DNA of 64,000 nt, from positions 4,047,744 to 4,111,743 of the forward strand of contig OY970289.1 of the NCBI GenBank assembly GCA_963716135.1, in the 5' to 3' direction. This DNA comes from Pirellulales bacterium (GTDB taxonomy: Bacteria; Planctomycetota; Planctomycetia; Pirellulales; JADZDJ01). Each line of letters begins with the position of its first letter. Position 1 is the first letter of the stretch. This document shows positions 1-64,000 of this stretch, one piece after another. The position numbers and the translations under genes are program-made. A model generated the notes under the pieces. That model had not been told where the DNA came from. It worked only from the letters and a program-made list of their open reading frames with translations, and ran no database searches.

Positions 1-259
1 CAGATAACGAATCGACTCCGCCGGCGGAGAAGCGGGGCTGAGGGTGGACACATTCTCCAACGGTCCACCCGCTGCGGCGGCAATTAAAAACAGATTGGGC
101 ATCTTGGGCCCCTTGGACGACGCCGCGGCGTCGCCGGTTGCTTCCATGACTCGCAAGCGGCCAGCTCTGATGCGCACCGCTCGTAGACGAACGTGCGATC
201 AATGTATACAAAGAAAGGCGATTTGGTAAAGCGCTTTTTGCACTTACTTCGATCCGCGA

Positions 260-1072
260 ATGCGTTTCACAGCAGTCGCCGGTGCGATGATGAATATCAG
301 CGGCCAGCGCGAGATTTTTGTGTGCCACGACGGCGCGGCGCTGGCGGCCGAGGCGGCCGGGCGAATCGTCGCCGCATCACAAGCCGCCATCCAAGCGCAC
401 GGACGATTCACGCTGGTTCTATCGGGTGGTTCGACGCCGGAGCAAACCTATACGCTCTTGGCGCGGCCCGATTGGAAAACGCGAATCGACTGGTCGCACA
501 CGTGGATTTTCTTCGGCGACGAACGCGCCGTGGCCCCGGCTCAAGCCAACAGCAACTATCGCATGGCGGCGCGCGCTCTCTTGGAGCCGGCGCACATCGA
601 TCCCAAGCACGTCCTGCGGATCCCGACCGACGTCGGCACGCCGGACGATTGCGCCCGGACGTACGAATCGCAACTGCGATCGTTTTTTGGCGCACACGAC
701 GAAACGGGCCAGTGGCCGCGGTTCGATCTTGTCTTGTTGGGCCTGGGCAACGATGGGCATACGGCATCGCTGTTCCCCGGCAAGCCGGCGCTGAAAGAAA
801 CGGTCAAATGGGCCGCCTGGAGCAAACCGGGAATTCTGCCGCCGCCGGTCGATCGGGTAACTCTGACGTTTCCCGTGCTGAATGCCGCCGGAGAGGTAAT
901 GTTCCTGGTATCGGGCGCAGGAAAAGCTACGATTGTGCATGCGATTCTCGAAGGAAACCCCGCGCTGGAAAAATATCCTGCCGCGGGAGTGCGGCCGACC
1001 AACGGGAAGTTGACTTGGCTATTGGACCAAGACTCGGCACGATTGTTAACGACCAAAACCGCTGAACCCTGA
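260..1072 (+). CDS. pgl: 6-phosphogluconolactonase
   Basis: 270-aa ORF with SGGSTP, FFGDER and GLGNDGHTASLFPG motifs typical of the Pgl/DevB family. It is the first gene of a pgl-zwf-gnd-glk string. The true start may be the internal MMNISG Met near 287. Confidence 0.9.
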   Translation: MRFTAVAGAMMNISGQREIFVCHDGAALAAEAAGRIVAASQAAIQAHGRFTLVLSGGSTPEQTYTLLARPDWKTRIDWSHTWIFFGDERAVAPAQANSNYRMAARALLEPAHIDPKHVLRIPTDVGTPDDCARTYESQLRSFFGAHDETGQWPRFDLVLLGLGNDGHTASLFPGKPALKETVKWAAWSKPGILPPPVDRVTLTFPVLNAAGEVMFLVSGAGKATIVHAILEGNPALEKYPAAGVRPTNGKLTWLLDQDSARLLTTKTAEP

Positions 1073-1082
1073 ACCCTCCACA

Positions 1083-2678
1083 ATGGCTTCACCACAAGTT
1101 ATTCGTGCACGAAGTCCCGCGCCGGCCAAGGCGCAAACCCTGATGGCGGCCGCCGCGGCCAAGGAGCCGCTGGCGCTGGTGCTGTTTGGCGCGACCGGCG
1201 ATTTGTCCGGCCGAAAAATATTGCCCGCGCTGTTTTCTCTCTGGCAGGAGAAGTATCTGCCGGAAAAAATGGCCGTGCTCGGAGTCGCGATCGACAAGCT
1301 CACGGACGATCAGTTCCGCGATCTGGCTCGCAAATCGATCAACGACCACGGCCGATTGAAGCCCGCCAACGATGACCAGTGGAATAAATTTGCCGCGATG
1401 CTTTCCTATCAGACCGTTGATTTTTCCGACGGCGCCAGTTTCGACAGCCTGGGCCAGCGGCTTGGCGCCTTGGAAAAAGAGCGCGGCCTGCCGGGCAATC
1501 GGATGTTCTATCTGGCCATTGCCCCGTCGTTTTTCGCGCCGGTGATCAAGCAGCTTTCAGATCACAAGCTGATTCATCGGCCCCGGCCCAATAAGCCCTG
1601 GTATCGCGTGGTGATCGAAAAGCCGTTCGGACACGATTTGACCAGCGCCCGGGCGCTGGATGCCGAGATTCACCTGTACCTGTTGGAAGATCAAATTTAT
1701 CGCATCGACCACTATTTAGGGAAAGAGACGGTGCTGAACCTGATGGCGTTCCGATTCGCCAACGCCATCTTCGAACCGCTGCTGAACTGCCAGTTTGTCG
1801 ATCACGTGCAAATTACCGTGGCCGAGACGGTCGGCATGGAAGGCCACCGCGGCAGTTACTACGATCATGCCGGCGCGATTCGCGACGTGATGCAAAATCA
1901 CGTGCTGCAATTGCTGGCCTACGCCGCCATGGATGCGCCGGGCGGTTTGAAAGGCGTGAACGTGCGCACGGAAAAGCTGCGCGTGCTGCGGAATTTGGTG
2001 CCAATCACGGCCAAGAACATCGATAAGTTCGTCGTGCGCGGGCAGTATTCCGCGGGCACGGTCGACGGTGAAAAGGTGCCCGCGTACCGCGATGAAATCG
2101 GCATCGCCAAGGATTCGAATACAGAAACTTATGTGGCCGTGCGCACGATGGTCGACTTGTGGCGCTGGGCCGGCGTGCCGTTTCTGCTGCGCACCGGCAA
2201 GCGATTGCCGAAACGGTCCACGGAGATCGCCATCCGCTTCAAGGATCGCCCGTTGCGGCGCACGCCCACGATGGAGGTGGAATTGGATGGCGTGGGGGCA
2301 ATTGCGCCGGAACCCAATGTGCTCGTGTTCCGTATCCAACCCGATGAAGGCATTAGCTTGTCGTTTGTCACCAAGCAGCCCGGCATGGGCTTTGCCATTC
2401 AGCCGGTGCGAATGGATTTCGATTACGAGCAATCGTTCCACGTCGGCTTGCCCGAGGCGTACGAGCGACTGGTGCTCGATGCGATCAAAGGCATCCCGCT
2501 GCTGTTCATGCGCACCGACGAAGTGGACGCCCAATGGGAATTCATCACGCCGATCATCGAAGCCTGGCAGCAACAACCGCCGCCGAAATTTCCAAATTAC
2601 GCAGCCGGCACGTGGGGACCTGCCGCGGCGGACCAGTTGGTTTCAGATTGCCAGGGAAAATGGCGCATTCCGGAGTAA
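1083..2678 (+). CDS. zwf: glucose-6-phosphate 1-dehydrogenase
   Basis: 531-aa ORF with the N-terminal FGATGDL NADP-binding motif and the RIDHYLGKE active-site signature. It lies 10 nt downstream of pgl. Confidence 0.95.
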
Positions 2679-2728
2679 TTCATAAAGCCGCGACCTCTGG
2701 TCGCGGGAATCGCGAAGGAGCCTTCACA

Positions 2729-3741
2729 ATGCAACTGGGAATGATTGGTTTGGGTCGCATGGGCGCCAATATGGTGCGGCGGCTGATGAAGAACGGGCAT
2801 CAGTGTGTGGTCAACGATCACAATCCGGCAGCCGCCGAAGCGCTTGGCAAGGAAGGCGCAATCCCCGGCAAAACTCTCGACGAGTTTCTCGCTAAGCTCA
2901 CGAAACCTCGCGCGATTTGGATGATGGTCCCGGCCGGCGTGGTCGATAGTCTTTTGCGCGATCTCGTGCCGAAATTGGAAAAAGGCGACATCGTCATCGA
3001 TGGCGGCAACTCGTATTACATCGACGATATTCGCCGGGCCAAGGATGTGGCCGCCAAAGGAATTCGCTACCTCGACGTCGGCACCAGCGGCGGCGTGTGG
3101 GGCTTGGAGCGCGGCTACTGCATGATGATCGGAGGCCCCAAAGATGCCGTGCAACATCTGGATCCGATTTTCAAAACGCTTGCGCCCGGCATCGGCGATA
3201 TCGAACGCACGCCGGGACGCGAAAAACTTGGCGGCACTTCCGAGCTGGGCTATTTGCATTGCGGCGAAAGCGGGGCAGGGCACTTCGTGAAGATGGTTCA
3301 CAACGGCATCGAGTACGGACTGATGGCCGCGTACGCCGAAGGGCTGAATGTGCTCAAACACGCCAATGTCGGCAAACAGAAGCAGGCGACCGACGCCGAA
3401 ACCACTCCGCTGCGCAATCCCGAACACTATCAATACGACTTGAATCTGCCCGATATCGCCGAAGTATGGCGGCGCGGCAGCGTGATCGCCTCGTGGCTGT
3501 TGGATCTAACGGCGGCGGCCCTTGCCGGCGATGCGCAGTTGAAGCAGTTTGCCGGCCGAGTCTCCGATTCCGGCGAAGGGCGCTGGACCATTCAAGCGGC
3601 GATCGAGGAAGGCGCCCGGCGCCGGTGCTGAGCGCCGCCCTATACGAACGCTTCACGTCGCGCGGCGAAGCCGAGTTCGCCGACAAGCTGCTGTCCGCGA
3701 TGCGCTACGAGTTCGGCGGCCATCTGGAAAAGAAATCCTGA
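2729..3741 (+). CDS. gnd: 6-phosphogluconate dehydrogenase (decarboxylating, short Gnd-like form), interrupted by an apparent 1-nt frameshift near 3615
   Basis: ATG at 2729 is preceded by GAAGGAG. The product starts [15 protein letters not shown] (Rossmann GxGxxG). The C-terminal sequence [34 protein letters not shown] continues in another frame (ORF 3097..3741). Adding one C to the CCC run at 3615-3617 restores ...[14 protein letters not shown]... Confidence 0.85.
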
Positions 3742-3743
3742 CC

Positions 3744-4774
3744 ATGATTCTGGCCGGCGACATTGGCGGCACCTCGACGCGCTTGGCGCTGTTCGATGTC
3801 AAAAACGGGCAATTGTCGCCGCTGGTGGAGGCGAAGTATCACAGCCGCGAGCATCTTGGGCTGGATGAAATCGTCAAGACGTTTGTGGCGGCGCAGCCAT
3901 GCGACGGCCAGAAACTGCCGATTGAGCATGCCGCCTTCGGCATCGCGGGCGTGGTGCGCGAAGGACAAGTTCACACCGTGAATTTGCCTTGGATCGTGTC
4001 TGCCGCTCAGCTCTCGAAAGAATTGAAACTAAAAGAAGTTCACCTGCTGAACGATCTGGAGGCGAACGCACACGGCATTCCCGCGCTGGAACCGAACGAT
4101 TTCGTAACGCTCAACGCCGGCAAGCCCGACCCACAGGGAAACGCGGCAATCATTTCAGCCGGCACCGGGCTGGGCGAGGCGGGAATCTATTTCGACGGTC
4201 AACAGTTGCATCCCTTCGCCTGCGAAGGTGGGCACACCGATTTTGGCCCGCAAGACCAACTCGAAACGCAACTGCTGCTGCATCTGAAGGAGAAATTCGC
4301 CCAAGATAGCGACGGACACGTGAGCTACGAACGCCTGGTTTCCGGTCCGGGCTTGCACAACATCTACGAGTTTTTGCGCGACACCGGCCGCGGCAAGGAA
4401 ACGCCGCAAGTCGCCGCCGCGATGCAATCGGCCGATCCCGCGGCCGTCATTTCGCAAGCGGCGCTGGCCGGAACCTGCGCCTTTGCGTGCAAGCGATGGA
4501 CATGTTTGTTTCGATCTACGGCGCCGAAGCGGGCAATCTGGCCCTGAAGATGATGGCCACGCGGGGCATCTATATTGGCGGCGGAATTGCGCCCAGAATC
4601 ATCAGCAAGTTGAAAGAGCCGCGATTTCGAGAAGCATTCTGCGCCAAAGGCCGGCATCGCCCCGTGATGGAAATGATCCCGATCCGGGTCATTACGAACG
4701 ATCAAGCGGCCCTCCGCGGCGCGGCGCGGTTTGCCGCAGTTCGGGCCGGTCTGATTGCGCCGTGGAAGGGCTAG
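3744..4774 (+). CDS. glk: glucokinase, interrupted by an apparent 1-nt frameshift near 4480
   Basis: The product starts MILAGDIGGTSTRLALF (ROK/glucokinase ATP-binding motif). The C-terminal part, MDMFVSIYGAEAGNLALKMMATRGIYIGGGIAP, lies in ORF 4487..4774 in a different frame. The start is 2 nt after the gnd stop. Confidence 0.85.
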
Positions 4775-4935
4775 CGGTTTCCCGCAATTTGGCGTTCTCA
4801 CGCGGCCTTAGTCCCACTTGCTGGGGGACTTTCGAGCTAGGTTTCAGAGTGGCATCACTCCCGGGCCGCACGCCTTCCGATCGGGCTCAACAAGAAAGCC
4901 GATCCATTCCCGCCTCAATTCGCCGGAGCGCCATC

Positions 4936-5400
4936 ATGAGCGCAGCGCCCGTCAGTTTGCCGCGAACGTCGCCGGCTCCTTGCGGCGATCGAAAACTGTC
5001 AAAAGTGCCCAAGGTTTTGTGCATCGACGACGATCCTGCCGTCTCGGAATTCATGCAGGCGCACCTGAGCGACTACCGCGTGGAACTGCTTTCCGCGCGG
5101 TACGGAACACACGGCTACTGGGAAGCGCTGATGCACCGGCCCGACGTGATTATCACCGACCTGCGCATGCCGCAAGGTTCGGGCGATTACGTGGTGGAAT
5201 GCCTGAAGCGGAATTTGGCCACGCGGCACATCCCGGTGATTGTGCTTTCCGGGCGTGACGACCCGGCTTTGCAGCGTTATTTAGCAGTACTCGGCGTGGT
5301 GCGCTATTTCGTGAAACCAACACCGTTTTCCGAATTGTGCGAGGAACTAAAGCGGCATATTCCGTTGGAAGCGAATGACGAGGGGGTGAGGGACGAATAG
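4936..5400 (+). CDS. single-domain response regulator (CheY-like receiver)
   Basis: VLCIDDD ... VIITDLRMP ... VIVLSG ... YFVKP give the acidic pocket, phospho-acceptor Asp, conserved Ser and Lys. There is no output domain. Confidence 0.8.
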   Translation: MSAAPVSLPRTSPAPCGDRKLSKVPKVLCIDDDPAVSEFMQAHLSDYRVELLSARYGTHGYWEALMHRPDVIITDLRMPQGSGDYVVECLKRNLATRHIPVIVLSGRDDPALQRYLAVLGVVRYFVKPTPFSELCEELKRHIPLEANDEGVRDE

Positions 5401-5432
5401 CGAGAGACGAGCAAGGAAAGCTGAGAAGCATT

Positions 5433-5849
5433 ATGGCGAGCCACATACAAAACGCCCCCGATGCCAGCCATGCGACGAAGCGCGTGCTGGTCGTCGACGA
5501 TGATCGAGACATCGTCAGCGGACTGAGCGTGCGGCTCGAGGCGGCCGGCTACGAGGTGCATTCAGCCTTCGACGGCGCCAGCGGCTACGACACGGCCTTG
5601 GCCACCAAGCCCGACGCCATGATTTTGGACGTGCGGATGCCAAAGATGGACGGGTTGTCGATGCTGGCCAAGCTCCGCCAGCGGCCCGAGATGCGCACGA
5701 CGCCGGTGATCGTCCTGTCGGCCAGCCTCAGCGATCACCAGATGGCGTTGGACATGGGAGCCCGATACTTTTTGGACAAGCCGTGCGATCCGCGCACGTT
5801 GTTGACGGCGCTGCACTCGGTTTCGGAACGAGCCCCGGTTGTGGCATAG
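5433..5849 (+). CDS. single-domain response regulator (CheY-like receiver)
   Basis: 138 aa with VLVVDDDRD ... MILDVRMPKMDG ... VIVLSAS ... YFLDKP. Confidence 0.85.
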   Translation: MASHIQNAPDASHATKRVLVVDDDRDIVSGLSVRLEAAGYEVHSAFDGASGYDTALATKPDAMILDVRMPKMDGLSMLAKLRQRPEMRTTPVIVLSASLSDHQMALDMGARYFLDKPCDPRTLLTALHSVSERAPVVA

Positions 5850-5869
5850 ATCATCACCGCGAGGCAGCA

Positions 5870-6295
5870 ATGCTCTCCGGAAAATCTATTCTGATCGCCG
5901 ACGACGATCGACATCTGGTGTATCTTCTGGCGCTGCGATGCCGGCAGTTGGGTTTGGAAGTGCGCGAGGCGTACGACTGCGTGTCGGCGCTGACGCAAAT
6001 CCACGCCACGTGCCCCGACGTGGTGTGCCTCGACGTGAATCTGCCCGGCGGCAATGGACTGAGCCTTTGCGAAATGCTCTGCACCGACGATTCCGTCGCC
6101 GACATTCCGAAAATCATTCTCACCGGCCGCAGCGATCCCGACACGATCCGACGCTGCCACTCGATGTGCGCGTATTACGTAGAGAAAGCCAACGACGTCT
6201 GGGAACGGATGCGCCCGCTGCTGGTCGACGTGCTGACCCAGCCGGCGGGCAAGCCGCCGCGGCCGGCTCAATTGGATTTTTCGTGCAACGAGTAA
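5870..6295 (+). CDS. single-domain response regulator (CheY-like receiver)
   Basis: The internal Met at 5870 gives MLSGKSILIADDDRH ... VCLDVNLPGGNG ... ILTGRS ... YYVEKA. Confidence 0.8.
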   Translation: MLSGKSILIADDDRHLVYLLALRCRQLGLEVREAYDCVSALTQIHATCPDVVCLDVNLPGGNGLSLCEMLCTDDSVADIPKIILTGRSDPDTIRRCHSMCAYYVEKANDVWERMRPLLVDVLTQPAGKPPRPAQLDFSCNE

Positions 6296-7668
6296 TCGTG
6301 GAAAGTGATCTCTTTCACGTGGCGCTCGCCAGGCAGCGTTTCAACCTCCAGAAATCGATCGGGCAGATCGAATTTCCCCACGCGCTCCCACGTGTTCAGA
6401 TAGGTGCTGCTGCTTTTGATTTCGCCCGTTTTCGCGTCCCAAAACGTGGCGCTGAATGTGCGCGGCAGATATTTTCCTTCCTTGTTGCGCTCGGTCTCGA
6501 ACACGCTGATGGAAAACTTGTCCGGACCGACGCGGCGATTGACTTCCGTCACCATGTCGTCGCGGATGCGGTAAGAACTGTCATACTTGGCGTCGCCCAG
6601 GCGGATCAGGCGGCCTAAAGGATGGTTAACATCGTCGTCGGCCAGCGTTGGCTGTTCGTCTTCCGGCACCGACGGCATGCGGTGATCGACCAGCGAGCCG
6701 AGCTGCTCGTCGACCCAGTCACGCAGCTTTTCATCTTTGAGCTGCGAGGTTACCGTGCCGTGTTCGTCGACGCCGACTGTTCCCTTTTCCACCTTGTCGT
6801 CGATTCGCACGGTGACGCTGGCTGAGAAACCGGGAAAATGTTCCCATACGGCCCGATTGGCGCGACGCGGTTGAGCAAATCGACCGCGGCGGCATCCGGG
6901 GCTTTCTTCGCGGCCGGCGCGGTCTGCGGCGTCGAAGCATCGGCAACCGCCAGCGGTTCGCCGGCCGATTGCGGCAAGCGGAAGGTGAGCGTGGAATAAT
7001 GGCGCACCTCGTCATAGTGCTTGCCGTCGCGATCGCCGGGCTGCTTCTGCTGCGTGCGGGCGGAATGCGTAGTCACCAGTGGCAGGTTGATCGATCGTCG
7101 CCATTGCGGAGGAATCGAGCTTTAATTCGCGCTCTTCATTGCTGGGGAGAATAGCCAGCAACTGCGCGTCCGTGGCCGGTTTGCCGTCGAACATCACCGA
7201 GAGCGTAAGGGAATTGCCCTTCCAGTGCGGCCGCACTTGCAGCGCGAGCGCATCCGAAGCGCCGGCCGAGGCCAGGTCTTCGCCGCGATCGATCACCAAA
7301 TGGCGGGCGTCGTATTGCAGCAGGAAGGTTTCGCCACCGCGGGTAACGACGCCGTAATCGCACATGGCGTCGATCGAACAGGGGGATTTTGGCTCGATGG
7401 ACGACGACCAACTGCCCGTGTCCCCATTATCTTTTTTCTCCAGCGTCAGCGGCTGGGCAGTGCCGTTGGGCGTGGAAACCCAGGCTTTGGTCTGCGCCAC
7501 CTTATCGAGCAGCTTGGCTTCCCCCGGCGCACAGGTTTCCGAGAACCAGAGGTTGACCGTCGATGGCTTGTCGGCGGGAGACGCTTCGAGCCAGAGGAAA
7601 TGGGCCGCGGCGGAGCGGCAAACGAAGATTAGCGCGAACAGAAATGCAAATTTGATTATGTGTTTCAT
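6268..7668 (-). CDS. secreted DUF4198-like protein continuous with a C-terminal domain of unknown function (possibly DUF3386-like); two apparent frameshifts near 7072 and 6829
   Basis: Signal peptide MKHIIKFAFLFALIFVCRSAAAHFLWLE (the HFLW start is typical of DUF4198/NikM-like proteins). Reading continues through three listed ORFs (7012..7905, 6750..7076, 6268..6810) if one base is restored at each junction (...GDYAFRxRTQQKQPGDRDGKHYDEVRHYSTLTF... and ...NIFPGFSASVTVRIDDK...). Confidence 0.55.
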
Positions 7669-7926
7669 GATCGAGGTTTGGGGGTGGGGGAAAGTGGCGG
7701 GGCAACGAACGCACGCCCTCATTTTTGCAAAATCAGCTTGCCACTGCGAGTCAGCCGGAGGCGATAAATCTCCTCGCCGTGGCGAATCCAAATCTCTTTT
7801 TGGCCTGCGCAATAATTCGGCCGAGGAAATTTCGCGTCGGGTAGAAGCAGTGGCAGGCGGCGATCGCGGAGGTTCGTTGGTCATGGAACGGAGTGGGACA
7901 TTCAAGGGGTATATTGCCCGCTGGGC

Positions 7927-8853
7927 CTAGAAATCAGCTTTCGGTTCTCCATCGTTGCGGTTGGCAAGTTGTTTCAGGACTGCCAGATCGATGTTGTCGC
8001 GCAGCCGGCGGACGCTGCCGTCGACCATGGCAAAATTCACGCCGCCGGGGTGATCGCTGCGAAACGATTCATACTCGGCGGGAAAGCCATACGGATACGT
8101 CGCGATTTGCGTGGCATTCAGCGCCGCGGCGGCAGACCCCCACGTGATGCCGGGATAACCGACGGCCCAGCGCGTTTCGCCCCATTTCACAGGGTTGCCC
8201 GGCTTGCAGGCCGACCAGGTGTAATTCTTCAGACCGTAGTTCATTTCGCCGATCAGCAGAGTTTTGGAAGTGCCGTCGCCGGCGGCAATTTTGGGAATCG
8301 TGACAATGCCAAACTTGCAATGCACAATCGCGCCGTTTTGCGGCGGCAGCCCGGGAATGCTAAACGCACCGGAAAAGGAAATCTCCGAGCCAGTCGAAAC
8401 GGCGTAACTGCCCGGTGCGCGAACTTCCGCGCAACTCGGATCCGGATCGGGCACTTCGCGCGGCAGGTGCATGCTGGGGCAGAGATAGATCGGCATATGA
8501 ATGTTGGAAATCTGCTGGTTGGAATCGCCAAAGTCATATTTTTTCGAAACCGTAAACTGCGTGGCCGCGCCTCTTTCGTCGATAAACGGCAAAATAAGCA
8601 GGAACGTGCCGTTGAAATTGAATGCACTGGCGTTTTCGACCGCGGCCGCCGGCGGCAAGCGCTTGTTGCAGCCGTGATAAAGCTGCACCGCCAGCGCCTG
8701 CTGCTTGAGATTGTTCCGGCATACCGCGTCGCGCGCCGCCTCCCGCGCCGACTGGACGGCCGGCAACAAGATCGCCAGCAACACGCCCACGATGGCAATC
8801 ACGACCAACAGTTCGACCAGCGTGAAGGCCGCCCGGCATGTCCAGCGGCGCAT
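7927..8853 (-). CDS. DUF1559 (H-X9-DG) protein with prepilin-type N-terminal cleavage/methylation domain
   Basis: [32 protein letters not shown] at the N-terminus and [14 protein letters not shown] at the C-terminus. This is a hallmark planctomycete family. Confidence 0.85.
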
Positions 8854-8876
8854 CGGTCGAAAGCACGTTACGTTTA

Positions 8877-9746
8877 TCATATTTGCATTGCGCGATTCGA
8901 CATTTTCCGTCGATATCTGACGACCAACGCCAGTCCGCTCCCAAAAACCATCAGCCACAAGGTCGCGGGCTCAGGAACGGTGACCACTTGCAACAAGGGG
9001 CGATCGGACGACGAGCCGGTATAGGTTGGGTCGCCGGCGCTGGCGCCGAAAAACGTGGCGCCGACGCGGCGGCCAGTATCGGTGTCTTTCACTTCCAACT
9101 GCTGGATCAGCTCCAGGCCGTTGTTTGTGACATCGCCGCTCTTCCAGTCTTTGACCAATTGCGTGAGGTCGAACGAAATCGCGCCGCTGGTGCCGCTGAC
9201 CACCTGAGAGGCATAGGCCGAACCGCCGACCGACGGCTGCGTCGCCCACGTAACGCCCGATTCGGTCCAGGCGCCGGTGATCGCAAAAGCCTCGATTGTC
9301 ACCGGCCAACTGGCGCTGGGATCCTCGTAAAAACCCAAACCGGGCGTTGCCTGGAGCGTGAGCGTCGCGGAAACAATGTCGGAGTCGGTGTACGCGGACA
9401 GCGAAGAAAGATCGAATTGAAGCAACGCCACCGTGTTGTGAATGCTCGGCGACGTGGTCGTCTTCGATACTCCGAGAATATTCTTGTAGGGAGTCTGATC
9501 GCCAAGGTTCCCGAAGTTGAAAAACGCATCCGAAGGCGTGCCGACGAAGCCTTGATATAAAAAAGTGTCGGCGCTGGCGGTTTCGTCGGGCTGGATATTA
9601 ATGACGGAGGCATCGGCCGACGATGCCATCAGCACTACCAGCGACAAGGGGCCCAACACTGCCAACGAAAAACGGTGCACAACCAGGGGAACCGACTTCC
9701 GTAACACCTGGGAATTGTGGATGAACGACAGAGATGTCGATCGCAT
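8877..9746 (-). CDS. PEP-CTERM-anchored secreted protein (DNRLRE-like domain)
   Basis: Signal peptide, [10 protein letters not shown] ... VTWATQP core, and the C-terminal [33 protein letters not shown] sorting signal. Confidence 0.8.
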
Positions 9747-9986
9747 GAATTTGTTCTCCCGCCCTAAGGGATCAAGCAACATCGACCGCGCGATTTGGCA
9801 CAATGCGAGTCGCGGAGGGCGAGTTTGGCGGGCGAGAGGGAAAACGGCTTACCCGTGGCAGGCTACACTCGCAATCGTACTTGAGACTGAGTCTCAATTG
9901 CAATCGGCTCATTCTAAACCTTTTCCACCTGCCGTCAAGTGCCGGGATCTCGGATCCTCGAAAAAAAACCGCCAGCGCTTCGGACG

Positions 9987-10565
9987 CTAGTTTACCGACG
10001 GATCGGGCGGCTCGTGCTTGAGCTTGATGCCGGCTAGGCGAGTCGTGGAAGTAACGTCGTGGCACAATTTGTCCCACAAATCGTCGCCGGGCCAAAAGAC
10101 ATATTCGCTCTTGGCGGGAGCAGGGAACCACGCCCCTTCGGCCAATTCCACTGCCAACTGACCGGAATTCCAGCCCGCATAGCCCGCATAGAAACGAGCT
10201 GCACTTTCCGGCTTAAGCACTAAGTGTTCGATCTTATCCTTGGCCGTGGCGAAAAATAGATTCGGCAACACTTCGTTTTCCGACAGAAATTCCTCGGTGT
10301 GAATGGCCATCAGCGGCCCCGCACAAGGCCCGCCGTGGTAAATGACGGCCTCCGTCGTGCAGGGAGTTTCGCTGACGTTTCCCCACACGTTCTTCAATAG
10401 CGTGGTGCTGGGGCGATTGAGGATCAAACCCAGGGCTCCTTCATCGCCGGAGCGCACCAACAGCACGACGGTGCGAAAAAAGTTCGGGTCGCCAAGCTTG
10501 GGCGAGGCCACGAGCAGATTGCCTTCGAGCGAGCTCATCTGCATTGAATCCAACGATGAATGCAA
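9987..10565 (-). CDS. YqgE/AlgH family protein (UPF0301)
   Basis: LEGNLLVASPKLGDPNFFRTVVLLVRSGDEGALGLILNRP matches the family N-terminal signature. Length is 192 aa. Confidence 0.85.
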   Translation of the reverse strand: MHSSLDSMQMSSLEGNLLVASPKLGDPNFFRTVVLLVRSGDEGALGLILNRPSTTLLKNVWGNVSETPCTTEAVIYHGGPCAGPLMAIHTEEFLSENEVLPNLFFATAKDKIEHLVLKPESAARFYAGYAGWNSGQLAVELAEGAWFPAPAKSEYVFWPGDDLWDKLCHDVTSTTRLAGIKLKHEPPDPSVN

Positions 10566-10831
10566 TCGAGCGGAAAGGCCATCGGATTACACGCGGAATC
10601 CAGCAATTGAGTATGCGATAGCGCAAGCCTTCAGGCAATGGGCTACGTAGAAACGCCAGGTGGCCACGCCATTGGAATCCGCCCAAATGCCGATTAGAAT
10701 GCATTTGTCGATCCGCGCCGCAATTCTGCGGGCGCACTGCGCCGGGTGGCCTTGGTCCTCCCAGTGAAGCCTGCGATTGGCTCGATTTGCGTAGTCTTAT
10801 TTGAGTCTTTTTTGATTGCGAGGAGCTTTGC

Positions 10832-12274
10832 ATGCGGAATTTGTGCAGTCGGCCCTGGGTTTCCCGCAACTTTGTCCTCATCTTGACGGCCGCAAGCGTT
10901 TGGCTGTTCGGCAGCCGACCGGCGGAGGCCCAAATTACGGTGGAGTCGGTGATTGGCACGGCCGTATCGAATTCGAACGATGCTCAATATCAAGACGTGG
11001 CCGACGCTCTGACGCGATTTCAAAACGGCGACGTGAACGCCGCGCGTGAACTTCTGGCTCGCGCCAAACAGAAAAATCCCAAACTGGCGCCCAGCGAAGT
11101 GATGCTCGCTAGATTGCTCGTGGCAGCCGGGCAATTGACGCTCGCCCGGGCCGAATTGGAACGTGCTGTCGTTGCCTACCCGGACGATCCGGAAGCCTAT
11201 TTATTGTTCGCGGAATTGGCGCTGCGCGAAGGACGCACGACGGACGCCGAAACACTGTTCGCAAAAGCCAAAACACTCTCCGACAATTTCAAGGAGAACT
11301 CCAAGCGGCAACGCAATTTTTTGATGCGGGCCAATGCCGGCCTGACGGGCGTCGCTGAAAACCGCGATCAATGGGACCAAGCGACGAAATTTTTGAAGGC
11401 CTGGCTCGAACTGGACCCCGACAGCGCGGCGGCGCATCAGCATTTGGGCCGCGCTTATTTCAAGCTAAAAAATGACAAGGACGCATACGAGGAATTCCAA
11501 TCCGCCGTGAAGCTCGATCCGCAACTGATGAATGCTGACATCATGATGGGGCAGATGTACGAGGACAGCAAAAACCGCGACCAGGCTGTCAAGTTCATTC
11601 AAGCCGCGGTCAAAAAGAATCCGCAGAGTCTAAAGGTACTGTTAGACGCCGCCATCTGGGCGATGGTTACCAACCGCATGGCAGATGCCCAAAGCTACGC
11701 CGACTCGGCGTTGCGGGTCGACCCCAAATCCGTCGACGCGCAAGTAGTCCGTGGTCAGGTTGCCCGCATGATGGGCGATTTGAAGACGGCGGAATCGCTG
11801 TTGGAGCAAGCGCATCTGCAGGCGCCCAGCAATCTCAACGCCGCGAATCAGTTGGCGATTGCCTTGGCGGATTCCAATGACAACGTCAAGAAGCAACGCG
11901 CTTTGGAACTCGCTCAATTGACGCTGCGCGTTTCCGCCCAGGGAAATCAAGTGAATCCCGCCGCACTAACCACGCTGGCTTGGGTCTACTACCGAATGGG
12001 CAAGGGCGCCGAAGCCGAACAGTTGGTAGGCAGGATTCTGGCCGGCGGAATGCTGAATGCTGATATCGCTTACTATGTTGCTAAAATCCTGCAGGAGCGC
12101 GGACGGGCTGACGACGCGACAAACCTGCTGGAAGCCGCATTGAAAAATCCGGCGCCGTTTATCCAGCGGCAGAATGCGTCCGAATTGCTCAAACAAATTT
12201 CTGCCACGAAAGCGGCGGACGCCCAGCCCGCCAAAAGCCAAAAAACCTCGTCCGAAGACTTCAAGTCCAAATGA
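10832..12274 (+). CDS. secreted TPR-repeat protein
   Basis: Signal peptide (LILTAASVWLFGSRPAEA) followed by repeated 34-aa A/L/Y-rich TPR-like units. Confidence 0.75.
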   Translation: MRNLCSRPWVSRNFVLILTAASVWLFGSRPAEAQITVESVIGTAVSNSNDAQYQDVADALTRFQNGDVNAARELLARAKQKNPKLAPSEVMLARLLVAAGQLTLARAELERAVVAYPDDPEAYLLFAELALREGRTTDAETLFAKAKTLSDNFKENSKRQRNFLMRANAGLTGVAENRDQWDQATKFLKAWLELDPDSAAAHQHLGRAYFKLKNDKDAYEEFQSAVKLDPQLMNADIMMGQMYEDSKNRDQAVKFIQAAVKKNPQSLKVLLDAAIWAMVTNRMADAQSYADSALRVDPKSVDAQVVRGQVARMMGDLKTAESLLEQAHLQAPSNLNAANQLAIALADSNDNVKKQRALELAQLTLRVSAQGNQVNPAALTTLAWVYYRMGKGAEAEQLVGRILAGGMLNADIAYYVAKILQERGRADDATNLLEAALKNPAPFIQRQNASELLKQISATKAADAQPAKSQKTSSEDFKSK

Positions 12275-12330
12275 GCTGACGTCTAGCTCACAAGTTTGGT
12301 TTTCGGACCCAAGGCAGCTAAGCCGGATTT

Positions 12331-13056
12331 CTAATCCAGCCGCTGGGGCGGCATCACCGACGGCAAGTCGTTCCTGCGGCGCGACGAGCCGCTCCCGGCC
12401 GGCTGCGTACGCGGATCGGTTGTCCCCTGGGCGTTCGATTTCGTCTTCCCCAACGATTCGGTGAGCGGGGCCGACCCCGGCTGCGCGTAAACCGAGGTCG
12501 GCCGCTTCACTGGTTTTTGATCGTCGGTCGGGGCTGGCTCCAAGGATCGGGTCCAGCCGTCAGATTTTGGAGCGATCTTGGCGGGCGTGGGCGATTGAGA
12601 CGTATCGTAGTCGTTTCCCTGTTGATTGTATCCAACCATCGAGGTGTCGCTGGTTCCGCTTGAACGCCGGCGGTCGCTTACGTACTGCCCTTGGTTATCG
12701 ACCGGTTGATTGTTGCTTTGTGGATTTTCGATTTGCTGGTTGTCGCTACGCTGATTGCCAAAGTGTTGCATGTCATTGCCTCGACGCCCGCGATCGCGCC
12801 GAATGAAGCCGGTTGGGCTTACCGCGGCCCGGCCGGTCGGCGTCATGGCGGGCACAGGCTCGATCGACTCGATGCGCTCCGGCCGGCATTGCGCGGTGGC
12901 GTGCCATCCGCCGTGGCCGTAGAACTTGGTGGGCACTTCCAGCGGCGGGAAGCCGACGTTCTCGCCGTTATGAAAGCTGGTGAACATCTCGAGGGCCGCA
13001 GCGTTGGAAACCAATGCCGCCATCGCAATACAACACAGCAAGACCAGACGGTACAT
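12331..13056 (-). CDS. secreted low-complexity hypothetical protein
   Basis: Signal peptide MYRLVLLCCIAMAALVSNAAA followed by a Q/N/D/S-rich body. No family recognised. Confidence 0.5.
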   Translation of the reverse strand: MYRLVLLCCIAMAALVSNAAALEMFTSFHNGENVGFPPLEVPTKFYGHGGWHATAQCRPERIESIEPVPAMTPTGRAAVSPTGFIRRDRGRRGNDMQHFGNQRSDNQQIENPQSNNQPVDNQGQYVSDRRRSSGTSDTSMVGYNQQGNDYDTSQSPTPAKIAPKSDGWTRSLEPAPTDDQKPVKRPTSVYAQPGSAPLTESLGKTKSNAQGTTDPRTQPAGSGSSRRRNDLPSVMPPQRLD

Positions 13057-13437
13057 GGAGGGCTCCGAAGGGGGAAGGACGTAACGGGGCGGGCGGTGCA
13101 GCGGCGCTTTCGGCGAGCGCGGGTGTTACGCATCTCTATTGTGCGCTCTATTTTGCACTTTGAGTCCCGCCCTCCCAGAAAATGATGGGTCACAAACCAT
13201 CAAATCTCCAACTTCTGGAAGCCTGAACCACCTATGCACGCCAATCCGGTGCTGCGGCGCCAGGGCAGGGCGGTAATCAGGCATTCCCCACACAAACTGC
13301 AAGGCCATCGCAGACGTTGCATATTCCAATACGGCGGGATTCCGCACGGCGAAACAGACGCCTATAACGATCGTGTAGTCGGCCTAACCTGCTCTGGATA
13401 GACTCTGGGGAATTATTTTCTCGACGTCAGCGGGTGC

Positions 13438-14415
13438 GTGCCAATTCCCGGGAGATTGGCGGTTATGGCAATCGTGGCGAGCGACTTTGGCGGACTGCTC
13501 TACTTGGGAATTGTGATGTTGCTGATCGCGGTATGCGTTGTGCTGTCGATCATTTCGATCATCTTTCTATGCGTGGCGGCTTACCGACTTCGAGATACCA
13601 CGCTCGTGGCCCCTATGGCATGGGTAATACTGAGCCTCGTACTCTGGGCATATGCAGTCGTAGCGCCCATGCGAGACGCACGGGGAAGTGCCTTGCCGGC
13701 AGATCGCCAAACCATAGCGGCAATTGCGTTGCTCAGCATGGCTTGCCCGATGGTTGCGCTTTTGGGTGCGCGGCGTCCGCAAAACAAAATTTGGCCATTG
13801 GTGGTGGCATCGTTGCTGGGAATCTTGATTCTGCCGGAGTTACCGAACCTGTTCGGACAAGGCGATCGGCAATTGGCGCACAGTGTGTGGCAGTGGTTTT
13901 TCGCCGGGCTGTTGCTGGTGGGCTGGTTAAACTTTTTGCCCACACGATTGATGTTGGCCGCCACACTTTGGTCGCTGCCCGGGCTGTGGTGGGCTTGGGG
14001 CGGAACCATCCATTGGTTGCAGATCTTTGCGCCGGCAGTGGCCTGCATCGCCGGTGTATTGGCGGTAAAGCGATGGAGGTCCGCGAACTCGGCGGGAAAC
14101 TGGAACCGAGTGTGGCGCGATTTTCGCAATCTGTACGGCGTCGTTTGGGCGCGGCGCGTGATGGAGCGCGCCAACGCGCTGGCCATCTCCGTGGGCGCCG
14201 AAGTGGCACTCGACTGGTGGGGCTTTCATGCAAGTCAACCGCTTCAAGCTGCAAGCGTTTCCGCGGCCCCATCCGCCGGCACGCAACAAGCGCCCTCTCT
14301 GGACCAGATGGCGCTGTTGGAACCCGGCCTGCGCAACCTGCTCCGCCGCTTTGTGTCCGACCGCTGGATTGACCAGCGGCTGGCGGCCGCCGACAGCTCC
14401 AATCAACCGCGCTGA
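13438..14415 (+). CDS. multi-pass membrane hypothetical protein
   Basis: 325-aa ORF with about 7 hydrophobic segments. The listed start is GTG; an ATG lies at about 13465. Confidence 0.55.
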   Translation: MPIPGRLAVMAIVASDFGGLLYLGIVMLLIAVCVVLSIISIIFLCVAAYRLRDTTLVAPMAWVILSLVLWAYAVVAPMRDARGSALPADRQTIAAIALLSMACPMVALLGARRPQNKIWPLVVASLLGILILPELPNLFGQGDRQLAHSVWQWFFAGLLLVGWLNFLPTRLMLAATLWSLPGLWWAWGGTIHWLQIFAPAVACIAGVLAVKRWRSANSAGNWNRVWRDFRNLYGVVWARRVMERANALAISVGAEVALDWWGFHASQPLQAASVSAAPSAGTQQAPSLDQMALLEPGLRNLLRRFVSDRWIDQRLAAADSSNQPR

Positions 14416-14510
14416 GGGTGTTTGTCAGGTCGCTTGCACCGCTTTACAATGGTGCGGCCGGATCATCGGCTCAATGAACTAGCGATTGCCACAACGTAAA
14501 AGGTCATCCG

Positions 14511-14702
14511 ATGAATGAAGATCTGGACAAGGTGATGAACGATATCGATCGTTCGGCCGAAGAGTGCTACATCGAGATGCGAGAGAAGGCCGCCGAATTG
14601 TGCCAGTCGGTCGAAACCTACGTGCGGAAGGAGCCGGTGAAGGCGGCGGTGATTGCCGTGGGACTGGGTTTTGTGGCTGGGGTGCTGTTGGCGCGGCGAT
14701 AG
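14511..14702 (+). CDS. DUF883 (ElaB/YqjD-like) tail-anchored stress protein
   Basis: 63 aa with a helical N-terminus and the C-terminal KEPVKAAVIAVGLGFVAGVLLARR anchor characteristic of YqjD/ElaB proteins. Confidence 0.7.
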   Translation: MNEDLDKVMNDIDRSAEECYIEMREKAAELCQSVETYVRKEPVKAAVIAVGLGFVAGVLLARR

Positions 14703-14753
14703 TTTGCGTCGCACCGATTCTTCAATCTCTCTTTGTACTCAAAGCGATCCCAC

Positions 14754-15308
14754 ATGGCGGACGACGGCACGCCCCACGCGCAGGATGCAACCGGCCGGGT
14801 TCCGCCGTCCGACGATCCTTCGGACGCCATGGGCGGCGGACCAAACCTGGACGATCGCCACGGGCCCGATGCAATCTATGAAGCGCTGGAACACCTGGCC
14901 GAAGCGCGCGAATATGCGGCGCATCTTGCCGGCGCAGAATTCGATCGCCTGAAAATGCGGCTTCGGCGCATGGCCATGTGGGCCATCGTCGGCGTGGCAG
15001 CCGTCGTCGTGTTTTTGGCGATTCTGGTAACGGCCGTCGGATTACTGCTGTGGGGGTTAGCCACGCTGCTTGTCGCGCTGGTGGGTTGGCCAATGTGGGC
15101 CGGCGCGATTGCCGTGGGCGGCGGCGTAGTGCTCGTTGCGGTGGCGGCGCTCCTGATCGACTTTTGGGCATGGAACCGGGGGGCATATTCAGCAGCCCGG
15201 CGCCGCTTCGAAACGCGCAAACGAAAGCAGCGCGAGCGGTTCGGCCGCAGTGTCGATCGGCGCGAGGATGCGCAGATCGATTCCAGCGCTGAACATCCGG
15301 CCGAATGA
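14754..15308 (+). CDS. membrane protein, possibly YqjE/holin-X-like partner of DUF883
   Basis: LAGAEFDRLKMRLRR followed by two long hydrophobic helices. Its position directly after a DUF883 gene mirrors the yqjD-yqjE arrangement. Confidence 0.5.
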   Translation: MADDGTPHAQDATGRVPPSDDPSDAMGGGPNLDDRHGPDAIYEALEHLAEAREYAAHLAGAEFDRLKMRLRRMAMWAIVGVAAVVVFLAILVTAVGLLLWGLATLLVALVGWPMWAGAIAVGGGVVLVAVAALLIDFWAWNRGAYSAARRRFETRKRKQRERFGRSVDRREDAQIDSSAEHPAE

Positions 15309-15341
15309 AATATTCTCCGGTCCTCGATTTAATATTGCGGA

Positions 15342-16483
15342 TTAACCAGGCGGCGCGGGCTGTGGATTCGATTCCGAGCCCTTTTGCGTCGATTGACCGG
15401 GAGGCTCCGGCTGTGGATCAAGCTGCAGCGATTTGCCAGGCTGTGGATTCGAGTCAGAGCCTTTTTGCGTCGGTTTGCCGGGCGGCTCCGGCTGCGGATT
15501 GAGCTGCAGCACTTTGTTCGATCCGGGGGGTTCGGGCTGCGGATTGAGCTGCAGCACTTTGTTGCTGCCGGGTGATTTGGGCTGCGGGCTAAATTGCATC
15601 AGATACACATGCTGGGCATTCACTTGATCCACGAATTGCAGCAGATACACGTGCGTTTTACGAAATGTGGGAAGATTCGCTATGACAGCATATTGAGATT
15701 GCTTGGCGACATCGTCGTAGCGCTTGGCCAACGCACGCACTTGATCGGATTCCTCCAGCGTCAAATCGCGTGCGCCGCGGGCAATTGTTGGATCTTTTTC
15801 GTATCGAGAAACTGCTGCCAGCCGGCGCCCGTTTCCATTCGACCCAGAGATTCATCGAGCTGCCGGGTGCTGGCGGCCAGGTCGCGATGGCTGCGTCCGA
15901 CCGACCCGAGCGCATACTCGGGAAGCAATACGTCCAGTGCGCGCACACCCCACATTTGCGCCAAAGCTTGATACTCAGGCTGGCGGCGGGCTTCGCTGAC
16001 TCGCTTCGCGATCGACTGGAGTTGCCCTCGTGTCGCAGCGTCCGTCGCTCCGGGAGGATCGCGCCATGCAGTGCAGGCCAGACCCCCCAGATCGAAATGT
16101 TTTCGCCATTGATCGCCGGTGGACAGGTTGTCGAGATCGTCATCCAAGCTGGCCAGCGCGCGGCGCACGCTGCGTTGCAACTGTTCGTTCGACATGCGGG
16201 CGACTTCTTGCTGCGAGGGGACAGGCGCAGGCTGCGGCGCCTCTTCCTGGTAGCGGCGCGGCGCGTTGTCGTACGAGTCGTAATTGTTCGCCGGCGGCGG
16301 CGAGAGCATCCGCATTAAATCACCCATATTGGGCGCCGGCCGCTGAGGAGGGGGCTGATTCTGCGGCGCCCCGAATTGGCGCTGGGCTCGCTGCGGTTGA
16401 TTAGCCTGCCCACGCGCAGTTTCGCTCAGTTCACTGACAATGGCCCACAACACCACGCACAGAATGGGCGCGGAACGGCGCAT
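15342..16483 (-). CDS. secreted hypothetical protein with C-terminal Pro-rich tandem repeats. It is listed as two ORFs overlapping in TTGA at 15761-15764; this is either a frameshift or a coupled gene pair.
   Basis: N-terminal signal MRRSAPILCVVLWAIV. The downstream ORF frame stays open upstream of its TTG start, so a single gene is plausible. The C-terminus carries NPQPEPPGSNKVLQL repeats. Confidence 0.5.
15345..15600 (-). repeat. in-frame tandem DNA repeats (about 45 nt, with a higher-order unit of about 75 nt) encoding (N/D)PQPEPPG-type units
   Basis: GGCTGCGGATTGAGCTGCAGCACTTTGTT is seen twice in tandem, with diverged copies upstream (GGCTGTGGATTCGA...). Confidence 0.8.
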
Positions 16484-16805
16484 GGCCTGCCTCACTTTTT
16501 CTTTGCCGTGCGCCAGCGGCACGGCAGCGACAAGGTGCCCCGGACGCCATCCAGTCTACTGCCGTCGGGGAACAAACTACAAGCCTGGGTAAGGTGCGAG
16601 AATTGGCGGCCTTTTGCGGGATGCGGCGATTCGAATACTGCCTTTGGGTACTGGCAATTCTTGCGATTTACGACCGCTCCCGGTCCGCCGAAAAAAATAT
16701 TCCACCTCAGTTGCTTGAATATGCACTATTGCGGGTGTAGCATGATTCCCACGATTGGCTAGAGCACGGAACACACTGACGCCTCGCATTTCTTTGAGGC
16801 ACATC

Positions 16806-17261
16806 ATGTTGATCAAGTTCTCTTGTGTTTTGGTGTTAACGGCCGGCTTTTTGATGCCGCCGTTGGTGAATGCTGACAACCGCAAGCCTGCTGACGCTCA
16901 AATGCAGGGCGCTGCGGCGAGCGATGATCAAGCGGCGCCGGCCGAGGGCAAATTGCACGGACGTTTGCCGCAATTCTATTCCAAGCTCGACGTGAGCACC
17001 GAGCAACGCCAAAGGATTTATCGAATTCAAGCTTCCTACGCGGCCAAGACCGATGCGCTGGAAAAACAGTTGCAGGAATTGAAAGCGCAATGCAACGCCG
17101 AAGCGAGAACCGTTCTAACGGCCGACCAGCAAGCCAAACTGGACGAACTGATCAGCGAACGAAAAAGCAAAAAATCGAAAGACGTGAAAACGGCCGACGT
17201 GAAGGCAACCGCGCCGGCGGCGGGAGACAGCAACAAAGTCACCGAGAGCGCTGCGAAATAG
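16806..17261 (+). CDS. periplasmic Spy/CpxP-like (LTXXQ-motif) protein
   Basis: Signal peptide MLIKFSCVLVLTAGFLMPPLVNA. Two helical LxxxQ units (LDVSTEQRQRIYRIQ, LTADQQAKLDELI) and a Lys-rich tail. Confidence 0.55.
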   Translation: MLIKFSCVLVLTAGFLMPPLVNADNRKPADAQMQGAAASDDQAAPAEGKLHGRLPQFYSKLDVSTEQRQRIYRIQASYAAKTDALEKQLQELKAQCNAEARTVLTADQQAKLDELISERKSKKSKDVKTADVKATAPAAGDSNKVTESAAK

Positions 17262-17311
17262 CAGACGGAAGAATATCGCACCTTGACTAATCAATCGCGG
17301 CGGCTCATTCG

Positions 17312-17346
17312 CCCGGCGGCGGCAAAAACCACCGCCGGGTTTTTTT
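17312..17346 (+). terminator. rho-independent terminator between convergent genes
   Basis: CCCGGCGG-N12-CCGCCGGG followed by TTTTTTT. Confidence 0.6.
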
Positions 17347-17414
17347 GCGCGACAATAATGGCGGCGCCCGATGATTGACGCCAGCGCCTCAACAAGCCCG
17401 GCGGAGAGCAAAAT

Positions 17415-19307
17415 CTATTGCCTGGCCAATCCGGGGACGACGGCGTCTGTTGGCTTACGCAGATTGTTGTCGTGCACCAGAACCATCGCCTTGCCGACAA
17501 AGTACGAATCGAAGTCGGCAACCACCAGGTTATATCCCGTCGATGGATCTTTTTCCGACTCGACCGCTTCGATCAGCATCGGCCCTCGTATGGTATGCAA
17601 CCAGTCGCCGGCATTAATTTCTTTGGCCATTTTCCAGCCGACGCCGGAAACCCACATCGGATGACCCGCCGTACAACGAATTAGCGTGTCTCCAGCCTGA
17701 ATCTTGATCAGAGAACTGGGCGAGCGAACTGTGGCATCGGTAACCGGCTTATATCCCAGTTCACCGGTTGCCGCATCCTGTGCCAGGACCCAATCGCCAG
17801 GTCGTACCTTTTCGATCTGCACAAGCCCGCTGATGGTCCAGACCGGCGTGCCGGCGGCAAAACATGAGTTGCGACCTCCGGTTGGGCCAGGCGGGACGTA
17901 AGGAGGCGCTGGTGCGATCGCAGCCACCGTATACGGCGAGCTGTACGTTTCTTCGCGGGCATATCGCGTGGGTCGCTTTTGCGGCCGATCGTATTCATTG
18001 TAATCGTTCCACCAATTGAACCACGCGATGGAGTCAGAGCCAAAATCCTTTCCCGTGGCAGTGCGGAGGACGGAGATTATTCGCTCGTTCGACGCCGCAA
18101 TGTCGTCGTTCTGCGCCAGCGCCTGGTTGGCGCGCTGTTCAGCCCTGGCTTCCGCTTTGGCCACCTTGGCCGTCGCCTTCTCAGGATCCGATTTCACGAC
18201 CACCGTTCCCGGCGTCCAGCCTGACGGCAAATTGGCGTTCATTCGCGCGCTCATTCGAGCGACGGCCGACGGATACCACGTGTTATCCATCACGCCGGTA
18301 GAAGTGTACATCTTGTCGCCCCAGGGATTTTCCTTGAACAGCGACATTTGATAACCCAAACTGCCATTGGGAGTCTGATATCTTTCGAACTGCACCGAAA
18401 TCGGCGTATCCAAGCCAGCAATCAACTGCGGCACATACGCATATAGCGACCGCGGCCGCAGCGCCTTGGCTGCCGCCTGGCGAACTTCAGCGCTCGGAGA
18501 AAATACCGCGAACCGCACCAGCGACTGCGTCGCCGCCACGTCGGGCATTTTCGAAAGGCTTTCAACCGCAGCGGCCGCCGCTTCGGTTTTGCCCTTGGCA
18601 AATACGGCCTCCATGGCAGGAATGGCCCTCGGGTCGGAGATCCCGCGCAATTCTTGCAGGGCCTCGGCCGCCGTCTGCTTGTTCTCGATTTGGCTGCGCA
18701 TCTTGACGAAGCGATCTTTCCACTTCAAATAGTCTTCCTGTTGCTTTTTCAAGTCGGCATCGAACGCTTCGACTTCCGATGCCGGCATTAACTGCTTGTG
18801 ATAGTAAACCAGGCCCAACTTGCTCCTGGCTTCGACCGAACTGCGATCGAGCGCCAGAACCGCTCGCCAGTGCGTTTGCGCCTCCTGCGACAATCCAACC
18901 TTTTCGCACCATCGGGCAAGCTGCCGTTGATCGTCAGCAATATTTTGTGCCTGGTCTCGGCGCTGGCGATATTCGTCTAACTTGGCAACGCGTTGCGGAT
19001 CTTGCGAAGGCGCATCGAACGCCACCCATTTTCCATCCAGCTTGACATCGCCTGAATGCCAATGGGCGATTGCCAAATTGGGATCGAGCTTCCGCGCCTG
19101 CGCGAGCAAAGCGGCGCGCCGGTCGGACCTGCCTTGAACTTCTGCCTCAAGTGCCTGCTGCACCAGCAGCTTGGCTTGTTCTACATTCTGCGCCGGCGCG
19201 GCTGGTTGATCGGTGGAATTTCCGCGATCTGCCCCACGGACGACCGACTGCTGCAGGGCTATCAGCGCAATCGCCAAATAGGTCAATCGAATGATGGCTA
19301 ACCGCAT
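17415..19307 (-). CDS. secreted TPR/HEAT-repeat protein with C-terminal Hint (bacterial intein-like) domain
   Basis: Signal peptide; HEAT-like PRAIPAMEAVFAKG...EVRQAAAKALRP. The last 149 aa start CFAAGTPVWT and end VLVHDNN plus a 15-aa tail, which are the Hint-domain block A Cys and the C-terminal His-Asn region. Confidence 0.8.
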   Translation of the reverse strand: MRLAIIRLTYLAIALIALQQSVVRGADRGNSTDQPAAPAQNVEQAKLLVQQALEAEVQGRSDRRAALLAQARKLDPNLAIAHWHSGDVKLDGKWVAFDAPSQDPQRVAKLDEYRQRRDQAQNIADDQRQLARWCEKVGLSQEAQTHWRAVLALDRSSVEARSKLGLVYYHKQLMPASEVEAFDADLKKQQEDYLKWKDRFVKMRSQIENKQTAAEALQELRGISDPRAIPAMEAVFAKGKTEAAAAAVESLSKMPDVAATQSLVRFAVFSPSAEVRQAAAKALRPRSLYAYVPQLIAGLDTPISVQFERYQTPNGSLGYQMSLFKENPWGDKMYTSTGVMDNTWYPSAVARMSARMNANLPSGWTPGTVVVKSDPEKATAKVAKAEARAEQRANQALAQNDDIAASNERIISVLRTATGKDFGSDSIAWFNWWNDYNEYDRPQKRPTRYAREETYSSPYTVAAIAPAPPYVPPGPTGGRNSCFAAGTPVWTISGLVQIEKVRPGDWVLAQDAATGELGYKPVTDATVRSPSSLIKIQAGDTLIRCTAGHPMWVSGVGWKMAKEINAGDWLHTIRGPMLIEAVESEKDPSTGYNLVVADFDSYFVGKAMVLVHDNNLRKPTDAVVPGLARQ

Positions 19308-19534
19308 AGATTCCTCGCTGTCGGAATTCCGACGTTTGCAAAGATGCGGCAGTGTGGCCCGACCACTGCCGGCAAATACCCGGTTCGCCGAAGCGAACGC
19401 CCCTACCTGAGAATCTACCTATTCTCTGTGGTAATTGCCAGACAATTTGCCGATAAGGGTAGCGCCAGCCCGAGCGGACCGCCGCCGGGTCATTCACGGC
19501 ACCCGCCGTAACCGCTTCAAGGCTTATCGATCAA

Positions 19535-20704
19535 TCAATGCGACCTGGCGGGTTGACCGACGCTGATCGGCGATTGGTCCGCCGAATCGTGAGGTTGTCG
19601 TCCCGTTTCCAAGTACGACTTCGCCCGGCTGAGGATGTCGCTCATGCGGGCTTTGGGATCGGCGCCAAACAACCGCGCCGCGGCGTGGCTCAAGAGCCCG
19701 CCCGGCGGGTGATAGGTCAGCGAAACCGTCACCTGCGTCTGGCGATTGCCGTGGCTGGCGAACTGCGCGCAACCGTGATACCGCACAGCCGACGCCGGCG
19801 AGCTTTCCCACGCCAGATGCTCGTTGGGCTCGCAGCGGGTGATGGTTTCCGTTATGACGACGTCGCGTCCTGCCGGCCCGGCCACCGTTTTCTCATATCG
19901 GCTGCCGCCCAAGGGTCGCACGGATTTCACGGTGCTGCTCAGCTTGGGGAGGTTCTGAGGATCGCTAAACAACTCGAACACTTGCTCCACCGGCGCCTCG
20001 ATGGTGATCGACTTTTGCATCCGGATGCCGCCGGCTTCATCGGTCAGTCCCAGCAGGCTGCGGCCGTTGCGATTCGTGGCCGCCCGTGCACACAGTCCCA
20101 ATCCGCAGGTGCCCAACAAAACCGCCCAAGGCGAGCGGCGAGCGAGCGAATTGGCGACCAACGCCGCTCCGGCCGTTCCGGCGGCCCAGCGCGCCCTCGG
20201 CGACCATTGGTGTTTCGCATGATGGCTGTGCTGGCCGCTGTGGCCGGAGCTTGCTTGTCCGGAAGACCCGCCCGAGCCGTCCAACGCATCTAGCTCGTTC
20301 TCTACGCTTTGCACTCCGTGGATCGACTGCACGGCCGAGACGAAATGATCGAGCTCGTTGCGCAGGATTCTTCCACTGAGTGTTACGCGGCCGCGGCGGG
20401 CGGCGACGCGCACCGACGAAGGTTGCGAAACATAGCGGCCCAACTTCGAACGCACTCGCTCTTCCAGCACCTCGTCGGAAACTTGTTTGCGCCACATTGA
20501 GGACGCCGCCTCCGCAAGGTTTCCATAGAAGCGGTTCGCCGCGTCGCGGGCGGCCAACATCGCGGCCTTATTTGCTTTGCCCATCGAATGCCGGGCTTGA
20601 TCGCGGAGCTGCGCTCGCCGGCGGTGACCGCGTTCGGGATCGCAAAGATACATCAAGCCGGCGCCGAGACCGGCCCCAGCCAACCAAGAAAGCGGTTTAG
20701 CCAT
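19535..20704 (-). CDS. BON-domain plus SRPBCC (cyclase/dehydrase-like) fusion protein
   Basis: N-terminus MAKPLSWLAGAGLGAGLMYLCDPERGHRRRA. BON-like VRVAARRGRVTLSGRILRNELDHFVSAVQSIHGVQSVENEL. C-terminal SRPBCC-like KSITIEAPVEQVFELFSDPQNLPK... Confidence 0.75.
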   Translation of the reverse strand: MAKPLSWLAGAGLGAGLMYLCDPERGHRRRAQLRDQARHSMGKANKAAMLAARDAANRFYGNLAEAASSMWRKQVSDEVLEERVRSKLGRYVSQPSSVRVAARRGRVTLSGRILRNELDHFVSAVQSIHGVQSVENELDALDGSGGSSGQASSGHSGQHSHHAKHQWSPRARWAAGTAGAALVANSLARRSPWAVLLGTCGLGLCARAATNRNGRSLLGLTDEAGGIRMQKSITIEAPVEQVFELFSDPQNLPKLSSTVKSVRPLGGSRYEKTVAGPAGRDVVITETITRCEPNEHLAWESSPASAVRYHGCAQFASHGNRQTQVTVSLTYHPPGGLLSHAAARLFGADPKARMSDILSRAKSYLETGRQPHDSADQSPISVGQPARSH

Positions 20705-21052
20705 GACATAATTCCTTTTGTTTGAAGGGCCGAACCAAAGGGCTGACAAGAGCCATCGCATCTGATTAATTCAGACTCCTAATGCCGTGCCACTAGGGCG
20801 AGGTCGATCCGGCGTACAAAGCTTGCGCTCGACGCCGACCGCCATGAACGGCTGCGTACCACCGACTCCGATGGATGCGATAACGCCACTATTAAAGACT
20901 TGATCGCGCGAATTGACAATCAGCGCAAGACAGATTTTTTGCCGTCGGCATCTTGCTATTTCCGCCAGTAATTAGCGAGACGCTTTGCGGCACGACTTTT
21001 GCAAGCCCGCCAGGACCGCCCAATTTGCCATCCCATTCGCGGCAAGAGTCCG

Positions 21053-21262
21053 TCAATCGACGCCGATCATCACCTCCGACGATTTCACCACTGCGTAAAC
21101 TTCTTTCCCCACCTTCAATTGCAAGTTGTCGGCCGAGTTTTTCGTAATCACCGACACGATCTGCTGCCCGCCGGCCAGTTCTACCGTGATCTCTGAATTG
21201 ACCGCCCCGGGCACGATCGACTTGATTTTGCCTTTGAGTTGATTTCGGGCGCTAATTTTCAT
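21053..21262 (-). CDS. mop: molybdenum-pterin binding protein (TOBE/Mop domain)
   Basis: 69 aa: MKISARNQLKGKIKSIVPGAVNSEITVELAGGQQIVSVITKNSADNLQLKVGKEVYAVVKSSEVMIGVD, the canonical single TOBE domain. Confidence 0.85.
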   Translation of the reverse strand: MKISARNQLKGKIKSIVPGAVNSEITVELAGGQQIVSVITKNSADNLQLKVGKEVYAVVKSSEVMIGVD

Positions 21263-21343
21263 GATTTTCTCTCCGGGCCTGCCAGGCGTCGCGCGAATGC
21301 CTGAAAGTTTTGCGATTCGAGTTCAAATCTGCAAGGCCTGGCG

Positions 21344-22420
21344 CTAAGCCCGCCGAACTTTCTCGCCCACGTGATGGCGAATGTAATCGGGCTCGCGCGC
21401 ATTAGTCACGGCGGTGTCGTAGGTGATCTCGCCGCGCTGGTACAGCTCCAATAGAACCTGATCCATCGTTTGCATCTGGCTGCGTCGCCCCATTTGCATC
21501 TCACTGTAAAGCTGGTGCACTTGGCGCTCGCGAATGTGGTTGCGCACGGCGTGGGTGGCGATGCAAACTTCGCAAGCCAGCACCCGCCCCGAGCCGTCGG
21601 CCCGCGGCAGCAGCTTTTGAGCGAGCAAGGCCTGCAGGCTGTTGGCCAGTTGCACCGTAATCGCATTTTGCTGCTCGGCGGGAAACACGCTGTAGATACG
21701 CTGGATAGTTTGAGCCGCATCGGGGGTGTGCAAGGTGGCGATCACCAAATGCCCGGTCTCGGCGGCAATCAGGGCCGTTTCAATGGTGTCCAAATCCCGC
21801 ATTTCACCGATCACGATCACGTCGGGATCTTGCCGGAGAATATGCCTTAGAGCCGCTTGATACGATTTGACGTCGCTGAGCAGCTCTTGCTGAATCACCA
21901 GACTGCGGTTGTTGTCGTGGGCAAATTCGACCGGATCTTCCACCGTGATAATTTTGGCCCGCCGGCTCGAATTGATGGCGTCGATCATGAAGTTCAGGGT
22001 GGTGGTCTTGCCCATTCCGGTCGGCCCGGTGACCAGGATCAAGCCGCTGGGCAGCCGCGTCAGCTCTTCGACAACAGGCGGCAATCCGAGTTCTTCTGCC
22101 GAACGGATTACCGTTTCGCACAGTCGAATCGCGAACTCATTGTCGCCCGCGTGGCGGTAAACGCTGACGCGAAATCGTCCGATCCCCTCGAGATTCCGGG
22201 AGAAGCACAACTGCCAATCGGCCTCGAACTGGCGTCGTTGCCCCTCATCCAACAGCGCATCGTAGAGCTTTTGCAAATCGGATTGCGTGAGCGGAGGTCC
22301 TTCCATCGGCCTGATCTCGCCGGTGACTCGCACCGTCGGCGCCATGCCGCGCACCAAATGCACGTCGCTGGCATGGTGATGGCGGGCGCTCTTCAGGATT
22401 TTTTCGATGGTCCAGGACAT
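21344..22420 (-). CDS. pilT: type IV pilus twitching-motility ATPase PilT
   Basis: HASDVHL..., Walker A GPTGMGKTT, Asp/His boxes (IGEMRD, LVIATLHT) and AHAVRNHIRE. Confidence 0.9.
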   Translation of the reverse strand: MSWTIEKILKSARHHHASDVHLVRGMAPTVRVTGEIRPMEGPPLTQSDLQKLYDALLDEGQRRQFEADWQLCFSRNLEGIGRFRVSVYRHAGDNEFAIRLCETVIRSAEELGLPPVVEELTRLPSGLILVTGPTGMGKTTTLNFMIDAINSSRRAKIITVEDPVEFAHDNNRSLVIQQELLSDVKSYQAALRHILRQDPDVIVIGEMRDLDTIETALIAAETGHLVIATLHTPDAAQTIQRIYSVFPAEQQNAITVQLANSLQALLAQKLLPRADGSGRVLACEVCIATHAVRNHIRERQVHQLYSEMQMGRRSQMQTMDQVLLELYQRGEITYDTAVTNAREPDYIRHHVGEKVRRA

Positions 22421-22439
22421 AATTTTCTGATGAGAAACC

Positions 22440-23216
22440 TTAGCGGCGCGAATCACGCGGCCTCAGCCAACGGCGAACGGTGGTCGTCCATGATTCTTGC
22501 CCCAACTCCGCCAGTCGTTGGCTGGCCTCCTGATGACGGGGACACAGCTCCAAGCATCGGTCATAACTGTTTCGAGCGGAAGTCGTGAACCCTAGTTCCT
22601 GCTGACAACGGCCCAACACCAGCCATCCGTAGTATGCCTGCGACGCCGATTCGACCGCAAGCTGCGCGCGGGCTAGTGCCTTGCTTGGCGAGCGATAGTA
22701 CAAGTAAATCAAGGCCGCCTCCAGGGGCACCAGCCAATCGCGGCTGGCGATTTGCGCCCGGTCGAAGCAATAGCGGTCGCTTTCCTGACGCCCGGCCACC
22801 ATCAATTCGCCGCGCACCATCCAGCAATAGGCGGAATCGCCTCGCTGTTGCATCGCACCGTCGCTGGATTCATGCGCCTTTTGCATGTCGCCCATTCGGC
22901 ACAGCGATTGGGCCCGACCGGAACTCAGATCGCACTGGTTGGGAAAAAGTTCCAACGCCTTGCGGCTCCACAGTTCAGCCTGCGGGAATTCCGCCAGATG
23001 TACCAGCATCTGCACCTGCCCGACCCAGGCCACCACCAACGATTTTTCGATTTCCAGAGCCCGCGAGTAAAATCGCAGCGCATTTTCGTAATTCCCGTTG
23101 CGGCGATGCAGATCGGCTTGCTTCAGCCAGTGCTGCTCGTCCTTGGCCGCAAGATCGACGCCGGGGTCGCGCGGCTTGGGTGTCTCGTCGGGAAATTCAA
23201 GCTTGTCGAATCGCAT
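22440..23216 (-). CDS. TPR-repeat protein
   Basis: 258 aa of TPR-like helical repeats (ALRFYSRALEIEKS..., AELWSRKALELFPNQ...). Confidence 0.65.
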   Translation of the reverse strand: MRFDKLEFPDETPKPRDPGVDLAAKDEQHWLKQADLHRRNGNYENALRFYSRALEIEKSLVVAWVGQVQMLVHLAEFPQAELWSRKALELFPNQCDLSSGRAQSLCRMGDMQKAHESSDGAMQQRGDSAYCWMVRGELMVAGRQESDRYCFDRAQIASRDWLVPLEAALIYLYYRSPSKALARAQLAVESASQAYYGWLVLGRCQQELGFTTSARNSYDRCLELCPRHQEASQRLAELGQESWTTTVRRWLRPRDSRR

Positions 23217-23287
23217 CGATCTGCGTCCGCTTGGTTAGCGGAACCCTCCGCGCGACCAGGGCCAGGATTGGAAAAAGACGACTCCGG

Positions 23288-24205
23288 TCAACCGATTAAT
23301 TGGCACTCGGGCCAGGTGGTGCCAAAGTGCCGGACTGTCGGGAGCAAGATTCGACGGATCCACAAGAACTGAATCGGCAGGAACTTCCAACTTCGAAAAC
23401 AGAGTTTGGCAATCGGGCGATAACTGCGCCGCGCAAGTTTGCCGTCCACGAATAGTTTTCCGTCCTCCCAGGTAAGCGTCTGCCCAGCGACGGCAATCAC
23501 ACGATTAATTCGCATCCCGGCGCGAATGTACCGTCGGCCTTGCATCGTGTCGGCCGAATTATAAAGGACGTATTGCCCGGCCTCGACGTGGCTGGTGGGC
23601 CGGTACCACACGACATCGCCCGGACGAAACGGATCGACATTCCCATTGATCGATAGCGGTGCGGCAATCCGTGAAAGTAATGCCCCGGCGGGAAGATACA
23701 CAAATAGCCCCAGCAGAAAGCTGCATGCCGCGGTGAAAATCAATCGATTGCCAAAAGAATCGAATCTTGGCGCCAGTGCTGTGACAATTGATGCCACATG
23801 AATGGCGAATGCGAGTCCCAACAGAATGCCTCCATACGGTGAGCCCATCAGCAACAGGCCCGATAGTCCACAGACAATGTACCCTGCCAGGTAAATCCAT
23901 CCGATGCCGCGCTGGCCGACATGGATATTCGCCCAGCCCGGCGCCACGGCACGCAGCACCGTGGGAAGCTCAATATTTGCGGCGCCTCGGTCGATCGCCG
24001 GCCAGGGAATTTCCTTAGGGAGCAGATGCCAGAGCTGATTCGCCAGACGCCGCAGTCGCCACCATCCGAACATCGACTTCCCCAGCGCGCTGGCTCTGGG
24101 CGGATGAACGTTGATCGCGATGCTCGATAGCGCCAACATCGCGCCGCAACGGGCGCAGTTGCTGCTTCCAGGCATGTTCTGAAAACTGCAGCTAGGGCAT
24201 TGCAT
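23288..24205 (-). CDS. membrane protein with N-terminal zinc ribbon and C-terminal S26 signal-peptidase-like fold (catalytic residues not evident)
   Basis: MQCPSCSFQNMPGSSNCARCG zinc ribbon, about 4 TM helices, then PGDVVWY...RINRVIAVAGQTLTWEDGKLFVDGK...RHFG...LIG, resembling SPase I boxes. Confidence 0.55.
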   Translation of the reverse strand: MQCPSCSFQNMPGSSNCARCGAMLALSSIAINVHPPRASALGKSMFGWWRLRRLANQLWHLLPKEIPWPAIDRGAANIELPTVLRAVAPGWANIHVGQRGIGWIYLAGYIVCGLSGLLLMGSPYGGILLGLAFAIHVASIVTALAPRFDSFGNRLIFTAACSFLLGLFVYLPAGALLSRIAAPLSINGNVDPFRPGDVVWYRPTSHVEAGQYVLYNSADTMQGRRYIRAGMRINRVIAVAGQTLTWEDGKLFVDGKLARRSYRPIAKLCFRSWKFLPIQFLWIRRILLPTVRHFGTTWPECQLIG

Positions 24206-24211
24206 GGATGG

Positions 24212-24418
24212 TTATGTCCGCCGATGTACGTCTACGTGTTGTCGAACGTCGGATTGAGCTTCGTAGTACTCGCTGGTCAATTGCCGCGATTGTTCCTGGC
24301 CCACGATGCGGGCCACGACTTCCGCCACATCCAAGCAGCGGGATCCTTTGATCCCGATGGTGCGAACCACCACTTTGCCGTCGGGGCCGATTTCGATTTC
24401 CAGTTCTTCTTTTGCCAT
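24212..24418 (-). CDS. DUF2997 family small protein
   Basis: MAKEELEIEIGPDGKVVVRTIGIKGSRCLDVAEVVARIVG...TSEYYE fits the DUF2997 pattern (short protein, GxxGxxC ... SEYY). Confidence 0.7.
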   Translation of the reverse strand: MAKEELEIEIGPDGKVVVRTIGIKGSRCLDVAEVVARIVGQEQSRQLTSEYYEAQSDVRQHVDVHRRT

Positions 24419-24482
24419 GGTTATCGTGTAATTGTGATTTGGTTTTGTTGGTTTTTCGTGAGCACACATCCGCACGAGCCTG

Positions 24483-24953
24483 CTACCAATTCCGAACACG
24501 CAGCCGAACCACGCGATCAGCAGTAACTTCTTCACCGACGACCGTCATGTTTTTCTCTTTCAACTCGCTCACAATTCGGTGGTAGACGAATTGCTGCGTG
24601 ACGCGGCCGATCAACTCTTCGCCCAACTCGCGCAATTGCTGCTTCGACAGCCCTTTGCCCTCCATGCAAACCTTCAGGGCGCCCCGGGCATCCCGGCTGA
24701 ATGTCGCCCGAATGCCGTCCTTTTCAACCACCATTTGTTCGTCGCGGCCTTCCGTGCCGGCCAGAATTTCGCTGTTGTCAACTTCGATGGTTTCCTTTTG
24801 CTTTTCCATCGCGGTAACACTGCCCGACGTCGACGACGAGATCGCCTCCTCAACCGTGGTGAAGCCCATGCTGGCGATTGCAGCGGTAATGGCCGCAGCA
24901 ATCACCGGCCAATGAGCGATCACGATCGGCGTGACCACTAATACGGCACTCAT
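24483..24953 (-). CDS. DUF1257 (Ycf35-like) protein with N-terminal TM segment
   Basis: The C-terminus VTQQFVYHRIVSELKEKNMTVVGEEVTADRVVRLRVRNW matches the DUF1257 C-terminal signature (Q.YAY...G..V.EE...DG.IRL.LRRW). It is adjacent to DUF2997 and an AAA ATPase, as is typical for this family. Confidence 0.6.
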   Translation of the reverse strand: MSAVLVVTPIVIAHWPVIAAAITAAIASMGFTTVEEAISSSTSGSVTAMEKQKETIEVDNSEILAGTEGRDEQMVVEKDGIRATFSRDARGALKVCMEGKGLSKQQLRELGEELIGRVTQQFVYHRIVSELKEKNMTVVGEEVTADRVVRLRVRNW

Positions 24954-25026
24954 GAAACACCTCGCACTGAAAAAATGAAAGCAATGAGAGTTATCAATTC
25001 CTGCCTCAGCTCAACGACTGCGCCGC

Positions 25027-26584
25027 TCATAGTTCGATTTTCCTCCGCACCTCCTGAGCCGCGGTGCTCGTGGTGATCGAAGCTGGTCGAGCGCGCCCGG
25101 TCGCCCAACTTCGCAAGCGCTGCAGCTCTTCGCTCATGGTCCGCGAAAGCGGCACGGTTTCGCGGAGACTAGCTTCCACAATCTCGCTGTTCAGCTTGGC
25201 CTGTTTGCTGAATGCGTCGAACAAGGCCGAGACGACGGCCTCCTCGATCTCCGCGCCGTTGAAACCCTCACTCGCCACCGCCAGCGCCGCCAAATCGAAC
25301 TCGCGCGGATCACGACCGCGCTTGGCGAGATGGATCGCAAATACATCGCGCCGCTCCTGCTCGTTCGGCAGATCGACGAAAAATATTTCGTCCAAGCGAC
25401 CCTTACGCAATAGCTCCGGCGGAAGATGGCTGATGTTGTTCGCCGTGGCGGCCAAAAATACCGGCGCGGTTTTTTCCGAAAGCCACGTCAGCAGCGTGCC
25501 GAACACGCGGGCCGAGGTGCCGCCGTCGCTGCCGCCCGACGCGGTGGCCCCGGCCAAAGCTTTGTCGATTTCATCGCACCACAGGATGCAGGGCGCCACG
25601 CTTTCGGCAATCTGCACGGCTCGCCGCATGTTCTCCTCGCTGGAACCGACCAGACTGCTGAACATCCGGCCGACGTCGAACCGCAACAGCGGCAGCTTCC
25701 ACAAGTTCGCAATCGCCTTGACGCACAAACTCTTCCCGCAGCCTTGAACCCCCAGCAGCATCACGCCGCGCGGCGAAGGCAAACCGAATCGCGCCGCCCG
25801 GTCGGAAAAGGCGATGCTGCGCTTAATCAGCCACTGCTTAAGGTTTTCCAGTCCGGCCACGTGGTTCATTTTTTCCGTGGTCTCGTAATATTCCAGCAGG
25901 CCGCTTTTGCGGATGATTTGCTGCTTCTCGCTGAACACGATGCTCACGTCATCCGAGCTGAGCTTGCCATCCATCACTAGGGTCTTGGCAAACACGTTTT
26001 CGGCTTCCTTCAGCGTCAGGCCCTTGGCGGCATTGAGCAATCGTTCCCGGCCATCCGAGTCCATGTCGATTGTAATCTTGGCCTTGCCCTGCACGTCTTC
26101 GATGATGCGATCCAACAGCACTCCGAAATCCTCAACCGAGGGCAATCCGAAATCGATCACTGTCACGTCCTTGCTCAACTCCGGAGCGATCTGCATCAGC
26201 GGACTGGAGATGACGATCGTTTTATAAGTGTCGCGCAGCAGGTGCGCCGCGTCGCGCAACCGGCGGATCACCGTCAGGTTGCAACGTTCGCCTTCCGTAA
26301 AGGGGTGAAAGTCTTTGAACAGATAAATCGCCGGCTCCATTTGCGCCAACACCGCGTCGAGCGCCGCCAGCGGGTCCGACGTGTTGCTGCTGCCCATCTT
26401 GTTGCGCGACGGTTCGGTGCCGGCCTTCACAATGCCATCGGTGATCGTCCAAATGAAAAGATTCTTTTCCCGCCGCTGGGCGATCTCGCGCAAGCATCGC
26501 TCCAGCCGCTCTTCTTCCCAAGTCGTTACGTAGATAATCGGGTATCGCGCGGATCAGGATTTCCAATTCCTGCCAGGCCGACAT
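25027..26584 (-). CDS. AAA+ ATPase (Ycf46/CDC48-like single AAA module), apparent 1-nt frameshift near 26548
   Basis: Walker A GVQGCGKS, Walker B ILWCDEID, sensor/Arg-finger region. The N-terminal MSAWQELEILIRA is in another frame (ORF 26222..26584) and joins to RYPIIYVTTWEEERLERCLREIAQRREKNLFIW when one base is restored. Confidence 0.85.
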
Positions 26585-26680
26585 TCGCTGTGGCGTCTTT
26601 GGCGCGGCCTTTGTCGGTTTGCTCGCAGCCGGCTTGACTGGGGCGGGGCGCCCACGTTGGTCGCTTGGGCAGGCGAAGCG

Positions 26681-26902
26681 TCACTCATGGCTGTTGTTCC
26701 TCTGCGATGCCTGGGCATGCACGGCCGCTGCGGGCACTGACGTCTGCCGCTGAATTTGCTCGTGCCGCAACTGGACGGCTTGATTGTCGCTGAACAATCT
26801 GCTCAGAATCTCCAGCATCTCCGCCGAAGCGCCGAATAAATAGATTCGGCCATCCGGTGCGATCTCCAGTTCGGTCAGCTTGTTTTCATCGACCAGCGAC
26901 AT
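26681..26902 (-). CDS. small hypothetical protein
   Basis: 73 aa from MSLVDENKLTELEIAPDGRIYLF. It sits tightly between the radical SAM and AAA genes. No family recognised. Confidence 0.4.
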   Translation of the reverse strand: MSLVDENKLTELEIAPDGRIYLFGASAEMLEILSRLFSDNQAVQLRHEQIQRQTSVPAAAVHAQASQRNNSHE

Positions 26903-26909
26903 GGCGCCC

Positions 26910-27737
26910 TCACACAATCACACATAAGCCTTCGGTCGCGGCAAACTCTCTCGCCTGCGAACCGGCGTCGGCAGGCAGGTATTGGGCCAGATCGGCGTGA
27001 TGGTGCGCCAACCAGCGCGGCAAATAACCGTCGCGAATGCTGAACTTCGTTTGCGGCAGATGTTCGTGCATCCAGGCAACGATCGGTCGGAAGCAGCAAT
27101 CTCGATGTCCCGGCAGCAACAAGTGCCGCACGATCAGGTTGCCCTGGCCGGCGGCGATCTGCAAATTTCGCGTGATCACTTCCAGATAATTGGGAACTCC
27201 GGCGATGCGCTCCGCGCATTGGTTGTTTCCGAACTTGAAATCGGCGACGTAGATATCGGCGACTCCCGCCAACAATTCCAGCGCCACCGGCGTGCCGTAA
27301 AAATCCGATTTCCAAATCACCGGCGGCAAATCGTCGCAACCATGCATCGCCTCGAGGATAGCCGGCAGGTGGATCGTAGGCTCGCCGCCGACCCATTGGA
27401 TATTCCGCGCTCCACGCTGCCGCCCCCATTTCACTGCTTCATTCAAAAAGCTTGCGGTCAATGGCTGGCCAATTTGCGGATTGAATGCCCGCTGCTCCGC
27501 GATGCAGAACGCGCACCGCAGATCACATCCCGACAAATAAAACAGATGCGAGGGGATCAGCTCCACCTCTTCGCCCACCTCGATCCGGTGGCGGTACACC
27601 CGGGCCTGAGCGTCGGCTTTGCAGAAGCCGCGCTCGCCCGCGGCCCGATCTACGCCACAGTCGTGTTCGCAAAGGCGGCAGCATCGATACTGCTGTTGTG
27701 CCAGCGCAAGACGTTCGTCTTCGACGACCTGCCGCAT
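26910..27737 (-). CDS. radical SAM protein (PflX/COG1313-like activase family)
   Basis: CRLCEHDCGVDRAAGERGFCK N-terminal Cys motif followed by the radical SAM CxxxCxxC (GCDLRCAFCIAEQ). The start is placed at the MRQVVEDERL Met. Confidence 0.8.
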   Translation of the reverse strand: MRQVVEDERLALAQQQYRCCRLCEHDCGVDRAAGERGFCKADAQARVYRHRIEVGEEVELIPSHLFYLSGCDLRCAFCIAEQRAFNPQIGQPLTASFLNEAVKWGRQRGARNIQWVGGEPTIHLPAILEAMHGCDDLPPVIWKSDFYGTPVALELLAGVADIYVADFKFGNNQCAERIAGVPNYLEVITRNLQIAAGQGNLIVRHLLLPGHRDCCFRPIVAWMHEHLPQTKFSIRDGYLPRWLAHHHADLAQYLPADAGSQAREFAATEGLCVIV

Positions 27738-27979
27738 GATGGCTGCCTCCGCCCTCAAAGAAGAGCCTGTTCCCGAAGAACACCTTGATCGTATCAAATA
27801 TGTTGCCCGCAAGCAAAAATCGGCATGAAGCGCCTCAAGGCCCTGAAACGGTGGACGCCGGGGCTCCCGAGATCCAGGGATTGCCGGCGCACGTAGAAAA
27901 TCGCCCAAAGCGTGGTTTCGAGTCGCCTGAGACTCTTGAGATTCTCCCTTCGGTACGTTGAAATGCTTCCAGTACTCGA

Positions 27980-29867
27980 ATGGCACCTCTGGTCCGGGAA
28001 TTAGTTGTGGCACGACTGCCTGGTTGGCTCGCTCGACTCGAATTGAAGACGACCGGCAAATGGTTCTTGCTTTCCGGCCTGATCGGAATCGTGGCAGGCT
28101 TGGGAGCCATTTTCTTCCAGTTGGCAATTCAGGTGGTCGTTCACTACGCGCTGGGTGAAATGGCCGGCTACGTGCCCAGCGAAACCGCCGGCGAACGCAG
28201 CGTCTTCGAGGCCGGCGCGACCACGCCGTTTCGTCCCTGGATGATCCTGGTGGTGATGGTTGTCGGTGGCGCGGCGTCAGGATTTTTGGTGTATGCCTTC
28301 GCTCCCGAAGCCGAAGGACACGGCACGGATGCCGCCATCGACGCGTATCACAATCATCGCGGCTATATCCGGCCGCAAGTGCCGATCATCAAGACGCTCG
28401 CCTCTGCCATTACCCTGGGAACCGGCGGCTCCGGCGGTCGCGAGGGTCCGATTGCGCAAATCGGCGCTGGATTCGGTTCCTTTCTCGCCACACGACTAAA
28501 GCTTCCGCGCGCGATCGCCGGATCATGTTGGCCGCTGGAATGGGCGCCGGCATCGGCGCCATTTTCCGCGCGCCGCTGGCCGGCGCATTGTTCGCCGCCG
28601 AAATTCTCTATAGCACCGCAGATCTGGAAAGCGAGGTGCTGCTGCCAAGCGCCATCGCCTCGATCATTGCCTACAGTGTTTACGAACTGTGCCTGCCGGT
28701 GAATTTCCGTTTCGTGCCGGTATTCGGCAACAAATTAAACTATGCCATTTCCTCACCGCTGGAGCTTTTACCCCTGTTTTTGCTGGCGGTCATCCTGACG
28801 CTGGCCGCCATCGGTTTTGTCGAGTCGTTCTACGGAACGCATCGTCTGTTCAAAAAGCTGCCGATCTCGCGCTATTTGTGCCCTCCCATCGGCGCCGGTC
28901 TGGCCGGAATTGTCGCATTGATCCTGTACCTTCTCACCGGTTTCGATTCTGCGCGCTGGCGGTGTTATCCACCGGCCATGGCGCGCTACAATCAGCCATT
29001 CAAGATCCAGCTCAACTGGGAGTTCCCCTTTTGCTGGTCATCGGGCTGGGAAAACTGATCGCCACCTCGTTGACGATTGGCTCCGGCGGCTCCGGAGGCG
29101 TGTTCGGCCCCTCGGTTTTGATCGGCGGTTGCACGGGCGCAGCGGTCGGACAAATCTTCCACGGCCTCTGGCCCTCCGCGGTGCCCAATCCAGAGGCCTA
29201 CGGCATTGTCGGCATGGCAGGCTTCTTTGCCGGCAGCGCCCACGCGCCGATTTCCACCATCATCATGGTTTCGGAAATGACGGGCGATTATCAGCTATTG
29301 TTGCCCACGATGTGGGTTTCGGCATTGTGTTTTTTGTTTTGTCGGCGCTGGAAGCTGTACCACCGGCAGGTGCCCACGCGCTTGGATTCGCCGGCCCACC
29401 GCGGCGATTTCATCGTCGACGTGCTGGAAGGCTTGCACGTGCGCGACGTGCCGCCCAACGCCCGGCCTTTGCTCCGAATTCCTCAAGCAATGCCTTTGCG
29501 CCAAATCCTGCAAACGGTGGCCGATACGCGGCAGCAATATTTTCCGGTCGTCGATGACGAAGGCCGAATGATCGGCATCTTTTCGACTGACGACGTCCGG
29601 GCATTCCTCTACGATGACGCCATTTGGGCCCTCACCGTGGCGCGCGACGTGATGACGTCGAAGTTGGTGACGGTCACGCCCGACGACGACCTCAACACGG
29701 CGCTCACCCGATTCACGCAACTCAATTTGGATGAATTGCCGATTGTCGATTCACAAGACCGCGCACGCCTGCTGGGAATGTTGCGGCGAAAAGACACCAT
29801 CTCGCTGTATAATCGGCGGGTGATGGAGCACAAAACCGCCGCCTCGGAGTCGCACGAAGACTCTTGA
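27980..29867 (+). CDS. ClC-family chloride channel/antiporter with C-terminal CBS pair; two apparent 1-nt frameshifts near 28503 and 28950
   Basis: GSGGREGP, GIGAIFRAPLAGALFAAE and GSGGSGGVFGPS selectivity-filter motifs are spread over three listed ORFs (27980.., 28525.., 28689..). The CBS region covers IPQAMPLRQIL...FPVVDDEGRMIGIFS...LPIVDSQDRARLLGML. Confidence 0.85.
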
Positions 29868-30011
29868 GCCAGCATGAATTGCTGTGCGCGGCGCCATGTC
29901 GGCCCCATGGCCGGCACATCCGTTTCATCCGCCGCGGCGATCACCGGCTGCCGTCGCTTTCCGCCTGCGAATGCCAATGTGCGATGCCGCGAAAATGCTC
30001 CCAACCACAAA

Positions 30012-30085
30012 TGGGCGGCACTGGACTCGAACCAGTGACCCCTACCGTGTGAGGATAGTGCTCTAACCAACTGAGCTAGCCGCCC
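30012..30085 (-). tRNA. tRNA-Val (anticodon CAC)
   Basis: Cloverleaf by eye: acceptor GGGCGGC/GCCGCCC, D-arm GCTCAGTTGGTTAGAGC, anticodon arm CTATC-CTCACAC-GGTAG, T-arm ACTGGTTCGAGTCCAGT. No encoded CCA. Confidence 0.9.
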
Positions 30086-30264
30086 GGCGTAATCTTCTAG
30101 AATACGAATTCTCGCAAATGCGAATAGAGGCTGCGAGGATAAATTACGGAACTCCGCGCCGCAAGTGGGGCAGCTTCCGCTGGCGGCACGCCTCTTGCAT
30201 CGACACGCGACATGCATTTTCGATGCGTCTTGAATGCATTTTGTCCTCTTACAAGGAGCCGATC

Positions 30265-30575
30265 ATGCGTTATTTGCCACTTTGGGCCGTTTGCGGTGCA
30301 CTGCTGCTTGCAGGCTGCGAGTCGCAATCGACCAGCCCGACCGGAAATCGACCGGCGCAACCCCACACACCGTGAACAAGCCCGCGACCAACGACCAATT
30401 GCCAAATCAAGCGACGCCGCCTGCTACGCCTGGCCAACCGTCCACACCAGGCGCGCCTGGACCAATGGAACCAGCAGCAGGAGCCGTTCCGCCCAGCGGA
30501 ACATCCCCAGCGGCAAGTTCGCCAAGCGGCAGCAACACGATGCCAGCCGAGACAGATACGTCGCGCAATAAATAG
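30265..30575 (+). CDS. Pro/Ser/Thr-rich lipoprotein, apparent 1-nt frameshift near 30371
   Basis: AAGGAG RBS, then MRYLPLWAVCGALLLAGCES lipobox. The low-complexity tail continues in ORF 30234..30575. Confidence 0.55.
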
Positions 30576-30619
30576 CGACGCAAGTGGCGCAAGAATTTGA
30601 AACTCACACGGCAGCCGAC

Positions 30620-30913
30620 CTACGGCGTGGAATGCTCGCCGGGGTTTGGCTCCGAGGTGGGCGCGGACGTCGGCGGCTGGAATTGCGGAACGGCGGGCTC
30701 TTCGCTCTTTGGCTGCTGCGCGATGCGCGTATCAGGAAGTCGAGTCGCCGATTCGATCTGGTCTTCGATGTCGCGCATCCCTTTCTTGAATTCCGTCAGA
30801 CCCTGTCCCAGCGCGCGCATCACTTGCGGCAACCGGTCGCCGAACAGCAGCACCGCCAGCACCGCGATGATCGCCATATCCATCGGGCTCATGAATGAAG
30901 CCAAGATGGGCAT
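30620..30913 (-). CDS. tatA: twin-arginine translocase TatA/E family subunit
   Basis: MDMAIIAVLAVLLFGDRLPQVMRALGQGLTEFKKGMRD: TM helix, FG hinge and amphipathic helix. Confidence 0.8.
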   Translation of the reverse strand: MPILASFMSPMDMAIIAVLAVLLFGDRLPQVMRALGQGLTEFKKGMRDIEDQIESATRLPDTRIAQQPKSEEPAVPQFQPPTSAPTSEPNPGEHSTP

Positions 30914-30985
30914 GGTGGCGATCCTTCTGTGTTGACGCACAATCCCGGCCTAAGGGCCGGTGCTAAACCAAGATGCAGACGATTG

Positions 30986-31183
30986 TTACTCCGGCTTCTT
31001 TTCCGTCGAGGCCGGTTCGTCTTTCTTGTCTTCGATGCCCTGAATTCCCTTTTTGAATTCCACAACCCCTTCGCCCAAGGAACGCATTACGCTCGGCAGC
31101 CGATTGCCGAACAGCAACAGGATGACAAAGGCGATGATCAGCAGATCGGGGGTGGAACCAAAAAAGCCGAATACGGGAACCAT
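30986..31183 (-). CDS. tatA: twin-arginine translocase TatA/E family subunit
   Basis: MVPVFGFFGSTPDLLIIAFVILLLFGNRLPSVMRSLGEGVVEFKKGIQG. Confidence 0.85.
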   Translation of the reverse strand: MVPVFGFFGSTPDLLIIAFVILLLFGNRLPSVMRSLGEGVVEFKKGIQGIEDKKDEPASTEKKPE

Positions 31184-31495
31184 GGAAAGCTCAGTTTGTT
31201 GTGGCGGGATCGGCCGGGGGGCGCAGAACAATCGCTCACTGGTACCGCGCGTTGCCGGTCTCTCGTCCGAGCGTTGCAATTGCGCCGAATTTTGCGCTCC
31301 TGCCGGCTGCAAGAATCTACCTTATTTTACTGGGCTGGGTGGGGATGTCAAACTGACAGAGGCCGGGGTTTCACGGCGGATAACCGTTACGGCGGTTACA
31401 CTTGGAACCGCGCGGCCTACCTCCTGGGGTGGCACTGACAAGCGCCTCGCTTGTCAGTGGAGCGCAGCGATTATCCCTTAACTCTCTTGCATGCT

Positions 31496-33284
31496 CTACG
31501 GACCCGGCCGGGCGCCGATTCGCTCTTGTGGGTTGCTGCGATACAGCGGCAGATAGCGGTAATACACCTCCAGGCACAGGGCCGACATCGCGGTGCTGTA
31601 CACTCGCCCGCCGTACCCGCCCCAGATGCACTCAGGATCCCAACTGCCGGCGGCCTCCCCGTCGGTGCGCTGGCGCGGCACCAACGTGTTCTGCATCGCC
31701 TGGTTCCAGCGATCCCAATACGGCCCTTGAAGTTGATACATGCCCAGCGTGGCATAGTACCAGTAGTACAAATTGATTTTGCTCGAGCCGGGCAATTCTT
31801 CCAGCACAAAATTGGCGGCTTCATCGGCGGCGGGATTCGTGCGCGGCATCCCCAGGAATTCGCGGCACACTAGCGCCTCGGCCGTCATGGTGCGCGTCGC
31901 TCGCTCGCCGGGACGGTAACTCGCCTTGCCACCGCTGGGGCCGGAGGAAACTCGAGTCAGAAATCGTGCCACGCCCTCGCGGGCCGCCGGCGGAACATCG
32001 ATGCCCGCCATTTCGGCGCTTTTCAGCGACATCCATTGCCAGCCGAGTTGGCTGGTGTCCCCTTGTTCGCCGGGCGATTCGATCTGCCGGTAGCGCCAAC
32101 CGCCGGTGGCTTTGATCTGCCCGCCCAACGTGTAGTTGATCGCTGCTTTGGCGGGACCTTCCAGGCGTTTGTCGCCGCTCACGGCGTACGCTTCGCACAG
32201 CGCGAACGTGGCCATCCCGTGACAATACATATAGGCGTAGGTTTCGGCCTGGCCGGCCAGATTCCCGTCGCTGCCTTGGCTGGCAATCAGAAACTCCAAT
32301 CCGCGCCGCACATTTTTCGCGTAGTCGCCGTGCTGATGCGTGTTGCCGGCGCCCAGAAACGCCAACAGAGCCAGACCGGTCATGGCGGTGTCGGCTCTGG
32401 CGCCGGCGCCTTGGCGATTCTGACCCAGCGCGGCGGTTTCGTGACCCGCGCCGTAGCGATCGGCATCCCAACGCCCATCGGCGCTTTGATTGTCCGCCAG
32501 CCATTGCAGCGCGTTTTGCACAGCCGCTTCCGATTCGGCGCTGCCGCCGCGGCGGCGAACCAGCTCGGCGCGATCGGCGGCGAAGCGATCCGCATAAGCA
32601 TCCGGCACGCCGCGCGAGGCAATCGGCGCGGACGCGACTTCAACCATCGGTTGCGATTCGGCGGCGCCGTCTCGCATTGGCGTCCGCAGACGGCGCTTTT
32701 TCCGTGTTGGCAACATCGCCCGACATCCATTGGCTATCGTTGCTCGTCTCCGCTGGCTCGGGAATTTTGGCGACTGGCACTTCCGCATTATTGGACGGCT
32801 GCGACTCATCCGGTTTTTCGGCTGCTATTTCAGTTTTGGCCGTCACCTCTGTGGGCGGCGGGGCAGGGGGTTCCACGGGCGGAGCAGTCAAAAGCGGCGG
32901 AGGGATTTTCGGAGCCGCTTGTGAAAGTGGTTCATGCGGCGACTCGCCAGGCGGTTGCGCTCCGTCGATCACGCCAAGGCCCGGTTGACTGGAAGCATCG
33001 TCGGAAACGATCGCCGACGGATCGTCGCTGCCATCCTCGGCGCCATCGACCAGCGTCACGTTGATGTTGTGGGAATATCCGCCGGTCCCGGTGACGATTT
33101 CTACTGTCGTCGCATAGCACAACAACAGCAGGTGGGCCAAAAGCGACAATCCCGCGCATTTGCGCAGCGGATGCGATTGTCCCCAACTGGTGCGAATCAT
33201 CACGCCCAGCGTAATGATCAGCGCCGCCAGGCCCATCCACAGCAAAATCCACGGCAGGTTATGCAGAGTGAAGAAGCGGTGCAT
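31496..33284 (-). CDS. membrane-anchored prenyltransferase/squalene-oxidase-repeat (terpenoid cyclase fold) protein, apparent 1-nt frameshift near 32674
   Basis: N-terminal TM helices, a Pro-rich linker (ORF 32640..33284), then repeats such as AVQNALQWLADNQSADGRWD, GLEFLIASQGSDGN and YTLGGQIKATGGWRY (ORF 31496..32809). Confidence 0.7.
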
Positions 33285-33288
33285 GGGC

Positions 33289-33708
33289 CTACCGTTTCTT
33301 GCTGTCGACTTTTACCGATATGGCGACTTCGGTAATCCCGGCCTGGCGGCAAGCGTCGTACACGTCGGTCATGCGACCGTGCAGCGCGTTCCGGTCGCCG
33401 CGCACCAGCACACATTGTTTCTGATATTGCTTGCGCGCCTCGGTCAATTGACGGACCAATTCATCCATGCTCACCGGTTGCTTGCCCAACAGAATGTGGC
33501 CGTCGGGCAGCACGCTGACGACTTTCGGCGAAGGCGCCGCGGCCAGCGCGCCGTGACTGCTCACCGTCGGCACCTGCAGGTCGATCGCCTTTTCGACGTC
33601 GGTGAACCGCGCCGCCACCAAAAAGAAGATGACCAATGTCAAAATGACGTCGATCATCGGCGTCAAATTGAGCGTCGGTTCCTCGGGTGCGGCAGTTTTG
33701 AGTGGCAT
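33289..33708 (-). CDS. exbD: ExbD/TolR biopolymer transport protein
   Basis: LNLTPMIDVILTLVIFFLV ... signature. 139 aa. Confidence 0.85.
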   Translation of the reverse strand: MPLKTAAPEEPTLNLTPMIDVILTLVIFFLVAARFTDVEKAIDLQVPTVSSHGALAAAPSPKVVSVLPDGHILLGKQPVSMDELVRQLTEARKQYQKQCVLVRGDRNALHGRMTDVYDACRQAGITEVAISVKVDSKKR

Positions 33709-33715
33709 TGATTGC

Positions 33716-34548
33716 TCATGCAGCGGATTTGCGGCTTCGGCGCGACGGACCGGAATCCTGCAGCGCCTCGGCGGAAACCATATTCACCACGTCCTGGCTC
33801 AAATTGTCCAACTGCACCACCAGGCGATCGACGCGGCTAACGAAATACAAATGAGCCACCACAGCGGGAATGGCAACCAAGAGTCCCATCGCCGTGCAAA
33901 ACAAGGCTTCGCTAATGCCCTTGGAAAGCATTTCCATGCGGCCGACCGCTTCGGAAGCGGCCATGTCGCTGAAAGCGCGGATGATGCCAAACACCGTGCC
34001 CAGCAGACCCATCAAAGGACTGATCGTGGCCACGCCGTTGAACACGCGGAGATAACGCCGCAAATCGCCCGCGGCACGCTCGCCGGCGTCGATCACAGCC
34101 TGTTCGACTTCGACGGCGGGGCGGCCCCATTTCGCGCCGCGGCGCCGAAAATCTTCGCCGCCGGGCTGCCGTTTTCCTCGCAAACCTCCATTGCATCATC
34201 GCGGTCGAGCTGTCCATCTTCCAATTGATGCAAAAACCGTTTGACGAATGGGCCGGGAATAACGCGGGCGGTTCGCAGGCTGATGAAGCGTTCAAAGGCG
34301 AACACCAGCAGCACAAACGAGCAAGCGAACAGCGGATACATCATGAGTCCGCCGTCGCGAATGATGCCCAGCAGGCTTTTGTTGGCCATTCCGCCGCCGT
34401 CATTGGCCGCACCAAGATTGGCGGCTGCGCCTGATTCGGCGGCAACGCTTTGCCCCCAGGCGATCTGCGTTGAGATCCCGAACAGAACGATGATCGCCCA
34501 GCCGGCGCACCACCAGGCCCTCGAACGATCGCGGAACAGCTTGCGCAT
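33716..34548 (-). CDS. exbB: MotA/TolQ/ExbB proton channel, apparent 1-nt frameshift near 34134
   Basis: The N-terminal half is in ORF 34093..34548. The C-terminal half (ORF 33716..34183) carries LRVFNGVATISPLMGLLGTVFGII ... GISEALFCTAMGLLVAIPA. The join gives ...KIFGAAAPKWGRPAVEVEQAV... Confidence 0.85.
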
Positions 34549-34585
34549 CAGTACTTCCTGGAGTGGAGATCGCTAAACCCGACCA

Positions 34586-37500
34586 CTAGCGTCGGGTGGT
34601 GGTTTCTTGCAGCCGTTGGCTGGCATCGGCGGTGAACTCGGTCTGCGGATATTTTTCCATCATGCGGGCGTACAATTCGGCCGCCTCGCGGCTTTGCCCC
34701 AACTTCTCGTAGCACTTGCCGGCTTGCAGCAACGCCGCGGCCTGCCAATGCGGATAGGGATAAAGGATTTCGACGCGCATGTACTCGCGCAAAGCGGAAG
34801 CGTAGTTTTCCTGCTGGAAGTACGAATCGCCGATCATCCACTGGGCCATGGCGGCGGTTTCGGTTTTGCCCCCGGCGGCCGAATGCACCACCCGAGTAAA
34901 CGAGTTGCGGGCCTCATCGAATGCGTTCTCCGCCATTCGGCAGCGGCCGATCAAGCAATCGGCCTCGTACTGCTGATCGAATTCGGGATAGTCGCGGGAA
35001 ATCGTTTCGGCCAGCTCGCGCGCTTCGGGCCAGTGCTTTTGTTGGAACAACATCTGGCGCGGCGCAGCGGCACAATGGCCGTCCAGCGATCGTTGTGGCC
35101 GGTAATGTGCTGGGCCAGTTCATCGAAGCGTTTCGCGGCGGTGTCGAAATCGTCGGTGCGGTAGGCAATTTCCGCAAACCAGAATTCGGCGGCCAGCGCG
35201 AGTTCGCCGCGGGGGAATTCGGCGATCAGCCTTTTCAGCGGCGGCTCGGCATCAGCCCAATGATGTTCCCCGATGGCCATTTGTGCCTGCAGATACAAGG
35301 CGTGCTCCAGCACCGCCGGCGGGCATTCGCCGTTGATGAGCGGCTTGAGCAGCTCCGTCGCCGCGGCGCGATTGCCGTGCTGCGAAGCGCGCTCAGCAAG
35401 CCGATACGTGGCATCGGCCCAGAAGCGGCTGTCGGGATGTTCGCGGTGAATCTGGCGGAAAACCTTGTCCGATTCACTGCCGCGCCCATGTCGCGCAGTG
35501 CCCAGGCCCAGCCGTACAGCGCAGCATCGACTTCCGGACTGTTGGGATATTCGCGGGCCAAACGCTGATACATTTGAATCGCTTCTTCGTCCTCGCCCAA
35601 TCGATCGTGCAGATGCGCGGCGGCGGCCAGCAAGCCGGGTAGTTGCGGCGAGTTGCGGTACCGAGCCAGCGCTTGGCGATACAGGGTGGCGGCGGCTGAA
35701 TCGCGGCCCAAGTGTTCCATGGCCTGACCGCGCGCTAGCGAGGCGCCAGCCGCATTGGGATCGGTCGGATATTTTTCCAGGAACTCCGCGAAAATGCGGT
35801 CGGAGCCTTCGTAGTCGCCCAGCTTTGCGCGGCTCCAGCCGAGCCCAGCCATTGCCTTCGCCTTCATCTCCGGCGAATTGTCTTCCGCTTGTAGCGCCGA
35901 AAATAGATCGGCGGCAGTGTCGAATTTATCGGCCAGATACGCGGCATCGGCAACCTGCAGCGTGATCGCCGCCGTCATTGTGCTGCTGGGATATTTCGCT
36001 CGGAAATCGTCTAGCGCCTTTCGGGCTTCATCCAGCTTATTGATTCGCGCGAAGCAGACGACCAGAGCCGAGCTGGCGCGTTCGGCGCCGACATCTTGCC
36101 GGCCGATGGCCAGATATTTTTGCAGCGGTTCAATGGCTTGTTCGAATTTTCCCGCGGCCACCAGCGACGTGGCCTGCGCCAGAAGCACATTAGCCCGCAG
36201 CGACCGCAATGCCGTGAGATCATCCTTCGAAATGGGATCGATGGCGCCGGGCTCCTCGGGCCGATCGGTGGCGATCGATGCAATCTTGTTGTCGATCGCC
36301 GTGCTCAGATCGCGCAGCGTGGTCATGGCCTCGTCGTTGCGCTTGGCGCCTTGCAGCGCCACGGCCAGCATGTAGCGGTTGGCCAGCGAAGCGGGATCGT
36401 CGGCCGTTTCGTCGACGACTTGCAAGGTGCCGATGGCGCGGCGGAAGTCGCCCGCGCGAATCATGGCTTCGGCCGCCTGAAAGCGGGCCACCGCGGCGCG
36501 GCGACGCTGTTGCTCGTCGAAGACCGCCGCTTTTTGGGCGGGAGTTTTCTCGGCGGCAACGCGCGGTTGAATGGCCGGCTTTTCCGCGGCGACGTCGTTG
36601 TTGATTTCCACGGAGACTTCCGCCTCGGCGTCGCCCGGCGATGTCTCGCCGGCGGCGACCGGTTGACGGGCGGGAGTTGGCTCTTCGGCGCCCGGCTCCC
36701 GGGCCGGCGTCGGTTCTTGCGAGGCCTGCGATTGAGGAGCATCCGGAGTTTGCTTGGCCTGCGCGACGTGTTCCGGACTGGAGCGGCGTGCGGATTGCGC
36801 CGGGGCTTCGCCCGCTGAGGGTGCGTCATACGGCGCGGTTGACATGGCGCCTAAGGGAGCGATTTCCGTCTTGGCGCGGCTCTGCAATGCCGCACTCAAT
36901 GTGTCGGCGGCGGCGTTCCATTGCTTTTGAGCCTTTTGAGCTTCCGCCAGCCAATGTTTCGCTTCCGGGGCCAGGTCTTTGTTCTGCGCAGCTTCCGTCA
37001 ACGCATGTCGTGCGTCGTCGTAACGGCCCAATTGATACAGCGCGTGGCCGCGGCCCAATTGCGCCTGAGTAATCAACGGGCTGTTCGGGAATCGTTGCAC
37101 GACCGCGTCGTACATCTCGTAAGCCTGCTGATTGCGCCCCATGACCGTCGCGTCGTCGCCCAGTTCCAACAGCGCCATTTCGGTCCAGGGACTGTGGTCG
37201 CGCTGGGCGATTTCGCGCAGCAAAGCTGCAGCTTCATCATCCCTTTTTTGCGCCGCCAGCGTGTGGGCCAGGTTCAGGCGGCATTCATCGGCCGAGGGCT
37301 GGTCGGCGAAGCGCGTGATCGATTCACGATAGTATTGCGTGGCGTCGGCTGCGTCCCCCGACTTCATCGCGATGTCGGCCTGATACATCAGCACGATCGA
37401 ATTCAGCTTGTCATCGGGATACAGGACGCGGAACTGCGACAAGCGAACTCGGGCTTCGTCGACCTTGCCGCTTAACAGCGCCGCTTCGCCGGCGCGAAAC

Positions 37501-37934
37501 ATGGCGTGCTTGGCATACGGGCCGCTGGGAGCGTCCGCCAATAGATCGCAGAACACCGGGTAGGCATCCGCGTACCGACCCAATTGCACCAAGGCCTCGC
37601 CGCGGTAGTACATGCCCTTGTTGCGTTTTGGGCTGTACGGATTCTCGCGCACGAACTGGCGGAACGCCTCGGCCGCCGGCGCCCAACGCTGCGCGGAGTA
37701 TTGCTGGGCGGCGGCGTTGAACAGATCGTCCGCCTCGTCCGCAAGCGACGGCCGAGCGACGGCCGCGGCGATCAGCGCAAGCAAACGAAAAGACCACACG
37801 CAATTTGGCGGCGTACATCCTTGTACTTCCTGCCTATTGGCAATCGGGTAGCGGCGGGATTCAATGCGGCGCAGATTTGTAGGCGGGCATGGCCAACGGC
37901 CACGGGTGCCTGCGCCGGCTATCTTGCCATCCAT
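34586..37934 (-). CDS. very large secreted TPR-repeat protein (about 1100 aa), two apparent 1-nt frameshifts near 35487 and 35056
   Basis: TPR units run throughout ORFs 35235..37934, 34951..35313 and 34586..35053. I translated the joins by hand (...ALRDMGRGSESDKVFRQIHREHPDSRFWADATYRLAE... and ...PLRRAQMLFQQKHWPEA...). The exact start is uncertain (signal-like FRLLALIAAAVARPSLA near 37800). Confidence 0.7.
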
Positions 37935-38112
37935 GGCAAAAGCCGAAGGGTGGGTTCGGCTAACGGTTTTATCGGCCCCTGCGCACCAGTTTCAAAAGGT
38001 CGTACTGATAGCAAAACCGGCATCCCATCACTTTGACGTGCTAGCGTGGCCGCATAATCGGAGCGAGAGTTTCAACTCGATCACCCAAGTGAGGGTTTGC
38101 CCGCCGCGCAAC

Positions 38113-38144
38113 AAAAAACCTCCGGCGATTAACCGGAGGTTTTG
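38113..38144 (-). terminator. rho-independent terminator of the 38202..38777 gene
   Basis: The minus strand reads AAAACCTCCGG-TTAATCG-CCGGAGGTTTTTT. Confidence 0.7.
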
Positions 38145-38159
38145 AAAGGCAACCGATTG

Positions 38160-38180
38160 CCGGAGGCCAACAGCCTCCGG
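38160..38180. repeat. REP-like palindrome CCGGAGG-N-CAAC-N-CCTCCGG (copy 1 of 4)
   Basis: CCGGAGGCCAACAGCCTCCGG. Related copies lie at 40259, 40832 and 42882, with similar flanks (..T(A/T)GCC upstream, A/G-rich ..CACGTG.. downstream in two copies). Confidence 0.75.
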
Positions 38181-38201
38181 AAAATGACCACGTGTGTCGC
38201 G

Positions 38202-38777
38202 TTAGTATTCGTTCGACGGGCCGAAGCTCACGTCGCCCACCACGTGGAAGTGCTCGTGGTCGACGTACACCACTTCTTGGGCGTCTTCGTCAACCTTCGT
38301 AAACGGAACTGGCCAGCCCACCCGCGTGATTTCGGTGAAGTACACCGTGCACTTGTAGTGAGCATGGTGGACTTGGGCCGGACCAATCAGCGGATAGAAG
38401 CGCGGCGGATCGACGTAATCCGAGATTTTCACCTTCACAATGCGGCACTTATTCCGCTGGATTTCGTGCAACATCGGCAGGCCGCCCTGAATCGGACGGG
38501 CCTTTTCCAGCGCCCGCATCACTTCGTCGTCGCTGGGCGGATCGATCGCTTCCACCGGGCCGCCGGCGGTGATCGGTCCTAGAATCGGCACCCGCTCATA
38601 ACGCTCGTGGATCCAGAAGCGGTCTTCTTGTTCCTTCTGGACGTACGGGCTCACCGGGATCGGGATCGACAAGAAGCCCAAGTTGGGCCCTTGCGTGGTG
38701 ATCCAAAAGCAGCCGGTGTTGGTGAGCGTGACGCTCGCAGCCAACGCCAACAAACACCAGAAGGAATTGCGTGACAT
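38202..38777 (-). CDS. lipoprotein, conserved hypothetical
   Basis: MSRNSFWCLLALAASVTLTNTGC lipobox. 191 aa. No family recognised. Confidence 0.6.
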   Translation of the reverse strand: MSRNSFWCLLALAASVTLTNTGCFWITTQGPNLGFLSIPIPVSPYVQKEQEDRFWIHERYERVPILGPITAGGPVEAIDPPSDDEVMRALEKARPIQGGLPMLHEIQRNKCRIVKVKISDYVDPPRFYPLIGPAQVHHAHYKCTVYFTEITRVGWPVPFTKVDEDAQEVVYVDHEHFHVVGDVSFGPSNEY

Positions 38778-39048
38778 GCCAAAGGCTCCTCGAACGAATC
38801 GGTGGCGCACGAAATCGCCAGAGTTGTTATCGAGTGAAGCTGGGCTGAACTTGCGGATTTTTCCTGATATGCGGAAAAATCGGGCGACCCAGGTGAAGCC
38901 GCTAGCACTCAACTCTCGCCTCTCATCCCTTGCCTCTCGTCTCGCGGCCCTCAAAGCAAAAACCCCTGCCGATGCTTGCACATCGACAGGGGCCGGAGAT
39001 GTTCGACGTGCTGTTTTTAGCCCGCCAAATGTTTTTCGTGATCCGCGA

Positions 39049-39960
39049 TTAGTGCGAATCCTTGAAGTCCAAGAACCACCAGCCGTCGTCCCATTCCAAC
39101 GTCACCTTCCGCCAGCCCAACGGCACTTGCGGATAGGGATAGAACGGGCCGATGTACGGCCAGGCGGTCGGCGAATACTGCTTCGGATACGTGACCGCCG
39201 CGTAGTTCGGATACGAAGCGTAGCTCGGCCACGCATAACCCGGCATCTGCGGATGATCGTAGCGATACGGCGCCGCGGCCCCCGGACCGGTCGGCACATA
39301 CGCCGGCATCGGTTTGGGAGTGCCAATCATTTCACCCTGACCACCAGGACCACCGGGACCCATCGCACCCATCGGGGCAGGCGGACCGCCGTGTTGCATC
39401 GCAACCGATTGATACGGCACATGCGAGCTGGCGCCCATCGGCAGCGGCATCGGCGGACCCGATTGACCCGGCGCAACGATGTTGGGCTCGTCCAACTGAG
39501 CCGGCGGACCGGCGACCATCAGGTCGCTCTTGGCCTGGTCGGGAATGTCCATCATGCCGGCCTGCATGATCGGATTGCGGCGCGAAGTCAGTGCGTTCAC
39601 CGGCGTCTTGACCGCGGCATCCCCGTTCCGAGAAACGTTCTCAGGCTGATGCAGTCCGCTGGACGATTTTCCGCCGGCTTTCGCCGTGGCGATGGTGAGG
39701 TTGTTCACCACGCGATCGATTCCGTCGGTCTGCTGGGCGATCGACAGGGCGGTCACCATCTGTTCCTGGTTGGCCACCGTGCCATTGAGCCAGGCCGTGC
39801 CGTCTTCGACCTTCACGCCCACACTATAGCCCTTCATCTTGCCGCTAGTGCGGAGGTTGCTGGCGATTTGCTGCGCGGTTTCCTGGTTGTCGGCCCAAGC
39901 TCCGCCGGGCGCGCACATCACCAGGCCAAGCGCTGCGGCAATGCAAAACAAACGTCGCAT
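39049..39960 (-). CDS. secreted BON-domain protein with Pro/Gly/Met-rich linker and aromatic C-terminal domain
   Basis: Signal MRRLFCIAAALGLVMCAPGGAWA. BON-like GYSVGVKVEDGTAWLNGTVANQEQMVTALSIAQQTDGIDRVVNNL. C-terminus YPYPQVPLGWRKVTLEWDDGWWFLDF. Confidence 0.7.
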   Translation of the reverse strand: MRRLFCIAAALGLVMCAPGGAWADNQETAQQIASNLRTSGKMKGYSVGVKVEDGTAWLNGTVANQEQMVTALSIAQQTDGIDRVVNNLTIATAKAGGKSSSGLHQPENVSRNGDAAVKTPVNALTSRRNPIMQAGMMDIPDQAKSDLMVAGPPAQLDEPNIVAPGQSGPPMPLPMGASSHVPYQSVAMQHGGPPAPMGAMGPGGPGGQGEMIGTPKPMPAYVPTGPGAAAPYRYDHPQMPGYAWPSYASYPNYAAVTYPKQYSPTAWPYIGPFYPYPQVPLGWRKVTLEWDDGWWFLDFKDSH

Positions 39961-40258
39961 GATTCCCCTCCTGTGTAATCGCATGCTCGGCGATCGCGGC
40001 GCTCGTCGGGAGTTGGCTGATCTGCCGGAGCGGATCCGCCTCAGAATGCAGCCGGCCAGTCGCAAAAAACTGAGACTCGCTGGCCGCGCTATCCCCGCGC
40101 AACCTCGACGCCCGAGGTATCTCACTGACTATAGGTGTCGGTTGCGGATTATGCCGAAGGGGAGTTTTTTTTCGATTTTGCCGGAAGTGGCGATTCTGCC
40201 GAGCCAGCACCGATAGCAATCGATGCATGCAATGATGTCGCTAGAATCTCCCCAATAG

Positions 40259-40279
40259 CCGGAGGGCAACGCCCTCCGG
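40259..40279. repeat. REP-like palindrome (copy 2)
   Basis: CCGGAGGGCAACGCCCTCCGG, immediately 3' of the stop of the minus-strand gene 40305..40583. Confidence 0.75.
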
Positions 40280-40304
40280 AGCACTACCACGTGTTGTGCG
40301 CGGC

Positions 40305-40583
40305 CTAAATCGTCACCGGCCGGCTGGCGTGATCAAAATCGCTGATCGCCAGCAGAATCATCCCGCAAAAGCTGGTAGCAGACAGCATCCAGCAGGTGCT
40401 GCCCATGACCCACGCCATCGACGTCGAGATGCCGACAGCAACCAGGGCCAGGACAAAGAAGCCATGGCACAAAGTCTGGTGCCGGCTGCGGATGCTCAAT
40501 CGAGCTAGCATTCCGCCGATCCAACCGACCATCTGCACCAGGGCAAACAGAAAAATCGCCGCCGTGGGACACAAATCCGCCAT
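40305..40583 (-). CDS. small 3-TM membrane protein
   Basis: MADLCPTAAIFLFALVQMVGWIGGMLA... 92 aa, three hydrophobic helices. Confidence 0.45.
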   Translation of the reverse strand: MADLCPTAAIFLFALVQMVGWIGGMLARLSIRSRHQTLCHGFFVLALVAVGISTSMAWVMGSTCWMLSATSFCGMILLAISDFDHASRPVTI

Positions 40584-40831
40584 CGCGTCACGCTCCCCGG
40601 ATCCTTCCGGTGTGTGAGTACACTGCGGTCCAGCATCCATGCCGGGCCTGGCGACGGCATAAAGCGATTCGCGTGCCAAGAAAGGCCGCGATCAGCGCAC
40701 TCGGCGGTGCGCGCACTCATTTGCTCGATATGCCCCGAGAATTTCGCCGATTTTTTTTCGCGCAATAGCGCGCCAGCGGCCCAGCGCACGCCGCCGGCTT
40801 TGCAAATTCTACAACCGGCAAAGTCCAATAG

Positions 40832-40852
40832 CCGGAGGGCAACCCCTTCCGG
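40832..40852. repeat. REP-like palindrome (copy 3, one mismatch)
   Basis: CCGGAGGGCAACCCCTTCCGG, just 3' of the stop of 40872..42821. Confidence 0.7.
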
Positions 40853-40871
40853 AGCCGCCAGGCAGGATGTT

Positions 40872-42821
40872 CTACCGATCCCGCCCACCGCCATCGCTGT
40901 GCGCCGTGCTAGCGGGCTTCAACCGCGACTTCAATTCCGTCTCGAGGTCCGTGATGTGAATGTTGCGGTTCACCACTTTCCCCTTGTCGTCGACCAGAAT
41001 CATGGTGGGCAACGTGAGAATGCCCATCTCGTTGGCCAACCGGCTATCCAATCCGCCCGTCTCGTACAACTGCGGCCAGGGCAGCCGGTTCTTGGTCAAA
41101 TAGTCGCTCAAATCGGCGAAGTTGTTGTCCAGGCTCACGCCGATCAGCGTGAAACCGTTCTTGCCGTACCGGGCATACATTTCTTTCAGCTGTGCCAGAT
41201 CGACTTTGGACGGTTCGCACCACGTGGCCCAATAGTCGATCAGCACGTATTTGCCGCGATACTTCGAAATATCTTCGACCTGGCCCAGCGTGTTTTTCGC
41301 GCGCAACTGCATCGGCTGACCGACGCTGTCCAGCCGCGTGATGGCGCCGCGGGCCTTCACCGCCGCCGAGCTGCCGCCGAAATCCGAAACCAACTGGCCG
41401 TACCACTTCTTGGCCTTCTCTTCCTGGCCGGCGAACTCTTGTGCCAAGCCAAGCTGCAGCAGGGCTTCGGCCGTATCGTTAGCCTTGGGAAAATCCTTGA
41501 CGAACTGTTCAAGATTTTCCAGCCATTCGGCTTGCACTTTCACAAAATCGATCTCGTGCTTTTGCAGCTTCGAGCCATAGTCGGCTTGCAAATAGCGATA
41601 TTTCACCGTCGGCGCCAAAGCCGCGTCGGCGGGATTGGCAGCCAATTTCTCGGCCAATGCCTTCAGCTTTTCCACGCCGGCCGGATAGGCGCCGGTCTGA
41701 GCGGCCGCACTGATGGCGTCGGCGAATTGCTTGATCCACTGCGGGCGATCTTTTTCCCCGATTTCGTCGGCGATTTGCAACATCAACTCCGCGCGGCGAT
41801 CGTTCAGTTTTGCCTGCTCGGCTTCGTTGGTGGCACGGCCCACGGCTTCGTCGAGCTTCGATAGCTCGTCCATCATCTTCTGCACTTGCTCGTTCGGATT
41901 GCCTTCTGCGGCGGTGGCGGTCGAAGATTCCGGACGAGTGGTCGTGTTGAAGAAGAAGCCGTCGGAATCGGCGATTTTCTCGGCCGATTCAGGAATCGAC
42001 GGGGCGTCGATCACTCGCCACGTGTCGCCCAATTTGACCAGCGTGCCAATCTGCACCTGGGCATCTTTGCCCTCGGTTTCGATCATCGCCAGCACGTTTT
42101 CATAGACCGTGATGTCCTTGCCGGCCGCATCGCCGGTGGGAACCAGGCCGGGCTTCGTGCCGCCGAAATGCACCCAATTCGTTTTGGGGCCAATGGCTTT
42201 TTGTTTGCGCACCACGTCGGCGAAACCGTCGGGCGCGGCCGTGATTTTGTCGTTGAGCTGCTTCGCTTTGGCGGCGCTCAGGCCTAGCGATTTGGCTTCG
42301 GCCGGCGTCAGCAGCACGCGGGCGAAGCGGGCGGGATCTTTGTCGCGGATTGCCAGCACTACTTCGGCGGTCACTTCCTCCGGCGAAATCGCCTTCCAAG
42401 AATCGACCTTACCGTCCTCCGCCTTATCAAGTCCCCACCGCGTGCCGGCCGTGTTTAGCCAGCGCGACTGATCGGCCTTGCCGTTGTAGTTCGAATCGAT
42501 GTCGCGGTACACTTCGATGCCATCCTTGAAATAGCTCCAGCGATCGACCACGTTGTCGCCGTTGGTGTCGACGAATTCACGCAGAATTTGCCCGTGCGGA
42601 TTGCGCACGACCCAACCCGTTTGGCCGTCCACTTTCTCCGCCTTGATGGTGCATTTCACGGCATCGGCAGAGCTGGGAATCTCGTAATCGACGTCTTTTT
42701 GGATGGGGGCGAGCTTCAGCGCCTGTTCGACGCTGGGCGCGGCGGCCTTGGCAAATGCCGGTAGAAAGCAGACGGAGGTGGCGACGGCCAATATTTGCAG
42801 TCGGCGAAGCGTGTGGGTCAT
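40872..42821 (-). CDS. secreted TlpA/thioredoxin-like protein with long N-terminal extension; active site WCEPS (CxxS)
   Basis: Signal MTHTLRRLQILAVATSVCFLPAFAKA. Calcium-binding-like VDTNGDNVVDRW...DSNYNGKAD. The C-terminal GKYVLIDYWATWCEPSKVDLAQLKEMYARYGKNGFTLIGVSLD is a thioredoxin fold. Confidence 0.75.
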   Translation of the reverse strand: MTHTLRRLQILAVATSVCFLPAFAKAAAPSVEQALKLAPIQKDVDYEIPSSADAVKCTIKAEKVDGQTGWVVRNPHGQILREFVDTNGDNVVDRWSYFKDGIEVYRDIDSNYNGKADQSRWLNTAGTRWGLDKAEDGKVDSWKAISPEEVTAEVVLAIRDKDPARFARVLLTPAEAKSLGLSAAKAKQLNDKITAAPDGFADVVRKQKAIGPKTNWVHFGGTKPGLVPTGDAAGKDITVYENVLAMIETEGKDAQVQIGTLVKLGDTWRVIDAPSIPESAEKIADSDGFFFNTTTRPESSTATAAEGNPNEQVQKMMDELSKLDEAVGRATNEAEQAKLNDRRAELMLQIADEIGEKDRPQWIKQFADAISAAAQTGAYPAGVEKLKALAEKLAANPADAALAPTVKYRYLQADYGSKLQKHEIDFVKVQAEWLENLEQFVKDFPKANDTAEALLQLGLAQEFAGQEEKAKKWYGQLVSDFGGSSAAVKARGAITRLDSVGQPMQLRAKNTLGQVEDISKYRGKYVLIDYWATWCEPSKVDLAQLKEMYARYGKNGFTLIGVSLDNNFADLSDYLTKNRLPWPQLYETGGLDSRLANEMGILTLPTMILVDDKGKVVNRNIHITDLETELKSRLKPASTAHSDGGGRDR

Positions 42822-42881
42822 CGGTACGATCCTCGTATAGCGATTAGCAGTTAGTTTGTAGGGGACTTTCACACCAACTAG

Positions 42882-42902
42882 CCGGAGGTCAACGACCTCC
42901 GG
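42882..42902. repeat. REP-like palindrome (copy 4)
   Basis: CCGGAGGTCAACGACCTCCGG. Confidence 0.75.
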
Positions 42903-43123
42903 AGATCAACCGCGTAGCGATCCACCGCCAAATGGTGGTAATCGCCCGCGCAGGCAAGTGCGCAATCACAAACCCTGCTATCTTTTTCGGCCAACCGGGG
43001 TATGCCGCATCAGCCTGGAAAAACGACTTTTCCGCCTGCGGAGACTGTTAGGGCAGGTCGATCCGAGGTGGCGTTGTTAGAATCGGTGAGCAGTGGCCGA
43101 AAATCAGGCGTCGCGGCGTGCCT

Positions 43124-43151
43124 TTGACAGCCATCAAGCAGTCAATAAAAT
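43124..43151 (+). promoter_or_regulatory. sigma70-type promoter candidate for the tRNA-Ile/Ala transcription unit
   Basis: TTGACA (43124-43129), 16-nt spacer, TAAAAT (43146-43151), about 85 nt upstream of tRNA-Ile. Confidence 0.5.
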
Positions 43152-43239
43152 ACGCTATCTTGATTGAGAGGCCTGTGTCCGCGGACTTACTAGCGAACCA
43201 CGTCGCTTCCGCGAAAGTCGATACCTGGCAGGCTCATCG

Positions 43240-43313
43240 GCGCGCATAGCTCAGTTGGTTAGAGCGCCACCCTGATAAGGTGGAGGTCCTTAGTTCGAAT
43301 CTAAGTGCGCGCA
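43240..43313 (+). tRNA. tRNA-Ile (anticodon GAU)
   Basis: GCGCGCA acceptor, GCTCAGTTGGTTAGAGC D-arm, CCACC-CTGATAA-GGTGG anticodon arm, CTTAGTTCGAATCTAAG T-arm, TGCGCGC-A. Confidence 0.9.
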
Positions 43314-43356
43314 CTATTTCGCAGAACCCTAATTCCTGAACTCTGAACCCTTCACC

Positions 43357-43395
43357 GGGGACGTAGCTCAATTGGGAGAGCGCCGGCTTTGCAAG
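43357..43395 (+). pseudogene. tRNA-Ala (UGC) 5' fragment, truncated in or just after the anticodon loop
   Basis: GGGGACGTAGCTCAATTGGGAGAGCGCCGGCTTTGCAAG is a perfect tRNA-Ala 5' half (G3:U70-type acceptor start, anticodon TGC at 43390-43392). The expected 3' stem (CCGG), variable loop and T-arm are absent; the sequence continues GCAAAAACGCCAGTCGG. Confidence 0.7.
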
Positions 43396-44366
43396 GCAAA
43401 AACGCCAGTCGGCATTAGACCGAGGAAACATCGAGAAAAGCCTACGTTTCTCGGCACTTTCTGTGCTTTCGGCCACTCTCACCAATAGGTGTATAACCGT
43501 TCACAAAATGGTGTTTGCGGGTGTCATTGACACCCGCTAAAAAAACTTCGGGCGTATGGGAGATCGTGAACACCCGTCCGCCGCTGAAACTTTGCGCCAT
43601 TGCCCCCAGGATGCACGCCAGCGGCCTCGGTCGATGTTTGACACTTCCAGCCGCAGCGGCCGATAGAGTGCCGCTAACGCGATTTCGTAGAGCAGCACCC
43701 ATTCCGCCGGATACGACCGACCGAGCTCAGCACACGGCCGGAGACGCAGAACGGCCATGGCCACGCTGCTCCCAGTACCTGCAGACCTCGGCTGCTAGCA
43801 CACCCGATCCCTTGGTTCAGTGGCTCAGATGCCCGGGTGACCTCGAGCCGGCCGGAACTTGTTTCCAGAACCGGTACTTCCAACCCGCAGGGCATAGCGG
43901 CATGGGCACCACCACCGTGATGGCTTTATCGTCGGCCTTGAGCACGTGTAGCGCCCGCCGGAGGCAAATCGAAACCCACCGCGAGGGAGTTGGCCGCAGT
44001 AGTGTGGGTTTTGAGTGTGGCCAAACCAGACGCCGAGTCGATCGTGCAGGATCGGCGTAGATGCGGCAGGGCAGCTCATGGCCGATTCAAAGGAGGGACA
44101 AACCGACCGCTTCGGGGCGAATCCCCCCTTGTGTGGATATTTGATGTCAAATAAATCTCTCGCCCTGCCGCGCCGGCTAACTCTGTGGCTGCCGTCACGT
44201 CGATGTGCAGCACCGGTCGCGGATCATTTGAATCGGCTCTCGGCTTCGGCAACTACCAAAGTACTATCCGATCCGCGAGCCGACCCAATGCATTCTGGAC
44301 AGCGATCGCCAGCGCCGCCACCTCGGGAAGTACTCATCGCACGAAGTGCCGCTCAAGAAACGCCGC

Positions 44367-44557
44367 TCAGCGTCTGCCTCGGGTCCTGGTCCGTTCGACT
44401 CGAGCAATCAGCGTGGAGGCGCTGAATACCGAGAGCGTCGCAAATGCGAAACAGGGTGTCGAGCGTTGGCGACTTCTTGTCGTGTTCCATGCGGCTAATG
44501 TAGGTACGATCCCGCGGCGCGTACATTGCGCGCTGTTTGATGGAGGTTTGCTGTCAT
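44367..44557 (-). pseudogene. possible decayed XRE-type HTH regulator
   Basis: [27 protein letters not shown] resembles the recognition-helix region of Cro/C1 HTH proteins. The reading frame is broken across three frames and the N-terminal helices look shortened. Confidence 0.3.
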
Positions 44558-44829
44558 GTCTGGAAATACTGGTGAATGTTGCACGGTTTCGGGTATCTAT
44601 TGCTCCACTGGCACTTCTGACCATTCGGTTGAACGATCCATTCCGAAAAGTCACGAGTTTCTGCCTTCTTCCAGCCTACCGCCGGCAGCGTTAAACTTGA
44701 TCCCGCTGCAGTAAACTTCGGCAGGCGAGCCTCAAGAGTAGTAGGTACTCCTAACGGCTGCTGAAGTACGTCCCGCGCTGCATTGCGCGGGCGGCGAGAA
44801 TTAAACGAGTGACAGCGCGCAAAGCAAAT

Positions 44830-46695
44830 ATGGCGCAGAAGAAATACGACGACCTGAGCAAGGGAGAACTGATTCGCCTGCTCGAAACTCGCGACGGCCG
44901 CGATGCCACTCGATACGGCTTGGTCTGGGAGGCCAACGAGATCGAGCGCGATAAAGCCCTCAATGCCGACTTCGTCGCTCTCGACCTCGACGCCGAATTG
45001 TCCTGTCCCAGGACAGCGTCTGCGTGGAAAAATCTCATCATTGAAGGCGACAACTTCGATGCCCTCCGCTACCTCCGCATGACCTTCGCCGGCAGAGTGA
45101 AGTGCATCCTGATTGATCCGCCGTATAACACGGGCAAAAAGGATTTCATCTTCAATGACCATTTTGTCGGCGAGGATGATTTATGGCGATTCTCGACATG
45201 GTTGGAATTTCTCTATCAACGCCTCATGATTGCCCGCGATCTGCTGCGCGAAGACGGCGTGTTCCTTTGTTTCATCAACGATGAAAATCGCGCCAAGTTG
45301 GAATTGCTGCTTGACGAAGTGTTTAAAGGCCGGCGAATTGGCAGCTTTGTCTGGCGGACAAAGGACTCCGCTAACGATGCTGGCGGCAATCTCAGTCAGG
45401 TGCATGAACATGTGCTCGTTTATGCAAATCCGCTGTTTGCCTTTGCCGGCAAGACTTTGAGTTTGGATGATTATCGCAACCCAGACAACGACCCGGAAGG
45501 ACCCTGGACTCCACAGCCATTGACGAAAGCTGAAACATTTAAGACACGGGAAAATACTTATTATCCCATCCAAAATCCGGATACGGGCTATTGGTACCCG
45601 TGTGATCCTGAGCGTGTGTGGGCCTACGCGACTGAGACGAAACTAAAACCCGGCACGAAACTGCGATCGGACACAATTGAAGATCTAATTCGCAAGAAGG
45701 AAATCTACTTCCCGTTCTGCGGGCCGTCGGACGTAATGCAATGGGACACCCGAGAAGAATTGCTTGAAGCGGTCCGCCGTGGCGATGGCCCCATCCTACC
45801 CAAGAAGAAAACCCCATTGCTGCGGGAGGACTTGCCCGACTTTGATTTCTGGATTGGCAAGCCAATTGCGCCAGGCCGGCCGTCGCGGAAGGATTACTTA
45901 AAGCGGAAACAAAAGCTCGTTGCCCCCGTGAGCAGCTGGATCGCGGGACAAAACGAAGAGGTCGATTTCTTTTATGACGAACTCGATGAGCAACTTGAGT
46001 TGATGCGCTCACCGCGGGGTGGCGAAGGCACGGATGCTGTGAACGCGATACTTGGTACTAAAGCATTCAATCATCCCAAACCTCCCACACTCGTCCGCAA
46101 CCTCCTACGTCAATCAACTGGCCCGAATGATCTTGTCTTAGATTTCTTCGCCGGCAGTGGAACAACAGCGCAGGCCGTGCTGGAACTTAGCAAGTCTGAT
46201 AGTAATGATGGCGAACGGCGATTCATCCTTGTGTCTAATACAGAAGCCACGAAGGACGAGCCGGACAAAAACATCTGCCTGGATGTATGTAGGAAGCGAG
46301 TCGAGAATGTCATCAATGGGTATCGAAATACGCCAGGTGCGGGCGGCGACTTTGCCTACCTCCGCTGCCGGCGGATCGCGCCCGCCATGCTCACCGACAT
46401 CGACCATGCCCAGGTCTGGACGGCGTTGCAACTCACGCACATGCCGATGCTCTCGGTGCTTGATGACGCCAAGCCGCTGGCAATTGCCGATCATGACGAT
46501 CAGCGATTGATCTACATCCCGCATTTCCACGCAAAGGATGCAAGGGCGCTAGCCAAGGCAGTCAAACAAAGCCCAGCGGTCATCGTTTACACCTGGCAAC
46601 CTGATCTGGTGAGGGCCCGACTACGCGAGGCGAACAACGTGCAGGTCGAAGCCGTGCCGGAGAGCTTGGCTCGGCGGTTCGGAATGCGGATTTGA
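44830..46695 (+). CDS. mod: type III restriction-modification methyltransferase (Mod; beta-class N6-adenine/N4-cytosine MTase)
   Basis: Motif IV ILIDPPYNTG precedes motif I VLDFFAGSGTTAQAV, with a large variable domain between them. It is directly followed by a Res-like helicase-nuclease. Confidence 0.85.
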   Translation: MAQKKYDDLSKGELIRLLETRDGRDATRYGLVWEANEIERDKALNADFVALDLDAELSCPRTASAWKNLIIEGDNFDALRYLRMTFAGRVKCILIDPPYNTGKKDFIFNDHFVGEDDLWRFSTWLEFLYQRLMIARDLLREDGVFLCFINDENRAKLELLLDEVFKGRRIGSFVWRTKDSANDAGGNLSQVHEHVLVYANPLFAFAGKTLSLDDYRNPDNDPEGPWTPQPLTKAETFKTRENTYYPIQNPDTGYWYPCDPERVWAYATETKLKPGTKLRSDTIEDLIRKKEIYFPFCGPSDVMQWDTREELLEAVRRGDGPILPKKKTPLLREDLPDFDFWIGKPIAPGRPSRKDYLKRKQKLVAPVSSWIAGQNEEVDFFYDELDEQLELMRSPRGGEGTDAVNAILGTKAFNHPKPPTLVRNLLRQSTGPNDLVLDFFAGSGTTAQAVLELSKSDSNDGERRFILVSNTEATKDEPDKNICLDVCRKRVENVINGYRNTPGAGGDFAYLRCRRIAPAMLTDIDHAQVWTALQLTHMPMLSVLDDAKPLAIADHDDQRLIYIPHFHAKDARALAKAVKQSPAVIVYTWQPDLVRARLREANNVQVEAVPESLARRFGMRI

Positions 46696-46699
46696 ACTC

Positions 46700-49153
46700 A
46701 TGGCGATAATTACCCTCAAACCGTTCCAACAACAGGCCGTCGACAGTGCCATCGCGGTTTTCGACCACATGCGCTCGATTCTCGATACCGCCGGTGCGAA
46801 TGAAGAAAACCGCGCGACAGCGATTTACGACAACGGGTATCTGCTGATCGAAGCCCCCACTGGATCGGGCAAGACGCTGATGGCGGGGAACATCGTGGAG
46901 CGGGTAAGCGCGGCTGACCGCGTCGTCTGGTTCTGGTTTGCACCGTTTAAAGGCGTGGTGGATCAATCCGCCGCGTTTTTGCGAGAGCAGTTTCAAGGGC
47001 TGCGTCTGCGTACGATGATTGAAGACCGTAATCCGATTGGGACGCGCAGTGGGGATGTGTTCGTGACGACATGGGGACTGGTTGCCACCCGGGTGCGCGA
47101 CCGCAGAAGCGTCCGGCAGAGCGGCGAGCTAAATGGGAGCGTGGATGACTTGGTCGTTTCACTCCGCGAGCAGGGATTTCGCATCGGCGTTGTAGTAGAC
47201 GAAGCGCATCACGGATTCCACGGCGACACGCAGGCGGCAGTTTTTCTCCGAACCGTGCTCAAGCCGGAATTCACAATCCTTGTGACCGCCACGCCGGATG
47301 ACGCGGACTTGCGTGACCTTCAAGAACGGATGCAGATCGGCAACATTCACCGTGTAGGTGTGAGCAGAACTGACGCGGTGGGACCGGGACCGGCAGAAGG
47401 TTTGATTAAACGCGGCGTCAAAGTGATCGCGTGGCGGCTAGAAGAAGGATCGGATGCGCTGGTCGATTTCGAAACAACAGCGCTGCGGGACGGGGCGGAA
47501 CTTCACAAATTTCTGAAGGCCGAATTGCGGAGGGCGGGGATCAACTTGACGCCGCTGATGCTGGTGCAGGTCGATTCTAAGCCTAAGTCGGTCGAACGGG
47601 CAAAAGAAAAGTTGGTAGCGCTGGGATTCACCGAATCGCAGATCGCAATACACACGGCGGATGAGCCAGACGCGGGGCTCTTGGCACTGGCGAACGATGA
47701 GACGCGCGAGGTATTGATCTTTAAGATGGCAGTGGCTCTGGGATTCGACGCGCCACGGGCATGGGCGCTGGTCTCAATGCGAGCCGCGCAGGACGAGGAC
47801 TTTGGCGTGCAATTGGTAGGACGCATCCTTCGCGTGCATCGCCGACTGCAAGGAAAGGTCGTACCCGACGTATTGCGATACGGATATGTGTTGCTCGCAG
47901 ATATCGCCGCGCAAGGCGGACTCGATGCCGCCGGGCAGCGGATCAACCGCATGCGAACGCAGTACGCTACAGTTAGCCCGACAACGATTATCGTGCATGC
48001 GAGCGGACAGAATCTGGTGCAGTCGGTCAATGCGGGCGGACAACTCGTTTTTAACCCTACTCCGCCTGCAGGTGCGCTCTTCACGCCACCACCCACTCCG
48101 GTACCTGATTCAGAAGGCAATGTTGACCCAGCGCAAATGATGCTTTGGCAGACCTCGTGGGCTCCGACGGAGATGAGGGACACGTTGCGGGCGGCGCTGG
48201 TCTCGCCGCCGCCGGTGCTGGGGCAGTATTCGTACAGTCTGCGAGACGGCGTGCCGCGGAAGTTCAAGACTCAGGAATTTCCGGAGGATTGCGAGATTAC
48301 TGAAGAGGAATGCGCCGAGCACTTTGTTGTGGGAGCTGAAAAACTTCTCGCGGCTATACTCGGCAGCGACTCGGTGCGCGTGCAAAAGAAAACGATTGAG
48401 ATCTTCACGCAGCAAATCCAACTAGAGTTCAGCTACGCCCCCCCATCGCTGGAAGAAATGCAACGACGAGCGCTGAAGGCGTTGGTGAGTTGCGGTATGT
48501 TTAGCGCCAAAGAACTTCGCCGGGCCCTGGCGAATCGTCTATATCAGTTGCTCGCTGCCAAGGGTGTGGAAGATGCGAACGACCGGGATCGGGTATACCA
48601 ATATCTTGATGTGCTGCTGTCGCAGTATCCTCAATTGCTACGAGATGCGCAACGAGCGGCCCTGGCAGCAAAGGCCGAGGTCTTTGAAGCTGCTGAGTTG
48701 CCTGCGAATATCGAATCGCAAACACCCCTCTCGCCCTCTCCGCTTAATATCTATGGTATCTACCCGTCCAGCCTGAACTCTTGGGAGCGTCCGTTCGCCG
48801 AGTATCTCGATGCAGATGACACAAATACTGTCCTGTGGTGGCACCGCAACCTGCCGCACAAGGAGTGGTCCATAAATGTGCTGCTGGAATCGGGACGCGG
48901 ATTCTTCCCAGACTTCATCGTTGGCATCAATGATCGGCCGCGTGAAGACGGAGGATTGCTTGCCGACACAAAGTACGCTTACGAGACCGCAAGGGAGCTT
49001 CCGAAACTGCTGGCAGAGCACGCTGCGTATGGTCGCGTAGTGATCGTCACGAAAGACACGGCCCAAAGGTGGGTAGTCGCTGAGCGAGACCCGCATACGG
49101 GCGCGGGCCGAATAGGAAAGCCCTTTCGTATCTCTGATGCCGCGAGGTATTGA
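46700..49153 (+). CDS. res: type III restriction enzyme Res subunit (SF2 helicase plus PD-(D/E)xK nuclease)
   Basis: Motif I LIEAPTGSGKT, motif II VVVDEAHHG, and the C-terminal FPDFIV...LLADTKY nuclease-like motif. The start is 4 nt after the mod stop. Confidence 0.85.
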   Translation: MAIITLKPFQQQAVDSAIAVFDHMRSILDTAGANEENRATAIYDNGYLLIEAPTGSGKTLMAGNIVERVSAADRVVWFWFAPFKGVVDQSAAFLREQFQGLRLRTMIEDRNPIGTRSGDVFVTTWGLVATRVRDRRSVRQSGELNGSVDDLVVSLREQGFRIGVVVDEAHHGFHGDTQAAVFLRTVLKPEFTILVTATPDDADLRDLQERMQIGNIHRVGVSRTDAVGPGPAEGLIKRGVKVIAWRLEEGSDALVDFETTALRDGAELHKFLKAELRRAGINLTPLMLVQVDSKPKSVERAKEKLVALGFTESQIAIHTADEPDAGLLALANDETREVLIFKMAVALGFDAPRAWALVSMRAAQDEDFGVQLVGRILRVHRRLQGKVVPDVLRYGYVLLADIAAQGGLDAAGQRINRMRTQYATVSPTTIIVHASGQNLVQSVNAGGQLVFNPTPPAGALFTPPPTPVPDSEGNVDPAQMMLWQTSWAPTEMRDTLRAALVSPPPVLGQYSYSLRDGVPRKFKTQEFPEDCEITEEECAEHFVVGAEKLLAAILGSDSVRVQKKTIEIFTQQIQLEFSYAPPSLEEMQRRALKALVSCGMFSAKELRRALANRLYQLLAAKGVEDANDRDRVYQYLDVLLSQYPQLLRDAQRAALAAKAEVFEAAELPANIESQTPLSPSPLNIYGIYPSSLNSWERPFAEYLDADDTNTVLWWHRNLPHKEWSINVLLESGRGFFPDFIVGINDRPREDGGLLADTKYAYETARELPKLLAEHAAYGRVVIVTKDTAQRWVVAERDPHTGAGRIGKPFRISDAARY

Positions 49154-49539
49154 TGCATTTGATAGACTAATACTTGGACTAGGGTGCAGTCGGGGGCACT
49201 GTCCGCCTTGAGAGTACTAACACAGCGTTTGCAGATCCGGGCACTCTCCCACCAAAAGCGCACACCTGATTGTACCCCTTCGGCCCGAAGCGCGCCATCC
49301 GTAGGGTAGTGGTGGTCAGTCCACTCCTGAGAATTTTTGGTTCCCCGTCGCTTACGAAAATCCAGCAACAACCCGCTCGCTAACGCAATCGTAGCGCAAA
49401 TGTCCCAAGAGAGATAATACGGCCAGCGTGAATGCGGATCGGCAACAATTCGCATCAGGTCAGCTACCAACGGGAACACTACCACTGCACTGACAGCCAT
49501 TCCGCCTAAAGCATTGATCAGAAACCAAGGGATATTCAT
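48979..49539 (-). CDS. hypothetical membrane protein (3' extent doubtful)
   Basis: MNIPWFLINALGGMAVSAVVVFPLVADL... has 2-3 TM helices. The listed ORF overlaps the res 3' end by about 175 nt, so the real stop may be hidden by an indel, or the ORF may be spurious. Confidence 0.3.
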   Translation of the reverse strand: MNIPWFLINALGGMAVSAVVVFPLVADLMRIVADPHSRWPYYLSWDICATIALASGLLLDFRKRRGTKNSQEWTDHHYPTDGALRAEGVQSGVRFWWESARICKRCVSTLKADSAPDCTLVQVLVYQMHQYLAASEIRKGFPIRPAPVCGSRSATTHLWAVSFVTITTRPYAACSASSFGSSLAVS

Positions 49540-49563
49540 GGCGGAATTGTACCCGATTCGCCT

Positions 49564-50141
49564 ATGGAAGCATTCACAGCCCTACGCACGAAAGTGCGCG
49601 AGAAGCGGACCGGGCCATTAACGAGGCCAAAGACGACTACGCGGCCACGCTGACGCGGATCGCGGCGCTAGAGCAAGACCTGTTAGGGCGCGACCTATCG
49701 ACGCATAAGAGCATCGCCAGTTGCATCGAGCGCGTGATTCCCGCCGACAGGCAATTCACCACCGTTGACGTACTGGCAAGCCTAGAGGCATTCGACCCGC
49801 GCGGCAACTGGCGGAAGCGCAGCATCGACCACCATGTCTCCCGGCTACGAGCGCGGGGCCTGGTGAAGCGATTGAGCAAGGCTAAGGGGACCGGCGAACC
49901 GGCCATCTACGTTCGTGCTGGTGCGGCGGTAGAACCGTTCCCGTTCGACGATCAAACGATGATGGAAGTCCCCCGCGAAGTGCTGGGCGACAAGCGGATG
50001 ACGATGACTGAACTGGCTGTGGCGATGCTGGAAGCGGGCTATCGAACCACGATGAAACCGAAGGCGTTGCGGACGGCGCTGGGGTGGCTATGCGGAAAAA
50101 CCCGACTGATATCCGGCCAGAGGTCGGAAAATGGGCATTAA
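49564..50141 (+). CDS. hypothetical coiled-coil plus winged-helix-like protein, apparent 1-nt frameshift near 49607
   Basis: MEAFTALRTKVREKR joins to DRAINEAKDDYAATLTRIAALEQDL... (ORF 49734..50141 frame). HHVSRLRARGLVKRL resembles a wHTH recognition helix. Confidence 0.45.
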
Positions 50142-50162
50142 AACTAAACCAAAAAAACCAGG

Positions 50163-50530
50163 TTGACTATTTTGCAGCTTTCGGCTTAGGCTGAATCCGC
50201 AAACGGTATGGTCCGAACAACTCGAATTAAATTGCCGCAAGGCAGATTTAGCCCGTTCCGCCGTACCGTTTGCAGGTGACGTGGGGAACGGGTTTTTTGT
50301 TATTGGAACGTAAGCCGACGGAAGGCGGCGTGCGAACCATTGGCTTTTTGGTGGGAAAGCCCGCGCGATCTCTGCGGAGATGGTGCGGGCTTTTTTATTG
50401 GACATTGCGGACCGAGGGAACAGCAATGAGAAGACCAGTAAAGCGCTACTGATGCCGTTGCCGGTCGGTAGGGCGCAAAAAGAGCCCGGTGAGCGTTTGT
50501 TGTTTAGCGATAGTACAACGCTCACCGGGC
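50163..50530 (+). ncRNA. promoter-like element followed by three strong hairpins, two with U-tracts (candidate small RNAs or leader upstream of tRNA-like gene A)
   Basis: TTGACT (50163)-18 nt-TAGGCT. Long stem GCAAACGGTA/TACCGTTTGC enclosing a TGCC-GCAA-GGCA tetraloop hairpin. Terminators CCCGTTCC...GGAACGGGTTTTTT (about 50252-50298) and AGCCCGCGCGATCTC-TGCG-GAGATGGTGCGGGCTTTTTT (about 50358-50396). A perfect 15-bp hairpin AGCCCGGTGAGCGTT/AACGCTCACCGGGCT lies at about 50483-50530. Confidence 0.4.
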
Positions 50531-50545
50531 TAGGCGATACTACTC

Positions 50546-50636
50546 GGAAGGTGGTCCGCGTCTTGGTGGCGCAGCGGTCTTTAAAACCGCTGGAGGACCC
50601 GGTTTACACCGGCGGGTTTGATTCCCACGCCTTCCG
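50546..50636 (+). tRNA. non-canonical class II (long variable arm) tRNA-like gene, apparent anticodon UUA (would read the UAA stop), 8-bp acceptor stem; allo-tRNA/tRNA-Sec-like architecture
   Basis: By-eye fold: acceptor GGAAGGTG/CGCCTTCC (8 bp), anticodon stem CAGCGGT/ACCGCTG with 7-nt loop CTTTAAA, variable arm CCGG-TTTACA-CCGG, T-arm GGG-TTTGATT-CCC, discriminator G, then a T-run. Not verified with tRNAscan-SE. Confidence 0.55.
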
Positions 50637-50714
50637 TTTTTGCAGTTTAGGGCAAAATTACAGAAAACGCCAGTGAAATTACGAAACTAATTCTTTTTGC
50701 AATCGGTGCGCCCG

Positions 50715-51338
50715 ATGCTTGCATTTGTTGACGAATCCGGTGACCTAGGGATGAAGCTAGAATCTGGCTCGTCGGATTACTTCGGCGTGATCGCCGTATG
50801 GTTTCCTGACAAGGACGAGGCCCAGCGGTGCGACGATGCTATCGCCGCGTTGCGGACGAAAATACCGGTTCTCAAAACTGAATTTCATTTCACCAAGCTC
50901 AAGCACTACCACCGTGAGCAGTTTTTCGATTTGGTCAAAGGTTTTGATTTCCAGTATTTTGGTGTCTATTTGGATAAGCGCAAAATGGCCGAGAAGTCGC
51001 TCGGCTTCCCAAGGCCGTTCACCCACATGGCCGTGCAGTACCTATTCGCCGGCATGGCCGACAAGTTATCCGATGTGATTATCACAATCGACGAAACGGG
51101 CAGCAGCGAGTTTCGCAAGGCACTGGCGAAAGACTTGCCGAAGGCCGTCAACGGCAACGGGAATCCTCGCGCGATCAAGAAGGTAAAGTGCGCACGATCT
51201 AATGGTAACAATCTGCTGCAAATGGCCGATATGGTGTGCGGCGCCGTGTGCCGATCGATAGGAAAAAAACAACCACACCCGGACGCTTACCGTGAGATGA
51301 TTCATCACAAAGAATTGATCGTGACGATCTTGCCATAG
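50715..51338 (+). CDS. DUF3800 domain protein
   Basis: N-terminal MLAFVDESGD motif and C-terminal NNLLQMADMVCGAV motif are typical of DUF3800. About 207 aa. Confidence 0.7.
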   Translation: MLAFVDESGDLGMKLESGSSDYFGVIAVWFPDKDEAQRCDDAIAALRTKIPVLKTEFHFTKLKHYHREQFFDLVKGFDFQYFGVYLDKRKMAEKSLGFPRPFTHMAVQYLFAGMADKLSDVIITIDETGSSEFRKALAKDLPKAVNGNGNPRAIKKVKCARSNGNNLLQMADMVCGAVCRSIGKKQPHPDAYREMIHHKELIVTILP

Positions 51339-51648
51339 GCGCATAAAAAACCCGCAGCCTATCCCTTTCGGGCACGCACGCCAGTACGGCGACAGTTCGG
51401 CTACGGGCCAATTACATCTATAGAATATCGTCTAGGCTCGCTGAGTCAACTCAAGAAAACCCGTGTTTTTTCTGGTTTTCACAGAAACATCGTCCCGCCA
51501 GCACCTTAGGATGCCCTCGTTCTTTTGGCGGTCAAAGCGACAGTCGGGCGGTTGCGAGAGACCCATGCTTGCAGGACGCGGTCTTGGCCCGTATGTAAGT
51601 CACAGCCCCACCCACTGACAGCGCAGCATAGCGGACCTCTCGCTACTC

Positions 51649-51740
51649 GGAGAGTGTTCCGCGTCTTGGTGGCGCAGCAGCCTTATACCCTGCCGTAGGA
51701 GTCGGCAACCGCCGATAGGGTTCGATTCCCCCTCTCTCCG
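51649..51740 (+). tRNA. second non-canonical class II tRNA-like gene, apparent anticodon UAU (AUA codon); paralogue of the 50546 element
   Basis: It shares the 5' block TCCGCGTCTTGGTGGCGCAGC with element A. Acceptor GGAGAGTG/CTCTCTCC (one U-U mismatch), anticodon stem GCAG/CTGC with loop CTTATAC (C-C closing), variable arm TCGGC-AACC-GCCGA, T-arm GGG-TTCGATT-CCC, discriminator G. Confidence 0.5.
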
Positions 51741-51914
51741 CTAGTCCCGCTAGGACTGGTCGCACGCCCTTAGCAGGGCACGCCGGACCCACGTAGACAA
51801 CTTCACGCCTTCCCGCTTGGCGGCCAGCTCGCAAGCCCTATCTCGGCTCCCGCGCATCGTTCGCCCAATTGGCGAAAACCTACTCGCACGAGCAGGTCCC
51901 GCTACAGTCCGGCC

Positions 51915-52199
51915 ACGATAATAAGCGCCGAGAAGACGCCGCGCTTCAGCACGTCCTATGCGGAACAGTTCAACCTTGGCTTGCGGATGCACGTGCGGCG
52001 ATACACGCGATTGACGAATGCCCACAGCAAAACGGTGCGCCACCCCACGGCGATGACGGCGCTGTTTGTGGCCTTTTACAACTACTGCCGGAACAATTCG
52101 GCTTGCGGTAAGAAAACCGCGCCAGCGATGGCGGCTCGATTGAGCAAACACGTTTGGACGATCAAAGAATTGCTTGAGAGCGCGGCGGTGGTCAGTTAG
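51915..52199 (+). pseudogene. IS1-family transposase C-terminal remnant
   Basis: STSYAEQFNLGLRMHVRRYTRLTNAHSKTVRHPTAMTALFVAFYNYCR...TPAMAARLSKHVWTIKELL matches the conserved C-terminal block of IS1-type (InsB-like) transposases (ER.NL.lR...R..R.t..fSK). No N-terminal or DDE region lies upstream. Confidence 0.6.
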
Positions 52200-52746
52200 C
52201 TGGCTCGCCTGCCATTGTGATCGTCACTTTTCCGGGCAGTCCTGAGTCGAGCTTGGAAACCATCTCGCTAACTTTTTCTTTCGGCCCCCTAACAGTCATT
52301 TGGCATGCCTTGCCATTCTTTACACATCTAGCAGTCATCGATATTCCGGGAACAGATACTGTCGGCTCAGCAACCATAGAGACCAGTTTCGTAGGTTCAA
52401 TCGGCTCCGCCAGCCCCCATTCAAAGGTCAGTGGATCGTCGCTGATTTTGTTGTCAGCCTTAAATTCGCCTAAGCGAACCTGGACATTGAGATTGAGCTG
52501 TTGGCTGATTGCGCCTTTCGCGGCGGCGACTGTTGTTTCGATTTTGGTAAGGCGCTCAATCACTGTTGGGTAGCAGTCCGTTACCTTAGTGATTCCCTTT
52601 AGTTCTGTGTCAATTGATGATAGATGCGAACTTACACTATTGCACCACGTAAACACGGCAATGACAGCCGCCGTAATAAGGCCGCCAATAACTGCATACC
52701 ACATCTGCTTGCCATGAGATTCGCCTTTGGTTCGACCGGTTGCCAT
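52192..52746 (-). CDS. membrane-anchored hypothetical protein
   Basis: 184 aa with a single N-terminal TM (MWYAVIGGLITAAVIAVFTW). AT-richer codon usage than the core genes. No family recognised. Confidence 0.45.
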   Translation of the reverse strand: MATGRTKGESHGKQMWYAVIGGLITAAVIAVFTWCNSVSSHLSSIDTELKGITKVTDCYPTVIERLTKIETTVAAAKGAISQQLNLNVQVRLGEFKADNKISDDPLTFEWGLAEPIEPTKLVSMVAEPTVSVPGISMTARCVKNGKACQMTVRGPKEKVSEMVSKLDSGLPGKVTITMAGEPAN

Positions 52747-53235
52747 AGTGCTACCCCTCAGATTTTAAGCGTAATTGGGCGGGTGGTGTTACAGACTAAC
52801 ACGGCTGTTACGCGTGCAAAGGGCATTTGCTTAACTTTTTTCGGCATTTCTGCATTCGTAAACGAAGGCAATTTGCTGTCATCGGCTTATGCCCGCCTGT
52901 GCGCTTCTAGCGGGACAGTGCCCAGATCCGCCCCGCAAACTCGGGCACATCCGAGTCGTGATAGATCTGTAATTCTTATGAAATGGGATCGCAAGCAACG
53001 ATACCTGCGCGGTCATCACGGTTTAGAAATGCGCGACATGATCGCGATGCCGGGTTCAGGAACTAAATTTCTTTCACTCCTGCGCCATAAATCACGGACG
53101 CGGCTTAGCTAGGCGCTTCCGCTTCCTTCTGGCATCGGCCCCGGCGCAGCTTGCCGAGCTGCCTTTCGGGGCATCCCGATGACGGCCTGCATGCTCGCAG
53201 GTCGTCTTTCTTCCTCTTAGCCTGAGGAGACAGCC

Positions 53236-53391
53236 TTGGATATCACCTTGTTGATTTGCTGTTCGCTGACCTTGCTGTTGGCCGTCGCGGCGCTGGTGCG
53301 CGAGGTGCGCCTGCGACGAGCCCTGCAGGCCTTGTTGGCCCGCATTCTCGCGCTGGAGGGATTATGTCTCACGGAAAACCTTCCGCCCTGA
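53236..53391 (+). CDS. possible 51-aa TM peptide (TTG start)
   Basis: GAGGAG RBS 7 nt upstream of the TTG. LDITLLICCSLTLLLAVAALV then an amphipathic helix. It overlaps the next gene start and is below the ORF-track size cutoff. Confidence 0.3.
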   Translation: MDITLLICCSLTLLLAVAALVREVRLRRALQALLARILALEGLCLTENLPP

Positions 53392-53897
53392 TGATGATCG
53401 CTCTTCTGCTGGCGATGATCGCCGCAGAGGGCTGCGGCAGTGATAGTGATCGAGTGGCCCAGATTGCCCTGGAAGCATCGCAGCGGCAAGCCGCCCAAGA
53501 CCAGGAAATGGCCAAGCTCAACCAAACGGTCGCTGAAGGTACCCGGCAGATGACCGCGGAGCGCGGCGAAGCCAATCGCCAGCTACTGGCCATGGAGCAG
53601 AACCTGCAGACGCAGCGTGATGACCTGGACGCCGAGCGCCGCTCAATGGGCGCTGCACGCCGCCGGGAGTCGCTCTTGGCGCCGGTGCTGACGACGATTG
53701 GGGCACTTATCGTGTGTGCGCTGCCGCTGGTGCTGTGCTGGTATCTGCTGCATGGACTGGGCGCCGAGTCCTCGGAGACCGAGGTGACCGGCATGCTGAC
53801 TGAGCAGCTTTTGCTACGCGACGATCCGCTGCCGCTGGGGCACAGTCCCCTAGCGGAGCTGCCCGGGCCCGATCCTGAGAAGCTTGAAGGGTCGTAG
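53364..53897 (+). CDS. lipoprotein with coiled-coil region and C-terminal TM helix
   Basis: MSHGKPSALMMIALLLAMIAAEGCGSD lipobox. Q/E/R-rich coiled coil. TM LLAPVLTTIGALIVCALPLVLCWYLL. Confidence 0.5.
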   Translation: MSHGKPSALMMIALLLAMIAAEGCGSDSDRVAQIALEASQRQAAQDQEMAKLNQTVAEGTRQMTAERGEANRQLLAMEQNLQTQRDDLDAERRSMGAARRRESLLAPVLTTIGALIVCALPLVLCWYLLHGLGAESSETEVTGMLTEQLLLRDDPLPLGHSPLAELPGPDPEKLEGS

Positions 53898-54012
53898 CTG
53901 GTACCTCGTGCTTTGGCGGCTGTTGCTGTCGGAGCGTTCTCTAGAACGTTTTTACCCAGGCGGTACTGCGCAGCATGCGCCACCGCCGCCACTCAAAAGA
54001 AAGGATTTTGCC

Positions 54013-54195
54013 ATGACCCAGGTCGAGCTGGAACGCGAAGTGGCACAGCACACCGGCGAATCAGTCTGCACGATTCACCGGCGGGGCTTCAGTGTTGCCC
54101 AACCGCATTACCCACCGCCGCTAGTGGTCGATTGGGATCGGCTGGAGGCCGAGCGGCATGGGATGGCCAGGGACCGCAAGGATTCAGCCCGCTGA
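54013..54195 (+). CDS. small (60-aa) protein, paralogue of 56962..57150
   Basis: [26 protein letters not shown]...[15 protein letters not shown] shares T-Q-(V/I), VxQxTGxSV and PPxVVDWxxLxAxR with the ORF at 56962. It lies directly upstream of the Ubl gene. Confidence 0.45.
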
Positions 54196-54259
54196 TTCGG
54201 CTCTTTGTCAGCAAGCGATGCAACTTACTAACTTCCTTTTTCGAAAATCGGAGGCCTGC

Positions 54260-54478
54260 ATGAAGATTTTGTTCATTAACAACGACGGCGGCGGCTTTGC
54301 CGACTACATCGACGTGCCTGCGGGAATCACCGTGGCGACACTCTTCCAAGAGCGGATTCCGCACGGCAAGCCGCAGGACTTCTTGATCCGCGTCAACCGC
54401 CAGCCAGTGGCGGCCGACTATGTGCTGCAGGAAGGGGATCGCTGCAGCTGCAGCCCCACCAAGATCCAAGGTGCCTGA
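54260..54478 (+). CDS. ubiquitin-like beta-grasp protein (ThiS/MoaD-like), C-terminus ...KIQGA
   Basis: 72 aa: [11 protein letters not shown]...[13 protein letters not shown]...[32 protein letters not shown]. ThiS-like pattern (NG..., G.TV..L, VN...V......L.DGD) with a penultimate Gly. Confidence 0.65.
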
Positions 54479-54561
54479 AAACATTCATTTGAGACCTGCC
54501 TCGGGGCCTGTCGCGCTTCGACGCGGCGGCCCCGCTTTTTTGTATCCCGACGGAGATTGAT

Positions 54562-55601
54562 ATGCCGATTTACCACAAACCGTTTTGGCGCGCAGCAGGC
54601 CTCGTCTGCGGGCAGCTGGCCAAAGCTGCCGCCGGAAGCCAAACCTTCACCTTGCCAACTTCCCAGTGGCAGACACTGGTGAAACTGGTGCGCGATATCC
54701 AGCTGGCCGGCGATCGTGGCTGGCGCCACGCAGCCCGCCGCCGGCACGAGGAATTGCTATCGGAGTTGGACTATTTTGAGCGGTCGATTTCGCAGCTGGT
54801 CGATCAGCGGCGGGACACACGGCCGGCAAACGTGCTGGCTAGCGACACCGAGGTGTACCGAGACCTGGTGGCCTTGGACGGCGAGTTTGCCGAGGTCCGC
54901 TGCGATTTTGAAGAGCAGGTCATCGCCGTTACCACCGATCCGGTGGTGCTGGATGGGATCGACCTAGGCCGTTTCCAGATCCGACTCAATTGGCAGCAGC
55001 TTGGAGATGCCCAGCCCTACACGATCGTGGCGTTGGATCCCAATCCGGCGGCAGCCAACTCCGCCGTCACTCATCCCCATGTGAGCGACGAGATCCTGTG
55101 TGAAGGAGACGGGCGCCGGACGATTCAGGCTGCGCTGCGCAGGGGCGGCTGGCGGATTTCTTTACGATCGTCGATCGCTTGCTGCGCACGTACGCCGAGG
55201 GGAGGGCCTACGTCGAATTGAACAACTGGAACGGCGTCACCTGCCACGATTGCGGCTGCGTGGTTTCGGAAGATGAACGCTGGTGCTGCGAGCGCTGTGA
55301 GGAGACGATCTGCTGCGATTGCGGCGGTTGCTGCCAGCATTGCGATCGGACCTACTGCAGCGGTTGTTCTGCCGAGTGTCCGCTGTGCGAGGGGAGTTGC
55401 TGTGCTAGTTGCTTGGAACGTTGCCCATCGTGTGGGCGGCGTGTTTGTCCCGATTGCCTGTTACCGGACGATAACCACTGCACAAGGTGCCATGAAGAAC
55501 TACAACCACAAACTGAATCTGATGCCCAAGCCGAGCCGGCCCTCCAACCCGAGCCTGCGGTTCACGCCGACGGCCTGGGCCAAGCTGCTGTATCTGCGTG
55601 A
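54562..55601 (+). CDS. E2-like (UBC-fold) protein fused to a C-terminal Cys-rich multi-CxxC domain; apparent 1-nt frameshift near 55139
   Basis: [15 protein letters not shown] gives an HPx motif with a Cys 8 residues downstream, as in E2 enzymes and Prok-E2 families. After the join (..[27 protein letters not shown]..) there is an 85-aa region with about 9 CxxC pairs ([42 protein letters not shown]). The 3' end overlaps the JAB gene by about 110 nt. Confidence 0.65.
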
Positions 55602-56190
55602 CTGTGGTGAAACCGAAGTGGGCGGCTTCGGGATTGCCGAAACGGAGGATCTATTGCTGGTCACTGATTTGACGTTGGTCGACCAGGTCTGCTCCTTTGC
55701 CACGGTAGCGTTTGACGACGCGGCCGTGGCGGATTTGTTTGACGAGCAGGTGGATCTGGGATTGCGCCCGGCACAGTTCGCCCGAATCTGGGCGCATACT
55801 CATCCCGGCGATTCAGCCGATCCAAGTTCCGTCGATGAGGAAACGTTTGGGCGCGTATTTGGCGGAACCGATTGGGCGGTGATGTTCATTCTGGCCCGCG
55901 GCGGAGAAACCTACGCTCGCTTGCGATTCAACAACGGCCCCGGCGGCGCTATCGAACTGCCGGTTCAGGTGGATTACTCGCAGCCTTTTGATGCCAGTGA
56001 CCATGAGGCTTGGGAGGCTGAATATCTGGCGAAGGTGCAGCAGAAAATTTGGCCGCCTGCGGAGAAGGCGCAATTGGATGGAAGCGCCGCCAAAGGCGAT
56101 GTCCACGAAGAAGAGCAGGTGGCCGCGGCGGTTTCGGAATTTTCTGATTGGAACCCTTACTGGATGGAGGATGATCCCTGGTATGACTGA
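55492..56190 (+). CDS. JAB/MPN (JAMM) metallopeptidase
   Basis: EVGGFGIAE ... [23 protein letters not shown] gives E...HxHx7Sx2D, the JAMM zinc site. Confidence 0.8.
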
Positions 56191-56839
56191 CCAACTAAAT
56201 CGTTTTGTACGCCAGGCGGAACTGGTACCGATGGACCGACTGGCCCAGGTATCGGCCAGCGTAATCGGCTGCGGCGCCATCGGCCGCCAGGTGGCGCTGC
56301 AGTTGGCTTCAATTGGAATTCGCAAGCTGCAACTGATCGATTTCGACGAAGTGGATGCGACCAACGTCACGACCCAAGGCTACCTGCACGCTGAGATTGG
56401 TATGCCCAAAGTCGTGGCGCTGGCTGCGGCAGTGACGAGGATCGATCCGGAGATCGAGATCCAACAGGTTGACGAGCGGTTTCGCCCAAAGATACCGGTG
56501 GAAGATGCCGTGTTCTGCTGCGTCGATTCGATCGACACACGGGCGGCGATCTGGCGCGCGGTTCAGGGGCGATGCCGGTTTTGGGCGGATGGGCGGATGC
56601 TGGGTGAAGTGATCCGCATTCTGGTTGCAGCAGATCCAGAAGGGCGGCGGCACTACCCGTCGACCTTGTTTGCCGCGGCTGAAGCTCAGCAGGGCAGCTG
56701 TACCGCCCGTAGCACGATCTATTCCGCCAGCGTTGCGGCCGGATTTATGGTCCATCAATTCACGCGCTGGCTTCGGGGACTGCCGGTGGATAAAGACGTT
56801 TCTTTGAATCTGCTGGCCAGTGAGCTGGCCGTGGTCTGA
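56183..56839 (+). CDS. E1-like ThiF-family adenylyltransferase (minimal, 218 aa)
   Basis: [19 protein letters not shown] (GxGxxG), [15 protein letters not shown] (ThiF DxD..N motif). The start ATG overlaps the JAB stop (ATGACTGA). Confidence 0.8.
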
Positions 56840-56961
56840 CAGGCAACGCTGGCCGCAGTTCTGGCCGGATCGCAGGTTCGCCTTCGGCCGCTGAGCGCGC
56901 ACGGCTGAGCAACGATCGTACCAAAATTCAACACGCACCCAACTATTTCGGAGGGAAGGAT

Positions 56962-57150
56962 ATGACTGCTACTCAAATCAAGCGCACCGTATCACAAGTC
57001 ACTGGAAAATCAGTGCCTGAATGCGTCCCTCGCGGCTGCTACCTGGTGGGCACACTCAGAGCAGACGATCGCTCCGATACAGCTGATCGGCCGCCGCAGG
57101 TCGTCGATTGGAACGAACTCGATGCCTGGCGCTACAAGTTGACTGAGTAA
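56962..57150 (+). CDS. small (62-aa) protein, paralogue of 54013..54195
   Basis: GGAGGGAAGG RBS; MTATQIKRTVSQVTGKSV...RPPQVVDWNELDAWRYKL. It is the last gene before the operon terminator. Confidence 0.5.
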   Translation: MTATQIKRTVSQVTGKSVPECVPRGCYLVGTLRADDRSDTADRPPQVVDWNELDAWRYKLTE

Positions 57151-57158
57151 AGCACCAA

Positions 57159-57195
57159 GACGCCCAAGTACCACCAGTGCTTGGGTGTCTTTTTT
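57159..57195 (+). terminator. rho-independent terminator of the Ubl operon
   Basis: GACGCCCAAG-N11-CTTGGGTGTC followed by TTTTTT. Confidence 0.7.
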
Positions 57196-57554
57196 AGCTC
57201 TGCCGCGACCTGCTCGTCCGATTGTCAGGACCTTCGCAGCCCGCGGCGGCGGTACTTCCTGACGATCGGCTAACGGCGCACCCGAAGCTCGTCGGTGCTG
57301 GTCGAGGTAGCAGGACCGCCGGGAATTACAGAATCGAGAACCGCTAATTTGACGGCGATGCGGCACTTTGAATTCCGAGATGAGTTAATTGGAATTAGCC
57401 AAATCGGCATTTTGCGCATGTGTCACGCCCGCAACGCTTTCCCACTAAAGGAAGGTTTTCGGGACGCTGAATGTCCCGGGAGGGAGCCGCGAATTTCCTG
57501 AGCCGCTGTCCGTCGGCTACAATCACCCTGCCGTCGCGTGGGGAGGAAATCTCG

Positions 57555-58382
57555 ATGAAACCGCATGAACTGCTTACTGTCTTTCTGAAGGCAATCGGGA
57601 TTTGGTTTTTTGTCAATGGTTTGGAAATGCTACCTGATGCGATGCGCTCCGTTCATAAGTATGACAATGCGGAAGAGTTTTTTTATTTGATGATGGGCAG
57701 TTTCGGTTTTCCCGCAGTTGCGATTATCGCTGGAATGTGGTTGTTTGTCACAACAGATATTTTCGTCGGGCTTGCATTCCCCAACGCGATCTTGGCGGAC
57801 GTTAAGAATACCAAACGTGATTTGGCTCCGAGTGTACCGTACCCCGATCTCTTGTCGGTCGTATTGAAAGCAATTGGAGCATTTAAGATTGTGCATGGAA
57901 TTGCAACAGTGCCGTTAGATATTGTGATTGCTCATCGACCAGCGAAGTTCGAACCATTCTTTTATTGGATAATCGATTCTTTCGGATTCGCAGCAATCTC
58001 AATCATTTTTGGTTTCTGTTTGGTGTTCAAAACAGGTTGGTTTGTGCGGTTTGCATATCCAGAGGCCAATCCTGCAAATAGCGGCGAAACAAAAGGAGAC
58101 GTTCTGACGAATTCATCGCATGAATTGCTCGGAGTCATTACGAAAGCGCTGGGAGTCTGGTTCCTTGTTTATGGGGTGGCGAGGTTGCCAAGTAAAATTA
58201 ACCGTGCTTTTATTGTCCCAACTGTGGAACCACTTCTTCCCACAATTCGGGACACGATCGCGCCTCCAGCAATTGTGATCATCTGTGGCTGCGTGTTGTT
58301 TTTCGCCACGAATTGGGTCGTGGGATTGGCGTTTCCTGAACCCGTTCCAGCGGAAGACGATGAAACAATCGACAGCGCGTAG
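57555..58382 (+). CDS. membrane protein built from three about 90-aa internal repeats (2 TM each)
   Basis: Repeat starts HELLTVFLKAIGIWFFVNG / PDLLSVVLKAIGAFKIVHG / HELLGVITKALGVWFLVYG. Each repeat ends (W)FVxxA(F/Y)P(E/N). AT-richer than the core genes. Confidence 0.6.
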   Translation: MKPHELLTVFLKAIGIWFFVNGLEMLPDAMRSVHKYDNAEEFFYLMMGSFGFPAVAIIAGMWLFVTTDIFVGLAFPNAILADVKNTKRDLAPSVPYPDLLSVVLKAIGAFKIVHGIATVPLDIVIAHRPAKFEPFFYWIIDSFGFAAISIIFGFCLVFKTGWFVRFAYPEANPANSGETKGDVLTNSSHELLGVITKALGVWFLVYGVARLPSKINRAFIVPTVEPLLPTIRDTIAPPAIVIICGCVLFFATNWVVGLAFPEPVPAEDDETIDSA

Positions 58383-58733
58383 CCCGGTTTATCGGCCTAC
58401 AGTGCCATAATTGTGTTTCCGAGACGGAATTCGTGTGCCGGGAACTCACCCGTTTGATGACACCGGCCGGTTGGCCCGACTGCGCCGCAGAATTCGTGGG
58501 CGGCCGCTTCAGCAACGAACGATTTCCATTACCTAGGGTGGCTTGGCGGCAATCGAACCTGATCAGGTAATAGGTCCGTTTGAGGCTCGGCGAATTCTTT
58601 TGTTCTTCATAAATCACGCGCACCAAATAACCGGCAGCGACCTGCAGCGTTTGCCGCGGCGGCAATCCGTAGTTCGTTAGCCCGCGGCAATATGGTAGAA
58701 TCTGCCTTGGGCCAGACGCCGCGTTAAAATCCC

Positions 58734-60860
58734 ATGCGCCGTAGCTTCAACCAAATGACATCGGTTTCATTGCGGAACGCACTTGCATGCTTGCGGTTGG
58801 CTGTCTTCGGAGTTACGCCAACGCTCTTCGCCGCAAATGCTTGGGCGGCCGGTCCGGTCGAATTGCAGCGCACGATTGCCACGCTCGAATCGTGCGAAGG
58901 CAAAATCGAGTCAGCGCAGTGGAAGGCGCATCTCTCCGTCGTCGAACTGGCCAACCCAAACGACATCACGTCGATCATCAAGACAAGGCCCGAAAAGATT
59001 GAGGCTGCCGTAGTTTGGGATCGAAAGAGAAAGCGCATTCGCGTCGACTATCAAAGTGTTCTCCAATGGCAGAATGGAACCGCCCCATATCTTTCGGATC
59101 GCCAAGGAATATGTTTCGACGGCGCACTGTACCGATCTTGGAGGATTGGCAAAGCCGGGACCGAGATTCCAAAAGAAAACGACGACTTCGCAGAAGGCAT
59201 TGTTCGCAACGATCGTCCAGAGATTACGCAGCTCGAAATGCGTTCTTGGGGAATGGAATATTTGCCGCCGTTTTTCGACGATCGTTCGGTCGGTCACGAC
59301 CCCCAACCGCTATCGCAACTCCTCCGCCACGCGAAGGCAGACGGCATTTCAATAACGATCGTGGAAGATGACGCTGCAATCTGGACGATCGCCATCAACG
59401 ATCAGAAGAGATATCACGACATGATGGAGATTCGGATCGATCCAACGAAAGGCTGCAAACTATTGGGGATTAAATGTCTTTCGACAAAGGAACATGTTGT
59501 CTGGTGCGAGCTTCAAATTGCCTCACGCGAGGTGTCGCCGGGCATTTGGGCGCCCGATCAATGGTCCTGTGTGTACTTGCTCGACAAACCCTGCGTGGCA
59601 TCGATCTGGAAGTATTCCGACGTGGCAATCAATGTGAGGCTGCCCGAAAATGCATTTGAATTCAATTTTCCAGCAGGCACTCGAGTCGATGATCGGGTAA
59701 GTAATACCAGATACAAGATTGGAGCGGTTGAAAACGACGAAGCGAAATCAGCCGATGCGGCGGATTCGAAATCAGCCAGCTTGGAAGTGAATTTCGACAT
59801 GTCGCGCGCGGATGCGCGGCGCTTCAAAGCCGTCACGGTACGAGCGCAACAGCGGTCCGCCGGTGAGAACACCTATCTAGATATCGCAAGCCATACGGCC
59901 TCGAATTTCGAGCCATTCACGCTGGCGAAACTGCCTGCAGGCGACTATCGGGTTGTAGTCAACACCACGCCGGCAGAAGATGGGATAAAACCCTCGACAG
60001 GCGAACCCAATGCGGGACGGTTTTCCTACTTCAATCAGATTTCGCTGCACTCCGGAGAAACGCAGCGAGTGGCCGTCCAGGTGCCACCGCTCGATCTAAA
60101 AGCATTCCGCGGCCAACGATCGGCGACGATCCGAATTGAAACAGCCGACGGTCGACCCGCAGCCGTCGGCCGGGAATGCAGCGTCCAGTTTGACGACGGC
60201 CACTATGGCGATTTGCCGGTCTTTACGGGGAAGGTGCCGGAATCGGGCGAAGTGATATTGAAAGAGATTACCGACGAGCGGCCTCCGACCATCGATGCTC
60301 GCGATCCATATTCGATCACGATCGACAAATTTCGCTTGGGCACATTCGGATTTCGCTCGACGGAGGCATCAGAGCAATTTAAATTTGCATGGTCGCCGCA
60401 AGCTGGCGATCTTGCGCCAGAAGTCGAATTATTAAATACGGCGGATACAAAGACGATTAAGCTCAGCGACCTGCGAGGCAAAGTCGTGTTGGTCGATTTT
60501 TGGGCCACAGATTGTGCGATGTGTCCCTCAGCATTGAAGATGCTCGATCAACTGGTTGCCGAACAGGCGGACGGATGGAAAGATCGCGTAGTGGTGGTGC
60601 CGCTAAGCATCGACGACGAGGCAACGCAAGCGAAGCAGCGCCTGGTTGAACTTGGGTTCACGCATCTCACGGCGTATTGGAGTGGAAGCGAGGGGAAAGT
60701 CGGCTGGGATTCTCCCGCCGCGCACGCCTATGTTGTGCATGGGGTTCCGGAATCATTGCTGATCGATCGCGATGGGCACATCATTTGGCGCGGCTACCCG
60801 GCAATGGATAATGGTGGTAATCGGACGTTAGAAGCACGAATTGAATCCGCTTTGAAGTAA
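58734..60860 (+). CDS. secreted multidomain protein with C-terminal TlpA-like thioredoxin domain (CxxC = CAMC)
   Basis: Signal ...LAVFGVTPTLFAANAWA. C-terminal GKVVLVDFWATDCAMCPSALKMLDQL...VVVVPLSIDDE...GVPESLLIDRDGHIIW. Confidence 0.75.
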   Translation: MRRSFNQMTSVSLRNALACLRLAVFGVTPTLFAANAWAAGPVELQRTIATLESCEGKIESAQWKAHLSVVELANPNDITSIIKTRPEKIEAAVVWDRKRKRIRVDYQSVLQWQNGTAPYLSDRQGICFDGALYRSWRIGKAGTEIPKENDDFAEGIVRNDRPEITQLEMRSWGMEYLPPFFDDRSVGHDPQPLSQLLRHAKADGISITIVEDDAAIWTIAINDQKRYHDMMEIRIDPTKGCKLLGIKCLSTKEHVVWCELQIASREVSPGIWAPDQWSCVYLLDKPCVASIWKYSDVAINVRLPENAFEFNFPAGTRVDDRVSNTRYKIGAVENDEAKSADAADSKSASLEVNFDMSRADARRFKAVTVRAQQRSAGENTYLDIASHTASNFEPFTLAKLPAGDYRVVVNTTPAEDGIKPSTGEPNAGRFSYFNQISLHSGETQRVAVQVPPLDLKAFRGQRSATIRIETADGRPAAVGRECSVQFDDGHYGDLPVFTGKVPESGEVILKEITDERPPTIDARDPYSITIDKFRLGTFGFRSTEASEQFKFAWSPQAGDLAPEVELLNTADTKTIKLSDLRGKVVLVDFWATDCAMCPSALKMLDQLVAEQADGWKDRVVVVPLSIDDEATQAKQRLVELGFTHLTAYWSGSEGKVGWDSPAAHAYVVHGVPESLLIDRDGHIIWRGYPAMDNGGNRTLEARIESALK

Positions 60861-61121
60861 CCTGGTCCCTAATAATGCCGGCGTGGTGTATCTGGACGGC
60901 ACAGCACGGTTGGCATCCGACCAATCTGAACTAACAGACCGTGCACGACCTGCCGTGCCATAGCCGGCAGGTCGCGCTGGGTATGAGCAAAGTGGCAGCT
61001 CTTTGCTCCGCGGTATCGCGAGTATTGAATCTCCGAATTACTCTCAGCAACTCGTGAATGGCGGGACGTCTAACTAAACGACGGTCAAAATGGAACTGGG
61101 AGTGCTCAGACCCTACCAGGC

Positions 61122-61590
61122 ATGGATATCCTCCCACAAAACCTTACCGATCGGGCTCGCAAGGTATTCGCGCTGGCCGATGAAGAGGCTGAGCGACTCC
61201 ACCACGGATACCTTGGCACAGACCATGTGTTTCTGGGGCTACTCAGAGAAGGCAACGGCGTGGCCGCGAATGTGTTGAAGAACCTCGATATCGACCTGCG
61301 CAAAATTGGCATGGAAATCGAAAACCTAATTGCGGCTGGCCCCGACGCAATCACGACAAGCAGACGACCGCAAACCCCAGCCGTCAAAAGACTAATCGAA
61401 TATGCAATGGAAGAAGCTCATGGACTCAAGCATACATGGATTGGCACTGAACACGTTCTGCTCGGGCTTGCGCGAGCCGAAATGGATTGCGGGGCAAGTG
61501 CTAAACAACCTAGGGGTCACGGTAGAGGGCATTCGAGCAGAGACACTCGCCTTGCTTGGTCCCGCAATGCCCGATCAGCCAAAAATATGA
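61122..61590 (+). CDS. Clp N-terminal (double Clp_N repeat) domain protein, apparent 1-nt frameshift near 61470
   Basis: YLGTDHVFLGLLREGNGVAANVLKNLDIDL and WIGTEHVLLGLAREPKWIAGQVLNNLGVTV are the two Clp_N repeats. The second half is in ORF 61402..61590. Confidence 0.75.
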
Positions 61591-61820
61591 ACAAGAGTAA
61601 ATCGTCTCTTAGAAATTCCGCAAAACGACTCTGTTTTTGAGACAGAGAACGCGTGCCGGAAACTCAAGCGACTATGAAGCCGTGTGTGGGTCAACTGCGG
61701 TAATGCTAATCTTGCCTGCTGCCGAGTCCCGAGGTGGTATTTTCGCTTTCCGTTTCGGATTTAGTCGACTATTCGAGTTGCCGACGCGTGGGGAGGGAAC
61801 CTAAACGGAGATTGCATCTA

Positions 61821-62291
61821 ATGAACAACATAAACCTCAATTTTACTTCAGGGTCTTCAATTTGGATGACAGTGTTAGTCCCAATCGTCTTTGTTGTATG
61901 GATCGCGGTGCTGATCCGGCTCATAAAACGTACCGACTTGGACGGCACCACTAAAATCTGCTGGGTGGTAGTCGTTTGTAGTTTGAACCTGGTCGGATTG
62001 GTGCTGTATGGCATTTGGGGTCCGGGGTCGCAGGTGGCCTCAACCCCTTCACGTAGCTCGCGAGAAGATAGATTGCTCAAAGCCGGCTGGCTGGCGAGCA
62101 TCGGATTGTGGTTTATCTTCGAGGCGGCCAGGCGGATCCAGTTGCAATATCCGATCGAGCTGAACCAGCCACCCTGGGGCTACATTTTCCCTCCATTCAT
62201 GATGGGCGCATTCATCGTGGCGATTTTCTTGTTCCCCATTACATCGATCTTGATCGCGATGCGGTGGTGGACACAACGACGATCGACGTAA
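61821..62291 (+). CDS. membrane protein with PLD-nuclease N-terminal (PLDc_N-like) motif
   Basis: IWMTVLVPIVFVVWIAVLIRLIKRTDLDGTTKICWVVVVCSLNLVGLVLYGIWG fits the PLDc_N pattern (two TM helices, K..W......P..G...Y). Confidence 0.55.
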   Translation: MNNINLNFTSGSSIWMTVLVPIVFVVWIAVLIRLIKRTDLDGTTKICWVVVVCSLNLVGLVLYGIWGPGSQVASTPSRSSREDRLLKAGWLASIGLWFIFEAARRIQLQYPIELNQPPWGYIFPPFMMGAFIVAIFLFPITSILIAMRWWTQRRST

Positions 62292-62604
62292 CCCCCGTGC
62301 CGTTCGCCGTCGGCTATAACCGCTCTGCACGTGTTTCTCGACTGTCCCATCAAACCACCGATAGATGACCCTTCTTGCTGCCTGCGTCAGAAACTCATCG
62401 GTTTGATGGGACAGTTTTAGCTTCCTGGAAACCCATCCGTATTCTCGGAATGATGCGCGGAGGTCATTTGCTGCTGATCTAGCCCTGCTTCGAGCCGCAG
62501 AAATGGAAGTGTTTTCGAGACGATGGTTCCCTCCGAATTTTCTTGTGTTTCTCCTCTCGGTGGGGGCATTTTCAAAGCTGTCCATGGTTCCCGGCACCCA
62601 GACG

Positions 62605-62633
62605 TTGACATTTGTAATCGATTCGCTTACATT
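62605..62633 (+). promoter_or_regulatory. candidate blaI-blaR1 promoter with overlapping BlaI/MecI-type operator dyad
   Basis: TTGACA (62605)-17 nt-TACATT (62628). The dyad TGTAA-N9-TTACA (62613-62631) lies between and over the -10 element. BlaI-family operators are TACA/TGTA dyads. Confidence 0.4.
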
Positions 62634-62719
62634 CCGTTTAATCTACGATGTAACACGGCAAGCTGTGGTTTCGTCTGGTAGATGGCGAGTACAGATTTAG
62701 CAATCCCGGAGCCCTGCGG

Positions 62720-63157
62720 ATGGCCACTAGCACATTGAAGGATCTTTCCAAGGCGGAATGGAAAGTCATGAAGATCGTTTGGGAGCTGGGCAGGGCCATG
62801 GCTCGCGAAGTCTATACCGTCGCAGGGGAGGAGATGTCGTGGACACCAGCGACTGTGAAAACCATTCTCAAACGTTTGGTCGACAAGGGCTACGTCTCGA
62901 CCACACCCGTTGGGAATGGATTCGTCTATCGACCGGCGCAAAGCGCCCTATCCACACTGCAGTCGGCAGCCGATACGTTACTAACCAACACCGTCGAAGG
63001 CGCCACCGGTCCACTTTTAGCTCACATGGTGGAGCAGGTTTCATTAAGTGAAGACGACCTCGAATCACTTCAGAAGTTGATCGATACCAAAAAACAATCG
63101 CTCAAGCGGAGTCGCAAAGCAGGGCGAACAACCGCAGACGGGAGGAAACGGCGATGA
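62720..63157 (+). CDS. blaI: BlaI/MecI/CopY family transcriptional repressor
   Basis: LSKAEWKVMKIVWELGRAMAREVY...WTPATVKTILKRLVDKGYV...G..FVYRP is the winged-helix penicillinase-repressor signature. Confidence 0.85.
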   Translation: MATSTLKDLSKAEWKVMKIVWELGRAMAREVYTVAGEEMSWTPATVKTILKRLVDKGYVSTTPVGNGFVYRPAQSALSTLQSAADTLLTNTVEGATGPLLAHMVEQVSLSEDDLESLQKLIDTKKQSLKRSRKAGRTTADGRKRR

Positions 63158-64000
63158 TAGTTACGATTATCGATCACGCTAATTCCGCGGCGGCACGATG
63201 GGCAGCCTGGTTTGTTGCAGCAACGCTGGATAGCGCTGTGCTTCTCGTACTGGTCGGCATGATCTGGCTTGCAATCCGGCGACGTGCGGCGCCGTGGATA
63301 GGCTACTGCCTGTTTCTGCTGGTGCCGCTCAAATTGCTGCTCCCTATTAACATAAGTGTCCCGCCGGAATTAGCCCGCTGGACCCCTTCAGTCCTTGCGT
63401 CCCAGTGGTTTAATGAACAGCACGATGCCGTAACGCAGCCTGCGCGTCCGTCCATCGAGTTGCAAAGCGCAACGGCGATAAATACTTCGTCTGTTCAGAA
63501 CCGTGACCTTGAGCAGCCAGCATTTGTGGCCGACTCCACAGGCTTGCCGGCAGGGGCCGCCATCGCGCCACGAATGACGATCGTTGCGCTATTCATGCTC
63601 GTCTGGCTGACCGCGGTTTTTTTCCTGATGTGGCGATTGGTCTGGATCCAGCTGCGATTTCGCTCACGATTGTGGCAAGCCAAGTCGATCGATGAGGTAC
63701 GAATGGGCGTCGATTGTCGTCAGTTGTGCCGGCGCGCTCGAGTGACTCAGGTCGTTAGTTTTGTCGAAAGCGATGAGATTACTGCCCCGGCTGTCTGGGG
63801 AATATTTCGACCGACGATCATTCTACCGCGACAGGTTTGGGCATCGCTCACAATGCAGCAATTACGATGGGTCTTACTGCACGAGCTGGCGCATATCCGA
63901 CACCGCGACCTCTTGATCGTGGCGGTACAACGGTGCGCCTCGATCCTTCACTTTTTTAATCCGACCGTTTGGATTGCCAATCGCATCATTAATCGATTGC
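63154..64000 (+). CDS. blaR1: BlaR1/M56-family membrane metallopeptidase (partial, runs off the window)
   Basis: ATGA overlap with the blaI stop. My own translation stays open to the window end. TM helices, then LHELAHIRHRD (HExxH). Confidence 0.8.
   Translation, partial: MIVTIIDHANSAAARWAAWFVAATLDSAVLLVLVGMIWLAIRRRAAPWIGYCLFLLVPLKLLLPINISVPPELARWTPSVLASQWFNEQHDAVTQPARPSIELQSATAINTSSVQNRDLEQPAFVADSTGLPAGAAIAPRMTIVALFMLVWLTAVFFLMWRLVWIQLRFRSRLWQAKSIDEVRMGVDCRQLCRRARVTQVVSFVESDEITAPAVWGIFRPTIILPRQVWASLTMQQLRWVLLHELAHIRHRDLLIVAVQRCASILHFFNPTVWIANRIINRL

Follow-up and report, generated by a model that had tools for sequence, protein, structure and literature searches.

Two allo-tRNAs beside the remains of an IS1-family transposon in a Pirellulales genome, one of them a candidate ochre suppressor

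Allo-tRNAs were first found as sub-threshold matches to tRNA-Sec and were reported from Clostridia, Proteobacteria and Acidobacteria (Mukai et al. 2017, NAR 45:2776; PMC5389517). [quoted passage not shown] The most abundant group carries the anticodon UAU. Its members have stem-destabilising mismatches and possible five-way junctions and lie near toxin-antitoxin genes and transposon-related ORFs, and all six variants tested were inactive in translation, two of them being toxic (PMC5389517). A second described system is the DUF3800-IX RNA, which lies a few to ~40 nt past the stop codon of a DUF3800 gene, on the opposite strand (Weinberg et al. 2017, NAR 45:10811; RF02968). For DUF3800, an RNase H-like fold and an occurrence together with tRNA-cleaving CRISPR effectors have been reported.

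The window analysed here, that is, the whole stretch of 64,000 nt, contains representatives of both systems. A sequence-only reading had described two tRNA-like elements flanking a DUF3800 gene as class II, tRNA-Sec-like and of the allo-tRNA type. This assignment is upheld by sub-threshold tRNA-Sec matches, by the described features of the class and by covariation within the family, and the elements belong to the already known allo-tRNA class; they were matched to the allo-tRNAs of Mukai et al. by described features rather than by sequence comparison. The same reading had passed over the DUF3800-IX sRNA and the remnants of an RHH gene and an IS1-family transposase downstream of the second element.

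Two tRNA-like elements and their folds

Both elements lie on the plus strand, as first proposed, and a hairpin precedes the first of them:

50546..50636, plus strand: element A, allo-tRNA(UUA), from ARAGORN, Rfam, the minimum-free-energy (MFE) fold and the family alignment and model
51649..51740, plus strand: element B, allo-tRNA(UAU) of 9/3-type geometry, from Rfam and the family alignment and model
50483..50531, plus strand: perfect hairpin of 15 bp whose end lies 14 nt before element A, from the inverted-repeat search

The G discriminators, the long variable arms and the T-loops closed by three G:C pairs that had been read by eye hold for both elements. Element A consists of an 8-bp acceptor, in which G8 pairs with C as proposed, a 5-bp D hairpin, a 6-bp anticodon stem, a 5-bp V-arm (CCGGU-UUAC-ACCGG) and a 3-bp T-stem, with an unpaired G9/A layer between the acceptor stem and the T-stem. 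The 7-nt anticodon loop, CUUUAAA, presents the anticodon UUA between the canonical residues C32 U33 and A37 A38; the T-loop, UUUGAUU, has U rather than C at position 56, and the gene does not encode CCA. Besides the proper UUA loop, element A has Ser-type identity features: G73, the long V-arm, G1:C72, G2:C71 and A3:U70. ARAGORN reports it as a tRNA-Stop with anticodon tta (50545-50637), the Rfam tRNA-Sec model scores it at 42.6 bits (E 1e-6 in a 1.7-kb search), and its MFE structure is cloverleaf-like (z = -3.1), with none of 200 shuffles being equally stable.

Element B has the anticodon loop CUUAUAC (anticodon UAU), the V-arm GUCGGC-AACC-GCCGAU and the T-loop UUCGAUU. Three of its four mismatches (U7/U, U9/C, A/C at the anticodon-stem base and C/C beside the loop) are typical of its family. 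Two of the checks that had been suggested gave mixed results: ARAGORN called element A and did not call element B, and tRNA-Sec was the best Rfam model for both elements, with both scores below the gathering score of 47 (25.0 bits, E 0.036, for element B). The single-sequence fold of element B is unconvincing (z = -1.7); the element aligns full-length with more than 50 homologues. The 21-nt block TCCGCGTCTTGGTGGCGCAGC is identical in the two elements, and the repeat search returned a 63-nt direct repeat (50540-50602 and 51643-51705) with 78% identity. The elements are paralogous, as had been proposed, and element A derives from the same family as element B.

The allo-tRNA(UAU) family and its IS1-family transposon

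By sequence comparison, element B is an ordinary member of an allo-tRNA(UAU) family of ~80 copies, recovered with a D-arm 18-mer (~60) and a 3'-anchored 23-mer (another 27). The UAU loop is present in nearly all copies (the copy in locus L230 is degenerate), and nearly all genome records belong to Planctomycetota, with L086 and L139 labelled otherwise. In the family alignment of 52 sequences (50 full-length copies and elements A and B), 16 of the 31 cloverleaf pairs, including all five V-arm pairs, change on both sides, a level reached by 0 of 500 shuffles. Columns 1-9 pair with 91-99 (G9:C in 48 of 52) and the T-stem has 3 bp, which gives a 9/3 geometry; the D-arm stem (GCGUC/GGCGC) has 5 bp and its loop, UUGGN, 5 nt, and residues 10-12 pair just past the anticodon arm (C:G 42, U:A 4, U:G 3, mismatch 3). 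Conserved mismatches affect both the acceptor stem and the two ends of the anticodon stem, where the sixth pair is A/C in element B and in 51/52 sequences and a mismatch lies beside the loop in 38/52. A covariance model of the family gave 90.3 bits for element A, 88.4 bits for element B and no other strong match in the 64-kb window; both elements were part of its seed, so that these scores exclude further copies in the window and lend no independent support to either element. The conserved stem mismatches of the UAU group and the inactivity of its six tested members (PMC5389517) argue against the earlier suggestion that element B recodes AUA. Most probably, element B acts for the mobile element as a structured mimic of a tRNA and does not decode AUA.

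In related genomes, the family belongs to a conserved unit of ~1.45 kb, composed of the allo-tRNA(UAU), an opposite-strand RHH gene and an IS1-family transposase. The transposase was found in 33 of 60 family loci, at +420 to +1450, on the strand of the tRNA and after the small RHH gene, which bears out the association of the class with mobile elements that had been mentioned; a full-length relative matches Pfam DDE_Tnp_IS1. The copies are similar from the tRNA 5' end onwards (position 0 +/- 2), and directly upstream lies variable cargo, mostly toxin-antitoxin genes; genes adjoining family copies include PemK/MazF, RelE-like, XRE and DUF433. In locus L129, 29-bp terminal inverted repeats (28/29 matching) enclose cargo, tRNA, RHH gene and transposase. 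Exact GGTAGTGTCCTAATT motifs occur upstream in two loci and right after the transposase stop in two others (L122, L158). Several allo-tRNA copies in other genomes are broken exactly at the anticodon loop, and the 3' halves of truncated copies were not found in the flanks fetched around them.

The corresponding part of the window contains the following features:

51750..51857, minus strand: RHH-like small gene remnant, C-terminus ...KLSTWVRRALLRACDQS, compared with family ORFs ending ...STWARDVLLRAARRRNR
51897..52199, plus strand: C-terminal remnant of an IS1-family transposase (~residues 236-339), from tblastn and translation
49564..50141, plus strand: ~190-aa protein gene, disrupted near 49606 by a -1 frameshift within a run of G, from tblastn and translations
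50356..50393, plus strand: terminator-like hairpin and T-run downstream of the 49564-50141 gene, from the inverted-repeat search
49231..49264, no strand: left arm of a weak 34-nt inverted repeat, possible transposon end, 82% complementary
52898..52931, no strand: right arm of the same pair
43358..43396, plus strand: 5' half of tRNA-Ala(UGC), broken just after the anticodon loop, read from the sequence

The RHH remnant region shares 72.8% DNA identity with locus L127 over -19 to +149. The transposase remnant is 55% identical to the transposase of L141 (tblastn, E 5e-29); ~100 C-terminal residues survive and the N-terminal ~235 are missing. The protein of the frameshifted gene is 59% identical over 165 aa to one in L113 (tblastn, E 6e-63), and neighbour clustering placed the same protein upstream of allo-tRNA(UAU) in eight related loci; the part translated from 49734 had no Pfam, NCBIfam or PADLOC match. 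These similarities indicate that the window locus holds decayed IS1-family transposon remains beside both elements. An intact DDE transposase and significant inverted repeats are absent from the window, and target-site duplications were seen neither there nor in the related loci. The 49231/52898 repeat was rejected as a pair of transposon ends, as it did not exceed shuffled controls, and related loci contain its GGGCACTGTCC motif no more often than at roughly the rate estimated for chance. The tRNA 5' end was likewise rejected as a transposon inverted repeat, having no match to the region after the transposase, and no inverted repeats were found just upstream of the transposase.

Further to the left, ARAGORN finds only an intact tRNA-Ile (43240-43314) near the tRNA-Ala half, whose 3' half was not found up to position 64000, and a 92%-identical relative loses collinearity at 43278, inside the tRNA-Ile. 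The tRNA-Ala half probably marks the left edge of the strain-specific island in which the locus lies. In the lineage, genes for host tRNA-Ala and tRNA-Ile are broken exactly at the anticodon loop. On RF00005, the tRNA-Ile and tRNA-Val of the window score 75 and 65 bits.

Element A as a candidate ochre suppressor

Element A has diverged from the family (identity to any member <=74%) and has the fewest mispairs of any aligned sequence, 1 of 31. Of 42 paired positions, 14 deviate from the family consensus, yet a single pair is broken (random P ~5e-6), and three mismatches conserved in the family are repaired in it: columns 28:47 are paired in element A alone among the 52 sequences, and 7:93 and 34:42, both mismatched in 38/52, are also paired. 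The low number of mispairs despite so many changes, together with the three repairs, points to selection on a canonical, decodable fold. No second UUA-loop copy with the D-arm of element A was present among the genome contigs searched, and the 19 matches of a metagenome search for UUA-loop copies were all chance matches in unrelated sequence; element A is the sole UUA copy found, which weighs against the reading as a suppressor.

We propose, giving this reading an even chance, that both elements are allo-tRNAs in a strain-specific island, element B being a probable tRNA mimic of the transposon and element A a candidate ochre suppressor. Element B would be the IS1-family transposon's own allo-tRNA(UAU), and element A, the DUF3800 gene and the DUF3800-IX sRNA would fill the cargo position. 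In element A, the anticodon would have changed from UAU to UUA while the helices were kept or repaired by compensatory substitutions. The element would then be transcribed and receive CCA, SerRS would charge it with serine (G73, long V-arm, GGA... acceptor), and it would insert serine at UAA, the level being probably low or conditional, with a possible benefit to the mobile element or the host. The apparent selection on its fold thus makes element A a candidate Ser-charged ochre suppressor. TAA ends ~13% of the long ORFs of the window (7/52), so that an efficient constitutive ochre suppressor would be costly. The search for in-frame TAA that the sequence-only reading had called for returned no TAA-split genes in the island within the 64-kb window. 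The 3-bp T-stem beside the unpaired G9/A layer and the U at T-loop position 56 also count against a tRNA role. If active, element A would be a natural serine-inserting ochre suppressor on a mobile element in a genome still using TAA stops, which would bear on the origin of genetic-code deviations and on allo-tRNAs as chassis for genetic-code expansion.

A possible but less probable account is that neither element decodes, element A being a tRNA-shaped RNA or a DNA site for the mobile element with a UUA triplet devoid of coding meaning; it could act as a decoy or antitoxin against tRNA-targeting toxins, as a processing signal or as a recombination site. The inactivity or toxicity of the tested UAU variants (PMC5389517) is consistent with this account, as are the toxin-antitoxin neighbours of the family, the lack of TAA-interrupted genes nearby and the short T-stem of element A, in which the extra helix 9-12:52-55 is also retained, a feature of the five-way junction in the translation-inactive UAU group. 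Breaks at the anticodon loop, in allo-tRNA copies and host tRNA-Ala and tRNA-Ile alike, are as expected for recombination sites. However, a non-decoding element A leaves its repairs at 7:93, 28:47 and 34:42 and its canonical loop (U33, A37) unexplained, and the activity of native-UUA 9/3 allo-tRNAs once converted to CUA (PMC5389517) speaks against it.

It is unlikely that element A is dead or mis-assembled, either as a pseudogene of the transposon allo-tRNA or as an allo-tRNA with a Leu or Ser anticodon disguised by a homopolymer error. The caveat about homopolymers in the assembly was well placed: the anticodon sits within runs of T and A, the loss of a T from the loop together with the gain of an A would give UAA, a reader of a Leu codon, and at least one base has probably been lost elsewhere, in the G-run near 49606. 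The decay of the surrounding transposon, the uniqueness of element A and its U at T-loop position 56 point in the same direction. Nevertheless, the compensatory pattern contradicts a pseudogene, an indel error would give a 6- or 8-nt loop unless two errors offset each other, and the step from the family loop TAT to TTA takes two substitutions rather than a change in run length.

The DUF3800 module and comparison with known systems

Between the two elements lies a module of two genes with a possible promoter:

50715..51338, plus strand: DUF3800 protein gene, 207 aa, TAG stop, Pfam PF12686 (E 1.7e-12)
51345..51409, minus strand: DUF3800-IX sRNA, convergent with the DUF3800 gene, Rfam RF02968 (67.1 bits, gathering score 36.8)
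51422..51449, minus strand: promoter-like site (TTGACT, 16 nt, TATTCT), placed for DUF3800-IX by a consensus match only

The DUF3800 protein also matches the PADLOC candidate defence family PDC-M04A (E 1.8e-10). It has 142 homologues at E <= 1e-5; in representative genomes, single-protein patterns found no close relatives and a profile search did. The sRNA ends in a U-run 7 nt from the DUF3800 stop codon; in 19 of 20 other loci it likewise lies on the opposite strand right after the stop, and in the twentieth the sole match is ~2.3 kb downstream. In this placement the module is a typical example of the known DUF3800-IX system (Weinberg et al. 2017), from which it differs in its allo-tRNA flanks, an unusual feature seen in the window.

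The special link that the word 'flanking' had implied is not borne out: the module has its own partner RNA, and allo-tRNA adjacency is rare. One of 80 DUF3800 loci has an allo-tRNA(UAU) ~1.1 kb away and one a degenerate tRNA-like element. A general coupling was rejected on the rarity of adjacency among loci on both sides, and DUF3800 with DUF3800-IX is a neighbouring module in its own right, separate from the allo-tRNA finding. In locus L015 (Acidobacteriota), a hairpin comparable to 50483..50531 precedes the tRNA-like element upstream of DUF3800. That element A, and perhaps element B, are RNA partners or substrates of DUF3800, in one system of tRNA-like RNA, RNase H-like protein and IX sRNA, is very doubtful: 78 nt separate the end of element A from DUF3800, which has the same strand, the degenerate element of L015 (UUAA loop) lies 25 nt upstream of DUF3800 with its hairpin before it, in L035 and L127 a DUF3800 and IX module has an allo-tRNA(UAU) within 1.1 to 1.4 kb, ~10/80 loci have tRNA genes or fragments no more than ~1 kb from the module, and the reported fold and CRISPR company of DUF3800 would suit such a role, but the family model finds an allo-like element in 1/80 DUF3800 loci, the five closest DUF3800 homologues have neither an allo-tRNA nor a degenerate tRNA-like element, a DUF3800 gene occurs in 1 or 2 of 60 allo-tRNA loci, DUF3800-IX already serves as the conserved partner RNA, and co-location in islands at tRNA genes explains the remaining cases.

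There is also a slim chance that the IS1-transposon allo-tRNA is a recombination or capture site marking a cargo slot, which in the window would hold a suppressor tRNA, DUF3800 and IX, possibly as a defence or addiction unit. The break in similarity at the tRNA 5' end, the differing cargo between copies and the tRNAs broken at the anticodon loop suggest this view; induced stop-codon read-through or tRNA mimicry could serve defence or addiction in such a captured unit.

Among known tRNA classes, tRNA-Sec (RF01852) shares with the elements the 8-bp acceptor and the long variable arm, and with element A the 6-bp anticodon stem. Membership was rejected on scores of 42.6 and 25.0 below the threshold of 47 and the lack of a UCA anticodon; in addition, the T-stem is 3 bp long, and the neighbourhood of the elements showed no sel genes. 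Canonical tRNA (RF00005) was also set aside, tRNA-Sec being the best clan match for both elements in 50300-52000 at E <= 10, where of overlapping clan matches only the best is reported.

The transposase of the related loci has the N-terminal zinc finger and DDE_Tnp_IS1 domain of IS1-family insertion sequences with passenger genes. The terminal inverted repeats start with GGTAGTG, which we take to resemble the GGTAATG/GGTGATG ends of IS1. The unit differs from IS1-family insertion sequences in its internal tRNA-like gene, RHH gene, variable cargo and total length of 3 to 4 kb, and the window copy in being truncated, with ends that are not defined.

With the allo-tRNAs of Mukai et al. the elements share a tRNA-Sec-like appearance, a long V-arm, a long acceptor and a short (3- to 4-bp) T-stem, which together form a 12-layer acceptor/T branch (8/4 or 9/3, not 7/5), and a non-serine anticodon combined with G73, the class having G73 or U73. 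The UAU family described here is 9/3-like, whereas the UAU group of Mukai et al. is 8/4, and the D-arm here has a 5-bp stem and a 5-nt loop instead of a 6-bp stem and a tetraloop. In the class the anticodon stem exceeds the canonical 5 bp; it has 6 bp in element A and an A/C at the sixth pair in element B. Element A, with a UUA anticodon on a UAU-type scaffold, is unlike the groups of Mukai et al., and the main text of PMC5389517 describes no fixed association with an RHH gene and an IS1-family transposase. The family is found nearly exclusively in Planctomycetota, unlike the phyla reported for the class, so that the survey extends allo-tRNAs to a new phylum. Whatever the activity of element A, the enigmatic allo-tRNA(UAU) group gains a concrete genomic identity in Planctomycetota, where it is a conserved part of an IS1-family transposon that also carries an RHH gene and toxin-antitoxin cargo.

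An IS1-family transposon around the allo-tRNA(UAU) family

The sequence at the two tRNA-like elements A and B is as the sequence-only reading described. The two share an 18-mer in the D-arm, CGCGTCTTGGTGGCGCAG, which matched 100 stretches in contigs representing one genome per species; about 60 of these are B-like elements, complete or partial, and nearly every one comes from a Planctomycetota MAG (Pirellulales, Planctomycetaceae, Thermoguttaceae). Anchoring the search at the 3′ end added 27 copies, all from Planctomycetota; the loop is UAU in nearly all of them, and they vary in one stem pair and in the fifth base of the D-loop. Two more copies were found in IMG/VR contigs, so family elements may also travel on prophage-like DNA. 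These lie on the 'viral' contigs L201 (336-427, minus strand) and L203 (11690-11805, minus strand), one being full-length and the other truncated after the V-arm.

ORFs were clustered around 60 family copies. A protein of ~330 aa, with a Pfam DDE_Tnp_IS1 match and an N-terminal zinc-finger motif, is encoded at +420 to +1450 on the strand of the tRNA in 33 of the 60 loci, and a small ORF on the opposite strand, between tRNA and transposase, has a ribbon-helix-helix (RHH)-like C-terminus, (S/L)(T/D)W(A/I)RD.L. DNA similarity among copies starts at tRNA position 0 ± 2 and reaches about +1450 in the longest pairs. Upstream, the content varies (PemK/MazF, XRE-HTH, DUF433, a RelE-like and Phd-like pair) and includes a ~200-aa protein that recurs among copies and gave no family match. 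In one locus, L129, terminal inverted repeats of 29 bp lie at -1473 and +2476 and agree at 28 of 29 positions. The sequence GGTAGTGTCCTAATT occurs exactly upstream of the tRNA in L118 and L121, directly after the transposase stop codon in L122 and L158, and at +447 in L136, and nearly exactly after the transposase stop in L089 and L164. The transposase, the RHH ORF, the limits of similarity and the inverted repeats thus identify the allo-tRNA as a part carried inside an IS1-family transposon of 3 to 4 kb, at least in this subfamily.

Remnants of the same arrangement flank the elements in the window:

49564-50141, recurrent ~200-aa protein, upstream of A, 59% identical to the copy in L113
50546-50636, plus strand, element A (anticodon UUA)
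51345-51409, minus strand, DUF3800-IX RNA, above the Rfam gathering threshold, convergent with the DUF3800 gene
51422-51449, minus strand, promoter-like site placed to drive the DUF3800-IX RNA
51649-51740, plus strand, element B (anticodon UAU)
51750-51857, minus strand, RHH-like ORF remnant downstream of B, C-terminal 35 to 45 residues in translation
51897-52199, transposase remnant after the RHH remnant, only residues ~236-339

This flanking order puts B in the place of the transposon's own allo-tRNA, and the remnants, together with the upstream ~200-aa protein, put A, the DUF3800 gene and the IX RNA in the cargo position of other copies. As for transposon ends in the window, the best inverted repeat (49231/52898) did not exceed shuffled controls.

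Folds and anticodons of elements A and B

A cloverleaf including an extra helix, formed by residues 10-12 with three G's directly after the anticodon arm, was tested on an alignment of 50 full-length copies plus A and B. Standard pairs form in 87.7% of cells and 16 of the 31 pairs change on both sides; none of 500 shuffles reaches any observed measure, and slid registers pair in 45-58% of cells. Three mismatches are typical of the family: 7:93 in the acceptor stem (unpaired in 38 of 52), 28:47 at the base of the anticodon stem (51 of 52) and 34:42 beside the loop (38 of 52). B, which shows no convincing fold alone, carries all three and one more, U9/C; since its V-arm mispairs in the per-sequence pair check are alignment artefacts, it is an ordinary family member. 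B is typical of transposon-borne allo-tRNA(UAU) and is probably non-decoding.

T-loops in the family are of two types, UUCGAUU and AUCGUAA, with positions 54 and 58 exchanged between them (alignment columns 81-87; U...A versus A...U), as if covariation preserved a reverse-Hoogsteen 54-58 pair. Near two family copies there are tRNA-like sequences with a CUUAUAA (UAU) loop (L167, ~+703 from its truncated copy; L153, ~+3199, opposite strand), one with a long variable arm and the other resembling an ordinary tRNA-Ile(UAU).

Element A is at most 74% identical to any family member in the alignment and 68% to B. Its mispairs (1 of 31) are the fewest in the alignment. When the D hairpin, which is invariant, and the V-arm, which aligns poorly, are left out, 14 of its 42 paired positions depart from the consensus; 14 substitutions placed at random would leave at most one mispair with P ~5e-6. 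Compensatory changes convert 4:96 from G:C to A:U, 5:95 from A:U to G:C, 10:54 from C:G to U:A and 31:44 from A:U to G:C, and A repairs each of the three mismatches typical of the family (7:93 to U:G; 28:47 to A:U, found in A alone; 34:42 to U:A). Folded alone, A is cloverleaf-like (-44.2 kcal/mol, z = -3.1, 0 of 200 shuffles equally stable), with a canonical anticodon loop, C-U-UUA-A-A, two substitutions from the family's UAU, conserved at 90% or more. From this pattern we infer selection on A for a canonical, decodable fold. No second copy with its D-arm and a YTTTAAA loop is present in 185,579 representative genomes, and a metagenome search for UUA-loop copies like A gave 19 matches, all by chance. 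A is a well-preserved derivative, the only one of its kind, whose anticodon is UUA.

G73, a long V-arm and a GGA... acceptor are established Ser-type features (SerRS identity). A carries all three, which Mukai et al. use likewise (PMC5389517). Being unique, well kept and equipped with a UUA anticodon, A could plausibly act as a Ser ochre suppressor, as the sequence-only reading had suggested for the case that it is functional and serylated. Counted against decoding are the extra helix, kept in A as 4 bp in the MFE fold, the T-stem of 3 bp with the adjoining layer unpaired, U at position 56 instead of the near-universal C56, the use of TAA as the stop of 7 among the window's 52 long ORFs, and the check for in-frame TAA, which found no TAA-split gene near A. 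The anticodon call is subject to a homopolymer caveat, the loop being made of A/T runs; the -1 frameshift in a G-run (49600-49612) of the gene for the ~200-aa protein, either a real pseudogene or an assembly homopolymer error, bears on trust in that loop.

A perfect 15-bp hairpin (50483-50531) ends 14 nt upstream of A, and in L015 a similar hairpin (2330-2370) ends 19 nt upstream of a tRNA-like element preceding DUF3800. The 6 nt directly upstream, CTACTC, are common to A (50540-50545) and B (51643-51648), whereas family upstream flanks are otherwise not conserved; CTCT(A/C)GC-like leaders in several copies could pair with the GGAGAG acceptor strand.

The DUF3800 module and the surrounding island

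The DUF3800 protein (207 aa) matches PF12686 and the PADLOC candidate defence family PDC-M04A. The IX RNA, absent from the sequence-only reading, ends in a U-run. In 19 of 20 subfamily loci, from Planctomycetota, Acidobacteriota and Verrucomicrobiota among others, it lies a few to ~40 nt after the DUF3800 stop on the opposite strand; in the exception, L019, the only IX match is ~2.3 kb downstream. This module was already known (Weinberg et al. 2017), and later papers on DUF3800 add only an RNase H-like fold and an association with CRISPR loci. A regular partnership of DUF3800 with allo-tRNAs did not hold up: among 80 DUF3800 loci, ARAGORN and the family model found an allo-tRNA in L035 only, the five closest homologues have none, and IS1 transposase is present in 0 of 80. 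In L015 a degenerate tRNA-like element, whose loop has 4 nt, precedes the DUF3800 gene by 25 nt, and L127 has the order allo-tRNA(UAU), RHH, transposase, DUF3800, IX. The DUF3800 gene and IX are a separate module, cargo here by happenstance.

A tRNA gene, tRNA 3′ fragment or tRNA-like element lies within ~1 kb of DUF3800 and IX in roughly 10 of the 80 loci (L011, L018, L020, L022, L026, L028, L070, L015 and L035), by a rough estimate several times chance expectation.

On the evidence of Zwf and a thioredoxin-like protein, the window belongs to Pirellulales. Its tRNA and restriction genes are:

30012-30085, tRNA-Val, detected at the Rfam gathering threshold
43240-43313, tRNA-Ile, intact, detected at the Rfam gathering threshold
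43358-43396, tRNA-Ala(UGC) 5′ half, ending just after the anticodon loop at 43396
44809-46695 and 46700-49153, type III restriction-modification pair, Mod then Res helicase-nuclease, in the same island as the allo-tRNA region and directly upstream of it

The relative genome L200, 92% identical in nucleotide sequence, is collinear over 30843-43278 and then diverges inside tRNA-Ile; its own tRNA-Ile(GAU) (reverse complement, ~12330-12370) is cut right after the anticodon loop. No 3′ half of the tRNA-Ala was found up to 64000, and G+C falls from about 0.60 to about 0.55. The loss of collinearity, the cut tRNA-Ala, the G+C drop and the restriction-modification pair place the A/B locus within a strain-specific island. 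Different island DNA follows the cut tRNA-Ala here and the cut tRNA-Ile in the relative; host tRNA genes cut exactly after the anticodon loop, with different DNA beyond, suggest that integrative elements use the anticodon loop for recombination, with a 5′ half left in place.

Truncated allo-tRNA(UAU) copies occur in other Planctomycetota (L086, L103, L123, L156, L167; also L105, L124, L136, L153), several ending in or beside the anticodon loop (e.g. ...CTTA|) before unrelated sequence; their 3′ halves were not found in the flanks examined. The island region lies between two large proteins, paralogues of each other, that have thioredoxin/redoxin domains at their C-termini (40872-42872, minus strand; 58734-60860, plus strand).

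Relation to tRNA-Sec and known allo-tRNAs

At Rfam gathering thresholds the window yields only tRNA-Ile, tRNA-Val and DUF3800-IX, and neither A nor B. ARAGORN called A as tRNA-Stop (anticodon tta) and left B uncalled. In a permissive Rfam scan of 50300-52000 the best clan match of each is tRNA-Sec, not the general tRNA model, with both below the threshold of 47 bits: 42.6 bits for A (E 1e-6) and 25 bits for B (E 0.036).

The class came to light when a search for tRNA-Sec returned allo-tRNAs as false positives (Mukai et al. 2017, PMC5389517). A and B both match the account given there, so the earlier comparison with this class was correct. UAU species are the most abundant group and UUA is among the 9/3 species; in E. 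coli the 8/4 and 9/3 species proved efficient at inserting Ser or Ala, and six allo-tRNA(UAU) species were translation-inactive (PMC5389517). Those six have destabilising mismatches and possible five-way junctions, and lie near toxin-antitoxin genes or, in one genome, overlap a transposon-related ORF (PMC5389517). The class itself is already known; what is new for it is a useful genomic context, that of a transposon-borne element.

Follow-up and report, generated by a model that had tools for sequence, protein, structure and literature searches.

The described systems closest to the locus reported here group a ubiquitin-like protein (Ubl) with E1, E2 and JAB-type partners. BilABCD, the Bil ('bacterial ISG15-like') antiphage systems of Types I and II, has its Ubl, E2, JAB peptidase and E1 encoded in that order by separate genes, four in all, with protection from phage resting on attachment of the Ubl to a phage protein. 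The E1 that defines BilD comprises IAD, AAD and helical CYS domains, and trimming of the Ubl precursor by BilC has been shown (10.1101/2023.09.26.559546). The operon of Caldiarchaeum subterraneum encodes ubiquitin, E1-like and E2-like proteins, a small RING finger protein and an Rpn11-like protein; here Rpn11 has been shown to trim pro-ubiquitin (PMC5654768, PMC6043591). The PRTRC cassette, which is operon type 6d of Iyer et al. 2006, carries ThiF-related, JAB, E2-like and Ubl genes on plasmids and ICEs, and UBA5, ATG7, Cap2 and BubCD are enzymes with a short adenylation domain and no separate Cys domain. In our literature search no paper was found that describes the Planctomycetota cassette family to which the present locus belongs.

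In the 64,000-nucleotide stretch of DNA analysed here (the window), the original prediction had recognized four tightly packed genes, a packing that is evident when the ORFs are read directly in the sequence. All are on the + strand: the Ubl (72 aa) at 54260-54478; the E2-like gene, with its 5' part (three N-terminal helices and a UBC-like core) at 54562..55146 and its 3' part (the last core helices, a CxxC domain and a C-terminal tail) in another frame at 55137..55601; a JAMM/MPN+ metallopeptidase at 55492..56190; and a minimal E1-type adenylyltransferase (218 aa) at 56183-56839. The JAMM ORF, which may start at 55402, 55492 or 55522, shares 80-200 nt with the end of the E2 gene, and the predicted overlap of JAB and E1 in ATGACTGA is present at 56183-56190, where the E1 start lies over the JAB stop. 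The motif stretches quoted earlier for the E2-like and JAMM proteins are both present in the window ORFs, as are GCGAIGRQ and IDFDEVD in the E1.

A tblastn survey of 80 related genome loci, nearly all from Planctomycetota, revealed the Ubl, E2-like, JAMM and E1 genes in one order and on one strand in 57; the remaining 23 are contigs cut short or degenerate copies (about two). The recurrence of the same four genes in the same order indicates that the four ORFs are not a chance assembly, and the Bil-like order pointed out in the original prediction extends, with the catalytic residues conserved, to the wider family. Homologues number 3184 E2 representatives at 50% clustering and, at 90%, approximately 3380 clusters each for the Ubl and the JAB (3381 and 3378 homologue clusters, respectively). 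Intact cassettes are present, for example, in Rhodopirellula sp. SWK7 and Novipirellula rosea JCM 17759, and several genomes contain multiple copies. Indeed a second copy (P0165, P0244) lies in the present genome, on the 4.25-Mb contig that includes the window, and copies within a genome are divergent, with identities of 79% for the Ubl and 68% for the JAB.

The Ubl ends in ...TKIQGA, in agreement with the KIQGA terminus reported for this 72-aa protein. Its AF2 model (pLDDT 93.1) has a beta-beta-alpha-beta-beta order, and the top PDB match in Foldseek is Caldiarchaeum ubiquitin 6fj7 (E=6.8e-4, TM 0.71), followed by matches that include RnfH, MoaD, SAMP1, TtuB, SUMO and ubiquitin. The Foldseek probability is 1.00 against Caldiarchaeum Ub, MoaD, SAMP1, SUMO and ubiquitin, and all the top matches are beta-grasp modifiers or carriers. 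As modelled, the Ubl has a beta-grasp fold; Pfam ThiS matches it at E=0.077 only. It had been suggested that the Gly is followed by one extra residue. A residue does follow the Gly; the feature, however, is really an invariant Gly-Ala (G71 and A72 in 63 sequences) at the conserved end ...K-I-E/Q-G-A, after which homologues carry variable tails of 0-30 residues. A C-terminal Gly-Gly or terminal Gly is absent from the 63 sequences. The presence of these tails beyond the invariant Gly-Ala implies that the protein is trimmed.

The E2-like gene had been read as one intact gene, which it is not, as the ORF that begins at 54562 ends after 219 aa, at 55221. In tblastn, residues 1-195 of E2 homologues match one frame up to 55146, and residues 193-346 match the other from 55137. 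The switch between 55137 and 55146 spans a GGGG run at 55142-55145 on the + strand, and a single extra G in this run would restore a 346-aa frame. The frame-corrected junction fits the family consensus, including the invariant R196 and D199, and more than 230 homologues are single proteins of ~346 aa. A 1-nt frameshift interrupts the window E2 gene, and this copy is either inactive or mis-sequenced at the G homopolymer. The predicted C-terminal Cys-rich domain does exist, but it is encoded in the different frame (55137-55601), the frameshift having been overlooked, and the N-terminal extension, placed at ~130 aa, is instead ~90-95 aa of helices before the UBC-like core in the homologue model.

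Across 90 E2 sequences T170, H171, P172, H173, C180 and G182 are invariant, as is G184 in a 26-sequence set. An HPN-type motif (H171-P172-H173) with Cys180 seven residues further on is retained in all 90, and no conserved His follows Cys180 in the family alignments. The fold was modelled on the homologue P0001, which is 59% identical (AF2 pLDDT 90.9); the order of its secondary structures matches that of the UBC fold, which runs from alpha1 through a four-strand meander, the HPN loop and the catalytic Cys to C-terminal helices, and its top 39 PDB matches in Foldseek are all eukaryotic UBC E2 enzymes, with probability up to 0.85 and TM 0.45-0.53 on the target. The E-values of these matches are weak (0.04-0.3, none <=0.001). 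Thus, when the E2 candidate is examined for a UBC fold, as had been proposed, the homologue models as UBC-like. The proposed Pfam searches, in contrast, gave no Prok-E2_A-E, UQ_con or Prok-RING match in the 90 E2 members (E<=0.05), the window protein matched neither UQ_con nor Prok-E2_A-E at E<=1, and no sequence profiles linking the E2 family to UBC or Prok-E2 families were found. In hhalign against UBE2D2 the sole match, which is not significant, placed VTHPHV over IYHPNI. The C-terminal domain contains 10 conserved CxxC pairs (20 invariant or near-invariant Cys). Its profile matches are weak (MID1 B-box, E=0.0015; TFIIH p44, E=0.005); Pfam Siva is found in 11 of the 90 members and the ANCHR B-box in two, and none matches Prok-RING or zf-RING.

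In the JAMM protein E42, H102, H104, S112 and D115 are invariant in the family alignment, which corresponds to E...HxHx7Sx2D. The original prediction had singled out the catalytic Cys and the JAMM motif as residues to follow across homologues, and both are invariant. By profile, the closest solved relatives of the peptidase are Rpn11 and the Caldiarchaeum Rpn11-like protein (E=0.002-0.004), and Pfam Prok-JAB scores E=0.022 (15.1 bits vs a cut-off of 25). The E1, as claimed, is only 218 aa long and consists of one ThiF domain at residues 17-200 (Pfam ThiF, E=2.3e-26, above cut-off); family lengths are 200-240 aa. Its invariant residues are G29xGxxG, D53, D55, R120, D136-G-R138 and G171-x-C173-T174, and its PDB relatives are PaaA, ThiF, MccB, MoeB, BubCD and UBA5/7 (E=1e-15 to 1e-11). 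We infer that Cys173 is located on the crossover loop, a position that alignment to a solved E1 could not confirm.

How do these proteins compare with the systems outlined above? The cassette shares with BilABCD the four separate genes and their order, a Ubl with residues past its reactive C-terminus, implying pre-processing by the peptidase, a Cys-based E1 and E2 with no separate E3 gene, and a location in a variable island. It differs from Bil in having an E1 of one 218-aa adenylation domain rather than the multidomain IAD+AAD+CYS BilD, a canonical-looking HPH...C in the E2 rather than the CEHH of Type II systems, two E2 additions absent from Bil, namely a helical domain at the N-terminus and a putative zinc array of 10xCxxC, a single-domain Ubl with a Gly-Ala end, a JAB closest to Rpn11 by profile and a Planctomycetota host range. 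With a single-domain E1, no profile link and no CEHH, the cassette is not demonstrably a Bil system. In PADLOC, the other check that had been advised, the Ubl, E2 and two neighbouring proteins described below (sA and c16) had no match in a 2023 library that may lack Bil models; the E1 matched CBASS E1-E2 models only, the JAB gave E>=0.004, and PADLOC and NCBIfam together returned nothing for the components beyond generic ThiF and weak JAB.

Similarities to the Caldiarchaeum operon are also evident. The Ubl finds its top structural match in the ubiquitin of this operon, the JAB has its best solved relatives in the Rpn11 family, the E2 model resembles canonical UBC enzymes, the E2 is accompanied by a putative zinc-finger module, and a pro-Ubl tail is cleaved by a JAMM enzyme, as we infer for the cassette. 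Unlike in the archaeal operon, however, the E2 itself carries the zinc module, as a long array of ~5 predicted Zn sites rather than a single cross-brace RING, the E1 has neither a catalytic Cys domain nor a UFD, the E2 has no Pfam UQ_con match, the Ubl ends in GA and not GG, and the cassette is bacterial, borne on mobile elements and multi-copy. The PRTRC cassette resembles the present one in its standalone small Ubl, E2-like protein, JAB and short ThiF-type E1, and in being a conserved mobile-element block, with DUF2958 near some of the cassette loci. Of the PRTRC models (TIGR03735-TIGR03742), only PRTRC_ThiF matches, at 28.8 bits vs 144.75, and the Ubl, E2 and JAB match none, and identity with PRTRC was rejected. 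Furthermore, the 6d E2 lacks a His at the HPN position, where the cassette E2 has an invariant HPH, and the cassette has no JAB-N domain, no ParB and a different taxonomic range. As in UBA5, ATG7, Cap2 and BubCD, the E1 is a short adenylation domain with no separate Cys domain, and, as in non-canonical homodimeric E1s, its reactive residue (Cys173) presumably lies on the crossover loop. In contrast to Cap2 and BubCD it is fused to neither E2 nor JAB, and the candidate catalytic residues are Cys and not the Tyr/Ser of Bub. CBASS Cap2/Cap3, 6A-MBL and Bub were thus rejected, as all four cassette proteins are separate and the candidate residues are Cys; the cassette flanks examined contain no CD-NTase, MBL or DUF6527 partner.

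The two small ORFs noted as bracketing the operon, sA (54013-54195, +, 60 aa, with conserved TGE, GF and DWD) and sB (56962-57150, +, 62 aa), are indeed paralogous (BLASTP E=1e-8, 33% identity). Homologues of sA adjoin the cassette in 27 of the 80 loci (22 upstream of the Ubl, five downstream of the E1 by tblastn), sB matches the same places, and sA has no match in Pfam, NCBIfam, PADLOC or PHROG. The terminator proposed after the operon corresponds to a strong hairpin (15-bp stem, 5-nt loop) at 57157-57191 on the + strand, followed by a T-run, the whole occupying 57157..57201; judged by its sequence, it probably ends the transcription unit. Upstream, a small transmembrane ORF of the c29 family occupies 53224..53437 (+; a 51-aa ORF at 53236-53391), to which a c29 member from the related locus L001 is 84% identical over 43 aa at 53224-53352 (tblastn), and a terminator-like hairpin lies just 5' of it at 53181-53206. 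A membrane-anchored coiled-coil protein of the c16 family is encoded at 53256..53897 (+); its true start is probably internal (MSHGKPSAL...). The c16 protein groups with homologues in 12 loci, where they invariably lie 5' of the cassette and on its strand. It appears from a reading of the sequence to have a lipoprotein-like N-terminus and a C-terminal TM helix, and has no match in Pfam or PADLOC. c29 adjoins c16 in at least six loci and is often first in the conserved gene block discussed below.

The wider neighbourhood is much as originally described. The window copy adjoins a type III R-M system (N6_N4_Mtase and ResIII) in a low-GC stretch to the right of tRNA-Ile, G+C falls from ~44 kb onward, consistent with an accessory island, and a DUF3800 gene and a tRNA-like gene (50545-50637) are present. 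Sulfur-transfer genes, reported to be absent nearby, are found neither in the window nor in the 80 related loci. Elsewhere in the window, an ExbB-like gene at 33719-34572 is possibly also split.

We propose, with moderate confidence, that this Planctomycetota-specific, mobile-element-borne cassette encodes a ubiquitin-type protein-conjugation cascade, most likely for conflict between the element or host and invaders. We take the cassette to be a separate form of bacterial ubiquitination-like operon. All steps of the mechanism are drawn from the biochemistry of the enzyme families. The Ubl, usually made with a variable C-terminal tail past the invariant ...K-I-E/Q-G-A, would be trimmed by the Rpn11-like JAMM peptidase, which probably also reverses conjugation. 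The minimal ThiF-type E1, presumably homodimeric, would adenylate the Ubl C-terminus and load it on the invariant Cys173, as on the crossover loop of UBA5, ATG7 and Cap2-type non-canonical E1s. The Ubl would then be handed to Cys180 of the UBC-like E2, within the motif T-H-P-H-V-x5-L-C-E-G-D-G. It should be emphasized that this transfer is conjecture, as the E1 has neither a Cys domain nor a ubiquitin-fold domain; given the lack of the latter, the three-helix N-terminal domain of the E2 may be the E1-docking surface. The 10 CxxC pairs (~5 predicted Zn sites) could serve as a built-in E3-like or target-recognition module directing transfer. By analogy with Bil, a defence role is plausible, and would most likely entail antiviral defence or exclusion of other invaders. 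Points against the proposal are the Gly-Ala, rather than Gly-Gly, end of the Ubl and the broken E2 of this copy.

It could be argued that the same enzymology serves the element itself, the cassette acting as part of the backbone, with a function analogous to that of the PRTRC cassette found on plasmids and ICEs of proteobacteria, and modifying element or host proteins for replication, partition, establishment or counter-defence. Indeed, 20-25 of the 46 long loci show the cassette running co-linearly with a conserved set of same-strand genes, of which it forms the last block. This set encodes two TM proteins, one small and one with a coiled coil, DUF1257 and Toprim-like proteins, an AAA ATPase that matches phage family phrog_8638 over its full length (E=3e-84) and two unknown proteins; a module ending in the cassette in about half of the loci looks like element backbone and not defence cargo. 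Serine recombinases, a tyrosine integrase, a TrwC relaxase, ParA and transposases occur within 10 kb of family cassettes, some loci have a beta-clamp-like gene downstream, and Phycisphaerae-type loci have another block, with DUF2958, ahead of the cassette. The divergent copies in one genome fit separate elements rather than one host system, and two IMG/VR viral contigs, next to terminase-, portal- and tape-measure-like genes, carry distant variants. These are, however, the only relatives on 2.9 million viral contigs, and the window copy and six related loci (L001, L006 and L081-L084) keep the cassette but not the AAA/DUF1257 block, which indicates that the cassette can stand alone. Mobile elements, moreover, commonly carry defence systems. 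The backbone setting fits an element-serving role as well as defence, and overall we consider service to the element rather unlikely. It is highly improbable that the cassette is a ThiS/ThiF- or MoaD/MoeB-type sulfur-carrier or cofactor pathway. ThiF and MoeB are among the best NCBIfam and PDB relatives of the E1, MoaD and TtuB among the structural matches of the Ubl, some Ubl homologues have precomputed ThiS Pfam matches, and database names such as 'sulfur carrier protein ThiS' and 'molybdopterin converting factor' are attached to some homologues. The E1, however, scores far under the cut-offs of the ThiF/MoeB equivalogs (80 vs 159 bits, and similar), thiamine, Moco and tRNA-thiolation genes are absent from the window and the flanks of the 80 loci, the E2-like protein with its invariant HPH...C is an obligatory partner, as is the JAMM peptidase, the Ubl terminates in GA plus tail and not GG, and the cassettes reside in multiple copies on mobile elements.

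Whichever role the family plays, the window copy may simply be a decaying, non-functional remnant, with a real frameshift, in an old island that has an IS fragment but no integrase and no AAA module. We consider this somewhat less likely than not. In addition to the E2 lesion, no integrase or recombinase Pfam match was found among the large ORFs tested at 40-61 kb, no att repeat of tRNA-Ile was found, and the genome has its second, divergent copy. The lesion is, however, a lone 1-nt change in a G homopolymer, and the five other cassette ORFs are intact. Isolated frame breaks also occur in the Ubl, JAB or E1 of the long-read MAG loci L001, L019, L077, L081 and L082, which points to homopolymer sequencing errors, and the possibly split ExbB-like gene hints at the same cause.

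This study shows that the window locus belongs, as one copy, to a very large and hitherto undescribed family of mobile-element cassettes in Planctomycetota, whose members appear to use a small ubiquitin-like protein to modify other proteins.

The gene order Ubl, E2, JAB, E1 claimed by the original prediction is real, and the cassette is conserved rather than a product of chance. A scan with the E2 motif, run on one genome per GTDB species, retained the best 80 of 120 relatives, and in 57 of these 80 loci the four genes recur in the same order and on the same strand; the rest (23) are contigs that are short or cut, apart from about two degenerate copies. Among the same best 80 of 120, the label Planctomycetota applies to 78 loci (Pirellulales, Planctomycetaceae, Phycisphaerae and Sedimentisphaerales), and ORFs resembling the small ORF sA stand beside the cassette in 27 (22 upstream and 5 downstream). 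The family is large: at 50% clustering there are 3184 E2 representatives with E<=0.001 and 1250 with E<=1e-30, while clusters at 90% identity number 3381 for the Ubl and 3378 for the JAMM peptidase (JAB). About ten genomes among the 80 loci hold two to four copies, and the window's own contig carries a second, divergent cassette (Ubl P0244, 79% identity; JAB P0165, 68%). The metagenome-assembled genome of Planctomycetes bacterium GWF2_41_51 has four copies (L030, L041, L045 and L046). In the isolate assembly of Stieleria tagensis TO1_6 the cassette is found on contigs of 1933 and 1936 bp (L065 and L070), and two ~1.9-kb contigs of such near-identical length suggest a repeat that broke the assembly.

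In the window the cassette is part of a tight block of same-strand genes at 53.2-57.2 kb, all on the forward strand. The block opens with ORFs for a transmembrane (TM) protein of 51 aa (53236-53391) and a membrane/coiled-coil protein (53256-53897), followed by sA (60 aa; 54013-54195), the Ubl (72 aa, C-terminus KIQGA; 54260-54478), the 5' part of the E2-like ORF (219 aa; 54562-55221), the Cys-rich part of the E2 in another frame (ORF 55179-55601), the JAMM protein, which ends at 56190, the 218-aa ThiF-type E1 (56183-56839), which begins with an ATG that overlaps the stop codon of the JAMM gene in ATGACTGA, and the small ORF sB (56962-57150). As originally described, the two small ORFs that bracket the operon are paralogous (sA versus sB, E=1e-8). 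A hairpin with a 15-bp stem and a T-run lies at 57157-57191 and, since the block is preceded by a second terminator-like hairpin at 53181-53206, a single ~4-kb transcription unit is plausible. A sigma-70 promoter scan of 53000-57600, which is uninformative for Planctomycetota, found none. The overlap between the 3' end of the E2 gene and the JAB frame is unusually long, at 80-200 nt (55402-55601), and a comparable overlap occurs in 51 of 76 loci (median 53 nt of aligned sequence). The conserved C-terminal tail of the E2 (...LGQ....A) and the conserved N-terminal helix of JAB are encoded by the same DNA.

The view of the E2 as one gene with a C-terminal Cys-rich domain fails in the window, where the protein is spread over two frames that break at a GGGG run (55142-55145); tblastn with three homologues locates the switch between 55137 and 55146. 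Joining the frames at the run as if one G were missing yields a 346-aa E2 that matches 233 database proteins, and the 120 listed of these 233 are mostly of 330-360 aa with, mostly, >90% query coverage. The junction agrees with the family consensus, two invariant residues included. It could be argued that the E2 is made by programmed frameshifting, a reading that we reject because every homologue is read in one frame and the site, a simple run of four G, lacks a slippery heptamer. The break is either a genuine mutation that inactivates the gene or an error in sequencing the homopolymer, and the cassette copy in the window may be broken. The window belongs to a contig of 4.25 Mb, and isolated frame breaks are present in other cassette genes at the long-read MAG loci L001, L019, L077, L081 and L082. 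An ExbB-like gene (MotA_ExbB domain; 33719-34572, reverse strand), with an intact ExbD downstream, is also apparently split over two frames; this possible second indel of the window would, if real, make sequencing error a likelier cause of the E2 frameshift. All E2 analyses used the frame-corrected window sequence or the homologue P0001, which is 59% identical.

The AF2 model of P0001 (pLDDT 90.9) consists of three N-terminal helices (6-86), a core (helix 95-108, beta-meander 111-157, the HPH strand/loop at 169-173, Cys180 and two helices at 182-208), short hairpins bearing CxxC pairs and a final helix. The model points to a UBC-like fold, as the original prediction implied, but with weak E-values: ubiquitin-conjugating enzymes (Rad6, UbcH5, UBE2S and others) account for all of its top 39 PDB matches, with E=0.04-0.3 and TM ~0.45-0.53 on the target. 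Across 90 E2 sequences T170-H-P-H173, C180 and G182 are invariant, as are 18 of the 20 Cys of the zinc array, the other two being at least 90% conserved. The array follows the pattern CxxC-x11-[CxxC-x4-CxxC-x3]x4-...-CxxC and gives weak B-box/RING-like signals (MID1 B-box, E=0.0015; TFIIH p44, E=0.005; Siva in 11 of 90 members). Neither the window E2 nor any of the 90 family members matched UQ_con, Prok-E2_A-E or Prok-RING in Pfam, and a sequence-profile search of the PDB returned zinc fingers only and no E2 enzymes. Aligning the E2 profile by hhalign with human UBE2D2 paired only VTHPHV with IYHPNI (probability 0.2), and is not evidence of homology.

The Ubl model (AF2, 63 homologues; pLDDT 93.1) has a beta-beta-alpha-beta-beta topology, and Foldseek assigned it to beta-grasp modifiers with probability 1.00, the first being the Caldiarchaeum ubiquitin 6fj7 (E=6.8e-4, TM 0.71). 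By sequence, Pfam ThiS reached E=0.077 at best, and the PDB profile search gave only spurious designed helical proteins. The claim that the terminal Gly is followed by one extra residue is correct for the window Ubl, which, together with a few other family members, has Ala as its exact C-terminal end, but it is not the family rule. The family terminus reads ...TPTKIEGA, with both Gly and Ala invariant, followed by 0-30 unconserved residues. Thus, most members need trimming, and the mature end is either Gly71 or Ala72. The peptidase retains the JAMM motif across homologues, in line with the original prediction, all five metal-site residues (E42, H102, H104, S112 and D115) being invariant; profile searches place yeast Rpn11 and the Rpn11-like protein of Caldiarchaeum closest to it among solved structures (E=0.002-0.004). 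The E1 matches Pfam ThiF (E=2.3e-26), is roughly equidistant from PaaA, ThiF, MccB, MoeB, BubCD, UBA5 and UBA7, and scores far under the cut-off of every NCBIfam equivalog. Its invariant features are GxGxxG, Asp and Arg residues, DGR and G171-x-C173-T174. Its 218 aa leave no space for either a Cys domain or a UFD. By analogy with UBA5 or ATG7, Cys173 would lie on the crossover loop; a PDB sequence-profile search with the C-terminal half of the E1 returned nothing useful for placing this residue against solved crossover loops.

These parts, with the residues that are invariant in them, are consistent with a cascade of the ubiquitin type. The JAMM enzyme would trim the Ubl, the minimal E1 would adenylate it and take it as a thioester, and the Ubl would be handed to the E2 Cys and then to a target, steps that we infer throughout from the families named. 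The zinc array of the E2 itself is the best candidate for an E3 or target-recognition role. Published work on Bil and on the Caldiarchaeum system demonstrates that the pro-Ubl is trimmed and that conjugation depends on Cys (10.1101/2023.09.26.559546; PMC5654768; PMC6043591). Similar to Bil, the cassette has the order Ubl, E2, JAB, E1 and, putatively, the same way of working. In contrast, it has neither the E1 architecture nor the E2 motif that define Bil, and there is no profile link between the two. The best solved matches of the Ubl, JAB and E2, taken individually, are components of the canonical archaeal and eukaryotic systems, although the margins are small and the cassette E1 is much simpler. 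The cassette is not PRTRC, CBASS, 6A-MBL or Bub, and the family belongs with the bacterial ubiquitination-like operons as a distinct variant. The Pfam families Prok-RING, Prok-E2 and Prok_Ub, which we take to stem from the Burroughs/Iyer/Aravind line of work, were all negative against the cassette. No description of the family was found in the searchable literature, the coverage of which excludes Burroughs, Iyer and Aravind 2011 (prokaryotic RING fingers).

The cassette block occupies a lower-GC stretch of the window to the right of a tRNA-Ile (43240-43314). Between the two are an apparently intact type III R-M pair (44809-49153, forward strand; Mod 628 aa, N6_N4_Mtase; Res 817 aa, ResIII) and a DUF3800 gene (50697-51338). 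No integrase was found among the window ORFs tested, nor did the 3' end of tRNA-Ile recur as direct repeats of the att type, which might have delimited the island. To a 93-nt tRNA-like gene (50545-50637, forward strand) ARAGORN assigns an anticodon, TTA, that would decode the stop codon UAA; in Rfam the gene comes closest to tRNA-Sec, at 42.6 bits, just below the gathering score of 47. Some 1.1 kb downstream is a 63-nt partial copy (51643-51705) with 78% identity, and the pair flanks the DUF3800 gene, which is directly followed by a DUF3800-IX RNA motif (Rfam RF02968; 51345-51409, reverse strand; 67 bits versus a gathering score of 36.8). The island is flanked by two large proteins that look paralogous (40872-42872, reverse strand; 58734-60860, forward strand), each with a thioredoxin/AhpC-like domain at its C-terminus.

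At other loci the cassette belongs to integrative mobile elements. In L083 the cassette shares a ~10-kb island between metH and housekeeping genes with ParA, a STAND-like ATPase and a large serine recombinase. A tyrosine integrase lies downstream of the cassette in L084; in L082 it is preceded by a serine recombinase, a TrwC relaxase and IstB. Integrases, resolvases and transposases figure in a census of 100 flanking ORFs, together with some defence genes and with ordinary host genes. In 20-25 of the 46 long loci the cassette terminates, on the 3' side, a conserved block of same-strand genes whose other members are a small TM protein, a TM coiled-coil protein, DUF1257, a weakly GajA-Toprim-like protein, an AAA ATPase, unknowns of 317 and 86 aa, and sA. 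The ATPase is a classic PF00004 protein with a full-length match to phrog_8638 (E=3e-84) and IetA-like PADLOC matches. The genes for DUF1257, the Toprim-like protein, the AAA ATPase and the two unknowns lie ~0.3-5.5 kb upstream of the E2 in L013, L016, L024, L028, L051, L057, L063, L064, L066, L080 and others. In some loci a beta-clamp-like protein lies downstream of the cassette. Another set of loci has DUF2958 upstream instead of the block, and a short form, in which the TM proteins directly precede sA or the Ubl, is present in the window and in L001, L006 and L081-L084. Distant variants occur on only two IMG/VR viral contigs. L085 (IMGVR_UViG_3300038435_000233) encodes a 222-aa E2 without the N-terminal helices, two serine recombinases and, by eye, portal- and tape-measure-like ORFs; L086 (IMGVR_UViG_3300035130_000347) has a 590-aa E2 and, by eye, terminase-, MoxR-AAA-, VWA- and RNase H-like ORFs.

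The Bil precedent and the variable-island context, beside R-M genes in the window, suggest a role in defence or exclusion. The conserved, backbone-like synteny and the analogy with PRTRC suggest, alternatively, that the cassette serves the element's own life cycle or counter-defence. A sulfur-carrier role was rejected as very unlikely. The most far-reaching reading is of a complete, self-contained E1-E2-E3-DUB machine on Planctomycetota mobile elements, nearer to the canonical archaeal/eukaryotic system than to Bil, CBASS or Bub. It would unite a Ub-like fold, an Rpn11-like protease and a UBC-like E2 with HPx...Cys to which a multi-zinc, RING/B-box-like ligase module is fused; the full form with its adjacent Cdc48/FtsH-class AAA ATPase would be a bacterial 'tag and unfold' pathway, and the 218-aa protein the smallest known E2-charging E1. 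We consider this reading improbable.

Real protein conjugation by CBASS Cap2/3, Bil and Bub has been shown only recently, and bacterial ubiquitination-like operons bear on the origin of eukaryotic ubiquitin signalling. The present family is set apart by its very large size (~3200 E2 representatives at 50% identity) within one phylum, and is missed by Pfam, NCBIfam and PADLOC profiles, the generic ThiF domain aside. We know of no precedent for its combination of a canonical-looking E2 site fused to a predicted five-zinc array with an E1 of 218 aa, a peptidase resembling Rpn11 and a Ubl that terminates in Gly-Ala. The interest lies in the cassette as a family, with the caveat that the window copy is possibly broken, and the AAA unfoldase adjoining a Ubl system merits separate attention. 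If active, the cassette would provide a compact model of E1-to-E2 transfer without a Cys domain or UFD, and a test of an E2-fused zinc array as an E3. To our knowledge almost nothing is known about the mobile elements of Planctomycetota and their conflicts, on which an active cassette would offer the first functional handle.

Follow-up and report, generated by a model that had tools for sequence, protein, structure and literature searches.

The stretch of DNA analysed here (the window) comprises 64,000 nucleotides from a member of the Pirellulales, and carries a cassette of genes for conjugation of a ubiquitin-like protein (Ubl), with a small open reading frame on either side. The question raised by the locus is what these two ORFs, which we call smA and smB, are, and whether they belong to the tagging system that they enclose. 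The initial annotation had treated them as a paralogous pair of no recognised family that flanks the Ubl operon, and had proposed regulators, substrates or adaptor subunits as possible roles. Both ORFs are indeed present, on the + strand at the positions given in Table 1, and they do bracket the genes for Ubl, E2-Zn, JAB and E1. On the sequence evidence they are real members of an unnamed family of proteins of about 60 residues that is found on planctomycete mobile elements.

Table 1. Features of the cassette and its surroundings, in positions of the window
Feature	Position	Strand	Description
Terminator-like hairpin	53181..53206	+	10-bp stem with 7 GC pairs and T-rich tail (consensus scan); just before the coiled-coil membrane gene
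Coiled-coil membrane gene	53361..53897 (listed ORF start 53256)	+	Lipoprotein-like, one transmembrane helix
Two short hairpins and TTTTT	53913..53953	+	RNAfold -20 kcal/mol with T-run; ends 59 nt 5' of smA start
smA	54013..54195	+	60 aa; canonical member of the small family; cassette lead gene
Ubl	54260..54478	+	72 aa, ends ..QGA; weak ThiS match
Intrinsic-terminator-like hairpin	54502..54542	+	13-bp stem and U6, between Ubl and E2 genes; RNA fold
E2-like with Cys-rich zinc module	54562..55601	+	HPHV...LCEG motif; two frames here, 54562-55221 and 55179-55601
JAB/JAMM peptidase	55492..56190	+	Weak Prok-JAB and PADLOC JAB matches
Minimal E1	56183..56839	+	218 aa, ThiF adenylation domain alone; Pfam ThiF E=2e-26, residues 17-200
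smB	56962..57150	+	62 aa; second, strongly diverged family member; tail of operon
Strong intrinsic terminator	57157..57197	+	15-bp stem, then TTTT; 7 nt past smB stop; ends unit

Formal alignment of the pair, as proposed in the initial annotation, bears out their homology. By BLASTP the two proteins are 33% identical (E=1e-8), and against a family HMM (alignment A2) built without both ORFs smA scores 80.7 bits (E=3e-27) and smB 53.3 bits (E=1e-18), the best of 1000 shuffled sequences reaching 6.2 bits. The motifs by which the pair was first recognised, MT..Q, V(A/S)QxTG(E/K)SV and PPxVVDW(D/N)xL, are found in both. A duplicated non-coding repeat, which had been considered as a source of the likeness, does not account for it: the similarity is at the protein level, with synonymous sites saturated (pS 0.74, pN 0.41), and at the DNA level it is confined to a single 41-nt stretch, 71% identical, that covers the PPxVVDW codons. 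smA shares 58-63% identity with the lead genes of loci L018, L079 and L082, with pN 0.26 and pS about 0.8, and in both ORFs the ATG is preceded, at 8-14 nt, by a purine-rich Shine-Dalgarno-like stretch.

At E<=1e-3 the family comprises 352 representatives, almost all of them 55-75 aa long. Synonymous sites are saturated within it (pN 0.26-0.37), and conservation over hundreds of such coding sequences shows that the ORFs are real genes. The near-invariant positions are T14, G15, E16, G25, F26, D40, W41 and D42, which make up the TGE, GF and DWD motifs, and smA carries every hallmark residue (TGE, I21, GF, DWD). There are two conserved parts: an N-terminal helical hairpin, roughly MTQxELxRAVAxATGESxxTIRRRGF, and, behind a linker that is acidic, rich in proline and variable in length, a short C-terminal helix PxVVDWDxLxxxR. 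The AF2 model of smA (pLDDT 83.6) has helices at residues 3-14, 18-24 and 41-54 and an extended linker. The mean net charge is -4.2, that of the linker alone -3.6, and some members go down to -14. Lysine is rare, with K/(K+R) at 0.066 vs 0.40 in the long ORFs of the window. The absence of lysine from the first ORF and its presence in the second had been thought worth attention; in fact smA has K56, in the unconserved tail, smB has K7, K16 and K59, the whole family is lysine-poor, and the lysines of smB are part of its general loss of family hallmarks.

As first noted, the proteins belong to no named family. Neither smA nor smB matches a model in Pfam, NCBIfam, PADLOC or PHROG; Pfam gave nothing recurrent over 118 family members, and the single family member tested against PHROGs had no match. 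Foldseek with the AF2 model found nothing in the PDB at E<=0.001, the best Z in a VIA-wide structure search was 2.3, with no significant fold match, and the matches in the ESM Atlas are unnamed planctomycete clusters alone, at 0.86-0.87.

Of the cassette genes, the E1 alone is matched significantly by a family model (ThiF); for JAB, Ubl and E2 the assignment is from weak matches, motifs and conserved gene order. Identity across cassettes is 50-79% for Ubl and 55-68% for JAB. The E2-Zn protein is encoded by a single 345-aa ORF in L079, to which the window would correspond after a 1-nt shift near 55135-55150, and the intact L079 form has no match in Pfam at E<=1 or in NCBIfam at E<=0.01. The coiled-coil membrane gene, whose product has no Pfam family, is conserved next to the small gene, on its 5' side, in the lineage of the window: in L079, L080, L082 and L017 a homologue lies directly 5' of the small gene or of Ubl. 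The hairpin that precedes the membrane gene is probably where the transcription unit starts.

Conservation of the small gene beside homologous operons, which the initial annotation had put forward as a test, is extensive. Our sample of the phylum comprised 401 genomes with 25 assessable Ubl-E2(Zn)-JAB-E1 cassettes, chromosomal or proviral, and the small gene lies 0.2-0.9 kb 5' of the Ubl gene in 22 of them (88%), these not being independent events because the sampled genomes are related to one another. Three bacterial cassettes are without it, as are 12 of the 13 assessable phage-borne cassettes. The idea that two copies bracket the operon by design has to be corrected, as this arrangement is seen in the window alone among more than 35 cassettes examined; elsewhere there is one copy, 5' of Ubl or, in L026 and L027, 3' of E1.

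About half of the family heads either different cargo, consisting of a clamp-like protein and a Cas4-like nuclease, or none at all. In three closed genomes (G135, G213 and G309) the small gene is present and neither JAB nor Ubl was found with the queries used, and in the tree the proteins from the two cargo contexts are intermixed. The family is thus not restricted to systems of ubiquitin-like tagging, and its link to the cassettes is one-sided. In the sister family f31 there is an array of AAA ATPase, g318, g81 and small gene, followed by cargo that is either a Ubl cassette or a clamp-like gene, g154 and a PD-(D/E)XK nuclease gene. The small gene is situated at the junction, where the constant genes of the element end and the variable cargo begins. 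In the lineage of the window it accompanies the cassette and the AAA-g318-g81 genes are missing; the coiled-coil membrane protein was considered as a relative of g318 and rejected, there being no similarity. The array in L076 ends with a convergent excisionase-like gene and an integrase-like gene, both recognised by sequence inspection and not by family search, L127 is an IMG/VR provirus that carries the AAA ATPase - g318 - g81 - small gene array (a search of that record for an HK97 capsid found none), and integrase and IS genes are present on islands of the window's lineage. To judge from these gene neighbourhoods, the smA/smB family resides on integrated mobile elements in Planctomycetota.

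Our best reading, with a probability of about 0.4, would make the small protein a regulator or adaptor in two parts, belonging to the mobile element and gating the cargo that follows. It would serve as a regulatory adaptor for whichever module it heads, be that the Ubl cassette or the clamp-like protein with its Cas4-like nuclease, the N-terminal hairpin holding one partner and the DWD helix another. In the window smA is the usual lead gene in front of the cassette, and smB is an extra copy. The partners are more likely to be proteins than DNA, because the small protein is acidic, non-globular and lysine-poor; binding to DNA or RNA is possible, given the helix-turn-helix pattern at the N-terminus and the basic residues R22-R24. 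A folded or helical head, a flexible variable linker and a short conserved C-terminal binding motif are also the features of tethering adaptors of the SspB type and of fold-on-binding partners such as the C-terminal arms of the type II antitoxins MazE and VapB. The likeness is architectural only, and although the VIA matches are to partner-wrapping antitoxin chains, their scores (MazE Z 2.3, VapB Z 2.0) are at chance level and no toxin family was matched among the small-gene neighbours g81, Ubl and the coiled-coil membrane protein. Gene order near the end of an element may also persist by descent alone, which counts against gating. In an extended form, which we regard as quite improbable, the family would be a modular cargo gate of planctomycete proviruses, a sensor/adaptor or N-like antiterminator that licenses a plugged-in defence-type module (Ubl conjugation or clamp-plus-nuclease), with the chromosomal Ubl cassettes dependent on it and lytic phages doing without. 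A role as Ubl substrate or decoy is less likely than one as regulator or adaptor.

It is possible, if unlikely, that the small protein instead belongs to the Ubl cascade as a dedicated, non-catalytic subunit, either an adaptor or E3-like factor with VVDWDxL as a SIM or LIR, or an inhibitor that holds E1 or E2 until a trigger arrives. Its presence in 22 of the 25 chromosomal or proviral cassettes is what one would expect of such a subunit, as is the way it accompanies the cassette in the window's lineage in place of the array genes. smA and Ubl lie together before the internal terminator, and the small family, E2 and E1 are lysine-poor while Ubl and JAB are not. The 88% linkage, co-transcription of smA with Ubl and the lysine poverty of E2 and E1 thus fit a cascade subunit as well, and to that extent speak against a gating adaptor. 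The sole PDB profile match is to the UBA domain of USP5, with which the GF loop and VDW helix align, at E=1.2, and W-x-x-L comes after a run of acidic residues, which we read as resembling LIR motifs. However hhalign against 29 planctomycete EF-Ts N-terminal domains gave a probability of 0.1, and a UBA-like/TS-N domain is on this comparison doubtful. In L022 the small gene reads through naturally in frame, by way of a 21-aa spacer, into Ubl, with TGA read as Gly, and in the AF2 model of this fusion, in which the Ubl has a beta-grasp fold (pLDDT 88-97), the small part is unchanged, with no VVD strand and no gain in pLDDT, although this is a weak test without PAE. About half of the family is found by other cargo with sequences intermixed on the tree, the three closed genomes have the gene and no Ubl or JAB, and phage cassettes and three bacterial ones at least lack it, all of which argues against a subunit of the cascade.

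We think it just as unlikely that the protein is a plain nucleic-acid-binding regulator, be it a minimal helix-turn-helix protein that represses or activates the cargo promoter, or an N-like antiterminator acting on the hairpins that precede the small gene and on the one that separates Ubl from E2. The helix-turn-helix-like stretch that had been noticed in smA stands as a predicted hairpin (AF2 residues 3-24, pLDDT 91-96), and the family pattern A-x3-G-x-S-x2-T-I-x-R, with an Arg-rich second helix, fits the classical signature. It does not stand as a member of a known helix-turn-helix family: Pfam models gave none for smA or smB at E<=1, and over 118 members there were single, chance-level matches to HTH_33 (0.028) and Sigma70_r4_2 (0.19), none recurrent. 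An invariant Glu occupies a position of the motif where a hydrophobic residue is usual, helix 2 is just 7 residues long, the third helix is distant with no match to a compact three-helix fold, and the mean net charge is negative. Foldseek rows for helix-turn-helix proteins and HU are weak (E>=2.6, TM 0.3-0.4), and a likeness in motifs to the HU N-terminus or to excisionase (HTH_17) has no Pfam support.

Other points in favour of a nucleic-acid-binding role come from the surroundings of the gene. The small gene leads its unit directly 3' of terminator-like hairpins, the pair before smA being the local form of an element that precedes many members of the family (16 of the 33 loci when scored strictly, and more by eye), often only 15-60 nt from the small gene. 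In one subgroup of ten loci the upstream hairpin has compensatory changes and is accompanied by a conserved CGGGGCGG motif, and an element comparable to that 3' of Ubl in the window is present in 12 of 30 cassettes. However no operator-like palindrome 5' of the small genes is conserved across lineages, and a shared operator was rejected, as the palindrome CGTTCT-CT-AGAACG in the window is not kept in relatives. There is a precedent in CapH/CapP, regulators found in 15% of type II Bil operons and in many other defence systems. Like these the small gene heads operons and is re-used before unrelated cargo modules, some Ubl systems included, but it differs in having neither an XRE-type helix-turn-helix match nor a partner protease, and in being acidic and non-globular.

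Among bacterial ubiquitin-like systems, Bil, Bub and CBASS Cap2/Cap3 are under active study. The cassette in the window has the gene order Ubl-E2-JAB-E1 of the BilABCD systems (type I/II bacterial ISG15-like operons; Chambers et al. 10.1101/2023.09.26.559546; Hör et al. 10.1101/2023.09.04.556158), and its Ubl ends in Gly-Ala as does BilA of E. aridi. However the E1 is a bare ThiF domain and not the multidomain Bil protein with a catalytic-Cys domain, the E2 has a zinc module and no Prok-E2 model match, unlike E2 proteins of the Bil or CEHH type, and the small family is also present away from Ubl genes. The earlier remark that no described Bil-type system has such small proteins agrees with what we found, as the Bil and Bub papers examined describe no fifth gene or small accessory protein of about 60 aa and PADLOC has no match. 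A conserved and very common fifth gene is thus defined for the planctomycete Ubl-E2(Zn)-JAB-E1 cassette. As it also heads an unrelated nuclease module it is a concrete candidate for control of interchangeable cargo by a mobile element, and the protein is short and tractable for testing.

With regard to smB, the initial annotation implied a duplicated pair at the two ends of the operon, but there has been no local duplication, as smA and smB fall in different subclades. smB is sister to the lead gene of L080 (support 99/85) in a subclade whose members are normally lead genes, and by its place in the tree is an extra copy from that subclade, now behind E1 and fast-evolving. The terminal branch is 2.06 vs a median of 0.27, about eight times as long. 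With TGK, C21, GC and DWN it fails at four hallmark positions while still being a clear homologue, and the changes E16K, I21C, F26C and D42N, together with P19 and P23, are by point substitutions, a local frameshift behind the odd second helix being ruled out by DNA that aligns without indels. It is the sole member of its 50% cluster, and smB as query in a word-indexed homologue search retrieved no sequence but its own. That both ORFs are non-functional, as chance ORFs over a duplicated repeat or as decayed remnants, is very improbable: the lost hallmarks, long branch and solitary cluster of smB would suit it, but against these stand the conservation of smA and its family as protein with saturated synonymous sites, the ribosome-binding sites, the limited DNA repeat, and in smB itself an open frame with a strong Shine-Dalgarno-like stretch and dN/dS about 0.35. 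smB is probably a relic or a protein with a changed role, and that it alone is a relic is plausible, at little short of even odds; relative to its nearest relatives its dN/dS is about 0.33-0.39.

The initial annotation described smA and smB, two small ORFs on either side of a Ubl-E2(Zn)-JAB-E1 gene set (the cassette), as paralogues. The motifs it listed are present in both, and the relationship holds on formal alignment, with 33% identity and E=1e-8 by BLASTP. A family HMM built without either protein gives 80.7 bits for smA and 53.3 bits for smB, the best of 1000 shuffles reaching 6.2 bits. The only stretch common to the two DNA sequences is 41 nt at 71% identity, spanning the PPxVVDW codons, and a duplicated non-coding repeat is thus ruled out as the source of the likeness. 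The statement that smA has no lysine was wrong, as K56 is present.

Features at 53.2-57.2 kb of the window
Feature	Position	Strand	Remarks
Terminator before coiled-coil membrane gene	53181-53206		
Lipoprotein-like coiled-coil membrane gene	to 53897	+	first in order
smA	54013-54195	+	60 aa
Ubl	54260-54478	+	72 aa; Pfam support weak
Intrinsic-terminator-like hairpin between Ubl and E2	54502-54542		13-bp stem and U6 run
E2-like gene	54562-55221 and 55179-55601	+	HPHV...LCEG motif, then Cys-rich module after frame change
JAB peptidase	55492-56190	+	Pfam support weak
E1, ThiF-type	56183-56839	+	218 aa; Pfam ThiF 2e-26
smB	56962-57150	+	62 aa
Strong terminator after smB	57157-57191		

A word-indexed homologue search with smB found nothing. 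With a smA+smB profile, HMMER finds 352 proteins at E<=1e-3 among 1.8 billion representatives, nearly all of 55-75 aa and aligned from residue 1; a 1265-aa match was rejected as an unrelated repeat protein. Where source names are given they are "hypothetical protein", and no model in Pfam, NCBIfam, PADLOC or PHROG matches. The family is real and conserved, has no name as yet, and is carried on mobile elements. The consensus of a 118-member alignment begins MTQxELxRAVAxATGESxxTIRRRGFSL, continues with a variable linker that is acidic and rich in proline, and closes with PxVVDWDxLxxxR; within it, T14, G15, E16, G25, F26, D40, W41 and D42 are kept in at least 90% of members. Mean net charge is -4.2, of which the linker contributes -3.6, and 73 of the 118 have no lysine at all. 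K/(K+R) is 0.066 for the family, compared with 0.40 for the long ORFs of the window, 0.43 for Ubl and 0.47 for JAB; it is also low in E2 (0.14 and 0.00) and E1 (0.17). Lysine is scarce in E2-Zn (3 in 333 aa), E1 (4 in 218 aa) and the array gene g81 at L067:7227-7457 (none), with Ubl and JAB not depleted, and this may reflect avoidance of self-modification.

With regard to the two copies, a maximum-likelihood tree of 36 members labelled by context groups smA with the L018, L079 and L082 lead genes, and smA serves as its cassette's regular lead gene. smB has the lead gene of L080 as its sister (support 99/85), within the starred clade with L028; the L080 and L028 members are both lead genes upstream of Ubl. 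The terminal branch of smB is 2.06, against a median of 0.27, and it carries E16K, I21C, F26C and D42N together with two prolines in helix 2. A frameshift was rejected as the source of these changes, the DNA alignment showing point substitutions. We conclude that smB is a diverged extra copy, a second lead gene perhaps left over from another cassette, and now drifting or changing role. Its dN/dS against its nearest relatives is about 0.33-0.39, compared with 0.22 among those relatives. That smB alone is non-functional has perhaps even odds or slightly less. The bracketing of the operon is true for the window, but a second copy is found in none of the other cassettes examined, and the arrangement is a local accident. 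The second cassette of the window's genome (L017, G000:C1:3366000-3369000) has no small gene, so that the two small genes of this genome are both at the cassette in the window. L017 is preceded by a coiled-coil membrane gene, and its E1 is 67% identical to that of the window.

The initial annotation had also proposed a search for co-occurrence with such cassettes, and this is borne out in part. In 401 genomes of the phylum, which are related, so that counts are not independent events, the family HMM finds 45 places spread over 22 genomes, among them 17 of the 20 genomes of the sister family f31, and the cassette JAB finds 29 places in 14 genomes. Four of the 29 cassettes are at contig ends and were excluded as not assessable. 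Of the other 25, 22 have a same-strand small gene 0.2-0.9 kb upstream of Ubl, the exceptions being L017 and the two cassettes of G433 (L124, L125). Of the 45 small genes, however, only 23 adjoin a cassette. The small gene occurs without a cassette in nine genomes, and in the closed genomes among those carrying it (G135, G213 and G309) our queries found no JAB or Ubl. The association is thus strong from one side only: cassettes on chromosomes or proviruses nearly always have the gene, but the gene needs no cassette, and the family is not Ubl-specific. Of 13 assessable viral contigs in IMG/VR that carry the cassette, 12 have no small gene within 6 kb, and some of these 12 are 120-190 kb long. 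Two viral contigs, L133 and L137, have an AAA ATPase homologue 4-5 kb downstream of E1.

Among relatives of the window's genome, one small gene lies upstream of Ubl in L018, L019, L020, L022, L023 and L028, and downstream of E1 in L026 and L027. At L020:800-1640 an additional gene of about 260 aa lies between small gene and Ubl. Metagenome contigs of the window's lineage have the order coiled-coil membrane gene, small gene, Ubl, E2Zn (one ORF of 345-347 aa), JAB, E1, and these islands also hold integrase, IS elements or SIR2/HerA/UvrD genes. L080:2306-8027 has SIR2_2, DUF87 (HerA-like) and UvrD-helicase genes with an integrase fragment directly upstream of the cassette, a defence-island setting.

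In the case of f31, which is in the same class, there is a conserved array of AAA ATPase (Cdc48/PAN-type, phrog_8638), g318, g81 and small gene, which continues with either the Ubl cassette or a clamp-like protein (phrog_947), g154 and a Cas4-like PD-(D/E)XK nuclease. The labels "Ubl" and "clamp" are intermixed on the tree, whose well-supported branches require no fewer than 4 changes for the first and 2 for the second. The IMG/VR provirus L127 has the complete array through to E1, with integrases, and on inspection of the sequence the L076 array ends in a convergent excisionase-like gene and an integrase-like gene. A second array on its contig, at L060:13900-15200 (- strand), has AAA-g318-g81-small followed by a gene of 97 aa, an isolated Ubl gene and a membrane ORF of 74 aa, with no E2, JAB or E1 after them. 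The window has a 488-aa AAA ATPase at 25027-26532 (- strand) with 34% full-length identity to that of the f31 arrays; neither g318 nor g81 adjoins it.

At many loci a GC-rich hairpin and T-run end 15-75 nt before the small-gene ATG (16 of 33 by a strict rule, and others by eye). Ten f31 loci (L067:7472-7571 and nine more, alignment A6) have a conserved CGGGGCGG motif followed by a hairpin whose pairing is kept by compensatory changes. This element, with a T-rich tail, precedes the small gene by 20-70 nt and may serve as a terminator or attenuator, or as a protein-binding site. A terminator-like hairpin follows Ubl in 12 of 30 cassettes; that in the window would yield more Ubl (and smA) than enzyme transcript.

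The conserved hairpin and the conserved DWD helix, with a linker of free length between them, would make a two-part protein, and its gene would stand at the junction of the element's constant genes and exchangeable cargo. This build and position suggest that the protein gates the cargo, as a small regulator or adaptor, a reading that we put tentatively at about 0.4. The AlphaFold2 model (118-sequence alignment, pLDDT 83.6) has helices 3-14 and 18-24 as a helix-turn-helix hairpin (pLDDT 91-96), an extended stretch 25-40 and a helix 41-54, and looks like a partner-dependent protein in two parts rather than a compact domain. For such a gating protein we favour protein contacts over DNA binding, because its net charge is negative, its invariant residues include acidic and aromatic ones, and the model is not globular.

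That the protein is a dedicated subunit or inhibitor of the cascade is rather unlikely. In L022 the small gene and Ubl gene share a frame with two TGA codons between, and as a proxy for co-folding we folded this natural read-through (small protein, 21-residue spacer, Ubl) with a mixed alignment. The Ubl part is modelled as a beta-grasp (pLDDT 88-97); the small part has exactly the secondary structure it has alone, with no strand at VVD and no gain in confidence. The model has no PAE and thus argues only weakly against direct binding to Ubl. A plain HTH or antiterminator-type nucleic-acid binder, as the hairpin might suggest, is also doubtful. Foldseek against the PDB gives nothing at E<=0.001, the weak rows being HU, ArdK and other HTH proteins at TM 0.3-0.4, and no operator-like palindrome is common across lineages. 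That the family consists of non-functional ORFs is very improbable, the synonymous sites of relatives being saturated (pS 0.6-0.84) against pN of 0.26-0.37.

VIA-align against 48,161 chains gives at best Z 2.3, for MazE and VapB antitoxin chains, which is chance level. A profile search of PDB sequences gives only the USP5 UBA domain (E=1.2, aligned via the GF and VDW motifs), and hhalign with 29 planctomycete EF-Ts N-terminal domains, as a test of a UBA-like fold, gives a probability of 0.1.

The window cassette has the gene order of the bacterial ISG15-like Bil operons (Chambers et al. 10.1101/2023.09.26.559546; Hör et al. 10.1101/2023.09.04.556158), and its Ubl ends Gly-Ala as in type II BilA. 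It differs in its E1, which is no more than a ThiF domain, and in its E2, for which no known E2 model gives a match. CapH/CapP regulators accompany some operons in the Bil/Bub literature; the published descriptions searched have no 60-aa partner protein, in agreement with the initial annotation.

E2-Zn is split over two frames in the window, and likewise in L017, and is a single ORF of 345-347 aa in L079 and L082. Joining the halves (55125-55185) needs a 1-nt shift in a G/C run near 55135-55150, and either a genuine frameshift or a homopolymer error (single-contig assembly, 91% complete) could account for the break. At 50545-50637 ARAGORN predicts a tRNA of 93 nt whose anticodon is tta ("tRNA-Stop").
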